A stretch of DNA of 41,107 nucleotides from a virus: the IMG/VR virus record IMGVR_UViG_3300045988_126497, positions 1-41,107 of that record; one strand, given 5' to 3'. The position numbers and the translations under genes were made by a program. The stretch's first letter is position 1. Each line of letters starts with the position of its first letter. Below the pieces are notes generated by a model. That model was given only the letters and a program-made list of their open reading frames with translations. It was not told the DNA's origin and ran no database searches. Positions 1 to 41,107 of this stretch are shown here, piece by piece.

Positions 1-75
1 CATTGGCGATATCTACGCAGATGAAATCATGGATTTTTTGAAGAGTGTAGCGGCGAAGGGGTTGGGGTTTAGCGC
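1..75. repeat. Terminal direct repeat: bases 1-75 identical to 41033-41107 (circular assembly overlap)
   Basis: Exact 75/75 identity read at both window ends. The integrase reading frame is continuous across the join. Confidence 0.95.
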
Positions 76-853
76 GGTATCCAAGCGCAAGAACGTGATG
101 AATGGGATTTTTGATTACGCTATTTTGAAGCGTATGATTAAATACAATCCAGCGCGATCCGCAAAGATGCCGGGTAATCTGCCCAAGGGAACACGAGAAC
201 CGCCGGAAGACGATCAAATCGAGCGGATAAAGGCGGCGTTTGGAAATGAGTTCGGTTTGTTTCCATTGATTCAAGCGTTTACAGGGATGCGCCGCGCCGA
301 GCTTTTAGCGCTTCGCTGGGAAGACTTCGATTGGGATAGAAACGTAATTAATGTGAGGCAATCCGTAGAGTTTATAAACAGCGTCCCACGTGTGAAAAAG
401 CCGAAAACGGATGCCGGTATTCGAGAAATTTCGCTGTTGGAGCCGTTGAAGCAACAACTGCCGCACGATAAACACGGGCTCGTGTTTCCTGGCAAAAGCA
501 GGGAATATATGGGCGCAAATGAATATGACAGCGCATGGAAGCGGTGGTGCATCTCTGCGGGGTTGGCTGTAGAAAAAGAGCAACCAGAGGGAAGAAAAAG
601 GAAATTAAGCGGGTTGGATAAGTGGAGGGTTACGGTCACGTCTCACCAGCTGCGGCACTATTATGCAACTATCCTGTATGAAGCTGGTATTAGGGTAAAA
701 GATATGCAGGATCTTCTTGGGCACGCCGATATCCAAACGACGTTGAATGTGTACACGCACATTCGGAAGCGGCAGAAAAAAACAGCGACAGAGAGGCTGA
801 ATCAGTTTCTTTGTCAAGATGATGTAGAAAATGAGGAAAGCATTGATAAATAA
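1..853 (+). CDS. int: Tyrosine recombinase/integrase, C-terminal part (codons start at base 2; N-terminal part is 40755-41107; joined product about 376 aa)
   Basis: Catalytic signature in order: FTGMRRAELLALRWEDF (Arg), SHQLRHYYAT (HxxR), LLGHADIQTTLNVYTH (His...Tyr). Same frame as the ORF that runs off the 3' end of the window. Confidence 0.9.
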   Translation, partial: IGDIYADEIMDFLKSVAAKGLGFSAVSKRKNVMNGIFDYAILKRMIKYNPARSAKMPGNLPKGTREPPEDDQIERIKAAFGNEFGLFPLIQAFTGMRRAELLALRWEDFDWDRNVINVRQSVEFINSVPRVKKPKTDAGIREISLLEPLKQQLPHDKHGLVFPGKSREYMGANEYDSAWKRWCISAGLAVEKEQPEGRKRKLSGLDKWRVTVTSHQLRHYYATILYEAGIRVKDMQDLLGHADIQTTLNVYTHIRKRQKKTATERLNQFLCQDDVENEESIDK

Positions 854-910
854 GGGGTTTTAATATGTCGCCGTGTCTTGATTAGGTGAATTCCTGAATC
901 CGAACAACTG

Positions 911-952
911 AAAACCCGCAATCCATTGAATACCAACGGTTTGCGGGTTTTT
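911..952 (+). terminator. Rho-independent terminator after int (A-tract upstream and T-tract downstream, so possibly bidirectional)
   Basis: AAAACCCGCAA (911-921) pairs with TTGCGGGTTTT (941-951). The loop can pair further (CCATTG/CAACGG). A T-run follows. Confidence 0.75.
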
Positions 953-957
953 CTATG

Positions 958-1029
958 CCTATTTACGGGTTGTTTTTGAGCTGTTTCTGTGCTCTAAAAT
1001 GCCCTATTTTTACCTAGAATAACCTATTT
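958..1029 (+). repeat. Three direct CCTATTT boxes in the int-proximal intergenic region (candidate integrase arm-type sites / attP region)
   Basis: CCTATTT at 958-964, 1003-1009 and 1023-1029, all in the same orientation, in the 310-bp non-coding gap next to int. Confidence 0.3.
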
Positions 1030-1033
1030 CGGC

Positions 1034-1052
1034 CTGTCAAATTTCTGTCAAA
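1034..1052 (-). repeat. Tandem TTTGACAG boxes (read on the minus strand) with 11-bp phasing
   Basis: The plus strand reads CTGTCAAAtttCTGTCAAA; the minus strand reads TTTGACAGaaaTTTGACAGG. The same tandem motif recurs at 4955-4974 on the plus strand. Confidence 0.6.
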
Positions 1053-1093
1053 AGGTATCCCCCCTCTCGGTCCTGATAACCGGGAAGGGGGAT
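1047..1093 (-). terminator. Rho-independent terminator of the leftward accessory operon
   Basis: On the minus strand, ATCCCCCTTCCCGG-N9-CCGAGAGGGGGGAT forms a 14-position stem (1 mismatch, 1 G-U) followed by CCTTTTG. Confidence 0.7.
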
Positions 1094-1162
1094 TGTCGCG
1101 CTGAATCCTGCGAAGGATTACAGTCGCATTATACGACAACTTTCGTTGTTTGTCTAGGGGCG

Positions 1163-1678
1163 TCAGCAATATAATATTCCGTCTGTGCCTGGTTTCATGT
1201 AAACAGCGCGAGACCATTTAAGCTGTACGGTTTGTTTCAGGTCGTCCCAGTTTATCAGATCGTCCAGCAGAGCGGCGCAGTCGATAGCATAGCCCTCATT
1301 TTTGAAAATCTTGGCCAGGTGATAAATTTTACCAGGCAGGATGTCGCCGGTTCCCCACTGGTAATCAAGCAGGATTTTCAAATCGTGCTCCAGCTTCTTC
1401 TGCTTCTGCGCATCTTTCTTTGCTATATCCCACAGGATTTCTTCTACCGGCAGGCGGTTGGTAGTGCCAACTGGCCACAAGCAGTGAAGGCAGGCTGCGA
1501 AATAACAGCGGCTTTCTAACTCTTCCGGGATAGCTTCGGGCAGGCAACTAAAGAAGTGAGCGTAGGTACTGGGATGCTCGACCTGCAAGAAGGTGCTTTT
1601 TCCTTCATCCCGCAGCGCGTTGCGCTTGCTCAGCGGAAGACGGTCGATGTTGGAGAAGAACTCATTTACTTTTTTCAT
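1163..1678 (-). CDS. Orphan Cse2/CasB-like protein (type I-E Cascade small-subunit-like), 171 aa
   Basis: The size and the C-terminal IDCAALLDDLINWDDLKQTVQLKWSRAVY match my memory of the Cse2/CasB C-terminal signature ((I/L)D(W/Y)xxLxxDLxxW...WxRx(F/Y)Y). No other cas genes or repeat array in the window. Family call is from memory only. Confidence 0.5.
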   Translation of the reverse strand: MKKVNEFFSNIDRLPLSKRNALRDEGKSTFLQVEHPSTYAHFFSCLPEAIPEELESRCYFAACLHCLWPVGTTNRLPVEEILWDIAKKDAQKQKKLEHDLKILLDYQWGTGDILPGKIYHLAKIFKNEGYAIDCAALLDDLINWDDLKQTVQLKWSRAVYMKPGTDGILYC

Positions 1679-1693
1679 AGTAGAAACCTCCTG

Positions 1694-2041
1694 TTAATAT
1701 TCTATGGTGCGTGCCCATGCGGTTTCAAAACCACATCTGCAAACGATGTAGATTTCATGGGTCCATTTTCCTGTCTTCGGGTCGTATTCTCTGGTCGCAT
1801 CGGCCGTTATACTTGTGTTAGGGTTCTTCTTGTAGGCGTCCAAGTCTAGGGCGACGTATTCCGGCTTTCCGTAGCCAGGTTCTCCGATAACGACGCTGTC
1901 CGGGAGTTCAACTTCCACCCAATCAAACTGGTATCCATCCAGGTACCGAGAGAGATTTTCCTCACAATCCGGGCGGCAGAAAAAAACGCTGTCCGAGACA
2001 TTGGAAAAGCCGCTACTCACGACTGCTGCTGTAATTTTCAT
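1694..2041 (-). CDS. Hypothetical protein, 115 aa (paired with the CasB-like gene)
   Basis: SD AGGAGG is 7 nt upstream of the ATG. The stop lies 15 nt before the next gene. No family recognised. Confidence 0.65.
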   Translation of the reverse strand: MKITAAVVSSGFSNVSDSVFFCRPDCEENLSRYLDGYQFDWVEVELPDSVVIGEPGYGKPEYVALDLDAYKKNPNTSITADATREYDPKTGKWTHEIYIVCRCGFETAWARTIEY

Positions 2042-2067
2042 TTCTGTTTCCTCCTAGTTTTTCCTTA

Positions 2068-2096
2068 ATCTTACCAAGGATTACTTGGTTTTGCAA
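2068..2096 (-). promoter_or_regulatory. Candidate internal sigma70-type promoter for the 115-aa / CasB-like gene pair
   Basis: Minus strand reads TTGCAA-17 nt-TAAGAT. The spacer contains a CCAAG-N5-CTTGG hairpin. Confidence 0.35.
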
Positions 2097-2122
2097 TACC
2101 GGCGGACATCTCAAAGGATGTT

Positions 2123-2314
2123 TCAGCTATCACAAACGCCGTACTCGGCGATCTCATCATCTCTTGCTTCGTGTACTTGCTCTAACAGCTCATCGAAATC
2201 AATCTCCCAGTCACGGGCCAGACGTTCCAACTCGGCTAGGTCTACGCAGATAGGGGTATAAGCGCCGAAGAAAGCGTCGTAGTGTTCATTGTCGGGGAAA
2301 TAATAGGTTTTCAT
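2123..2314 (-). CDS. Small highly acidic protein, 63 aa (start moved to MKTYYF...)
   Basis: AGGAGG lies 9 nt upstream of the ATG at 2314. The longer 104-aa form overlaps the upstream gene and has a junk-like N-terminus. Sequence is rich in D/E (…DWEIDFDELLEQVHEARDDEIAEYG). Confidence 0.6.
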   Translation of the reverse strand: MKTYYFPDNEHYDAFFGAYTPICVDLAELERLARDWEIDFDELLEQVHEARDDEIAEYGVCDS

Positions 2315-2411
2315 GGTATTCATCCTCCTGGCCTTCTTGGGTTTGTGTTTAGCCTGCCTCATCAGTGCCGGTAGGCTATTTCCGGCAGACGCCCGGAAGG
2401 GGCGTTTCGGC

Positions 2412-2867
2412 TTATTTCTCCCAACTTCGCTTATCAATCATTTTGACCGATTCGATGCCGGGAAATTGCTTGCGAAGCTCTTCGTATCTGTCTAGGGCTG
2501 CTTTACGTTCTTTTCCTTTGTATATCTCTCGAAGCTCTTCTCTCTGGGTTCCGTCCTCGAAAACCCTTGTTATGGTCACGATATACTCTATATGTTTTTT
2601 CCAATGTGGGACACGCTCGATCTTTAGCGCGTCTTTGTATGGCATCGTTTCGAGTTCTCCGTATCGTTTCGCTAGGGCTGTGCGGTAGTCTTTCAAGGCT
2701 TCCGTTATAGCTTCCAGCTCTTTAATTTTGGCTGCTGCGTCGCAGTCTCTCCAGGCGATTTCTTTCGCCGTTTTCAGGGCTTCTGGGGCTTTTACATAAA
2801 TGTAAATATTGCGCTCGGCTTGCTCTTGGATTTCTCCGAATCGGAGAAGCAAATCTTTGTATCCCAT
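2412..2867 (-). CDS. Hypothetical protein, 151 aa
   Basis: Clean ORF in an operon with its neighbours. Charged, helical composition. No family recognised. Confidence 0.6.
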   Translation of the reverse strand: MGYKDLLLRFGEIQEQAERNIYIYVKAPEALKTAKEIAWRDCDAAAKIKELEAITEALKDYRTALAKRYGELETMPYKDALKIERVPHWKKHIEYIVTITRVFEDGTQREELREIYKGKERKAALDRYEELRKQFPGIESVKMIDKRSWEK

Positions 2868-2888
2868 TGTTACCTCCTGGGGGACCGC

Positions 2889-3404
2889 TTACGCGGTCGC
2901 CCCGATCTTAGCGTACTTGCTGGTCTCTTTTCCGGCCTCGAACGTCTGAGAGCCGTACTTAGTGCGGATGTAGCCCATGTCTTTGTTTCCGCGCTTGCTG
3001 TAACGCTGTCCCTCTTCTGGGTGGTGCCAACTCCACAGCTTCTTCTTGGAGCACCAACGGCAACCAGCCGCTTTCAGTGCGTCCTTGTGTTCCTTGGTGT
3101 TGCCACCAATCCAGAGCCAGGAGCCGCAAAGCTCAACTTCTAGGCCGTCCAGCTTCAGAAGCAGGTCGATGATCTGCCGGAACTCTTCCGGGGTTTCAGT
3201 GGTGGCTGCGGTGCGTCCGGTTGGGTCTGCTGCTGCTCTGTCGTTCTGAGCTTTGGAGAGGATGGAGAAAAGCGCATCATGTTCTGCATTGATAGCTTTC
3301 ATAATCTCCAGGTCTCCGCCTCTGTCGGGGTGGTGCTTCATCGCCAAACGGCGGTATTGAGCTTTCAGCTCTGCGAGGGTGTTCACATTGATAAAGTATT
3401 TCAT
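2889..3404 (-). CDS. J-domain (DnaJ-like) protein, 171 aa
   Basis: N-terminal LAELKAQYRRLAMKHHPDRGGD contains the HPD tripeptide diagnostic of J domains. The C-terminal half (CGSWLWIGGNT...AAGCRWCSKKKLWSWH) has no function I recognise. Confidence 0.8.
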   Translation of the reverse strand: MKYFINVNTLAELKAQYRRLAMKHHPDRGGDLEIMKAINAEHDALFSILSKAQNDRAAADPTGRTAATTETPEEFRQIIDLLLKLDGLEVELCGSWLWIGGNTKEHKDALKAAGCRWCSKKKLWSWHHPEEGQRYSKRGNKDMGYIRTKYGSQTFEAGKETSKYAKIGATA

Positions 3405-3477
3405 GGTTTTATCTCCTATCTGTTTTTGGATTTATGGGGTGCGGCGTTTTACGGGACACCGCCCAGGCCCGGAAGAG

Positions 3478-3648
3478 TTAGTCGATAGTGTAGCCGTTGA
3501 TGCCGTAGAAGTGTTGGAAGCCGAAGCTGGTGACGAAAGCGCTGTCGCCGTCGCCGTCTGTTTCGATCTCCAGCGTGTAGATCGTGGCGAGGTGTCCGGC
3601 CAGGAATGCGGTTGCTGCAATCAGCAGGCAAGCAATGATTCTTTTCAT
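3478..3648 (-). CDS. Small secreted/membrane-anchored protein, 56 aa (below the ORF-track cutoff)
   Basis: Hand translation: MKRIIACLLIAATAFLAGHLATIYTLEIETDGDGDSAFVTSFGFQHFYGINGYTID*. GGAGG SD upstream. N-terminal hydrophobic signal-like segment. Confidence 0.5.
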   Translation of the reverse strand: MKRIIACLLIAATAFLAGHLATIYTLEIETDGDGDSAFVTSFGFQHFYGINGYTID

Positions 3649-3662
3649 GGTGTGTTTCCTCC

Positions 3663-3863
3663 TTAAAACTCTTTCACGATTTCGCCGTTGATGCGGATCG
3701 TTTTCTTTTCCATCCAGCGGCCCACAACGGTAAATTCGTAGGTATCGCCGTTTTCGTATTCGATGAAGTGCAAGTATTTGTAATCGTTTCCCTCATTGAT
3801 AAACTGCTTAATCGGTTCGTCAACGTGAGCCTCGCACCATTCGCGGATTTGAATGTCTGTCAT
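3663..3863 (-). CDS. Hypothetical protein, 66 aa (first gene of the leftward accessory operon)
   Basis: AGGAGG SD upstream of the ATG at 3863. Lies directly downstream of the operator-controlled promoter. Confidence 0.6.
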   Translation of the reverse strand: MTDIQIREWCEAHVDEPIKQFINEGNDYKYLHFIEYENGDTYEFTVVGRWMEKKTIRINGEIVKEF

Positions 3864-3907
3864 CTCGTTTGCCTCCTGTTGTTGGGGTGTTTCCCTTTGA
3901 TGGCTTT

Positions 3908-3936
3908 ATAATACATGGTTTAACCATGGATTGCAA
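3908..3936 (-). promoter_or_regulatory. Promoter of the leftward accessory operon
   Basis: Minus strand reads TTGCAA-17 nt-TATTAT. The 17-nt spacer is essentially the perfect palindromic operator CATGGTT-N-AACCATG. Confidence 0.65.
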
Positions 3937-3997
3937 TAGACGGAATAGACAAAGGTTAAACCATGTATTTAGGCAATTTGTACATGGTTAAACCTTG
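3914..3997. promoter_or_regulatory. Three operator-like sites sharing CATGGTT/AACCATG half-sites
   Basis: O1 3914-3928 is CATGGTTTAACCATG (perfect 7-bp arms). O2 3951-3965 is AAAGGTTAAACCATG (left arm degenerate). O3 3983-3997 is CATGGTTAAACCTTG (1 mismatch). Confidence 0.7.
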
Positions 3998-4014
3998 ACG
4001 GGGTGTGCTACAAT
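3985..4014 (+). promoter_or_regulatory. Candidate extended -10 promoter for the RHH gene
   Basis: TGcTACAAT at 4006-4014. The -35 zone is overlapped by operator O3. Confidence 0.45.
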
Positions 4015-4042
4015 ATAAATACTGAATCTAGGGGGTGAACCA

Positions 4043-4267
4043 ATGACGCTTACGGATGCCCAGCGACGGGCAAACAACAAATACATAGCCAAGGCCACCA
4101 CGGTATTAGGTTGTAAAATGCGGCGGGATGCAGCGGATGAATTCAAGGCGGCCTGCAAAGCCGCCGGAACCACGCCCAACGCTGTTTTCCGGGCAGCAGT
4201 AGATGATTTTATGGCACAGCACCAGGACGCCGCACAGCCCACACCAGAGGGCACAGAGAGCATATAA
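4043..4267 (+). CDS. Ribbon-helix-helix (Arc/CopG-like) DNA-binding protein, 74 aa; candidate repressor of the divergent accessory operon
   Basis: Pattern of a basic N-terminus, a short beta-strand (TVLGCKMRRD) and two helices (AADEFKAACKAAG / TPNAVFRAAVDDFM). Divergent from the operator cluster and monocistronic, with its own terminator. Confidence 0.55.
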   Translation: MTLTDAQRRANNKYIAKATTVLGCKMRRDAADEFKAACKAAGTTPNAVFRAAVDDFMAQHQDAAQPTPEGTESI

Positions 4268-4293
4268 GTATATATAAGAGAGTATAGAAAAGG

Positions 4294-4340
4294 GCCTGTT
4301 TCAACCCATCAAATTCCCTGATGGTAACAGGCTCTTTCCA
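4294..4340 (+). terminator. Terminator after the RHH gene
   Basis: Nested hairpin GCCTGTT...(CCATCA-N7-TGATGG)...AACAGGC followed by a T-rich tail. Confidence 0.6.
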
Positions 4341-4373
4341 TTAAATTTTCTAATAATACTTTTCGTATTCCAC

Positions 4374-4402
4374 TTGATTATCTTGATTACATGTGGTATA
4401 CT
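4374..4402 (+). promoter_or_regulatory. Sigma70-type promoter upstream of terS
   Basis: TTGATT-17 nt-TGgTATACT (extended -10) in an AT-rich 200-bp gap. Confidence 0.6.
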
Positions 4403-4476
4403 TGACTTACCAAAGCAGGATTAAGATTTGTATACTTTCAAATATATAAAACATTTTAAGCAAGGAGATGAAATCA

Positions 4477-4875
4477 ATGGCAAACAAGAAAAAGATTGAT
4501 TCTCCACAAAAATTGGACCTTTTCATTACACAATTTATTGAAAAGTGCCAAAAAGAAGAGCTTATCCCCACTGATTTTGAGTTGTGTAAATTCCTTCAGG
4601 TAAGCCCTACAACCCTTGAGAGGTATGCAAAGGATGGGGAGGAGGGGAGCACATATCACGGATACGCCGCCCCATTAAAAAGACTTCAGCAATTCCGGGA
4701 ACACCGCTTGCTCACCATGCTTGAGCATGATCCCAAAGCTGGAACTGCTGCAATATTCCAGCTCAAGCAAACCAAAAACGGCGGCTATACCGATAGCCCA
4801 ATCAATACAGGAGATCAGGGCGCAACCATTACTCTGAAGATTCAGGGTGTGGGTGGCGCGGATGCGTTTAAGTAG
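4477..4875 (+). CDS. terS: Terminase small subunit
   Basis: HTH-like IPTDFELCKFLQVSPTTLERY followed by ...AAIFQLKQTKNGGYTD, typical of Firmicutes-phage TerS. AAGGAG lies 9 nt before the ATG at 4477 (the track start at 4468 abuts the SD). Confidence 0.8.
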   Translation: MANKKKIDSPQKLDLFITQFIEKCQKEELIPTDFELCKFLQVSPTTLERYAKDGEEGSTYHGYAAPLKRLQQFREHRLLTMLEHDPKAGTAAIFQLKQTKNGGYTDSPINTGDQGATITLKIQGVGGADAFK

Positions 4876-4906
4876 CACAGATATATATATGTATCTGTGC
4901 TTCTCT
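4875..4906 (+). terminator. Hairpin/terminator-like element immediately after terS
   Basis: GCACAGATA-N8-TATCTGTGC (9-bp stem) followed by TTCTCT. Confidence 0.5.
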
Positions 4907-4954
4907 GCTATTATGGCATGGACAACCCATTGATATATAAGGGATTCTGCCATG

Positions 4955-4974
4955 TTTGACAGGGATTTGACAGG
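4955..4974 (+). repeat. Tandem TTTGACAGG boxes with 11-bp phasing
   Basis: TTTGACAGGgaTTTGACAGG. The same tandem motif occurs at 1034-1052 on the opposite strand. Each box contains a TTGACA hexamer, but no -10 sits at 16-18 nt. Confidence 0.6.
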
Positions 4975-4980
4975 CTATCA

Positions 4981-5125
4981 CACACCAGCACAGCAGGCAC
5001 ACCACCACCAGCACGGGCGCGGGCCTGGGCCTGGGGGGTGGGGGCCGGGGGGCGCGTGGCCCCGCGCGGGCGCGGGCGTGTGCGTGCCTACTATATAGGG
5101 GGGTACCCCTACCACCCCCCTACCA
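4981..5125 (+). other. GC-rich island: CA-rich tract, then a G-tract cluster (G-quadruplex-prone), then C-tracts
   Basis: 5015-5052 reads GGGCGCGGGCCTGGGCCTGGGGGGTGGGGGCCGGGGGG. GGGGGGTGG (5033-5041) is complementary to CCACCCCCC (5112-5120). GGGGTACCCC palindrome at about 5098-5110. Confidence 0.7.
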
Positions 5126-5326
5126 AACAGTGAGGGTGTGGCGGAAAAAGGGCGGCTCCTCTGGCGGCCGGCCCCTGTATAGACTACACACACTCTTGAG
5201 AGCAACCCTCCAAACATACCTCTCACGAAAACCATACCCCAGAAAAACGGGGGACACCATTCCAGAAAATCCACTCTGAAATATAGAACAGGACACTCGA
5301 CACGTATACAGATTATAAACAACTAT

Positions 5327-5396
5327 ACCTAGTGTAAGGTTACGGACACGATATGGCATGTTGTGTTTAGGGGTTCAATTCCTCTACTGGGTACCA
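5327..5396 (+). tRNA. tRNA-like element / degenerate tRNA with encoded CCA (anticodon-loop candidate GGC); D-arm reduced
   Basis: Acceptor ACCTAGT/ACTGGGT (one G-U). T-arm AGGGG-TTCAATT-CCTCT, discriminator A, then CCA. Anticodon-like stem-loop with loop ATGGCAT. Only a 3-bp GTA/TAC mini D-arm and no U8. Confidence 0.3.
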
Positions 5397-5747
5397 ACAG
5401 CCCTTCTTCACCAGGGAGGGTGAAAATACAGAACAGAAAGGAAGTGAAATTCGCTTCCATTCTTATCTCTGTTTTTCAGCTGTCTGCGATATGCGAGCGT
5501 GGTTTGCTATTCGGTTTGGGCACACTCTTGGATAGCAGGTACAAGGCCATGCCACGACCAGAAGCAGACTGACAGCCCGGAAAGACGGGCTTATGCTGGG
5601 CTTTAGGGCATGACCTAGAGTTTGGCTCCTTTCGGTGCGGTCTTTTCATTGGTTTCTACCGCCCTCCTATGTGATAAGCTGCGGCCCGTAAATAGCGGCT
5701 CTCTTTGGGACAAGAGCACCAGTGCAATTCTGGTAGGGCATTTATAC

Positions 5748-5835
5748 GCGGGGATACTCAAGTATGGTTGAAGAGGGCGCACTTGAAATGCGCTAGGGGC
5801 TAAGGCCTGCGGGGGTTCAAATCCTCCTCCTCGCG
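5748..5835 (+). tRNA. tRNA-Ser (anticodon UGA), class II with long variable arm
   Basis: GCGGGGA-TA-CTC-AAGTATGGTTGAA-GAG-G-GCGCA-CTTGAAA-TGCGC-(17-nt variable arm)-GGGGG-TTCAAAT-CCTCC-TCCTCGC-G. The architecture parallels bacterial tRNA-Ser. CCA is not encoded. Confidence 0.9.
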
Positions 5836-5851
5836 CCGAATAAGAAAGGAG

Positions 5852-6025
5852 ATGCTCTACTTGGTTTCTCTTGATGCGAGAACGATAGCTGCGATTGAAG
5901 CAGCGCTTTCCAAGGGAGACCGAGTGGAGGTCATTCCAGGAAAGGATAACAGCGTCAAGGTGGTACAGACACACAGAAGGGTTGTCTATACCGCAGGAAG
6001 TAAACAACCCTACTCTAAGTGGTGA
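5852..6025 (+). CDS. Small hypothetical protein (57 codons from the ATG at 5852, or 54 from the TTG at 5861); below the ORF-track cutoff
   Basis: Hand translation: MLYLVSLDARTIAAIEAALSKGDRVEVIPGKDNSVKVVQTHRRVVYTAGSKQPYSKW*. AGGAG abuts the ATG and lies 9 nt before the TTG. Composition is protein-like. Confidence 0.45.
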   Translation: MLYLVSLDARTIAAIEAALSKGDRVEVIPGKDNSVKVVQTHRRVVYTAGSKQPYSKW

Positions 6026-6041
6026 GTAGGAAGGGCCGAAT

Positions 6042-6089
6042 GGGGTCAGTTACTTAGAAAGAAATTTCTAGGTGGCTGGCCCTTTTTTT
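6042..6089 (+). terminator. Strong rho-independent terminator 24 nt upstream of terL
   Basis: 19-bp stem spanning 6042-6060 and 6065-6083 (5 G-U pairs), GAAA tetraloop at 6061-6064, and a T7 tail at 6083-6089. Confidence 0.8.
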
Positions 6090-6112
6090 GTTGCCTGAAA
6101 TGGGGTGAGTTC

Positions 6113-7591
6113 GTGGCAAAGAGAAGAATGTACCGGGGGCAGGGGAAGAAGGAAATCGTCTGGGACCCCGGAGAGGCTAACGCAAAGCAGAAGCTCTTCT
6201 ACATGTCGCGGACAACCTATACAGCCTATGGTGGCGCTAAAGGCGGCGGTAAGACACACGCTGTGCGAATTAAAGCGATAGGCGCAGCCTTCACCAACCC
6301 AGGCATACGTATTCTCATTATGAGAAGGACATATGTCGAGCTCGAAGAAAATCATATCAGGCCAATAGTAAAAATGGTTCCACGTGAAGCCGCGGCTTAT
6401 AACGCTACGACCCATTTGATGACCTTCCACAATGGCTCGACCATCAAGTTCGGCCACTGGGCCGGGGATGCTTCTGAGGACGAATACAACGGTCTGGAAT
6501 ACGACTGGATCTTCATTGACGAGGCGACGCAGTTTTCGGAGAGAGCGTTCAACTTCCTAGGCGGCTGTCTTCGTGGTGTCAATGAGTTCCCGAAGCGGAT
6601 GTACCTGACTTGTAACCCTGGTGGTGTCGGGCACAGATGGGTGAAGCGGCTCTTCATTGACCGGGACTTCAAGCTCAACTCGGACAACCCGGAAGAGAAT
6701 GAGAACCCGGATGATTATAGTTTCATTCCCGCCACAGTTGAAGACAACTATCACCTGATGGCTTCTTCTCCTGGCTATGTTCGGATGTTGGCAAATATGC
6801 CGGAAGACAAGCGAAAGGCTTACCGCTATGGCGATTGGAACGCGATTGGCGGCAACTACTTCCCGGAGTTTTCCGTTGCTACCCATGTGGTGAAGCCCTT
6901 CAAGATACCTGACCATTGGCAGAGATACCGGAGCTTCGACTACGGCCTTGACATGTTCGCATGTTACTGGTGGGCGGTGGATGAGGACGGACGTTCCTGG
7001 TGCTACCGGGAGTTCACCCATAAGGGCCTGATCGTCAAGGAAGCGGCGGACAAAATACATGAACTGACCCTTCCGGGTGAGCATATCGCGGCCACCTATG
7101 CGCCGCCGGATATGTGGAGCAGGCAGAAGGACACCGGCAAGACCATGGCAGAGGTGTTCATGCTGAACCAGGTGGGTCTTATCAAAGCGGATAACAACCG
7201 CGTTCAGGGCCACATGATGATGAAGGAAGCGATGGCTCCCTATCCTCTGCGTGACCCACATGTGCAGGCTATGTTCCGCCGGGATGACGGCACAGTTCCT
7301 GATAAGTTGCCCGGCCTTCTGTTCTTCGACACCTGCAAGGGAGCTGTCGGGGATATTCAGGACATTCAGGCGGACGAGAAGAACCCGAACGACTGCGCCA
7401 AAGACCCACACGAAGTGACCCACACGGTCGATGGTGTGCGCTACTACTGCGTGTCCCGTGTGTTACCGGCAGAAGCCATTCAAGAGAAAGAGCCTGTCTT
7501 CTGGGACGATGAAGAGGACGATGCGCCGGAAGACTACGCAGGATACATGACCGGTGGGGAAGTGACCGCCGGGTATCTCGGCGCTGGATAA
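6113..7591 (+). CDS. terL: Terminase large subunit
   Basis: Walker A YGGAKGGGKTH and Walker B DWIFIDEATQ, with a C-terminal nuclease-type region. 492 aa. GTG start after GGGGTGAG. Confidence 0.95.
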   Translation: MAKRRMYRGQGKKEIVWDPGEANAKQKLFYMSRTTYTAYGGAKGGGKTHAVRIKAIGAAFTNPGIRILIMRRTYVELEENHIRPIVKMVPREAAAYNATTHLMTFHNGSTIKFGHWAGDASEDEYNGLEYDWIFIDEATQFSERAFNFLGGCLRGVNEFPKRMYLTCNPGGVGHRWVKRLFIDRDFKLNSDNPEENENPDDYSFIPATVEDNYHLMASSPGYVRMLANMPEDKRKAYRYGDWNAIGGNYFPEFSVATHVVKPFKIPDHWQRYRSFDYGLDMFACYWWAVDEDGRSWCYREFTHKGLIVKEAADKIHELTLPGEHIAATYAPPDMWSRQKDTGKTMAEVFMLNQVGLIKADNNRVQGHMMMKEAMAPYPLRDPHVQAMFRRDDGTVPDKLPGLLFFDTCKGAVGDIQDIQADEKNPNDCAKDPHEVTHTVDGVRYYCVSRVLPAEAIQEKEPVFWDDEEDDAPEDYAGYMTGGEVTAGYLGAG

Positions 7592-7601
7592 GGAGGAAAC
7601 A

Positions 7602-8024
7602 ATGGAGCTGTATTATGTCTGCTTACTGGTCGTGTTCTTCGCTTTCATGGCAACCACTCTGAATTTGAAGAAGCTGCTTGAGCTGAAAATCAGACAGTTG
7701 GAATTGATGATCGGTAAGTTAACCGACAAAGTGGATGTTTTGTCGCTTTCTAAGTCCAAAACGGACGAGAAGTTGAAGGTTGCCAATGAGCATATCCGTG
7801 AGCTTCGTCGGAAACTGGACGAAGTGGAAGCAGATGTTGACAGTTGTGTGGAAGAGGTTGACAAGTCTGCCAAGAAGTTCGAGAAGCTAGAAGACTACAT
7901 GGAAGACCGCAAGGCGCTGGACCAGCGAGAAGAGCGGATGCTCAGTGGCATCAACAACATTATGTCTTATGACATGGGTGTAGCACGGGAGGCGGTGAAG
8001 AACCTTGAAGAAAGCGAAGACTGA
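7602..8024 (+). CDS. Membrane-anchored coiled-coil protein, 140 aa
   Basis: AAGGAGG SD. N-terminal TM helix LYYVCLLVVFFAFMATTL, followed by heptad-rich charged sequence. Confidence 0.65.
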   Translation: MELYYVCLLVVFFAFMATTLNLKKLLELKIRQLELMIGKLTDKVDVLSLSKSKTDEKLKVANEHIRELRRKLDEVEADVDSCVEEVDKSAKKFEKLEDYMEDRKALDQREERMLSGINNIMSYDMGVAREAVKNLEESED

Positions 8025-9768
8025 GACCCCGAACACAGCGGGGCTTGACCTATTCGGTGCAAAAGGAATCACCCTGACCCCGGACGCTGTGTGGAAGATG
8101 TATGAGCGCGGGATGCTCTTCAACAGCAACATCAACCTCAATGAGACCGTCCGCGTGAATGAAAACTTCTTCATCGGCAAGCAGTGGGAAGGTGTTATCT
8201 CAAACGGCTTACCTACCCCTGTGTTCAACATCCTAAAGCGCGTGGCACTGTTCACGGTGGCTTCTATCACGTCGGACAACATCAAGGTCAATGCGACCCC
8301 GCTGGCGGCCACCCCTGCCACGGAAGAGCTTGCCACTCCGGTCCGCATTGTCAATGAGGAACTGGACAGCCTGACCGAGCATCTGAATATCTCTTCCCTC
8401 ATGCGAGAGTACGCGAGAAATGCCGCTGTGGATGGGGATGGGTGTACTTACACCTATTGGGACCCGGACGCAGAGACGGGCCAGCAGGCCAAGGGGAAGA
8501 TCGTCACAGAGATTCTGGAAAACACGCAGGTATTTTTCGGAAACCCCAATGACCGGCTTGTTCAGAACCAGCCCTATATCCTGATTTCCAAGCGGGAGAT
8601 CGTAGGCCACACAAAGCGCAAGGCCAAAGCCAACGGCATTGAGACGTGGGGTCTGATTCAGCCGGACAGCTCTGACACCTATCTGGACGACGTGAAGCAG
8701 ACGGACGACAAAGTGACAGTGCTTCTGCTGCTGTGGCGAGACGAAGAGACAGGCCACATCTGGGGCTGTGAGAGTACCAGGACTTCCCTGGTGCGGGAAG
8801 CGTGGGACTTGAAACTGTCCCGATATCCCATAACCTGGCTGAACTGGGACTATGTGCAGGATTGCTATCACGGGCAGGCCATGATTACCGGCCTGATTCC
8901 CAACCAAATTTTTATCAACAAGACCTACGCCATGTCCATGCTGTCCCTAATGACTACGGCGTTCCCGAAGATCGTCTACGACAAGACGCGGGTCTCCAAG
9001 TGGGACAACCGTATTGGGGCGGCCATTGGCATCAACGGCGGCGACGTGAACAACGTGGCGCGAATCATCGACCCGGCGACCATCTCCCCTCAGATTTCCC
9101 AATTCATCGAGTTGGCGGTAGATCAGACGGAAGAAAGTTTGGGTGCTACGTCCGTGGCACTGGGCGATACTCGACCGGACAACACGTCTGCCATTATCGC
9201 CTTGCAGAGAGCAGCTTCCACGCCCTCTGAGCTAACGAAGCAGAACCTCTACAAGAGCATCGAGGACCTGTACCGAATCTACATCGACTTCATGGGCGCC
9301 TACTACGGAAAGCGTTTTGTAGACGTGGATACCCCACAGCAGGTGGAGCAGGCGTTCCAGTTCGTTGGACAGCAGCCACCTCCCGAAGTGCCATTGCCGT
9401 TTGACTTTTCCGTGCTGAAAAAGATTCCTATGGCAATGCGCTTGGACGTTGGTGCAAGCTCCTACTACTCGGAAATCGCCTCCATCCAGACGCTGGACAA
9501 CCTGCTCAAGATGGGACGAATCAGCACCACACAGTATCTGGAGCGAATTCCGGACGGCTACATTCCTGCCAGACGTGAGCTGGTGCAGGAGATGAAGCAG
9601 CAGGAAGCGGCACAGATGCAGGCACAGCAGGCCATGCAGGGCGCACAAGACCCAGGAAACGCGCCCGTAGCGGCCCCGGAAGAAAAACCTGACATTCCCA
9701 CCGGCGGCGGATACTCTGCCTTACAGCGCAAGGTGAACGCAACCGGGACGACAGAGGGGATGGTGTAA
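8005..9768 (+). CDS. Portal protein (start uncertain: TTG at 8005 or ATG at 8098)
   Basis: 587 aa, immediately downstream of terL, with an acidic/Q-rich C-terminal tail. Called by size and synteny; the family was not confirmed. Confidence 0.75.
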   Translation: MKKAKTETPNTAGLDLFGAKGITLTPDAVWKMYERGMLFNSNINLNETVRVNENFFIGKQWEGVISNGLPTPVFNILKRVALFTVASITSDNIKVNATPLAATPATEELATPVRIVNEELDSLTEHLNISSLMREYARNAAVDGDGCTYTYWDPDAETGQQAKGKIVTEILENTQVFFGNPNDRLVQNQPYILISKREIVGHTKRKAKANGIETWGLIQPDSSDTYLDDVKQTDDKVTVLLLLWRDEETGHIWGCESTRTSLVREAWDLKLSRYPITWLNWDYVQDCYHGQAMITGLIPNQIFINKTYAMSMLSLMTTAFPKIVYDKTRVSKWDNRIGAAIGINGGDVNNVARIIDPATISPQISQFIELAVDQTEESLGATSVALGDTRPDNTSAIIALQRAASTPSELTKQNLYKSIEDLYRIYIDFMGAYYGKRFVDVDTPQQVEQAFQFVGQQPPPEVPLPFDFSVLKKIPMAMRLDVGASSYYSEIASIQTLDNLLKMGRISTTQYLERIPDGYIPARRELVQEMKQQEAAQMQAQQAMQGAQDPGNAPVAAPEEKPDIPTGGGYSALQRKVNATGTTEGMV

Positions 9769-10088
9769 TGGAACCCATTTTCAAGATCATCGGCATCGTG
9801 CTTGGTTCGAGCGGTTTTTCTGCCATTGTGGTAGCCCTTCTGAATCGACACTGGATGAAGAAAGACAAAGAAGATGACAAATTGAATGCACTAGCAGCAG
9901 CGCAGAAAGTCTTGATGATAGACCGAGTGCGTTCTCTTGGCAGACGGTATGTCGATGCTGGCGGCATCACTCTGGAAGACAAAGAAAACATCCAGGAGAT
10001 GCACAGAACCTACAAGGCACTCGGTGGCAACGGACACCTGGACACCATCATGGACGAGGTGGAACGGTTGCCCATTGTAACCGGTTAG
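9768..10088 (+). CDS. Membrane-anchored protein of the lysis cassette, 106 aa
   Basis: N-terminal TM segment IIGIVLGSSGFSAIVVALL. The ATG overlaps the portal stop. Immediately precedes the holin. Confidence 0.6.
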   Translation: MEPIFKIIGIVLGSSGFSAIVVALLNRHWMKKDKEDDKLNALAAAQKVLMIDRVRSLGRRYVDAGGITLEDKENIQEMHRTYKALGGNGHLDTIMDEVERLPIVTG

Positions 10089-10099
10089 GAGGTGAGGAA

Positions 10100-10303
10100 A
10101 TGAGAAATTGGAAAGCGTGGGCTTGTGCGGCGGCGGTTCGTGCCGTGAAAACCATTGCACAGACGGCAATCGGCTGTATCGGTGCCGGTGCTGTGCTGAG
10201 CGACGTTTCCTGGCCGATGGTGGCTTCTGCCTCTGTCCTGGCTGGTATCGTGTCTATTCTGACCTCGATCGCAGGTCTGCCGGAGGTAAAGCAGAATGAG
10301 TAA
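10100..10303 (+). CDS. Holin (small two-TM protein)
   Basis: 67 aa. RAVKTIAQTAIGCIGAGAV...ASVLAGIVSILTSIAGLPE has a typical phage holin layout. AGGAGGTGAGG SD. Overlaps the endolysin start. Confidence 0.75.
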   Translation: MRNWKAWACAAAVRAVKTIAQTAIGCIGAGAVLSDVSWPMVASASVLAGIVSILTSIAGLPEVKQNE

Positions 10304-11075
10304 TTCCAGACTTCCCACCTACGTCCGACTTTCACCCAACGTGACAAAGCCGAGACAGGGAACCATTAAAGGTGTAGCCATTCACTGCACCGCAGGCGGC
10401 AAAGACCTGCCTGCCAGCAACTTCGCAGACCTTCCCCGGTTTGTGATTCCTGACAAGAAGATGGGCGCTTCTTGCCACTACGTCGTTGGCGGCGATGGTT
10501 CGATTGCCCAGGTGTGCGGCGAGGAGAACCGGGCCTGGTGTACATCGAACAAAATCGACCACCAGCTTGTGACCATCGAAGTTGCCAGTGACCATGTGGC
10601 CCCCTACCTGGTGAACACGGCGGCAATCGAAGCACTTGTGAAACTTCTGGTTGACATTTGCCAGCGTAACGGGATTCCTAAGCTGCTCTGGAAGGGCGAC
10701 AAGTCCTTGATTGGCCATTGGGACAAGCAGAACATGGTTGTCCACCGCTGGACAGCAAACAAGGCTTGTCCCGGCGACTTCCTGTATAACCTACACCCGA
10801 AGATCGCGAACGCAGTCAACGAGATTCTGGAAGGGAAGGAGGAAGAGAAAATGGACGTTGAAAAGCTTTTGAAGCAGCTGACACCTGAGATGTGCTACGG
10901 CATCCTAACTGAAGCCATGAACTACGCTGACACGATGCTGGAACCCGTGTGGAGCCGGACGGACGGCCACTGGGCCAAGGCAACGGAAAAAGGCATCATC
11001 AACGGCGAAGGACCGGAACGACCCATGAAGCGAGATGAGGTCGTGACCATCCTGGGCCGCTTAAACCTGCTCTAA
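10296..11075 (+). CDS. Endolysin, N-acetylmuramoyl-L-alanine amidase (Amidase_2/PGRP type)
   Basis: AIHCTAGG, ...CHYVVGGDGSI..., ...VVHRWTANKACPG motifs in the order seen in type-2 amidases, plus a C-terminal extra domain. Confidence 0.85.
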   Translation: MSNSRLPTYVRLSPNVTKPRQGTIKGVAIHCTAGGKDLPASNFADLPRFVIPDKKMGASCHYVVGGDGSIAQVCGEENRAWCTSNKIDHQLVTIEVASDHVAPYLVNTAAIEALVKLLVDICQRNGIPKLLWKGDKSLIGHWDKQNMVVHRWTANKACPGDFLYNLHPKIANAVNEILEGKEEEKMDVEKLLKQLTPEMCYGILTEAMNYADTMLEPVWSRTDGHWAKATEKGIINGEGPERPMKRDEVVTILGRLNLL

Positions 11076-11153
11076 CCCCGGCTGAACCGGGTTTAGATAC
11101 CTATAAGAAACAACTTATATTTGGCCGACCATAGCCAAGAAGGAGATAAAACC

Positions 11154-12071
11154 ATGAATGAAACTGCAATGAACAACGCCCCTGAGACCGTGGATACCGC
11201 CGCTTTGAGCGAGGGTACTGCGTCAAACTATGACGACGACGCTTTCTTTGATGATATCGATCTGAGCGACGTGCAGGCAGACGAAACGGGCGAAGGAACG
11301 CAGGAACCTCCCACCGAGGAACCCGAACCAGAAGCAGACCAGCCGAAGGAAGAGGAACCGCAGGAAGGGGAGCAAGGCACTTCGGACGAGCAGAAGAGCG
11401 AAGAGGTACAGGAAGGGGAAGACCAGCCTTTCATGGAACTCAAGCGATTCGGCGAGATCACGAAGGTGAATCGTGAAGAAGCTACTGTCCTGGCACAGAA
11501 GGGCTTGGACTATGACCATGTGCGCGGCGAACGCGACACGGCAAAAGAGCGTGTGGCAGAGCTGGAAGGTTTTCTGACGGAGCTGGCAGCGCCCAGCAAC
11601 ATGAGCATTGAAGACCTGATGGACGCCACAAGAGCGGAACTGCTGGCAGGCAGAGAGGGCATCGACAAGAGCGTTGCCCTTCAGCGCGTGAAGCTGGACA
11701 GAGAGCGGCAGGCATTTGACGCACAGAGACAGAACGCGCAGAGAGAACAGCAGGCACAATTGGAAGAGAGACAGCGCATTGACGCGGACAACGCCGCGTT
11801 TCAGCGTGCGTTCCCCGATGTGAAGATGAGCGATATCCCCAAGGAGGTTTGGGAGACGATGCTTCGAGAAGGGGAAAGTTTGGTTTCTTCCTACGCACGA
11901 TTCACAGCCAAAAACTTGGCAGCAGAAAACGAGCAGCTGAAAAGCGAGTTGGAGACTGCCAAGAAAAATCTGGACAACAAACAACGTTCCACCGGCAGCC
12001 AGAAGTCTGCTGGGAACGCCCAGAAAAAGGCTGACCCCATTGACGACGACTGGTATTCCGGGGACGACTGA
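11154..12071 (+). CDS. Scaffolding protein candidate (start moved to MNETAMNN)
   Basis: AAGGAG lies 8 nt before the ATG at 11154. Very acidic N-terminus, long coiled-coil, and position directly upstream of the capsid gene. Confidence 0.6.
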   Translation: MNETAMNNAPETVDTAALSEGTASNYDDDAFFDDIDLSDVQADETGEGTQEPPTEEPEPEADQPKEEEPQEGEQGTSDEQKSEEVQEGEDQPFMELKRFGEITKVNREEATVLAQKGLDYDHVRGERDTAKERVAELEGFLTELAAPSNMSIEDLMDATRAELLAGREGIDKSVALQRVKLDRERQAFDAQRQNAQREQQAQLEERQRIDADNAAFQRAFPDVKMSDIPKEVWETMLREGESLVSSYARFTAKNLAAENEQLKSELETAKKNLDNKQRSTGSQKSAGNAQKKADPIDDDWYSGDD

Positions 12072-12113
12072 CAGGCCCCATTTCATAGGGGCCGGAAAGG
12101 ATAAGGAACCCCT

Positions 12114-12965
12114 ATGGCTATCAATCTTGCTGAGAAGTATTCGCAGAAAGTTCAGGAGCGCTTCACCATCGGCTCCAAGACTGACCGTTACTGCGGCCAC
12201 GACTATGAGTTCACCGGCGTCAAGACCATCAAAATCTACTCCGTGGACACCGTACCGACCACCAACTACACCCGCACCGGCACCGCCCGTTTTGGCGCTC
12301 TGACCGAGCTGGGCGACACCACCCAGGAGATGACCCTGGCGGTGGACAAGGCGTTCACCTTCTCCATCGACGCCGGTAATGCCTCCGAGCAGTTCAACAT
12401 CAAGCAGGCCAACAAGTGCCTCAAGCGCGAGATCGACGAGGTCATTACCCCCGAGATCGACAAGTACCGCTTCGAGAAGTGGATCGCTGGCAACGGCCTG
12501 ACCACCGGCAAGGCTGTTCTGACCTCTAAGGACGGTGTGCTGACCAAGGCCAACATCGTGGAAAAGATCTTCACCGCCAACGCCACCATGTCCGACGAGA
12601 AAGTCCCCACCACGGGCCGCGTCCTGTTCATCCCTGAACTGACCTTCCTCAAGTTCAAGCTGGCTGACGTGGTCATGGGCGGCTCTGACACCCTGACTGC
12701 TGAGAACATCCGGCGCGGCTACCGCGGCACCATCGACGGCGTGGACGTGGTGACCGTTCCTTCCTCCATCTTCCCTGCCGCTACCAACTTCATCCTGAAG
12801 TACAAGGGCGCGACCGTGGACGTGATGAAGCTGAAGAACTACCGCGTTCACAAGAACCCCATGGGCGTGGACGGTGATGTGGTCGAGGGCCGCTACATCT
12901 ATGACAGCTTCGTGCTGGACACCAAGTGCAAGGGCATTTATGTGTCCTCCACCGCAACTGCCTGA
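12114..12965 (+). CDS. Major capsid protein candidate
   Basis: 283 aa, with the strongest codon bias in the window (C/G third positions). Follows the scaffold gene and is followed by a strong terminator. Family not confirmed. Confidence 0.7.
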   Translation: MAINLAEKYSQKVQERFTIGSKTDRYCGHDYEFTGVKTIKIYSVDTVPTTNYTRTGTARFGALTELGDTTQEMTLAVDKAFTFSIDAGNASEQFNIKQANKCLKREIDEVITPEIDKYRFEKWIAGNGLTTGKAVLTSKDGVLTKANIVEKIFTANATMSDEKVPTTGRVLFIPELTFLKFKLADVVMGGSDTLTAENIRRGYRGTIDGVDVVTVPSSIFPAATNFILKYKGATVDVMKLKNYRVHKNPMGVDGDVVEGRYIYDSFVLDTKCKGIYVSSTATA

Positions 12966-12978
12966 TAAAACGAAACAA

Positions 12979-13005
12979 GGGGGAGGCCCAGCGCCTCCCC
13001 TTTTT
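12979..13005 (+). terminator. Rho-independent terminator after the capsid gene
   Basis: GGGGAGGC-CCAGC-GCCTCCCC followed by TTTTT. Confidence 0.8.
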
Positions 13006-13022
13006 CCAAAGGAGGGAACACG

Positions 13023-13475
13023 ATGCCTGCGCCCAGCACCACCGCCCAGCGTGTCTTTGACATTGCTATGGGCCTTATTGACGAAGTGAATGAATCCAGC
13101 GGTGAGACGGACACCTCTGACACCAGAGAATACAAGGTGAGAACGCTGCTGATTCTGAATGCCCTGCGTGGGGAGTTGTTTCCTTACTCAGACACCTATG
13201 AGCAGGTAGAGGAAGGAAAACGCCCCATTGTGGATGTAATTCAGAACTTCACGGATTTCATTCAACTGGACGACTACATTTGTCAGACCGTCCTTCCCTA
13301 CGGGTTGGCGGCACAGCTCTTGCTGGATGAGAACCCTTCGGCAGCGGCGTTCTTCCAGCAGCGGTATGAAGAACTGCGGGACAAACTGGCTGCCGGTTTC
13401 CCGCGCAGTTCGGAAAGCATCACCGACGTATACGGCGTAAACACCGAATACAACTACTTTTCCCGTTGGAGTTGA
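13023..13475 (+). CDS. Hypothetical virion protein, 150 aa (head-tail adaptor candidate by position)
   Basis: AAAGGAGGG SD. Called by synteny only. Confidence 0.55.
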   Translation: MPAPSTTAQRVFDIAMGLIDEVNESSGETDTSDTREYKVRTLLILNALRGELFPYSDTYEQVEEGKRPIVDVIQNFTDFIQLDDYICQTVLPYGLAAQLLLDENPSAAAFFQQRYEELRDKLAAGFPRSSESITDVYGVNTEYNYFSRWS

Positions 13476-13481
13476 TGTTCT

Positions 13482-15584
13482 ATGGCGAGAATTACGACCG
13501 GAGCCGACGAAAAAGTTTTTCGTATCCAAGAATTCCTTGGCCTGAATGAAAACCCGGACGGCGACACCAAACTGAAAATGGGGGAAGCATCGGTCATTCG
13601 GAACTTCAAAGTCACCCGTGACCGGAATTTGCAGAGAAGACCGGGACAGCAGATGGTGAAGGGCTTACTGCAAGCCTATACCTTGCAGGTGGACAACAAC
13701 ACGCAAGAAGTTCGCGTTGATGAACATGTCTCCGGCAAGCTTCGGATGCACCCCACCTGTACCGTGACGACAGACGGCTTCCTGGCAGTCTCCGGGGACG
13801 AGGTCTCTGTGAGCTATGAGAACGCGGAACAGTACGCAGGATACTTTTGGCGATACGACGAGAACTTCACCTATCAGCTTGTTTCCTGCACCTATGACGC
13901 AGAACGGGATGAGTACACCTGGAAGATGAAGCGTTGCCGGGCAGTATCCTCTTCCACAAACCAAAAAGTTGCTGGCCTATGGGCTGGCAACGTGAAGGGG
14001 AAAGAGTACCTGGTCGGCGCTGCCGACGGAAAGCTCTGGAAGCTCCACGACGGGACATGGAAGCGGGAAGCAATTGGTGACCTGGACACCACGGAACCGG
14101 TGTTTTTCTTCGGCTACTCTGAAAAGCTCTATATCATGGCGAAAAACCAGTACAAAGAGTGGGACGGAAAAACACTCCAGGACGTGGACGGGTATCGGCC
14201 TATCGTGACCATTACCGTCGTTCCGAGCGGCGGCGGCACCACTTATGAGCAGGTGAACAAGCTCAACGGGAAGCGGCGCTGTTGGTTCTCCCCGGACGGC
14301 ACTGCCACCACCTTCACCCTGCCGGAGAAGGACTTGAAGTCCGTAGACTGGGTAAAGAACAAGGCGGCAGAGAATGAGCCTGAGATCGAGAAGAGCAAGT
14401 ACACCGTTGACCTGGAAAAGGGGACCGTGACCTTCAGTACAGCCCCGGAGAAGGGGATCAACACCATTGAGATCGCGTGGGAAGTGAAGAAGAACTTCCG
14501 GGACAAGGCGCTTGCCATGAAGTATGCAGAGACCTTCAACGGAGCAAATGACAACCGCGTATTCCTATACGGAGACGGCACGAACGAGGCATATTACTCC
14601 GGCCTGGACAACGACGGAAAACCGAGAGCAGACTACTTTCCGGATATGAACGTTTTGAAAGTCGGGGACGCAAACACCCCTATCACGGCGCTCATTCGGC
14701 ACTACTCCCGGCTGATCGTCTACAAGTCTACGTCTACCTACTCCGTGCAGTACGGCGTGACTACGATGGTGGACAACACCACGGCGGCGACCTTCTACGC
14801 AACGCCCGTGAACCGGGCCATTGGGAACGTGGCACCTGGGCAAGCACAACTGGTGCTGAACTCCCCTAGAACGCTCTTCGGGCATGACTTGTATGAGTGG
14901 AAGAACAGCTCTTCTTACTCTGCCAACATGACCATTGACGAGCGGCAGGCACGGCGTATCTCTGACCGCATCATGGGGACGTTGGCAGGCTTTGACCTGG
15001 AACACTGCCGTTGTTGGGACGACAACGACAACCAAGAGTATTACATCATCAACAAGGATGACAGGGCGCTGGTACACAACTACGCTGCCGACGCCTGGTA
15101 CTGCTACACAGCCTTTGACGTGACGTGCTTTGTAAACTTCCGGGGGAAGCTATATAGCGGAGACAGCAAGGGACGTTTGAATCTCATCGCTTACACCAAC
15201 CGGACGGACAACGGGGAGAAAATCGAAAGCTATTGGGAAAGCGGCGCGGAGAGTTTTTCTCAGGACTTCATGCGGAAGTACAGTGCCATGCTGTGGGTAG
15301 GCATCAAGCCGGAGACCCACGGTGAAGTCTATGTGACCGTTCAGACAGACCGAAAATCGGCTTACACAAACAAGGTCGTGGTCTCGTCCCTGATTTCGTT
15401 TTCCGGGGCGGATTTTCGGAAGTGGAGCTTCAACCCGAACCGAAAGCCGCACATGAAGCGCCTGAAGATCAAGGCGAAGAAGTTCGTGTTTTACAAGCTG
15501 ATTTTCCGAACGGAATCCATCAACACCACCGTGACCATCCTGTCCGCTGACATGCGGGTACGATTCACGGGCTATGCGAGGTGA
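13482..15584 (+). CDS. Large virion/tail structural protein, 700 aa
   Basis: Lies between the capsid module and the fibre gene. No enzymatic motif recognised. Called by synteny. Confidence 0.6.
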   Translation: MARITTGADEKVFRIQEFLGLNENPDGDTKLKMGEASVIRNFKVTRDRNLQRRPGQQMVKGLLQAYTLQVDNNTQEVRVDEHVSGKLRMHPTCTVTTDGFLAVSGDEVSVSYENAEQYAGYFWRYDENFTYQLVSCTYDAERDEYTWKMKRCRAVSSSTNQKVAGLWAGNVKGKEYLVGAADGKLWKLHDGTWKREAIGDLDTTEPVFFFGYSEKLYIMAKNQYKEWDGKTLQDVDGYRPIVTITVVPSGGGTTYEQVNKLNGKRRCWFSPDGTATTFTLPEKDLKSVDWVKNKAAENEPEIEKSKYTVDLEKGTVTFSTAPEKGINTIEIAWEVKKNFRDKALAMKYAETFNGANDNRVFLYGDGTNEAYYSGLDNDGKPRADYFPDMNVLKVGDANTPITALIRHYSRLIVYKSTSTYSVQYGVTTMVDNTTAATFYATPVNRAIGNVAPGQAQLVLNSPRTLFGHDLYEWKNSSSYSANMTIDERQARRISDRIMGTLAGFDLEHCRCWDDNDNQEYYIINKDDRALVHNYAADAWYCYTAFDVTCFVNFRGKLYSGDSKGRLNLIAYTNRTDNGEKIESYWESGAESFSQDFMRKYSAMLWVGIKPETHGEVYVTVQTDRKSAYTNKVVVSSLISFSGADFRKWSFNPNRKPHMKRLKIKAKKFVFYKLIFRTESINTTVTILSADMRVRFTGYAR

Positions 15585-15589
15585 TACCT

Positions 15590-18526
15590 ATGAGCTTAGA
15601 AAAGCTGAACAAAGACTTAAACATCGTCCAGAAGTTGGACGACGAACCCAACGACGTAGGCGGTCTGTCTGCTGCCGAACTGAAGAAGAAGTTCGACGAA
15701 GGGCCTTTGACCATCCAGGAGTATATCAACGTCACCTTGCTCCCCGCTCTGGAAACGCTGGGCGTGGAGACGAGCGTACAACTCCCGGAAGGGGCAGGTT
15801 TCAAGTACATCCGCCTGAACGCAGACCGCGTACTGGAAACCAGCCAGGACGGCGTGACTTGGCAGGCGTCCGGTTCTGCCGGTCACATCATTATGAACCC
15901 CGCCGGAGAGACCCTGCCCCAGCGCGGACGGATGCAGTTTGACAACTGCGAAGTATCAGACGACGGTACCAAGACCATCGTCCACGGCGTGAAGGGCGAT
16001 ACCGGCCCCCAGGGAGAACAGGGTATCCAGGGCGTGAAGGGCGACAAGGGCGACCGAGGAGCCACCGGCCCAAGCATCGTTCCCAGCATCGACACAAACG
16101 GCGTCATGTCCTTCACCATCCAGGACAGCGCCATTGCGCCCCAGGCTGTGTCTGTCCGTGGGCCGCAAGGCCCGCAGGGCGTCCAGGGCGCACAGGGCGC
16201 ACAGGGCGCCAGAGGCCCGCAGGGCATCCAGGGTATCCCAGGTGTCCAGGGTGTGCAGGGAGAACAGGGTGAACAAGGCCCCACCGGCCCCCAGGGACCG
16301 CAGGGGAAAGCGGGGACACAAGGCCCCACCGGTGCCCAAGGTCCTGCTGGTGCCCCCGGTAAGGACGGCACCAGCCTCTACATCGAGGACATTTACAGCA
16401 CCCTTGCCGCGCTGAAAAACGCCATTCCCACCGGCAATGACAAGATGTACATGGTCAAAGCCGACGGTGAGTGCTACATCTGGTCGGAGACACAGGGCGA
16501 CTGGACTTCCGTCGGCAAGCTCCAAGGCCCGACCGGCCCCCAAGGCCCCCAAGGTCCCCAGGGTGTGCAGGGTGAGACCGGCCCGGAGGGCAAACAGGGC
16601 AGGCAAGGCCCCCAAGGCATCCAAGGTGTGCAAGGCCCCCAAGGCGATACCGGCCCGGAAGGACCCCAAGGCCCGGCAGGTGTGAGCGGCCAAAACGGAA
16701 AAAGTGCCTTTACCGCTGCAGTAGAAGCAGGCTACACCGGCACAGAGACCACCTTCAACGCCGCCCTCTCCAAAGTTCCCGGCCATATCGCTGACCAGAA
16801 CAACCCCCACAAAGTCACCGCCGAACAGGTGGGCGCACTGCCGCTGAGTGGCGGGACGATGACGGGGGAAATCAATTACACTGGAACTGGTGACGGGTGG
16901 ATTTTGAAGACCTATGAGGTCACAAACGCTGAAAGCGGCATACATTTTGACAGAGGAATTTATAAGCGGAACACGTATCCAGGTCTTGCTGCAACGACCA
17001 ACGATAATTCGGCTTCTGCATATATGGGGCCGATTTCTACTGAAAGAATCCAAATTATAGTAGGCGACAAAACGGGCAAAAGCGCGCTAGAATTTACCCC
17101 AGGTTCTATCGGAGTAGCAGGTAAAATAAAGGGAATCGTCACCCCCACCTCCGACGACATGCCAACCCCGAAGTCTTATGTAGACAGTGCCATCGCAGCC
17201 AAAGTAGGAGACATCCTCAAACCCACCACCCCACCCCTCATCGGCCTCCCCCCCTCCACCACCCCCGACGGCATGTTTCAGGCTTTGGGAAATACGGGGG
17301 AGTTGCATGTGTGGCGGAAGACGGTGGTGTCTGGCACTGCGAAAGTTGAACTGGAACCTGCTGTTAGTGGTTACATTGTATCCAATAACGGCAGTAACTA
17401 TAACCAAATTGTCAAATATTCCAGCACTATCGACGAAAAAGGCAACTTATCCGGCACGATAACTACACTGACCGTGGCTTATAACACCAGCAACTCTGAT
17501 TTGTTTGTGTTGAAAGGGAAATATTTTGAGGCTAATACAACGGAGATTTCGTCTAATCTGAAATCTCCTGGAGGCGTTTGGTATATCCCTAATGATGCAT
17601 CCATCCAATACATCACAGGCCAACCGAATACCACTGGGTATCCTTATTACTATACCCATGTTGCAACTAAAATGCAGAGGGTGGTGTATGTCCCCGCCGG
17701 AACAACCACCACCTACCCTGTATCCACCAACCCCAATGCGTATCAAGAGGGCGATGATGCGAAAGAGGCGGGGTATACGTTGGGGGAGGTTATAAAATCA
17801 ACTGGCGCATACGGTTTTTTTGGTATGATGGGTTTTGCCTACGGAACATCTTACTTCCAAAAAATATCGGATGCTATCGAGGTCGCTGATGATGGTAGCG
17901 TAAGTCACGTCGCCCCGGTTGACGATATTTCTGGCTCCACTGTCCTTGATAGCGCTTCGGTACTCAAGGAAAGGATTGCCGGGAAATATATAACACTATC
18001 CGAAAACAGCTATACAAAACAACCGTACACCAATGAACTTCCCCCAACCAATGCGGTTTTGTATATTCCGGCTGACGTAAACGTCAAAATGATTCATCCC
18101 GAAGGTTCTTCTTTATCGAATCAGTACGCCTTGTTCTTCGACCGCTACCAACCCGTTACCGGCTACGCCGCTATCCCCGCTGGAACCATCATCGAATACC
18201 TGGGGAAATTGGGGGATAAAAGAATGGTACAGGCTGGTTCTTACGTCGGGACAGGAGGGTACAGCAGTAATAGCCCGAATAAACTGCTGTTTAATTTCGC
18301 TCCTAAACTTGTAATAGTGTCTGCATACGTTGGCAACAAATTCACAACCGTCACATTCGTCTATGATAACTATATGGCAACTTATTCGACGGATGCCAGT
18401 ATGTATTTAAATGAGTTATACGTGAATTGGTTAAAGAATGGCATTTCTTGGTATACCAACGGTTCTACTGCTGAGAGCCAATTAAATCTCTCTGGCAGAA
18501 CTTATAAGTATATCGCCATCGGCTAA
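15590..18526 (+). CDS. Tail fibre/spike protein with collagen-like triple-helix tracts (start moved to MSLEKLN)
   Basis: GAGGTGA lies 5 nt before the ATG at 15590. Three Gly-X-Y tracts. The C-terminal roughly 600 aa are non-repetitive (receptor-binding candidate). Confidence 0.85.
15986..16699 (+). repeat. Collagen-like GXY coding repeats (three tracts: 15986-16072, 16160-16369, 16526-16699)
   Basis: [29 protein letters not shown]; [28 protein letters not shown]...GAPGKDG; [25 protein letters not shown]...GVSGQNGK. Confidence 0.9.
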
Positions 18527-18539
18527 GGAGGTACCAACC

Positions 18540-18884
18540 ATGTACTACATCAACCCAACAGGCCAAAACCACGGCAACCCTATGGGCCAACCCTTCCCCA
18601 ACTCCGTCTCCCTCCCCGATACCCTGCTGATGGACTACATCAACACCAAGGGATTCTGCACCCTCACCATCGTCGACGGCGCTGTGACGGCGCTGGTGGT
18701 GGATCAGGAGGCGCTGGACGCCTACAACGCAGAGCACCCGGATGTGGAGCCGGAGCAGCCTGTGACTGTGGAGGATTTGCAGGCGGAGAACAAGCGCTTG
18801 AAAGCGCAGATGGAATTGCAGTCCCAGAAGCACACCATGCTGGAAGACTGCCTGCTTGAAATGGCTGATATCGTCTATGCGTGA
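18540..18884 (+). CDS. Fibre-associated hypothetical protein, 114 aa
   Basis: AAGGAGG SD. C-terminal coiled-coil ending ...LEDCLLEMADIVYA. Immediately follows the fibre gene. Confidence 0.6.
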   Translation: MYYINPTGQNHGNPMGQPFPNSVSLPDTLLMDYINTKGFCTLTIVDGAVTALVVDQEALDAYNAEHPDVEPEQPVTVEDLQAENKRLKAQMELQSQKHTMLEDCLLEMADIVYA

Positions 18885-18927
18885 GAATCTTGCGCTATGG
18901 CTTATCAAAATCTTACTGAAAGGAGAC

Positions 18928-19113
18928 ATGGAAATGATGGCAATGCTGTATGCAAGCAAAATTTGCATGGAGGCCACCAACCCCAAGACCGGCAAGGCCT
19001 GGGTGTTTGACGATGTGCCTGCCAAGCTCAAGGCCCAGGTTGCAGCCGTCCTCATCGACCAGTGCGGCCTGCCTGAGCTGGTTCCCACTGAGTTCGGCGG
19101 CACCGCAGAGTAA
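18928..19113 (+). CDS. Small conserved phage protein (about 60 aa; start among the ATGs at 18928-18943)
   Basis: AGGAG upstream. MLYASKICMEATNPKTGKAWVFDDVPAKLKAQVAAVLIDQCGLPELV resembles small proteins commonly found after tail-fibre genes in Firmicutes phages. Confidence 0.55.
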   Translation: MEMMAMLYASKICMEATNPKTGKAWVFDDVPAKLKAQVAAVLIDQCGLPELVPTEFGGTAE

Positions 19114-19120
19114 GCATAAC

Positions 19121-19143
19121 GGCCCCCGCACTTTGCGGGGGCC
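19121..19143 (+). terminator. GC hairpin (terminator-like, no T-tract)
   Basis: GGCCCCCGCA-CTT-TGCGGGGGCC. Confidence 0.5.
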
Positions 19144-19186
19144 AACACTCTGCAAGAAATGTCGAGAAAATACGCACAGTAAAGAC

Positions 19187-19215
19187 TTGTATACTTTTCG
19201 TATATGGTGTATACT
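19187..19215 (+). promoter_or_regulatory. Candidate sigma70-type promoter for the 19287-28732 gene block
   Basis: TTGTAT-17 nt-TATACT in a 170-bp gap. Confidence 0.5.
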
Positions 19216-19286
19216 GTGAGTAATGGCAGACCTGGGTTGACGCGCGGACTTGGGCGAGCTAAATAAACTGCGAAGGAGACAATAAC

Positions 19287-19799
19287 ATGGAACGCGAATA
19301 TGCTTCTAAAGGTGTGGCTGGTTCCGGCTTAGGCCTTGGCATCGCTGGCACTGCTCTGGGCCTGCTCAATGGCGGCTGGGGCGTGGCACGTGCTGCCGCC
19401 GGCAACGGCAACTGCACTTGCAGCGAGAACACCGCTGTCAACCGCTATGAGCTGAACCTGACCCAGGAGATTGGAGCGAAGGACGCCGAAATCTCCCTGC
19501 TCAAGGCAAACGCCTACATTGACCAAAAGATGGTTGATGTTTACACCACTCTTGACCGGCGTGACCGTGAGTTGCGCGACCTGATCGGCAAGAACAAGGA
19601 CGAGCAGTACGCCATCAACATGAACCAGGCAGTTCTGAACGGCACCACCGGCGCAACCATTTCCTGCTTGCAGGCGCAGGTTGCCCAGCTCCAGGGCTTG
19701 ACCAAGCTGGTGATCCCGGCTACCAGTGTCTGTCCTGAGCCGATGCCTGCAAAGAATTCCTGGACTGCTCCCACTGCGGCGGCAGCTGCTGGCGCGTAA
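19287..19799 (+). CDS. Hypothetical virion protein with N-terminal glycine-zipper hydrophobic segment, 170 aa
   Basis: AAGGAG SD. GVAGSGLGLGIAGTALGLLNGGWG, followed by a coiled-coil. Confidence 0.6.
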   Translation: MEREYASKGVAGSGLGLGIAGTALGLLNGGWGVARAAAGNGNCTCSENTAVNRYELNLTQEIGAKDAEISLLKANAYIDQKMVDVYTTLDRRDRELRDLIGKNKDEQYAINMNQAVLNGTTGATISCLQAQVAQLQGLTKLVIPATSVCPEPMPAKNSWTAPTAAAAAGA

Positions 19800-19810
19800 C
19801 AACGACTATG

Positions 19811-19840
19811 GGGGGGCAATCGCCCCCCTTTCTCTTTTCT
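19811..19840 (+). terminator. Rho-independent terminator
   Basis: GGGGGGC-AATC-GCCCCCC followed by TTTCTCTTTTCT. Confidence 0.7.
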
Positions 19841-19853
19841 GTGAGGTACTGAC

Positions 19854-20168
19854 ATGGAATCTATCGAGAAAGTAAAGCGCGGTGTAGCGGCGTTCGTAGA
19901 CCGGGAACTGGTTCCTACCCTTCCTAAATGGCAAGGCATTTTATTCGGTGCCGGTGCCGCTCTGTTCCTGGAAGGGAAGAGCGGGGCAATGCTCAAGCAC
20001 CCCTTGGGCGCTATGCTCTGCCTGGTGGACGGGGAACAGGTGGACGTGGACAAAGCGTACACCGCCGTCAAGAACCAAGCGCAGGGCAAGTGGCCGGTCA
20101 GCATCGCTGGTTTCAAGTGTTCTGAGGAAGACCTGGACAAGCTGTACCGCTATATCAAGGAGGCTTAG
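19854..20168 (+). CDS. Hypothetical protein, 104 aa
   Basis: GTGAGGT SD. Clean ORF. No family recognised. Confidence 0.6.
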   Translation: MESIEKVKRGVAAFVDRELVPTLPKWQGILFGAGAALFLEGKSGAMLKHPLGAMLCLVDGEQVDVDKAYTAVKNQAQGKWPVSIAGFKCSEEDLDKLYRYIKEA

Positions 20169-20170
20169 AC

Positions 20171-20488
20171 ATGGAACATCTGGAACACTTAACTAAAATC
20201 ATGGCAAAGTATGACGCGGCTCTGGACGAAGTCTCGGACGCGCAGAAGTATGCCAAGGAAGCGATCTACGCCAAGAACGGGGAAGCGAAAGACCTTTACC
20301 TGTCCATGGCAAAGCAGGAGCTTTCCCACGCAAAGAACCTGTGCCGCATCGCTGACATCATCCTGGACACCGACGACGCAGAACACGTGCGAGGAACCAG
20401 AACGGTGTGGGACGAGATGAAAGCACACATCGACGCATGGAGCATGGAGGTTCGAGAAAAAATCGACCGCGTGGAACGAAACAGATGA
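20171..20488 (+). CDS. Hypothetical helical protein, 105 aa
   Basis: AAGGAGG SD. Clean ORF. Confidence 0.6.
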   Translation: MEHLEHLTKIMAKYDAALDEVSDAQKYAKEAIYAKNGEAKDLYLSMAKQELSHAKNLCRIADIILDTDDAEHVRGTRTVWDEMKAHIDAWSMEVREKIDRVERNR

Positions 20489-20494
20489 ACGCAA

Positions 20495-20524
20495 AGGCCC
20501 CCGCCCAAAGCCGGACGGGGGCCT
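20495..20524 (+). terminator. GC hairpin (terminator-like, no T-tract)
   Basis: AGGCCCCCG-N12-CGGGGGCCT. Confidence 0.45.
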
Positions 20525-20557
20525 ACTTGAACACAGGAAAGAGAAAGGGGAACGAGT

Positions 20558-22003
20558 ATGGCACTTCCTACAAACTCCATTAAAAACGCACTCGGTTCCG
20601 TTGCTAACGCAGTAACAAAAGCGGCTTCGGACAAAGCAAGCTCCATTAAAAATGCGGCAAGCTCTATGGGTTCCGGTGGTTCTTCTGGCGGAAGCTCTGG
20701 CGGTTCCTCCGGTGGCGGCAGTTCTTCCGGCGGAAATCGGGTCGTCAACGTGGGACAGAACGGCAACGCCCCTGCCGGGACGCGGGTCGGCGACACCGTC
20801 CACACGGCAGGCGGTGATTACATAGTGGTCGCTCCCGGTACTACCGGGGCCACTTACAACCCGTCAAGCGGCTTGTGGTCTACGAAAATCAACAGCGGGA
20901 ACGCAGGTGGAAGCAAGACCTGGAACGTCGGCGCAGATGGGAACGCACCCGCTGGGACAAAGATCGGGGATACTGTTGTCACTGCTGGCGGCAACTATAA
21001 GGTCGTTCGCCCCGGCACGGCTGGGGCAACCTATAACCCGGCAACGGGCCTTTGGTCTCTGCGTATCAGCACCGGCCCTTACGGCTCCTATAACTCCATT
21101 GGCAGCTACCACGATGCCAATGTCTCTGCCGAAGACGCGCAGAAGATCAAATCTCTGCAAGAGCTATACTCTTACTACCAGGCGATCGGCGACAAGCAGA
21201 AGATGGACGAGACGCATACAAGGGCAGAGGAACTGAGAAAGCCGTATGGCTACTCCGGCGGCAACGACGGCTCCCAGTATCTTCCCTTGAAGCAGGAAGA
21301 GGACACACTGAACAAGATCGGCCTACCCACTTATCAGCCCCAGGTGGACTATGTAAACAACCTTTACGAAGCGCAGAAAGACAAAGCTCTTGCCGCTCTG
21401 CAATCCTCCTACGATAAAAGCCGCATGGAGCTGGAAAACGCGATGAAAGAGATTCCCGGCACCTACCAGGCGCAGGCGAACCAAATCGCGGCAGAGGCAC
21501 TGAAACAGCAGCAGAACTTCAACGAGAGCGCGGCCTACACCGGCATGAACGCAGGGAATGGCTCCCAGGCTGCACTTGCCATGGGGAACCAGCTCCAGAG
21601 CAACATGAGTACCCTGCGCACGAACGAAGCCAACGCCCTGACCAAAGTTCAGCAGCAGCTTTCCAGCCTGTACGTAGAATATCAGAACAGCATTGCAGAG
21701 GCCATTGCGAACAACGAGTATGAGAGAGCTGCCGCCCTGCTTCAGGAATACCAGAAAGCCGCTGAGAGCTTAGTGAGCGTGGCAAAAGACCAGGCCAACC
21801 TGAACGTGGACATTGCAGGCTTCAACAAGGACACCCACCAGTACAACCAGGAAATGACCCTGCAAAAGGCACAGGACATGGCAAAGTACGGAGACTTTTC
21901 CGGGTATCTGAAACTTGGATTCAGCTCTGACCAGATCAACAACATGCGCCGCGGCTGGTTGGCTTTGAATCCCAACGCGGCACTTTACATGCAGTATCAC
22001 TAA
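20558..22003 (+). CDS. Virion-associated protein with Gly/Ser linker and two tandem roughly 55-aa repeats, 481 aa
   Basis: GSGGSSGGSSGGSSGGGSSSGG. NVGQNGNAPAGTRVGDTVHTAGGDYIVVAPGTTGATYNPSSGLWS is repeated as NVGADGNAPAGTKIGDTVVTAGGNYKVVRPGTAGATYNPATGLWS. Confidence 0.7.
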   Translation: MALPTNSIKNALGSVANAVTKAASDKASSIKNAASSMGSGGSSGGSSGGSSGGGSSSGGNRVVNVGQNGNAPAGTRVGDTVHTAGGDYIVVAPGTTGATYNPSSGLWSTKINSGNAGGSKTWNVGADGNAPAGTKIGDTVVTAGGNYKVVRPGTAGATYNPATGLWSLRISTGPYGSYNSIGSYHDANVSAEDAQKIKSLQELYSYYQAIGDKQKMDETHTRAEELRKPYGYSGGNDGSQYLPLKQEEDTLNKIGLPTYQPQVDYVNNLYEAQKDKALAALQSSYDKSRMELENAMKEIPGTYQAQANQIAAEALKQQQNFNESAAYTGMNAGNGSQAALAMGNQLQSNMSTLRTNEANALTKVQQQLSSLYVEYQNSIAEAIANNEYERAAALLQEYQKAAESLVSVAKDQANLNVDIAGFNKDTHQYNQEMTLQKAQDMAKYGDFSGYLKLGFSSDQINNMRRGWLALNPNAALYMQYH

Positions 22004-22018
22004 GAAGGGGGCTTATCT

Positions 22019-25000
22019 GTGGCGAAGAGAAAAGACAGAACAAGGGATGGGCAGAAGCTAGGTCCAGCCTATCACATTAAGTCGAACCCTTCTCAGACTG
22101 TGTCTTTGAGAAATGAAAATTTCGGCATGATGGCCCGGAAGGACAAGAAGGCCGACAAGAACACGCCTCTTTCTACCCCGATGGACCACCTTCGGAAGGA
22201 AACCACTACCTATACGCAGATGTATTCTGGGAAGGGGAAGAACAAGACAAAAACCGTGCAATCCTCTTGGAATCGCAATGGTGGTAAATCCGGGAATAAG
22301 GGGAGCAAATCCGGAAAATCCGGGAACCAGCCCAAACCCATGAACCGGGATGCGCGAATCATGTCCGCCACACTCAGCGACAGCCACAAACGGCCTGCTA
22401 TCATGGCAACAGATCAGGCCAAGAGGGAATTGGAAGCCGACAATGACCGTAACAATTCCCCCATGGGAGCGCTTCGCCGTCGCGCACGAAAGGCACAGAC
22501 CGGTCAAGCTGACAACTATTCCAGAGAGGACGCAGACAAGCGTTTGTTTTCTGAGACGCTTTCCAGCGCACGGAAAGCAGAGAAGAACTACAAGAAAGCC
22601 TTTGAAGAGAACCGCTATACCGGAGGTTCTAAAACTCTGCTTTCTGGTGCTGACACAAAGAACCTCTCTGAGGAAGAACAGAACAACGTGCAAGTCTGGA
22701 AGGATGCCTGGGACAAAGGGCAACGCCTGATCGACCAAGGATACACCCAGAAAGGCAAACAGATGCAGGCGGAAGCCCACGCGCAGGCGGAACGTATCCG
22801 CATGACTGAGGGCTATTCCGGCGGTGAAAGCGGCTCTGACTTCACCACGCCAGAAATAAGGCAAGATGAATATGCAGGTATGTCCGACAGTGGACGCAAA
22901 AATCTGCGAGTTGCCAAATCACTCTATGAATTCGGGCAGAAAACCGGAGACGAAGAGCTGATGAAGCAAGCCGCCCAGATGGGCCAACAAGTGCGCTTGG
23001 AACCAAGTAGCTATGACTATAAACGGTCAGAAGCGTACCACAAATTCGCAGAAGACAGGCCCGTAACAAACCCAAACACGGACGCCTACGGACGCCCGAT
23101 CTACACTCCCAACGAATTGGAACAAGAGCAGAACAAGAAGTGGGGAACCGCTGTCGGGCAGGGCTTGAAGGGCGGTTTCTTGACCCTGCTGGAAACAGCA
23201 CGAAAATCCACCCAGAACGCCATTAAGAACCGCTATGACCCGGAATACCAGTCCAAGAAATACACCGCTGAATACCTTCAGCATGAGGCAAACAAGGAAC
23301 AGGATGAACGAGAGAAAATCCGTCTGAACGCAAAGGCAGCCAAGATGCGGGGCGAGGCCAACGATGCCAAAGCGAAAGAGAACATCGGTACAGACACTCC
23401 CGGTATGCAGGCCCTTCGTGCAAGCTCTGAGGCAACCGAAGACCTGGTGAACAACGCCAAGACCGGGGGCGGAAAGTTGCTGACCAAGGCCGGTATCTCC
23501 ATGCTGCAAATGGCTCCCTTCCTGGCCGCTAACATCATTCCGGGCGCAGGCCAAGCGATCTCCTTGGGCGGCATGGGCGCTCTGGCCGCCGGTCAAAAGG
23601 CCGGTGAACTGCAGCAGGACAACAGGGTATCCGCACAGGAAGCATTTGCCCGTGGCCTTGTTTCCGGTGGCATTGAAGCATTTACCGAGAAAATCCCCAT
23701 GGACAGCTTACTCAAGTTGGTCAAGGGGGGCGGCGGCACTAACTTTATCAAGGCGGTAGCAAAGCAGGCAGGTATCGAAGCAACAGAGGAATCCGCTTCT
23801 TACACCATGAACTGGCTGGCAGACAAAGCAGCCAGAGACCCAAAGGCGAAGTTCAGCCTTTCCGACTTGGCTGAAAACGCCGCCATTGGCGCGATCTCCG
23901 GCGGCGTATTCGGTGCAGGTGGACATGTGATCGGCAGCGCCATTGGCGCAGGAAGAACGCCCTACAACAGCCCTTCTCCCACTGAGGACACCACACCCAC
24001 CCCAACGGTTGAAGAGGCTCCCAGACCCATTCAAGAGCAGCCAACGCAAGAATCTGCGAACCCGCTGATTCGCGCTTCTCAGGCGCAGGAACAGAAGCCG
24101 ACCGTAAAAGAACAAGTTGCAGAAAAAAGGTGGCAGCGCAAACGGCTTTTGGAACTCAACGAACAAGAGCAGGAATTGAACGAACGTTTCAAAAGCGCAA
24201 ACAAACGCGCATTTTCTGCAAAAACAGACGCAGAAATGCAAGAAGCTATCAATGAGCAAAATGAGATCACTGCGGAAAGAGCAAGAATCTCAAACGAGCG
24301 CGAAGAACTGGAAGCGCGTTTGAACGTTCCCTTCCACCCCGACCTGCAAACAAGGACGCAAGAGGCGGAACCCGTGCAGGAACCTACACGGAGCGCAAAA
24401 GAGCGATTGGAAGCCGCGCAACAAGCTTATCGGCAACGAATTCAGGAACAGGCGCAGGCCAACCAGGACACCGGAGCACAGATGCAGAGTGCAAGAGAGA
24501 ACCTTGCACAAGCAAGACAAGCTCTTGCACAAAGAGAAGCGGCTTGGCAGGAACGCGCTGCAAACGCGACAGAGGAAGAAGTCCCCGACTTACTTCGAGA
24601 ACAAGAAAATCTCTTGCAGGAAGAGCGGCGGATTCAGGCACAGGAAGCGCAGGCAGAACGCGAAGACGCCGGTCAGCTTTCCAGAAACTTCGGAGAAGAG
24701 GCAGCGCACATTGACCAGAGAACTGCCGGAGACGTTTCCAAGCCTAGTGTGAAAGCATTTCAGTGGGACTATCCTCAGATGCACCAGTATTATGCGCAGG
24801 CGGCAGAAGCTCTGTTGCAGGACGTGGAATACTCGAAAGCTGGACAGTTCAGCGAGAAGGGCAGAGGCACCGTTGTTACGAAGTCCGAAGCCATGATGCA
24901 GGCGGAACGCATGGGCATCTCTCGCGCAGACCTGGAAAAGGCCCTGATCGCCATTATCAACGACCAAGGCCAAGAGAACTATGCCACCGCGAAGAAGGTC

Positions 25001-28000
25001 GAGCTTGTGCTTGACGAGATGCTGTCCAAGGGCTACATTCCCAACGAAGCTGGTTACTCAGCCAACAAGGTAGACAGCAAAGTGCCGCCCAACGAAGCCT
25101 ATATCACGGCAAAGGAAGCCATTCCTGGGGCTGTGAAACGCGGCAGCTTTGAAGCCTACAAAGAACAAAACCGCCTTGCTTTGGAACTTGGAGAAATCAC
25201 GGAAGAACAGCTTTATCAAGAGTGGAAACAAGGACAAACACTTGCTCAATCTCATGCTCAATTTGAACCTCAATCTCAAGCTCAAACGCAAGATACGCAA
25301 GTTCAGCGAAACGCAGATGAAATCCCTGCGACTTTTGACGAATACAAGGCACAGTTCCAGGATGTGATCGACAGCAGGGAAATGACGGAAGGTCAGCTTC
25401 TCGACGAGTACAACGCTGTCAGACGCAGAAACGAACGACTGCAACGAAGAGGAGAACCGATTCGCAGGACCCGCATCGAACCGCAGTATACAGACCCAGG
25501 CTTACGCGACAGCTTGGGTTCTGCGAGAGCCGGGTTTGACCCCTACTCCCAGGCTATGAACCGCTACGGAACTATTGAACCGGGCGAAAACCCGGCCCGC
25601 CTGGTGGACGTGCCACAAAGCATGACAGGCAGTGACCGCGTCCGCAAGTTTGCCAGAACCGCCATGGAAGCAGGCGTCACGAGTGATAAGACCGTGGAGC
25701 TGCTGCAAAAGGCCGTGGTAGACGGCGAGTTCTCCTACACCCCCAAGAAGATGGACGAACTGGCTGGGCACGCCATCGACGCTTTAAGCACCCCACAAAA
25801 CGCCGCAAAGTCTATGGCTCTGTGGGAAGAGGTCGTCAACGGAGACAGAGCCGTCACAGATGATGACATTGCTCTCGGCATTATGATGATGAAAGCGGCA
25901 GAACAGGCTGGTGACAGCCGCACCGCAAGCCAGCTTGCCGGTGAAATTGCTGCTTTCGGCACCGAATTGGGCCGCGGCGTCAACGCCATGCGTCTGCTGA
26001 AAAAGGCCACCCCGGAAGGTAAGTTATTCTACATCCGAAAGTCTGTTGATAAGCTGAACCAGAACATACAGAAGCGGAACAAGAACAACAAAACAGCAAC
26101 CAAGGGAAAGAAGTCGTCCGACTTGTCAGACCTGTCTTATCAAGATATCACCGTACCAGACGATCTGGCGCAGCAACTTGTAAACGCAAAAACGCAGGAA
26201 GAGCAGGACGATGCCATTGATGCAATCTACGACTATGTAGCAGACCGGGTCCCCAAAGACACTGTGATGCGTATGGATGCCTGGCGTTACTTTGCCATGC
26301 TGGGTAACCCAAGGACCCATATTAGAAACACGGCAGGAAATATCCTGATGCAGGGCGTATCTCGCAGCAGCAACGCAACTTCCGCCTTGTTGCAGAACAT
26401 CTTCATCAAGGACGCAACCAAGCGCACGAGAACCGGCGTGGGAACGATGGAAGCCCATCGCTTCGCTAAAACGGATTTTGAAAAGAACAAAGACCTCCTG
26501 ACCGGCAACCCCTACACAACCTCTGAAACCGGCCAAATCATGCAGAGGGTGCGGGAGAAAGCATTCACTGTGGACGCGAACAAGCGGGAGAAGAACGCTT
26601 TTTGGCGTGCTGTAGACACCGCCATGAAGCCGATGCACAAGCTGTCCAACTTCAACACCAAAGCCCTAGATTTGGAAGACATGCTCTTTAAGCGTAGCAC
26701 CTACATTGACAGCATGGCAAACTTCCTGACTGCGCGGGGGTACGGCAAGAACCTGGATAGCGTCCCGGAAAATGTGCTTCAGGAAGCACGCACCCACGCC
26801 ATTGACGATGCCCTGGAAGCCACATTCCAGCAGTATTCCGAGCTGGCAAGTAAACTAGCGCAAATGGAGGCTTCCAACAAAGTCGGTCAGTTCCTTATCG
26901 GCGGCACGTTCCCCTTCAAGCGTGTACCCATCAACATTGCCAAGACTGCTGTGAAGTTTTCCCCTGCCGGGCTGGTTAAGACTATGACCTCTGACGCGAA
27001 AAAGCTGCGAAACGGTGATATCACAGCTGCTGATTTCTGTGACAACTTGGGTGCCGGTTTGAACGGCTCCGGTTTGGCTGTTCTTGGTGCTTTCCTGTTT
27101 GCCAACGGCATCCTGACTGTCGGCGGCGATGACGATGATAAACAGGCTGGGTTTGACGCTGCTATGGGCAGCCAGAACTACGCCATCAACATTGGAGACT
27201 ACAGCTATACCATCGACTGGGCGGCCCCTGCTGTTGTCCCTATGTTCATCGGCGCAGAGTTCTGGAACGCGATCAAGACCAAGGATGAGGAAGCTAGCTT
27301 CACCAAGGCGGCGATGAACGCGGTAGGCCGGATGTTTGAACCGCTCATGCAAATGACGATGCTCTCCGGTGTATCCTCCACCATTAAATCCGCTGCTTAC
27401 AACCAGCAAGACCCGATCTACGGCGTCCTGGCAAACGTGGCAACGAACTATGCAGGTCAGTTTGTTCCAACAGCATTGGGGCAAGTGGCGCGAACCATCG
27501 ACCCTATCCGCCGCACCACCTTCGCTGATGCCAACAGCAAGGTACCGAAAGAAATCCAGCAGTTCTTACAGCGGCAGGGAGCCAAAATCCCCGGCCTGTC
27601 GCAGAAAATGCCGGAGTATCTGGACGTGTGGGGCAACAACGATGTAGGGAGCGACAACGTGCTTCTGCGTGCCCTGGAGAACTTCATCTCTCCTGGCTAC
27701 ATTGCCAAGAAGAGTGGTGGCAGCGTAGAGCAGGAGCTTCAGCGCCTGAACGACGCAGGCTATGAGGGCATGCTTCCCGGCGCTGTCCAGAAGTCCGGTA
27801 AGCTCGACGGCAACCGCATGACTGCTGAACAGTGGATGAAGCGGCAGAAGGAACAGGGCAACACCGCCTATGAGATCATGCAGAACTTTATCGGCACCCA
27901 GGAATACCAGAACTTGACGGACGATCAGAAAGCCAAGTTCATTGATAAAGCGTATGAGTATGCTAAGAACAGCGGCAAAGCGGCTGCTGGTGGCGACACC

Positions 28001-28732
28001 TCTGACTTTGCAAAGTGGTACGAGGCGGCGAACAACGCCCAGAGCGAGGCAGGACTTTCTAAGGAACGTTTCCTTTCCTTGTATGCTTATAAGTCCGCCA
28101 TTGAGGATGAAGCGCCTGACGAAGCAAAGGCAAGCTTGAAGCAAGGCATGTGGGAAGAGTATATCAACGGCCTTTCTGACCTTTCTCAGGAGCAGAAGGA
28201 CTACGTTCTCGACAACGTGAAGTTCTGGCAGATGATGCCCGCTGATTCCGGCGCATACCAGAAAGCAAAGAACGCCGGGTACGATACCCCGGAAGCAATT
28301 CAGGCTTTGTTGGAAGCCAAGAGCAGCTTCAGTACGGACGGGAACAACGATATCAACAACACAGAGATGTACAAGGGTATCATCGGGCAGACCAGCGACC
28401 CCGCTGAGCAGGAGAAGATGTACAACGCCATCAAAGACAAAGACGCCAAGAAGAGCTGGAAAGAGCTTGCCGCTGAACAGAGTAAGCAGCAGCAGGTCGA
28501 ATCCACCGCGCAGGCAGCACTTGACAAGGCTGTCTCCAAGGACAAGCAAACTGCATTTGCCACGGCAATGGAAAACGCTGCTGGAACCAAGCAGACCGAC
28601 TGCTACCGCGCACTGACCAGCACGGGAGCCAGTGAAGCAGAGTGCAAGGCATACTTCGCCTATATCAGCGCTCAGAAGGGCTGGAAGAAGAGCTGGGAAA
28701 AGGTAAAAGCAGATGCCTTGAAGGGCAAATAA
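22019..28732 (+). CDS. Giant virion protein, 2237 aa (polyvalent / internal ejection-protein candidate)
   Basis: Single uninterrupted ORF with a GTG start. Hydrophobic Gly-rich segment GISMLQMAPFLAANIIPGAGQAISLGGMGALAAG, long Q/E/A coiled-coils, and no catalytic motif recognised. No tube or sheath genes nearby, so it is unlikely to be a tape measure. Confidence 0.8.
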   Translation: MAKRKDRTRDGQKLGPAYHIKSNPSQTVSLRNENFGMMARKDKKADKNTPLSTPMDHLRKETTTYTQMYSGKGKNKTKTVQSSWNRNGGKSGNKGSKSGKSGNQPKPMNRDARIMSATLSDSHKRPAIMATDQAKRELEADNDRNNSPMGALRRRARKAQTGQADNYSREDADKRLFSETLSSARKAEKNYKKAFEENRYTGGSKTLLSGADTKNLSEEEQNNVQVWKDAWDKGQRLIDQGYTQKGKQMQAEAHAQAERIRMTEGYSGGESGSDFTTPEIRQDEYAGMSDSGRKNLRVAKSLYEFGQKTGDEELMKQAAQMGQQVRLEPSSYDYKRSEAYHKFAEDRPVTNPNTDAYGRPIYTPNELEQEQNKKWGTAVGQGLKGGFLTLLETARKSTQNAIKNRYDPEYQSKKYTAEYLQHEANKEQDEREKIRLNAKAAKMRGEANDAKAKENIGTDTPGMQALRASSEATEDLVNNAKTGGGKLLTKAGISMLQMAPFLAANIIPGAGQAISLGGMGALAAGQKAGELQQDNRVSAQEAFARGLVSGGIEAFTEKIPMDSLLKLVKGGGGTNFIKAVAKQAGIEATEESASYTMNWLADKAARDPKAKFSLSDLAENAAIGAISGGVFGAGGHVIGSAIGAGRTPYNSPSPTEDTTPTPTVEEAPRPIQEQPTQESANPLIRASQAQEQKPTVKEQVAEKRWQRKRLLELNEQEQELNERFKSANKRAFSAKTDAEMQEAINEQNEITAERARISNEREELEARLNVPFHPDLQTRTQEAEPVQEPTRSAKERLEAAQQAYRQRIQEQAQANQDTGAQMQSARENLAQARQALAQREAAWQERAANATEEEVPDLLREQENLLQEERRIQAQEAQAEREDAGQLSRNFGEEAAHIDQRTAGDVSKPSVKAFQWDYPQMHQYYAQAAEALLQDVEYSKAGQFSEKGRGTVVTKSEAMMQAERMGISRADLEKALIAIINDQGQENYATAKKVELVLDEMLSKGYIPNEAGYSANKVDSKVPPNEAYITAKEAIPGAVKRGSFEAYKEQNRLALELGEITEEQLYQEWKQGQTLAQSHAQFEPQSQAQTQDTQVQRNADEIPATFDEYKAQFQDVIDSREMTEGQLLDEYNAVRRRNERLQRRGEPIRRTRIEPQYTDPGLRDSLGSARAGFDPYSQAMNRYGTIEPGENPARLVDVPQSMTGSDRVRKFARTAMEAGVTSDKTVELLQKAVVDGEFSYTPKKMDELAGHAIDALSTPQNAAKSMALWEEVVNGDRAVTDDDIALGIMMMKAAEQAGDSRTASQLAGEIAAFGTELGRGVNAMRLLKKATPEGKLFYIRKSVDKLNQNIQKRNKNNKTATKGKKSSDLSDLSYQDITVPDDLAQQLVNAKTQEEQDDAIDAIYDYVADRVPKDTVMRMDAWRYFAMLGNPRTHIRNTAGNILMQGVSRSSNATSALLQNIFIKDATKRTRTGVGTMEAHRFAKTDFEKNKDLLTGNPYTTSETGQIMQRVREKAFTVDANKREKNAFWRAVDTAMKPMHKLSNFNTKALDLEDMLFKRSTYIDSMANFLTARGYGKNLDSVPENVLQEARTHAIDDALEATFQQYSELASKLAQMEASNKVGQFLIGGTFPFKRVPINIAKTAVKFSPAGLVKTMTSDAKKLRNGDITAADFCDNLGAGLNGSGLAVLGAFLFANGILTVGGDDDDKQAGFDAAMGSQNYAINIGDYSYTIDWAAPAVVPMFIGAEFWNAIKTKDEEASFTKAAMNAVGRMFEPLMQMTMLSGVSSTIKSAAYNQQDPIYGVLANVATNYAGQFVPTALGQVARTIDPIRRTTFADANSKVPKEIQQFLQRQGAKIPGLSQKMPEYLDVWGNNDVGSDNVLLRALENFISPGYIAKKSGGSVEQELQRLNDAGYEGMLPGAVQKSGKLDGNRMTAEQWMKRQKEQGNTAYEIMQNFIGTQEYQNLTDDQKAKFIDKAYEYAKNSGKAAAGGDTSDFAKWYEAANNAQSEAGLSKERFLSLYAYKSAIEDEAPDEAKASLKQGMWEEYINGLSDLSQEQKDYVLDNVKFWQMMPADSGAYQKAKNAGYDTPEAIQALLEAKSSFSTDGNNDINNTEMYKGIIGQTSDPAEQEKMYNAIKDKDAKKSWKELAAEQSKQQQVESTAQAALDKAVSKDKQTAFATAMENAAGTKQTDCYRALTSTGASEAECKAYFAYISAQKGWKKSWEKVKADALKGK

Positions 28733-28735
28733 CAA

Positions 28736-28769
28736 GAAGGGCCACCCACACCGGGCGGCCCTTCCTTTT
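28736..28769. terminator. Bidirectional terminator between the convergent late and early operons
   Basis: GAAGGGCC-N13-GGCCCTTC followed by CTTTTA. Lies between the stop codons at 28732 (+) and 28768 (-). Confidence 0.7.
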
Positions 28770-29169
28770 ATCCTTCGATGAACTTGGGACAGCTTTCCAC
28801 TTTGTACGACAGGGAGAGATGGACTTTCCTGGCCCCTCCCTGTACTTTCAGGTCACGCCGTACAGCCACCCAACCAGTGACCGGCTGGAAGTGTCGTGAC
28901 CATTCGCAGCCGTATTTGCCGTCCGCTGTGGGGACAGCGTGCTTGCAGTCGATACAGATGGTGTTCGGTCTTTCCGATTCTCTCTTTGCCAGCTGCTTTT
29001 CTGCTGCCTTTCTCAGGTACTTTTTCCTATCCAACTCCTTTTGTTTCTCAAAACAGGAAACACAGGTTTGGACGCCTGGTCTATGTGGTAGCTTTCCGCA
29101 TTTCGCACACAGTCCAGCAGCCAGACGTTTCACACGGCGTCTTTCCCGCCTCACTCGTTCGTCAGTCAT
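28768..29169 (-). CDS. Zinc-finger protein, 133 aa (start moved to MTDERV); last gene of the early operon
   Basis: Basic N-terminus, CAKCG...CVSC and CIDCKH...C...C cysteine pairs. The ATG overlaps the upstream stop. Confidence 0.6.
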   Translation of the reverse strand: MTDERVRRERRRVKRLAAGLCAKCGKLPHRPGVQTCVSCFEKQKELDRKKYLRKAAEKQLAKRESERPNTICIDCKHAVPTADGKYGCEWSRHFQPVTGWVAVRRDLKVQGGARKVHLSLSYKVESCPKFIEG

Positions 29170-29872
29170 TCGACTTCTCCTTTCCCGTGATGAGTTCGGA
29201 GTAGGGGAGGGATTCAATCCAGCGGCAGAACTCCCGCCACTCGGTGAGCTTGTGATTGCGCCGGGCGCGGTAAATGTTAGCTAGAACTTCGTAGTTCAGC
29301 ATCAAGGTTCGGCGCTGGTTGTAACTGCTTGGGAGAAGCTGAATCATTTCCCTCCAGTAAGATTTTTCTCCACCTTCCTTATACCAGCGACGCAACGCAT
29401 TGATTCTTTCAATCACATCGCAGAAAAGTTGAACTGCTACATCATTTTCTTTGATGCTGTCCATGCTGAAATCTTCCAACTCTAGGTCACACTTGTCCAG
29501 CGTGTGCATCGTGGAGCAGGAGTTAGACACCGTACCAACCTTGTACGTTTCAAGTTCCTTGTACCAGTACAGCGGTGCAGTCACGTCCACATACACCACG
29601 ATCATCCGCATAAATTTGCGATGGTCGGTGCCGGCCCTGGCAAGGCGCTGCATCAGCTCGAAGTCGTTCTTTCCGATGCAGAAAATGTCCTCCTTGAAGT
29701 AGCCCTCGTCCCCGCGTGGACAACTTCCATGAACTCCCACATGGCAATCCTCGAAACCGTCCCTGCTCTTGCACAGTTGGCTGTCCGACCGTTCCCAGGA
29801 GTTCATGGGGTTTCGCATCCCCCGGATAGCGGCCTCCCAGCCGACTACCTCGGTGTTTTCAAGTTCAATCAT
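29162..29872 (-). CDS. Divergent ThyX-fold (Thy1-like) protein lacking the RHRxxSxxxxSxR motif, 236 aa (start moved to MIELEN)
   Basis: AAGGAGG lies 6 nt before the ATG at 29872. LMQRLARAGTDHRKFMRMIVVYVDVTAPLYWYKELETYKVGTVSNSCSTMH aligns by eye to the ThyX ...[40 protein letters not shown] region, but the Arg/Ser motif is replaced. Confidence 0.5.
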   Translation of the reverse strand: MIELENTEVVGWEAAIRGMRNPMNSWERSDSQLCKSRDGFEDCHVGVHGSCPRGDEGYFKEDIFCIGKNDFELMQRLARAGTDHRKFMRMIVVYVDVTAPLYWYKELETYKVGTVSNSCSTMHTLDKCDLELEDFSMDSIKENDVAVQLFCDVIERINALRRWYKEGGEKSYWREMIQLLPSSYNQRRTLMLNYEVLANIYRARRNHKLTEWREFCRWIESLPYSELITGKEKSND

Positions 29873-30068
29873 CGTTGCCCTCCTTATTCTCTTCAATCCA
29901 TCCATAAAAGGCTTCTGCTTCGGTACCTTCTGGGCCATAGTTTCCGCAGCGTTTACACTGCATCCAGAACACCCTATGCAGTCGCTCCGTAAACAAAGCA
30001 GAATAGCCACTTTCTTTCAGAATGACACTCCCGCCACATTTACGACACCTACACATACATATTTTCAT
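29865..30068 (-). CDS. Lar-like zinc-ribbon protein (restriction-alleviation family-like), 67 aa
   Basis: CRKCGGS...MQCKRCGNYGPEGTEAEAFYGWIE fits the Lar-type pattern CxxCG...CxxCG..GP....eA...W. Confidence 0.55.
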   Translation of the reverse strand: MKICMCRCRKCGGSVILKESGYSALFTERLHRVFWMQCKRCGNYGPEGTEAEAFYGWIEENKEGNDD

Positions 30069-30105
30069 TGGTTCCCCTTTCTAACTTGTGCATTTTTTGC
30101 ACAGG

Positions 30106-30432
30106 TTACTCGTTGTATCCACGCAATTTATCGCCGATCAAAAAGAAGATCGGCAACTTGTACGCATCTGCGGCAGTGATCTCCATCTTGCACCCTCTGG
30201 CATCGCTCCACCCCTTGCACACGATAACAGCATCCGCGTCCGCCATGACCTTCAGGCTCTCACCCAAGAACCACAGCGGCTTTGCTTCGGTGGGAGCGCC
30301 CCGAAAGAAACTCTCCAGGACCTCCACATCATCACCCCACTTAGCTTTAGCAGCCTTGATAGCTCGCTCCCGTTCTGCCAGGATTTCGGCGTCGGTTTTG
30401 CCCCGCATGGGCTGAGAGATAAAGATTTTCAT
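30106..30432 (-). CDS. DUF4406 / nucleoside 2-deoxyribosyltransferase-like protein, 108 aa
   Basis: MKIFISQPMRGKTDAEI...ADADAVIVCKGWSDARGCKMEITAA is typical of the DUF4406 family. Confidence 0.6.
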   Translation of the reverse strand: MKIFISQPMRGKTDAEILAERERAIKAAKAKWGDDVEVLESFFRGAPTEAKPLWFLGESLKVMADADAVIVCKGWSDARGCKMEITAADAYKLPIFFLIGDKLRGYNE

Positions 30433-31367
30433 TCGTTTTCCTCCTTGTTCGCTAACTCCCCGGCAATGCTTCCATAGCCGCAGAGGTCGATGTAGTTATC
30501 TGTGTGCTGAGGGTTTGCTTTGGCTCGTGCCACCTTTAACAGGGACATCATCATAGCCACATCAAAGGGGTCGAAGTTGGTTCCTTTGTAAGCTGCCCAG
30601 AGGTTGGCAATATCCTGGAAACAATCTTCTGGTTCCCCGTACTGATCGTTTCGCTCTTTGCAGACGCAGGTTGTGGCGGCATCCAGGATGCTTTTTCTTG
30701 TGGCGTCCTTCTTCTCTGCGTTCATCAGAACAGTTGCGTCACGGTAGTCAGAGAGTAGCTTAGTTGCCAGCTTAAGCAGGTGGCTGATACACTCCGTACT
30801 TCCTCTGTTCCCATCGTTGTAAGGACAATCCTCGCAAGGCTTATCCATCAAACAGCAATCCAGCCCTCCAATGACACGCTCGATCAAAGCCACATTTTCC
30901 GGTATTCTAGCCGGTTTTTCCTTTGGCTCGTTTTCTTCGTGAATTTGCTTGATTGTTTTGTCCCAATACCACAACGCATCGTTCGGGTTGCCGCGTTCAG
31001 GGCCAGCCCAACCGCACTTCCGACACACGGCGCGGAACTTTCGCTCTCCACGAATGATTTCTTCTTTGGAAAGGGTCATTTGTTTGACCTCCATGTTTGC
31101 TTTGCCGCAAACAGGGCAGGGTTCATGCTTCTTCATTGCGTCTCCTTCCTTTTCGTGATGAGGATTCATTCTTTCAAATACCTCAATGATCAAAATATTC
31201 CAAACCTTCACTGCTTCCTCTGCGGTTTCTGCGAACGGTCCAGTAAAGCCACACTGTTTGCACTTAACACGAGCACACCCTTTCCCGTCGCTTTCCCTGA
31301 AAATGCCCCTCACAGAAACCTTTTGATTCCCGCACTTAGGGCAGGGATTGACTTTCAACTCCATCAT
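30429..31367 (-). CDS. Fusion protein: two Lar-like zinc ribbons, a Cys-rich middle and a C-terminal DUF6378-like domain, 312 aa
   Basis: CPKCGN...CKQCGFTGPFAETAEEAVKVWN and CPVCGK...CRKCGWAGPERGNPNDALWYWD. C-terminus ...ERNDQYGEPEDCFQDIANLW...DVAMMMSLLKVARAKANPQHTDNYIDLCGYGSIA. Confidence 0.6.
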   Translation of the reverse strand: MMELKVNPCPKCGNQKVSVRGIFRESDGKGCARVKCKQCGFTGPFAETAEEAVKVWNILIIEVFERMNPHHEKEGDAMKKHEPCPVCGKANMEVKQMTLSKEEIIRGERKFRAVCRKCGWAGPERGNPNDALWYWDKTIKQIHEENEPKEKPARIPENVALIERVIGGLDCCLMDKPCEDCPYNDGNRGSTECISHLLKLATKLLSDYRDATVLMNAEKKDATRKSILDAATTCVCKERNDQYGEPEDCFQDIANLWAAYKGTNFDPFDVAMMMSLLKVARAKANPQHTDNYIDLCGYGSIAGELANKEENE

Positions 31368-31534
31368 TTAACCCCCATTTCCAACTTTTTCATCTCAGCG
31401 ATAGCCAACGCCGCCTTGTGCATGGCCTTGCGTTCATCCGACTTTGCCACCATCTGCACGGTTTCCGCCGTGCAGATGATAGCTAGGGCCGCCAGCCAAA
31501 ACACCATCCAGGGGTGTGCTAGCATCCATTCCAT
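31364..31534 (-). CDS. Small membrane protein, 56 aa (below the ORF-track cutoff), translationally coupled at both ends
   Basis: Hand translation: MEWMLAHPWMVFWLAALAIICTAETVQMVAKSDERKAMHKAALAIAEMKKLEMGVK*. TGATG overlap with the upstream stop and ATGA overlap with the downstream start. Confidence 0.45.
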   Translation of the reverse strand: MEWMLAHPWMVFWLAALAIICTAETVQMVAKSDERKAMHKAALAIAEMKKLEMGVK

Positions 31535-31839
31535 CAGTTATCCCCCCTTTCTTCCAGCCGCTTCTTGTGTCTCTCCCATTTCCATACGGATATATCCGCA
31601 TTGGGTTTCAGTTCCAGGGCGATAGCGCAAGAAACGACGTCGGTGTATTCTTCGTCCAACTTATCCAGGTAGTTCCTTCCGCCCTCTTTAACCGGGTTAT
31701 CTCCCCGCAAAACTCTGGCGAGTTTCAGGGCGCAGTGGGCCAGCTCCATGCACTCTTCCGCTAAGGCTTCATAGCAGGCAGCATAGCCTACCATGGCCGG
31801 GAAATCTCCCCAGCATTTCATTTTATCCGGGATATTCAT
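31534..31839 (-). CDS. MazG-like nucleotide pyrophosphohydrolase, 101 aa (start moved to MNIPDK)
   Basis: AAAGGAG SD before the ATG at 31839. EExxE-type motif LAEECMELAHCALKLAR and a second acidic motif LDEEYTDVV. Confidence 0.7.
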   Translation of the reverse strand: MNIPDKMKCWGDFPAMVGYAACYEALAEECMELAHCALKLARVLRGDNPVKEGGRNYLDKLDEEYTDVVSCAIALELKPNADISVWKWERHKKRLEERGDN

Positions 31840-31912
31840 TTGTCTCCTTTCTAAACTGGTCGATTTCGGCCAGTTTAACCGTGTCGATTTCAACACGGTT
31901 ACGTGTTAGTTG

Positions 31913-32197
31913 TCATTCCACCCCCGGCGGTTCCGGCAGGAGCATCCAGTGGGTGGGCTGTAAGCCACGCGCCACGTTATCCAGCACCCAGATTCCCGCT
32001 GCAAGCATACCCTGGAAAACCACGTTTCCATCACTACACAGGATAAGCTCTCCTTCGGGCGGATTTTCTTCCTCCACCGGAATCCACCTAGTCCGGTCCA
32101 GCGCCTCCAGAATCATCTTGTACGCCTCCCTCGCCCCAGGCATGGGAGTGTTGTCTGCGTGGCGTTGGAGCCACACTCTCGCCTCATCAATCGTCAT
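31913..32197 (-). CDS. DUF551-like phage protein, 94 aa
   Basis: WIPVEEENPPEGELILC...PTHWMLLPEPP, the typical DUF551 pattern. Confidence 0.55.
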   Translation of the reverse strand: MTIDEARVWLQRHADNTPMPGAREAYKMILEALDRTRWIPVEEENPPEGELILCSDGNVVFQGMLAAGIWVLDNVARGLQPTHWMLLPEPPGVE

Positions 32198-32480
32198 TTG
32201 GTACCTCCCGCATGTCCGCGCCGCAGTTGGGACAGTAGGCCGTACAATTCCGGTGAGTCAATTTACAGCTAGAACAAGGATACCCACCACAAAATGGATT
32301 GTAACAACCCCATTTTCCCCTCCGCACAGGGGCCACATCGGCGGCAGAAAAACTGTCGATTTCGTCCACGATGCACTCAATGCACCCCTCGCCTGGTTCA
32401 TCACAACCGGTACAACCCTCCTGGAATTTTCCGCCGTAGAGATACTCTTTCAGCGCTCCTCGCTCGATGTAGTCAGTCAT
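32187..32480 (-). CDS. Cys-rich zinc-ribbon protein, 97 aa (start moved to MTDYIERG)
   Basis: The long 198-aa form overlaps dcd out of frame. C-terminal CPNCGADM ribbon. Confidence 0.55.
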   Translation of the reverse strand: MTDYIERGALKEYLYGGKFQEGCTGCDEPGEGCIECIVDEIDSFSAADVAPVRRGKWGCYNPFCGGYPCSSCKLTHRNCTAYCPNCGADMREVPNDD

Positions 32481-33027
32481 TGTTATCCCCCATTTCCTGA
32501 TACAACCTACTAGGTGTCGCCGCTTCCTGCCCGACGTATTTCCCAGTGTATCCATCCAGGATTTCACCGGCCACGGTTTGGTAGTAGATTTGGCAAATTT
32601 CCATGCCTGGGTAGATACGCACCGGCTCGGTGGCGGCCAACTCCAGCGTCCAACGGCCCCGGAACCCGATATCCCCAAAACCTGCTGTAACGTGTACAGC
32701 CAGTCCCAGACGGCCCACAGACGAGCGCCCAACCAGCATGGGAACCAGGTTCCGGGTTTCGGTCCACTCTTCGGTGCTGGCAATGTACACGCGCCCAGGC
32801 TTCAGGACGTAGCCCTCCGGCGGGATGATAATCTCCCGTGTGCGGTTGTCTCGTTTGGGGTCCAGGACAGCTTCTGTATACGTAAGCATTTTGGGATGCA
32901 GACGAAGGTTGTAGCTGTTGGGGCCAAGCTGGGAATCATCAAACGGCTCAATGATGATATCCCCCTTGGACATGCGCTGTCGGATTTCGTTCCCAGACAG
33001 AATACCGTATTGATTCGCTTCGTTCAT
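32473..33027 (-). CDS. dcd: dCTP deaminase
   Basis: ILSGNEIRQRM...IIEPF...LGPNSYNLRL...VGRSSVGRLGLAVHVTAGFGDIGFRGRWTLEL. 184 aa. Confidence 0.9.
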   Translation of the reverse strand: MNEANQYGILSGNEIRQRMSKGDIIIEPFDDSQLGPNSYNLRLHPKMLTYTEAVLDPKRDNRTREIIIPPEGYVLKPGRVYIASTEEWTETRNLVPMLVGRSSVGRLGLAVHVTAGFGDIGFRGRWTLELAATEPVRIYPGMEICQIYYQTVAGEILDGYTGKYVGQEAATPSRLYQEMGDNND

Positions 33028-33431
33028 TTGTCTTCCTCCTTTTTCGTGGGTTCACGAAAATGCTCGATGGTTATCGCCGTTCTGGAGTTCTCCTTGTCGT
33101 AGAATACCCGACTTCCATCGTGGGATGCCACGATCTGGCTGTTATCATCGTCCAGGATACCGGCACGAACCAGCACGTCCGTTGCAGCTTCGAGCAGGTT
33201 GTTCAGGTCTACCCGGCGGCGGGTGGGCATGTAGAACTTACACTCTACGTTACAAGGGTAGTCGATCTTGGGCGGCTCTTTTCCGCCGAAATAGGCTTGC
33301 AAGCACTTGATGGCTTCCCGCTCATAGGTTACATATTTAGCCGACGGGATGATAATGGGCCGTCCGTTGACTTTGATGATGCGTTGCGAGTTCTTTTTGG
33401 TCACGGGGGGCAGGGGAATGACAAATAACAT
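33024..33431 (-). CDS. rusA: RusA-family Holliday junction resolvase
   Basis: PPVTKKNSQRI...VDLNNLLEAATDVLVRAGILDDDNSQIV. 135 aa. Confidence 0.85.
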   Translation of the reverse strand: MLFVIPLPPVTKKNSQRIIKVNGRPIIIPSAKYVTYEREAIKCLQAYFGGKEPPKIDYPCNVECKFYMPTRRRVDLNNLLEAATDVLVRAGILDDDNSQIVASHDGSRVFYDKENSRTAITIEHFREPTKKEEDK

Positions 33432-33439
33432 ATTACCTC

Positions 33440-34732
33440 CTATAAGATTCGACCGTTGGTCAGGTAGTAGTCCAGTGTTACCTTACCGGTGGGGCCGTGT
33501 CGGTTTTTGGCAATCGTGGCCTCCAAGATAACGGGGGTCACAGGGTCGTGCTTGTATTCGGGGTCGTAGTAGTCTGGGCGATGCAGCAGAATGATGCCGT
33601 CCGCATCCTGCTCCAGACCGCCGGAATCTCGCAGGTCGGAGATCACAGGACGCTTATCTGTTCGTCCGGTAACTTCCCGGTTGAGCTGGGCTAGGCCGAG
33701 AATCGGGATATTCAGGCGCAAGGCCAACCGCTTCAAGTCACGGGAGACTTGGGATACCCCTTCATAGCGCTTGACCTGCTTGTTGTCCGGCTCGATGAGA
33801 CCGACGTAGTCCACGCAAATCATGGCTAGACCTTTCACGGCACGGGCCATATTCGCTATGTCAGACACCGTAGCACCCGGCTTGCGGTTCAGCGTCAGCG
33901 GCAGGCCGTGTATCTGCGTAGCTGCTTCCGTCACCCTGTCCACGGCCTGGGCGTCCATCTTTCCGACCAACTCCTGCGTGGAGAGGCCGGTTTCCAGGGC
34001 TAGAAGCTTCTGCGTGATTTGCTCCTTGGACATTTCCAGAGAGACGAACAACACCGGCAAGCCCTTCTTTGCCACCTTTCGGACGATGTTCAAGCCCAGC
34101 GTGGTCTTACCCATACCCGGACGGCCTGCCAGCAGATAGAAACCACTGTTCAGTAATCCGCCACCAAGCACCCGGTCGATGTATTTATATTCACTCTTCA
34201 CGAATAAACATACACCGGTCTGGATTTCGTCCTGAAGAACCAGGAAGTCGGTCAGAGCATCGGAGAAACTGATGGTTTCCTGGTTCCTTTCGTTGCTTTC
34301 GATGCCTTGCAAGGCTTTCTGAGCGGAAGCTATAATCTCTCGCGGGGAAGTGTGACTGATGCTTTCTGTCTCGATGTTCCTGGCGATCTCCTGGAGCTGC
34401 CGTCGCATGGATGCCTCTCGCGTGAGCTTGATATAGGCTGACACATTGGCGGCGGTGGGCGTGATCTCCATGAGCTGCATGAGATACTGGGTTCCTTCGT
34501 TTCCTTGCAGGGCGCCGGCCTTTCGACAGGCTTCCAGGATAGTTACGGGGTCGATGGTCTTCCCGGCGCTATCCAGCGCGGCGGCGGCCCTGTAAATTTC
34601 TTGGTTCAGCGTGGAAGCAAAGTCCTCCACCCGCAGAGCTTCCCGGACTTCCGGGAATACTCTGGGGTCGATGAGGATGGAACCTAGAACGGCTAACTCT
34701 GCATCCAGGTTGTAGCTCGTTACTTCGTTCAT
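33440..34732 (-). CDS. dnaB: Replicative DNA helicase DnaB
   Basis: N-terminal LDAELAVLGSILIDP, Walker A GRPGMGKTTLGLNI, and ...LAQLNREV / IILLHRPDYY. 430 aa. Confidence 0.95.
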   Translation of the reverse strand: MNEVTSYNLDAELAVLGSILIDPRVFPEVREALRVEDFASTLNQEIYRAAAALDSAGKTIDPVTILEACRKAGALQGNEGTQYLMQLMEITPTAANVSAYIKLTREASMRRQLQEIARNIETESISHTSPREIIASAQKALQGIESNERNQETISFSDALTDFLVLQDEIQTGVCLFVKSEYKYIDRVLGGGLLNSGFYLLAGRPGMGKTTLGLNIVRKVAKKGLPVLFVSLEMSKEQITQKLLALETGLSTQELVGKMDAQAVDRVTEAATQIHGLPLTLNRKPGATVSDIANMARAVKGLAMICVDYVGLIEPDNKQVKRYEGVSQVSRDLKRLALRLNIPILGLAQLNREVTGRTDKRPVISDLRDSGGLEQDADGIILLHRPDYYDPEYKHDPVTPVILEATIAKNRHGPTGKVTLDYYLTNGRIL

Positions 34733-35004
34733 GCCTTTTCCTGGCGGTTCCGACGCAGGCGCTCAGCCATGGCCGCTCTCTGTTCCTCCGTGTAGTTCAC
34801 CTTTCTGGGAGGAGAGACCTTCAGCCACTTCGGGGGAACCTGAGCATAGATCACGCCGCCATTTTCCTGCGGCTGCTTGAGGATGGTCACTTCTTCGGGG
34901 TTCTGCTCAGCCAGCTTTCTGATCTTGGTGATCCATCTCTGCTCACTGCTAGAGAAGTATGCCATGGTATCATCAGTAATGAAGTTCCAGCTAGTTTCTC
35001 TCAT
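34729..35004 (-). CDS. Hypothetical protein, 91 aa
   Basis: AAGGAG lies 8 nt before the ATG. Stop-start overlap with dnaB. Confidence 0.6.
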   Translation of the reverse strand: MRETSWNFITDDTMAYFSSSEQRWITKIRKLAEQNPEEVTILKQPQENGGVIYAQVPPKWLKVSPPRKVNYTEEQRAAMAERLRRNRQEKA

Positions 35005-35040
35005 GTTACATTCTCCTTGTTGTTGTCGTTGTTTTCAAAC

Positions 35041-35105
35041 CTAGAAACGCTCCTAGCCCTCTTCGAGGGTAACTATACTGGTATAGGGTCTAGGAACGCT
35101 CCTAG
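35041..35105. repeat. Palindrome cluster / iteron-like repeats (candidate replication origin or operator)
   Basis: CTAGAAACGCTCCTAG (35041-35056) and CTAGGAACGCTCCTAG (35090-35105) flank a CCCTC-TTC-GAGGG hairpin and the CTATAC-TG-GTATAG palindrome (35073-35086). Confidence 0.6.
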
Positions 35106-35128
35106 GGCTGTAAAACACTGCGAGACGC

Positions 35129-35821
35129 TTACTTGTAGATTCCCCGCCCTTCTTCGTCGTAACCCACGAACACCGGGGCGCGGTAAGTCTCTTCTTTTTT
35201 TGCTTGGGAAGAGGTGTTGCTTGCGTCCCTACGTTCCCAAGTTCGGACAGCAGCTTTCCAGTCCTTCATGGGTTGCTTGCCTACTTTCCAGCCTACGCTT
35301 TCGTAGTAGTCAATGAACTTGGAAGCGTCGATACCATTTTGCCGCTCTCGGCAATATGCTTCGACCTCTTCCAGCTTGGGAGGAGTAAATCTCTTTCGCT
35401 CTCGCTTGGGAGTGGGTTCCCCCTCTGGGGGACTATATAAGGGGGTGTTAGTATCAGGTTTATTATCAGGTATAGGTTGGGCATTTTCGCCCCATGTGAT
35501 TGGGCATTTTCGCCCAATCGAATATCCAAAATCGGACACCGAATACCAGAGGGTACGGTCGTAAGGACTTTTGTTGAAGTTGCCCGTTTCAATCATTCCG
35601 TATGCCTTGAGCCTCTCCAAACCGCGCCTTACTTGCTGGTCTGTCATGTAAGGAAACAACTCAGCAAACGCTTTTCTGCTGTTGTAAACCCACGCTTTTC
35701 CATCGTGGATGTTGTCGCCGTTTGCACGGTTCTTCTCCACCCAGAAGAAGATGTTGTCAAACAAGATAGCGGCGTGTACGCCGACCTTCGCAGCAACAGC
35801 AACGTCAAAGTGGTGCATCAT
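35129..35821 (-). CDS. Replisome organiser / replication initiation protein
   Basis: N-terminal winged-helix-like AAILFDNIFFWVEKNRANG...AFAELFPYMTDQQVRRGLERLKAYGMI and C-terminal ...FIDYYESVGWKVGKQPMKDWKAAVRTW, typical of phage replisome organisers. Upstream of dnaB. Confidence 0.7.
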   Translation of the reverse strand: MMHHFDVAVAAKVGVHAAILFDNIFFWVEKNRANGDNIHDGKAWVYNSRKAFAELFPYMTDQQVRRGLERLKAYGMIETGNFNKSPYDRTLWYSVSDFGYSIGRKCPITWGENAQPIPDNKPDTNTPLYSPPEGEPTPKRERKRFTPPKLEEVEAYCRERQNGIDASKFIDYYESVGWKVGKQPMKDWKAAVRTWERRDASNTSSQAKKEETYRAPVFVGYDEEGRGIYK

Positions 35822-35833
35822 AGGCCCACCCCC

Positions 35834-36412
35834 TTAGAAGGGCAACGGTTCCTTGTCCTGCGTCATATCCTGGAAGGGGTTAGCGCTGGTGAAGGGGTCA
35901 GCGGCGGGAGCGGGGGAAGCGTAGGAAGGGGCAGGAGCAGGGGCAGAACCGCTGAGGAGCTTCTTCTTCGGCACCTTGAAGTTGCCGGTCTGGATATCCT
36001 GGATACTGGCAGAGTTCACAGCCTTGAGGCGGGTGCCGATGGTACCATCCTTCTTCTGGTACTCTTCCTCACCCAGAACCACGCCGAAATATCTGCCGCG
36101 CAGGCCCTGCACGTTGTCCTCGGTGAATACATATCCACGGTTGGATTCCTCGACAGCCTTCTTGAAGTGCTTGAAGAAACCGAGCGCAGCCTCCTTGTAA
36201 GAAGCGAAATAGGGGGTAGGCCAGAACCCGGCACGGGCGTAGGTCTTGCCGTTCTCACCCTTCCACTCACCGGACGCAAACTCCCACTCGATGAGCAGAT
36301 ACTCCTTGCTCTCCACGTCCTCCACGGCAGTGATCTGCGCGATGTAGCCGCCGGGTTCGGGGTTGGAGAAGCCGGTGCTTTCCTGTACGTTATCCCAGTT
36401 GATCTTTCTCAT
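35834..36412 (-). CDS. DUF669-like single-strand-binding-type protein with acidic ...EPLPF tail (start moved to MRKINW)
   Basis: AGGAG lies 10 nt before the ATG at 36412. Ala/Pro-rich linker, then DPFTSANPFQDMTQDKEPLPF resembling an SSB C-terminal tip. Partner of the Sak4-like ATPase. Confidence 0.6.
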   Translation of the reverse strand: MRKINWDNVQESTGFSNPEPGGYIAQITAVEDVESKEYLLIEWEFASGEWKGENGKTYARAGFWPTPYFASYKEAALGFFKHFKKAVEESNRGYVFTEDNVQGLRGRYFGVVLGEEEYQKKDGTIGTRLKAVNSASIQDIQTGNFKVPKKKLLSGSAPAPAPSYASPAPAADPFTSANPFQDMTQDKEPLPF

Positions 36413-36638
36413 GTTCTTCAGTCTCCTTTTCGATTTCCAGGGGACAATCATCCCCTACATAGTGTTCTGGATAGGCAACGATCTTCTTGTTCAAGCCACA
36501 AGAGCGATAGTTGCGCTGATAAAAGGGGCACTGGTAGCAGCTGAGGGATACATTCCCCCGGAAGTCTACCGGGAACCCCACTCTCACGGTGGCGGTGGCA
36601 AAGACATACCGCGCCACACCGCTGTCAGGCCTGCCCAT
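36390..36638 (-). CDS. Small Cys-rich protein, 82 aa
   Basis: AGGAGG lies 6 nt before the ATG at 36638. CYQCPFY...C...DDCPL. Confidence 0.5.
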   Translation of the reverse strand: MGRPDSGVARYVFATATVRVGFPVDFRGNVSLSCYQCPFYQRNYRSCGLNKKIVAYPEHYVGDDCPLEIEKETEEHEKDQLG

Positions 36639-37287
36639 TGGGGGCCTCCTGTGCGGGTTCCGGGGTGATGCCCCAGTATTCCCGAATAGCTGTGTCCACC
36701 GCTTTCAGGTCGTTCTCGATCTCAAGAGGGAAGAGATCTTCAGGCGACTTGCAGATGTCTCCGCCGTCTGAGTTTGTGCGGAAGTAGTGGTGTTCCTTGT
36801 CCGCGATGCAGTGCAGGCAGATGGTAACCATGCCCTCGATGCAGACTTTCTCGTCCAGGAGCTTGCCGATGGTGCGGAGCTTGGTGTTTCCATAGTCGTC
36901 GGCCTGCTCGTGCATGATGATGTACACGATCTTGTTGGCTGGCAGGCTGTATTGAATGAACGACATGAGCTGCCAGAACTCATCTGCAATGGCGTTGAAT
37001 AGGTCGAAGGTATTGCCGCCGCCCTTGGGGCCACTGTGTCCACGCATGAAGTGGTTGGTGAGCAGGTAGCCTGCATCGTCGATCACTGCGGTATCGACCG
37101 GCATGTTCGCCAGCCAGTTCTTGATATCGGCGTAGCTGTCCGAGATGAGCGTCCACTTGAACTTGCCCCGGAAGGGGAGCGGCTTGCCGATGGGGTTGAT
37201 CAAAACCAGTTCATCGGGAGCGAAGTTCTTGAGGGAGCGGCTCTTGCCGGAACCAGACTTGCCGTACAAAAGAACGGGAATCCCCAT
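36625..37287 (-). CDS. Sak4-like (AAA_24 / RecA-type) recombination ATPase
   Basis: Walker A LLYGKSGSGKS and Walker B-like AVIDDAGYL. 220 aa. Genomic context with the DUF669-like gene. Confidence 0.8.
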   Translation of the reverse strand: MGIPVLLYGKSGSGKSRSLKNFAPDELVLINPIGKPLPFRGKFKWTLISDSYADIKNWLANMPVDTAVIDDAGYLLTNHFMRGHSGPKGGGNTFDLFNAIADEFWQLMSFIQYSLPANKIVYIIMHEQADDYGNTKLRTIGKLLDEKVCIEGMVTICLHCIADKEHHYFRTNSDGGDICKSPEDLFPLEIENDLKAVDTAIREYWGITPEPAQEAPNGQA

Positions 37288-37289
37288 AC

Positions 37290-37466
37290 TTAACCCTCCC
37301 CTCTGATGCGGCTATCGATCCACTCGTCAAACTCCTGCTGACGGTAGTCCAGATAGGCCATGACCTCTGCCTCATAAAGCTTCTGGCAGAAATCCACGAA
37401 GTCGCTGGGTTCGTCCATGATGAAGTCATGGATGATCTCGCGGGTGATCTCTACGGTTTTCTTCAC
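37290..37466 (-). CDS. Small acidic protein, 58 aa (GTG start, coupled GTGA overlap)
   Basis: Re-parsed from the 127-aa track ORF. VKKTVEITREIIHDFIMDEPSDFVDFCQKLYEAEVMAYLDYRQQEFDEWIDSRIRGEG. Confidence 0.45.
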   Translation of the reverse strand: MKKTVEITREIIHDFIMDEPSDFVDFCQKLYEAEVMAYLDYRQQEFDEWIDSRIRGEG

Positions 37467-37600
37467 TTCTTCAACATCCTTTCCAAAAAGTTTGCGCAGA
37501 CCGGACAGACATACACGTCCGGGCCTGGTTCGATGGCGCTCACGTTCCAGTGCTTGGAACACCGGATACAGCGCCGATAGACTGGATGGTCGTGGGTCAT
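37463..37600 (-). CDS. Zinc-ribbon mini-protein, 45 aa
   Basis: Hand translation: MTHDHPVYRRCIRCSKHWNVSAIEPGPDVYVCPVCANFLERMLKK*. CxxC...CxxC. The ATG overlaps the upstream TGA. Confidence 0.45.
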   Translation of the reverse strand: MTHDHPVYRRCIRCSKHWNVSAIEPGPDVYVCPVCANFLERMLKK

Positions 37601-37767
37601 CACAGCACCCGCAGGGGAATCCCCGCTTTAGCCATAACGGCGTTGAGCTTGTGCTGCTTGGCTTCCTTGGCACGACGGGCTTTGACGTTCTCCTCCATGC
37701 GGGGGGCTATGGCTCTGAGCAGAGCGTCCAGGTCGTGCTTGGCTTTGATAGCCTGTACTGCGTTCAT
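37600..37767 (-). CDS. Small basic helical protein, 55 aa
   Basis: Hand translation: MNAVQAIKAKHDLDALLRAIAPRMEENVKARRAKEAKQHKLNAVMAKAGIPLRVL*. AAAGGAG SD. ATGA overlap with the upstream gene. Confidence 0.5.
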   Translation of the reverse strand: MNAVQAIKAKHDLDALLRAIAPRMEENVKARRAKEAKQHKLNAVMAKAGIPLRVL

Positions 37768-37958
37768 TTCAGCATCTCCTTTGGTTCTAACTTGGCAGCT
37801 TCCACGCGGTAGGTCCGGGTTTTGCCGCCTCTGATTTTTCGTGTGATGATCTGGCCCAGTAAGGTCTTCTGGTCAGATTTGTACTCTGTCCGCCGGTGAT
37901 CCTCCCAGCAGACGTGTCCGTCGTCGTTCAGACGGACGTGTCGGATTCGATAGATCAT
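37764..37958 (-). CDS. Hypothetical protein, 64 aa
   Basis: GGGAGGG SD. Coupled to its neighbours. Confidence 0.55.
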   Translation of the reverse strand: MIYRIRHVRLNDDGHVCWEDHRRTEYKSDQKTLLGQIITRKIRGGKTRTYRVEAAKLEPKEMLK

Positions 37959-38410
37959 AGCTTACCCTCCCGACGGCGGATGTAGTTGGACACGCGCCCG
38001 GTAGCCTTGCGCCAGTCCAGGATGGACTGTTTCCGGCAGTGGAGCTTGTTGGCTATGGCGGTGTCGGAATCGCCCAGCTCGTAGAACTGAGCGGCTTTCT
38101 CCACGTCGAAGTCCCAGGCCTTGCTTGTCTTGGCAATCTGCTTCTGTGTGTCGGTAAGAATGAACTTACCAGACTTAGCTCTTCCCACGCTCTTCTTGCT
38201 GCATCCGCCGCCTGGGTTCATAGGGACGCCGCGCCGGTGGCCCTCCACCAGAATGTAAATGCAGTCTCCGTAGTAGTCGTGATACCGGCATCCCTCACAG
38301 CCCTTGGTGTGTTTGCGGTCGGTACCTGCGACAGCGTTCCAGCGGATCGCGTTCACGTCCCAGCGCTGATTTCGCCCAGGTTTTCGGGTGGTGTGTCCGG
38401 AATCGCTCAT
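37955..38410 (-). CDS. Cys-rich protein with C-terminal HTH-like segment, 151 aa
   Basis: CEGCRYH...C...C, then ELGDSDTAIANKLHCRKQSILDWRK (HTH-like). Confidence 0.55.
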   Translation of the reverse strand: MSDSGHTTRKPGRNQRWDVNAIRWNAVAGTDRKHTKGCEGCRYHDYYGDCIYILVEGHRRGVPMNPGGGCSKKSVGRAKSGKFILTDTQKQIAKTSKAWDFDVEKAAQFYELGDSDTAIANKLHCRKQSILDWRKATGRVSNYIRRREGKL

Positions 38411-38601
38411 AGGCTCACCAACTTTCTGGCAAGTACGTGGGCGGTGATGCCGCCTTTTCCAACGGCGAGATATTTCTCACACCAGTTTCTACTTTTGCCG
38501 GTGTAGATTTGGACTTCCTCTTTTGTCAAGATTCTGTTCCCGTTGCTGAAGGACAGAATGTCTTCCAGCTGGTCACGGAAGCCGGGTAACTCTCTGGGCA
38601 T
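38407..38601 (-). CDS. Small HTH-like DNA-binding protein, 64 aa (start moved to MPRELPG)
   Basis: AAAGGAGGG lies 5 nt before the ATG at 38601. ILTKEEVQIYTGKSRNWCEKYL. The longer 149-aa form has a junk-like N-terminus antisense to the moron. Confidence 0.55.
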   Translation of the reverse strand: MPRELPGFRDQLEDILSFSNGNRILTKEEVQIYTGKSRNWCEKYLAVGKGGITAHVLARKLVSL

Positions 38602-38616
38602 TTTGGCCCTCCTTTC

Positions 38617-38645
38617 TTGCATGTCGGCCCTGAACCTGGTATAGT
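38617..38645 (+). promoter_or_regulatory. Sigma70-type promoter of the plus-strand moron
   Basis: TTGCAT-17 nt-TGgTATAGT (extended -10). Confidence 0.55.
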
Positions 38646-38670
38646 GGGTCCAGGAAGGGGGTGGATAGGG

Positions 38671-38940
38671 ATGAAGAAGATGTTTGCCGGAAGTGCGCTT
38701 GTTTTCAGCACGATTGGTACCATTGCTTATATTGCAAGCCACATCTCGGCGGCGGTGATCGCGTTCCAGAATTTCAAGCTGTGGGTCGCCCTGGTGATGC
38801 TGTTCGTTCCGCTTCTCGGAGACGGAATGGCTATCTTCGCTTTTATCAAACTGCACACCTGGTGGCCGTTCATTCTGTACGCGGCTTGCCTGATTTGTTG
38901 GGGCATCGGAAGTGCCCTTGCAAATAAGGCAGACAATTAA
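38671..38940 (+). CDS. Small integral membrane protein (3 predicted TM), 89 aa, transcribed against the early operon (moron)
   Basis: MKKMFAGSALVFSTIGTIAYIASHISAAVIAF...LWVALVMLFVPLLGDGMAIFAFI...WWPFILYAACLICWGIGSAL. Has its own promoter and terminator. Confidence 0.65.
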   Translation: MKKMFAGSALVFSTIGTIAYIASHISAAVIAFQNFKLWVALVMLFVPLLGDGMAIFAFIKLHTWWPFILYAACLICWGIGSALANKADN

Positions 38941-38955
38941 ACACCTGCTGAGAAG

Positions 38956-38987
38956 CCGCCTGGGGAAACCTGGGCGGTTTCTCGTTT
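38956..38987 (+). terminator. Rho-independent terminator of the moron
   Basis: CCGCCTGGG-GAAA-CCTGGGCGG (9-bp stem, GNRA loop) followed by TTTCTCGTTT. Confidence 0.7.
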
Positions 38988-39723
38988 ACATCCCCTGACA
39001 CAGCAGACGGAACGTCTCGCGGCCTTTGGGCGTAACCATGACCTGAGTGCCGGCCCAGCTCGTTTTGTCGTTGAAGCACTCCTTCATCTCGAAGAGGCCG
39101 TCCCCTCTGCCAGCAGTGGGGGTCAGCTTGCCGCTCTTGCTCCGGTGCAGGTACTTCTTGTTCAGCAGGAAATCTACAAAGACTTTCTGCTTGATACCCA
39201 GCTCCTTCGCCGTCTCGCGGATGCCGGTGAGCAGGTTGCGGTCAACCAGCTCGTCGAAGTAGGCGGCCTTTGGCTGTGCGGCGGCAACCTCGACCTGCAA
39301 GGCGGAGATTCGCGCATCACGGTCCGCAATGGTCTTCTGCGCCATGAGAAGGGCCTTTGCCATGAGTTCCTCTGGGGACATGGTCTCCTGACCTGCGATG
39401 TAGCCGCCGTTCTTGCGGATGGCCGGAAGGACCTCGGCAGTCACCCAGCGCTTGAACTTCTTAGCCGTCGGCAGCTTGCTCGACAGGATCAGGCTGTACA
39501 GGCCGCTTTCGTTGATGATGTACATCTCACGGCTTTGACCTGACACGGTGAAACACCGGGTCAGCTTATCTTCTCCGTCAACGTGTCGCCTCAAGGCATC
39601 AGAGGTGTCACTGTAGCCAAGAGCGGTCGCCACGTCTTTTCCAACGAACCAAGGCTCGTTGTCTACCTCTGTGGTGCGAATCAGTCCAAACTCAGGACTG
39701 TTAAAGGTTTGCAGGTCTGTCAT
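38986..39723 (-). CDS. Antirepressor (N-terminal Bro-N domain, C-terminal KilAC/ANT-like domain)
   Basis: FGLIRTTEVDNEPWFVGKDVATALGYSDTSDALRRHV...INESGLYSLILSSKLPTAKKFKRWVT. 245 aa. Confidence 0.85.
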   Translation of the reverse strand: MTDLQTFNSPEFGLIRTTEVDNEPWFVGKDVATALGYSDTSDALRRHVDGEDKLTRCFTVSGQSREMYIINESGLYSLILSSKLPTAKKFKRWVTAEVLPAIRKNGGYIAGQETMSPEELMAKALLMAQKTIADRDARISALQVEVAAAQPKAAYFDELVDRNLLTGIRETAKELGIKQKVFVDFLLNKKYLHRSKSGKLTPTAGRGDGLFEMKECFNDKTSWAGTQVMVTPKGRETFRLLCQGM

Positions 39724-39953
39724 AAGTTCTCCTTTCGTTCCGTAGAATCCACTAAAGTGGAATCACAAGGTACAAAAATATCGTGGATGGGGATGCCGGT
39801 TTCTTGTGAGATTTTGCAGAGCTGGCCCACAGTGATAAGCGACAAGTCTTTCTCTAGCTTGGAGTAGGTTCCTCTATTAACTCCAAGGACTTTCGCCATA
39901 TACGCCTGGGTCAGACCCGCGTGGTTTCTGGCCTGTTTTACGGTGAATTGCAA
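39720..39953 (-). CDS. Cro-like XRE-family HTH regulator, 77 aa (TTG start)
   Basis: AGLTQAYMAKVLGVNRGTYSKLEK HTH. AAAGGAGGTGA SD. Divergent from the cI-like gene. Confidence 0.8.
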   Translation of the reverse strand: MQFTVKQARNHAGLTQAYMAKVLGVNRGTYSKLEKDLSLITVGQLCKISQETGIPIHDIFVPCDSTLVDSTERKENL

Positions 39954-39979
39954 GGTTGCTCACCTCCTTTGCTGTGTCT

Positions 39980-40008
39980 AGTATAACTCCACCAAAGTAG
40001 AATGTCAA
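39980..40008 (-). promoter_or_regulatory. Early leftward promoter (P-cro)
   Basis: Minus strand reads TTGACA-17 nt-TATACT. The spacer and -35 are overlapped by operator AAAGTAGAAT (39994-40003). Confidence 0.7.
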
Positions 40009-40053
40009 GTACAAAATGAAGAAAAAGAAGATTTTTTTGTTGAAAAGTAGAAT
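39994..40053. promoter_or_regulatory. Operator repeats AAAGTAGAAT of the lysis-lysogeny switch
   Basis: AAAGTAGAAT at 39994-40003 and 40044-40053. A third, variant copy AAAGTGGAAT lies at about 39753-39762 inside the 3' end of cro. Confidence 0.5.
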
Positions 40054-40068
40054 CAATAGTGGTATAGT
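40040..40068 (+). promoter_or_regulatory. Repressor promoter (P-cI)
   Basis: TTGAAA-17 nt-TGgTATAGT. Overlapped by the second operator. Confidence 0.7.
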
Positions 40069-40088
40069 ATGGGTGAGGTGAAAAACCA

Positions 40089-40466
40089 ATGAAAATAGCA
40101 GAGAAGATCATTCGCTTACGAAGCGAATATGATCTAACACAAGAAGAACTTGGAAAGATAGCTGGGGCATCGAACAAAGCTGTCTCCACATGGGAGAAAG
40201 GAGAGAAAACACCGAGGATAAAGTACATACAAGCAATCTGTTCTCATTTTGGAATCGACATCCACGACTTCATAGACGAAGAAACGGACGTGTACAAAAG
40301 AAATTCCCCCGTGCCCGAAAAGAGCACGAGGGAGTGGCTGGAAGATTTACTTGTAGAACGGGGGTGGATACGGCGGGGAGAGGATATCACTCCCGCCCAG
40401 GCTAAATTTCTGATCGGCATGGCTACCATGATGGATGCGTTTTGGGATAGCCAGAGCGAGAAGTGA
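40089..40466 (+). CDS. CI-like XRE-family repressor, 125 aa
   Basis: LTQEELGKIAGASNKAVSTWEKGEKTP HTH, plus a C-terminal oligomerisation-type extension. Divergent from cro and upstream of int. Confidence 0.85.
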   Translation: MKIAEKIIRLRSEYDLTQEELGKIAGASNKAVSTWEKGEKTPRIKYIQAICSHFGIDIHDFIDEETDVYKRNSPVPEKSTREWLEDLLVERGWIRRGEDITPAQAKFLIGMATMMDAFWDSQSEK

Positions 40467-40657
40467 ACGCACCTCTCGCGGGTTGTTGGTGGCATCTAAA
40501 TGCCGCGCGACTAGATCAAGGTTCATTGGTTCCCTCCATTTCTGCTTCCATTATATGCGGCTTCCTTCCTGGCTGCTGTGATGCAGTCACCAGGGACAGG
40601 ATACCACGCAGGAACAACAGAAAAGGTAGAAACTGGGAGCTGATAGACAAAATGGAA

Positions 40658-40693
40658 GAACCGTCCAGGAGTTGACGCAGGCCTGGACGGTTC
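40658..40693 (+). terminator. Perfect 12-bp hairpin between cI and int (terminator-like, no T-tract)
   Basis: GAACCGTCCAGG-N12-CCTGGACGGTTC. Confidence 0.45.
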
Positions 40694-40754
40694 TATGGGG
40701 GTTGTATCTGGTATGGATACCCTCACACTATAACACATGTGGAGGTAAATTGCA

Positions 40755-41107
40755 ATGATTAAGAGGAAAGACGGACGGTGGCAGGAGCAGGTGAAGCTGC
40801 CTGGGATGGACAAACCAAAGTATTTCTATGGCAAAACACAGAAGGAAGTACGGCGGAAGATGGCGGAATGGAGCCAGGCGGAAGAGGAAGCGAAAACCAA
40901 AGCTGTGCTGTTTGAGACGGTGGCGGACGAGTGGCTTAAATTTAAGATCGAGGTGGATAAAGTCGGCTGGAACACGGAGCACGGGTACATGCCCTCTCTG
41001 CGCGAAGCGAAGGACTGGTTTTCTGGGCGGAACATTGGCGATATCTACGCAGATGAAATCATGGATTTTTTGAAGAGTGTAGCGGCGAAGGGGTTGGGGT
41101 TTAGCGC
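40755..41107 (+). CDS. int: Tyrosine integrase, N-terminal part (runs off the window end; continues at base 2 via the 75-bp overlap)
   Basis: GGAGG SD lies 8 nt before the ATG at 40755. MIKRKDGRWQEQVKLPG...KYFYGKTQKEV is a typical arm-binding N-terminus of phage/ICE integrases. There is no stop before the window end. Confidence 0.9.
   Translation, partial: MIKRKDGRWQEQVKLPGMDKPKYFYGKTQKEVRRKMAEWSQAEEEAKTKAVLFETVADEWLKFKIEVDKVGWNTEHGYMPSLREAKDWFSGRNIGDIYADEIMDFLKSVAAKGLGFS

Follow-up and report, generated by a model that had tools for sequence, protein, structure and literature searches.

The window analyzed here, that is, the whole 41,107-nt stretch of viral DNA, corresponds to a complete, circular, temperate phage of 41 kb (the contig has a 75-nt terminal overlap), the first part of which (window 1-8000) finds no match among GenBank phages by megablast. 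Its left end harbors a tyrosine integrase gene and, convergent with it, a leftward operon that terminates in a homologue of cse2, the small-subunit gene of type I-E Cascade. The features of this region are as follows.

40755..41105 (+): tyrosine integrase, N-terminal part (residues 1-117 of the L004 integrase); the gene crosses the circular junction
2..853 (+): tyrosine integrase, C-terminal part (PF00589, E=2.7e-24), convergent with the cse2 homologue
855..869 (no strand): attP region; homology to the integrated prophage begins at 869, 16 nt past the integrase stop codon
911..951 (no strand): second, stronger hairpin, AAAACCCGCAA...TTGCGGGTTTT, located in the interval from the integrase to the cse2 homologue, read from the sequence
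1047..1093 (-): terminator-like hairpin 3' of the cse2 homologue (stem 1057-1093, UUUU after the stem, -26 kcal/mol, z=-2.4)
1163..1678 (-): cse2/casB (cas11e) homologue, solitary and diverged, 171 aa, assigned from homology and AlphaFold fold, with D24 and D99 and a dN/dS of 0.03-0.23; candidate type I-E anti-CRISPR decoy
1694..2041 (-): 115-aa acidic protein, pI 4.5, no family match; strain-specific cargo
2123..2320 (-): highly acidic 65-aa protein, pI 4.05; consistently accompanies the cse2 homologue on its upstream side
2348..2412 (-): self-cleaving ribozyme of the type II hammerhead class, lying 28 nt upstream of the 65-aa gene
2412..2867 (-): 151-aa protein without assigned function; variable cargo accompanying the J-domain gene
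2889..3404 (-): 171-aa J-domain (DnaJ-like) protein (phrog_15863); variable cargo
3478..3863 (-): two small acidic ORFs heading the leftward operon, one of 56 aa (3478-3648, in all siblings) and one of 66 aa (3663-3863)
3910..3996 (no strand): three operator-like copies of a 14-16-nt palindrome, TACATGGTTTAACC / GGTTAAACCATGTA, in the divergent promoter region
4043..4267 (+): 74-aa protein, divergent from the operon; RHH_10 at E=0.09 only; identical in many siblings (168 index blocks)

An earlier sequence-only reading of this window had quoted the 171-residue translation of the ORF at 1163..1678 (-), which is exactly as given there, and had taken the gene to be the last of the leftward operon, beside attP. 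An integrated copy of the prophage, L171, bears this out: window 869-2000 aligns by blastn to L171 6763-7894, where Evtepia host genes are followed directly by the cse2 homologue as the outermost prophage gene, and the phage/host junction thus falls at window position ~869. The hairpin proposed as a terminator 3' of the gene likewise exists, with the stem, U-tract and folding energy listed above; a consensus terminator scan did not detect this hairpin. The stronger hairpin at 911..951 is plausibly a bidirectional terminator, judging from its sequence. An RNA anti-CRISPR, in the form of a solitary repeat unit, was also considered and rejected, as the window holds no host-like type I-E repeat and the hairpin 3' of the cse2 homologue does not resemble one.

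Other details of the operon require revision. The internal promoter placed at 2068-2096 matches only eight of 12 consensus positions and is negative in a promoter scan, and the 115-residue protein suggested as the partner of the Cse2 homologue occurs in near-identical strains alone, with no copy in L002 or L004-L008; the partner that is always present is instead the 65-residue protein. This small protein shares 54% identity with an AcrIC5-family protein of sibling L042, over the C-terminal half of the latter; its single-sequence model reaches a pLDDT of 74, and a Foldseek search of the PDB with this model returns no match (TM<0.45). In some siblings, a twister-P5 ribozyme replaces the hammerhead. 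As for the dedicated repressor ascribed to the operon, the ribbon-helix-helix match of the 74-residue protein is weak, and this protein could possibly be an Aca-like regulator of that class; the divergent promoter region does, however, contain the three operator-like palindromes, as well as promoter-like hexamers on both strands.

The slot occupied by the cse2 homologue, at the end of the prophage, is variable; siblings carry ArdA, AcrIC5-family or AcrVA2-like genes in it, a finding that strengthens the previous description of the operon as an anti-defence locus. ArdA replaces the J-domain gene in L035, L005, L038, L040 and L168 (E=1.6e-31 in L035 and L005), the AcrIC5-family gene of L042 scores 38.7 bits, above the gathering cut-off, and L177 harbors both AcrVA2-like and AcrIC5 genes in the slot. 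In L001, an AcrVA2-like gene near P0003 was assigned by precomputed Pfam matches, and a Pfam rescan did not reproduce this assignment. The cse2 homologue itself is carried by only some of the sibling phages.

The Cse2/CasB-like character of the 171-residue protein, proposed from three sequence elements, is confirmed on alignment with the family. The N-terminal helix aligns with the Cse2 consensus FF..LD.L..G.R.AL.RAAG, the aromatic helix YFAACLHCLWP with RWF.AACLHCLW, and the C-terminal motif, IDCAALLDDLINW...VQLKWSRAVY, with ID...LL.DL..WN.....VQ..WAR, in each case column for column; the E. coli CasB sequence that had been given for comparison (...LDWPLMARMLTWW...) is also correct. Direct HMM searches retrieve Cse2/Cas11e and nothing else. 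PF09485 scores 20.8 bits (E=5.6e-4; gathering score 24.6) and TIGR02548 scores 18.7 bits (E=1.4e-3; NCBIfam cut-off 28.5 bits), each below its cut-off and over the C-terminal ~50 residues only, and six PADLOC Cas11e models match with a best E=1.6e-6, two of them spanning residues 33-158. Full-length identity to the L009-operon Cse2 amounts to 42% (tblastn, E=2e-37), and the protein is 42-45% identical, and colinear throughout, to Cse2 of the Evtepia lineage. At E<=1e-3, we retrieve 160 relatives, the closest of which are encoded in cas3-cse1-cse2-cas7-cas5-cas6e operons of gut Clostridia; PF09485 matches 109 of the 115 relatives scanned. Some relatives are Cse1-Cse2 fusions. A profile of the family finds solved Cse2 structures in the PDB at E=7e-17.

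The AlphaFold2 model (pLDDT 87.2, pTM 0.84) leads to the same assignment, since the best 14 Foldseek matches in the PDB are all Cse2/CasB (probability 1.00, TM 0.6-0.76) and those that follow fall to TM <0.25. Although neither the Pfam nor the TIGRFAM score reaches its cut-off, homology is unambiguous in light of the identity to operon-encoded Cse2, the PF09485 matches among the relatives, and the match of the family profile to known structures; the protein is a true Cse2/CasB homologue with the all-helical Cse2 fold. PHROGs contains no family for this protein, and BFVD no structural counterpart. Net charge and pI proved uninformative as discriminators, because the pI of the Cse2 family extends from 4.8 to 9.2.

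Loci encoding related proteins were collected with a seven-sequence alignment as query, a broad family alignment having been dropped as too divergent. As the sequence-only reading stated, the gene is solitary: tblastn with six host Cas proteins finds no other cas gene in the window, and the 41 kb contain no CRISPR array. The same holds more generally, in that the cse2 homologue is the sole cas homologue on the circular phage and at every related mobile-element locus, and does not lie between cse1 and cas7 of a type I-E operon. In a neighbor-joining tree, the mobile-element copies form their own clade apart from operon-encoded Cse2, with 100% bootstrap support for the group of the window plus L001 and 92.5% when P0004, a solitary Cse2 homologue on a phage-like contig of 75 kb, is included; the clade spans three unrelated mobile elements. 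The gene is under purifying selection, with dN/dS of 0.03-0.23 over 21 pairs of mobile-element copies (dS up to 0.47), and 21 contigs, drawn from many samples, carry an intact ORF. These data bear directly on the proposal that the gene is a functionless, decaying remnant of a captured cas operon, which a solitary, diverged gene scoring under the curated HMM cut-offs might suggest. The low dN/dS at appreciable dS, the intact ORFs, and a monophyletic clade shared by three unrelated elements speak against decay, and we consider this proposal effectively refuted by the selection analysis.

The phage copies are altered at functional residues. Mapping by hhalign together with the motif alignment places D24 and D99 of the phage protein at the positions equivalent to R27 and R101 of E. 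coli Cse2. Acidic residues (Asp/Glu) occupy these sites in the phage copies, where position 24 is nonbasic and position 99 is Asp in 21 of 21; host Cse2 has Arg at both positions in all 15 sequences, and the wider family conserves Arg or Lys at positions 24 and 99 in 98 and 100 of 115 members, respectively (85-87%). The near-invariant G27 (Gly in 105 of 115 family members) is Lys or Arg in the phage copies, R120 is replaced by His and K128 by Glu/Asp, and the acidic C-terminal tail of host-type Cse2 is absent. The hydrophobic core and the C-terminal helices are kept, and the latter, which contact partner subunits, retain 73% of the host-conserved positions. In E. coli Cascade, R27 and R101 of Cse2 form a salt bridge to D22 of Cas7 and subsequently hold the flipped-out bases of the target strand (PMC4787809, PMC5965380); the NLNRDD motif is present in host Cas7. 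The R101A mutant is immunodeficient (van Erp et al. 2015, PMC4787809), Cascade purified with R27A/R101A Cse2 loses the subunit, and Cse2-free Cascade binds dsDNA poorly (PMC4787809). In one study, plasmid interference in E. coli was reported not to require Cas11 under the conditions used (PMC12235044).

These substitutions make it very improbable that the phage simply supplies a working small subunit, whether to strengthen or complement host Cascade, perhaps against rival phages in a lysogen, or to serve a host with a defective cse2. Full length, an intact fold and purifying selection are all compatible with such a role, and two operon-encoded Cse2 proteins tolerate loss of the arginines, P0141 lacking both (E24, M99) and P0050 the first. 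In the phage copies, however, the anchoring arginines have not simply been lost but are reversed in charge, and G27 has changed too, in 21 of 21 cases, and the R101A substitution by itself abolishes immunity in E. coli (PMC4787809). Furthermore, the gene resides in an anti-defence slot, and the Evtepia type I-E operons possess an intact cse2 of their own.

The flank of the integrated prophage (L171) identifies the host as Evtepia sp., a gut bacterium. The host lineage indeed possesses the cognate system, as Evtepia sp. contigs encode, at the level of the genus, a complete type I-E locus in the order cas3-cse1-cse2-cas7-cas5-cas6e-array-cas1-cas2, in which cse2 is intact, and the Cse2 of this system is the closest cellular relative of the phage protein. 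Systems of this Evtepia type are found in GCA_034102745.1 / L181 and in L009. Neither the 113 unique Evtepia type I-E spacers, a small sample drawn from seven arrays, nor 82 spacers from species-representative genomes, nor ~2,500 spacers from metagenomic type I-E arrays with the same repeat core match the phage; the best alignments cover 21-24 of 32-33 nt. A recurrent L182_3 match was discarded since it reflects a Shine-Dalgarno/ATG motif only. Targeting of this phage by type I-E is thus not shown by the 113 Evtepia and ~2,600 other spacers.

The lack of spacer evidence tying type I-E to the phage is one of the observations that would fit exaptation of the Cse2 helical scaffold to a function unrelated to CRISPR, be it as a prophage nucleic-acid-binding or regulatory protein, in superinfection exclusion, or as an inhibitor of another defence system. 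Replacement of the most conserved functional Cse2 residues and the presence of non-CRISPR cargo in the slot (ArdA and the J-domain protein) point in the same direction. We nonetheless judge exaptation unlikely, given 42-45% identity over the full length, a C-terminal interface motif that is near-identical to that of host-lineage Cse2, a cognate system in the host, and a pattern like that of validated Cas-derived anti-CRISPRs.

The protein might also be an anti-CRISPR that has been retargeted, either to another CRISPR type or to a step other than type I-E Cascade assembly (crRNA, Cas3 or adaptation). A Cas homologue can inhibit a noncognate type, as exemplified by AcrVIA2, which is homologous to Cas3 and inhibits type VI (Katz et al.), and the AcrIC5-family and AcrVA2-like genes of the sibling slot suggest hosts that harbor type I-C or V-A systems as well. 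Loss of the Cas7-anchoring arginines indicates a change in the ancestral binding mode. Two findings render retargeting quite improbable: among cellular proteins the nearest relative is Cse2 from the type I-E system of the host genus itself, and continued binding to type I-E partners is the simplest explanation for the conservation of host-type positions in the C-terminal helices.

The reading that we favor, with a probability of roughly 0.55, is that the gene encodes a diverged copy of the host Cse2/Cas11e, which mobile elements of gut Clostridia, phages among them, acquired and have retained as a decoy that acts as a type I-E anti-CRISPR. During infection or lysogeny, the phage protein would compete with host Cse2 for the C-terminal bundle of Cse1, for the second Cse2, and for the belly position. 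It would be unable to carry out the arginine relay, with the result that the belly of Cascade would not be properly anchored or would be unable to lock the R-loop; stable dsDNA binding and recruitment of Cas3 would then fail, and the phage would evade type I-E interference. Since both anchoring arginines are charge-reversed, incorporation in place of Cse2 is less certain than sequestration of partners or the formation of a nonlocking belly subunit. As R27A/R101A Cse2 is lost from purified Cascade, the charge-reversed protein may fail altogether to occupy the Cas7 backbone, making the "poison subunit" version weaker, and the reported dispensability of Cas11 means that exclusion of Cse2 alone might not suffice (PMC12235044). 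Four observations count against the decoy reading as a whole: none of the spacers compared matches the phage, the operon-encoded P0141 and P0050 also lack both arginines and the first, respectively, the Pfam and TIGRFAM scores lie below their cut-offs, and the gene is patchy among siblings.

A more specific version of the decoy reading is tentative and somewhat doubtful. The charge-reversed Cse2 would here be the first anti-CRISPR to act via the "arginine relay" of the small subunit, binding the Cse1 bundle, host Cse2 or both, and presenting Asp to D22 of Cas7 and to the flipped-out target bases. Host Cse2 and Cse1 would be trapped in dead-end heterodimers, or Cascade would be formed that lacks R-loop locking and Cas3 licensing. 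The protein would be expressed from an anti-defence cassette at the end of the prophage, processed by a ribozyme and controlled by a repressor.

Anti-CRISPRs derived from Cas subunits have been recognized only recently and so far only for the Listeria type I-B and VI systems. If correct, the decoy reading would extend this principle to type I-E Cascade, the best-studied CRISPR complex, and to its small subunit. The signature is readable, in that the residues reversed by the phage are those whose mutation detaches Cse2 and abolishes immunity. Such a protein would provide a probe of R-loop locking and possibly an off-switch for type I-E tools. The variable anti-defence slot of this widespread human-gut Evtepia phage, of which hundreds of metagenomic contigs (123-168 index blocks) exist, may in addition be mined for further inhibitors, among them the product of the constant 65-aa acidic gene and those of the other small ORFs.

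Relative to known systems, the phage protein shares fold and length with Cse2/CasB (PF09485, TIGR02548; PDB 2ZCA, 3WA8, 4H7A, 5U07, 4TVX) and has in common with it the aromatic core AACLHCLW and the C-terminal LL.DL..W....VQ.KW.R. Unlike Cse2/CasB, it is encoded outside of a cas operon, on an element without other cas genes or an array. The E. coli Cse2 mutants R101A and R27A/R101A carry alterations at the same two positions; these laboratory mutants are, however, loss-of-function variants and not dominant inhibitors, whereas the phage protein combines Asp reversals with many further changes in helix 2, all kept by selection. In the literature searched, which included the bioRxiv version of Katz et al., we encountered no phage-borne homologue of Cse2/Cas11e described as an anti-CRISPR. 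The closest precedents are the Cas-derived AcrIB3 and AcrIB4. AcrIB3 is a homologue of Cas5 and AcrIB4 a homologue of the C-terminal domain of Cas8b, each ~38% identical to its Cas counterpart, and both inhibit type I-B (Katz et al., bioRxiv 10.1101/2023.06.24.545427, Nature 2024).

AcrIB3 is a copy of a Cas subunit minus a functional element that replaces the native subunit, such that Cascade assembles and cannot engage DNA, and the phage Cse2 homologue would follow the same evolutionary logic. AcrIB3 differs in that it is derived from Cas5, belongs to subtype I-B, and has been shown by coimmunoprecipitation to be incorporated into Cascade; incorporation of the phage protein is doubtful by comparison, as the residues it has lost are those that attach Cse2 to the backbone. 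AcrIB4 of Listeria is a mobile-element anti-CRISPR homologous (38%) to the C-terminal ~90 residues of Cas8b, a region that corresponds to the small subunit (Cas11b) in type I-B. Like AcrIB4, the phage protein groups in a clade distinct from that of true Cas proteins and is encoded outside of cas loci. AcrIB4 targets type I-B, is small (~9 kDa) and derives from part of a large-subunit gene, whereas the phage protein is a full-length, free-standing type I-E Cse2 homologue of 171 residues; inhibition by AcrIB4 has been demonstrated experimentally, its mechanism being unresolved, and the phage protein is a candidate put forward from sequence. The phage protein shares several features of Cas-derived anti-CRISPRs, namely a separate clade, a location on a mobile element among anti-defence genes, and a host genus that harbors the cognate CRISPR subtype.

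The 171-aa protein is the product of the ORF at 1163-1678 (minus strand), whose translation agrees with that quoted in the sequence-only reading. The ~75 nt at 1-75 are repeated at 41033-41107, and the window is thus a circularly permuted complete genome of ~41,032 bp, opened inside the integrase gene. Judged from its sequence, the phage is temperate and siphovirus-like, with genes for a large terminase, portal, major head protein, DnaB-type helicase, anti-repressor, CI-like repressor, and integrase. The following features are referred to below.

Features of the window
1057-1093, minus strand: stable hairpin followed by UUUU
1128-1156, minus strand: near-consensus sigma-70 promoter (TAGACA-17-TATAAT, 11/12 positions)
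1163-1678, minus strand: cse2 homologue
2348-2412, minus strand: hammerhead II ribozyme
2889-3404, minus strand: J-domain (DnaJ-like) protein gene (phrog_15863, E = 2e-47), paired with a 151-aa gene
3910-3996: three copies of an operator-like palindromic motif of 14-16 nt (TACATGGTTTAACC) in the divergent promoter region
4043-4267, plus strand: 74-aa gene, divergent from the accessory operon
5748-5837, plus strand: tRNA-Ser(tga)
6006-6053, plus strand: gut-2 sRNA (RF02990, 54 bits)
15581-18526: ORF for a 981-aa structural protein
16175-16672, plus strand: tandem repeats inside that ORF, periods 9, 18, and 27 nt (CAGGGCGTC…)
22019-28732, plus strand: 2,237-aa ORF without a PHROG match
40755 through the circular junction to 853: tyrosine integrase gene

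As proposed earlier, the cse2 homologue closes the leftward operon and is solitary. It is convergent with the integrase gene. Six Cas proteins of related host operons, compared with the window by tblastn, match the cse2 homologue only, and neither a CRISPR array nor a host-type repeat was found in the window. The sigma-70 promoter directly follows the cse2-homologue stop codon, with the hairpin ~35 nt downstream; the pair could specify a small RNA of ~70 nt at the end of the prophage, or the promoter's place beside the operon terminator could be a coincidence. Elsewhere, the tRNA and gut-2 sRNA lie just 5' of the large terminase gene and are both kept in sibling phages, and the repeat pattern at 16175-16672 is typical of collagen-like Gly-X-Y.

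HMM scans of the phage protein returned matches to Cse2/Cas11e models only, sub-threshold in Pfam (PF09485, 20.8 bits versus a cut-off of 24.6) and TIGRFAM (TIGR02548, 18.7 bits versus 28.5) and including six PADLOC Cas11e models (best E = 1.6e-6). An exhaustive profile search retrieved 160 relatives, most of them 160-180 aa long, with matches that span the full length; 109 of the 115 relatives scanned match PF09485 (best E = 5.9e-48), and these 115 include three Cse1-Cse2 fusions and one protein reading through into Cas7e. The eight nearest genomic relatives (38-44% identity; from Pseudoflavonifractor, Butyricicoccus, Lachnospiraceae, and an Evtepia-like MAG) all reside in cas3-cse1-cse2-cas7-cas5-cas6e operons, beside arrays typical of type I-E (29-nt repeat, 61-nt period). 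The family profile matches solved Cse2 structures with E = 7e-17 to 8e-7. An AlphaFold2 model of the phage protein (pLDDT 87.2, pTM 0.84) contains nine helices, and its top 14 Foldseek matches are all Cse2/CasB chains (probability 1.00, TM up to 0.76), with matches beyond these below TM 0.25 and nothing comparable in a viral structure library. The Cse2/CasB likeness put forward by the sequence-only reading is thus found by HMM, profile, and Foldseek comparison; neither sequence nor fold refutes it, and Cse2 homology is therefore established.

An 88.6-kb contig (L171) carries an integrated prophage in which the cse2 homologue is outermost, adjoining host genes for HPF, Hsp20, a PTS IIC component, and NAPRTase; since its homology to the window starts at 869, attP is placed just past the integrase stop codon. 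Three of the proteins encoded in the flank match NCBI proteins of Evtepia sp. without a difference, and the host lineage does carry the system at issue, with a complete I-E locus on Evtepia sp. contigs (including GCA_034102745.1). Among cellular proteins, the Evtepia Cse2 (P0154) comes nearest to the phage protein (44% identity). No spacer matching the phage was found in seven Evtepia arrays and ~2,600 other I-E spacers. As the nearest cellular relative belongs to the I-E system of the host genus itself, we consider it quite unlikely that the phage protein has been retargeted to another CRISPR type.

Many gut-metagenome contigs of ~41 kb from this phage species carry copies at 93-100% identity. 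A copy at 69% identity (P0003) belongs to another integrative element (L001), which also has an AcrVA2-like gene (precomputed Pfam), a Y1 transposase gene, and a toxin-antitoxin pair, and a copy at 40% identity (P0004) is the only cas homologue of a 75-kb phage-like contig that encodes a serine integrase. In a neighbour-joining tree the mobile-element copies are monophyletic: the window group and L001 cluster at 100% bootstrap, and the value is 92.5% with P0004 added. Seven phage alleles compared pairwise give dN/dS of 0.03-0.23 (dS up to 0.47), which marks the gene as functional rather than as a relic; a decaying remnant, solitary though the gene is, appears extremely improbable. One allele (L008 10001-10516) stops four codons early (…GTD*), and the last residues, ILYC (pLDDT below 50), therefore seem dispensable.

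Host Cse2 proteins of verified operon context, 15 in number, served for comparison with the phage clade. The hydrophobic core and C-terminal helices are preserved; the phage clade retains 73% of host-conserved positions in residues 131-160 and 25% in residues 16-35.

Replacements at positions invariant or nearly so in hosts
Position 24: R in host Cse2, D/E in the phage clade
Position 27: G in host Cse2, K/R in the phage clade
Position 99: R in host Cse2, D in the phage clade
Position 120: R in host Cse2, H in the phage clade
Position 128: K in host Cse2, E/D in the phage clade

Among 115 family representatives, R/K occupies positions 24 and 99 in 85-87% and G position 27 in 91%; acidic residues at both 24 and 99 are confined to the phage clade, where 21/21 copies have them. 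Profile alignment to E. coli CasB (MG1655 sequence) equates D24 with R27 and D99 with R101, an assignment with which the conserved Cse2 motifs of T. thermophilus, M. ruber, and T. fusca agree. In E. coli, R27 and R101 form a salt bridge to Cas7 D22 and, after target binding, grip flipped-out target bases; immunity is lost in the R101A mutant, R27A/R101A Cascade is purified without Cse2, and Cascade lacking Cse2 binds dsDNA poorly (PMC4787809; PMC5965380). The host Cas7 retains the NLNRDD motif. Without these anchors, simple and stable seating on the Cas7 backbone becomes less likely than sequestration of partners or a subunit that is held loosely and does not lock; a working small subunit that supplements host Cascade, for which the full length and intact fold might speak, is by the same token very unlikely. 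Exaptation to a CRISPR-unrelated role, weighed between the replaced functional residues and the preserved C-terminal helices, is unlikely.

Two operon-encoded Cse2 proteins also depart from the anchor pattern, P0141 (L020 1791-2270) lacking both arginines (E24, M99) and P0050 (L018 8001-8501) lacking one (E24); either the alignment is shifted or these are I-E variants that attach the small subunit differently. P0045, P0101, and P0106 (231-251 aa; L022 620-1375) fuse an N-terminal XRE-type HTH to a Cse2-like domain, with Asp at the R101-equivalent position in P0101, and could represent Cse2-derived regulators or Acr-Aca fusions that regulate themselves, the context coming from one 1.6-kb contig. 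The family representatives also include P0134 (393 aa), a tandem Cse2-Cse2 fusion with the Cascade belly dimer as a single chain, and the Cse1-Cse2 fusions P0048, P0071, and P0080 (674-691 aa).

In siblings, defined by an identical CI repressor or an identical 74-aa divergent gene, the cargo between integrase and packaging module varies.

Cargo sets
cse2 homologue and a 63-65-aa acidic gene
J-domain protein and 151-aa gene
ArdA anti-restriction protein (PF07275, E = 1.6e-31): sibling loci L035, L005, L038, L040, L168
AcrIC5-family gene (38.7 bits, above cut-off): L042
AcrVA2-like and AcrIC5 genes: L177

The ArdA, AcrIC5-family, and AcrVA2-like genes in the equivalent slot strengthen the earlier view of an anti-defence locus; such swapping of cargo is what marks an anti-defence hot spot. 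The 65-aa gene of the window shares 54% identity with the C-terminal half of the L042 AcrIC5-family protein. The slot in siblings also holds many small ORFs without assignment (e.g. 101, 109, 86, 192, 152, 95, 69, and 71 aa), which are candidates for new anti-defence genes.

The 74-aa gene matches ribbon-helix-helix models weakly (E = 0.09); its sequence is the same in 168 index blocks, so that it may be an Aca-like regulator and is convenient as a phage-family marker. The accessory operon contains a self-cleaving ribozyme whose end is in every case 13-28 nt upstream of the 65-aa gene.

Ribozymes in siblings
Hammerhead II: L005 9293-9357; L006 8055-8119; L007 9632-9696; L008 9641-9705
Twister-P5: L002 9289-9343; L004 1936-1990; L008 9114-9168

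These unrelated classes occupy the equivalent position in siblings, and both are present in L008, which suggests that ribozyme cutting of the polycistronic mRNA would free the downstream module (65-aa gene and cse2 homologue) from upstream cargo.

The best-supported reading, to which we assign a probability of roughly 55%, is that the phage protein is a Cas-derived anti-CRISPR against type I-E, on the demonstrated basis of homology, fold, a solitary mobile-element clade, purifying selection, anchor-residue loss, a location among anti-defence genes, and the presence of the cognate system in the host genus. We infer that it binds Cascade components and inhibits interference: a small-subunit copy that still recognises the protein partners of Cse2 and is unable to perform the arginine relay would leave Cascade without a functional, lockable belly. 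Two caveats apply, namely that an operon-encoded Cse2 apparently without both arginines exists (P0141) and that Cas11 was dispensable for E. coli plasmid interference in one report (PMC12235044).

Orphan viral cas genes catalogued in IMG/VR number 358; in the literature surveyed we found no mention of Cse2/Cas11e among them and no phage-borne Cse2 Acr. The Cas8b C-terminal domain is the I-B small-subunit region. Validated Cas-derived Acrs include AcrIB3, a Cas5 homologue, and AcrIB4, a homologue of the Cas8b C-terminal domain, each with ~38% identity to its Cas counterpart (10.1101/2023.06.24.545427). The concept of a Cas-derived Acr is thus already known, and the phage protein is a candidate for the first Cse2-derived, type I-E-directed example, with a clear, testable residue-level rationale.
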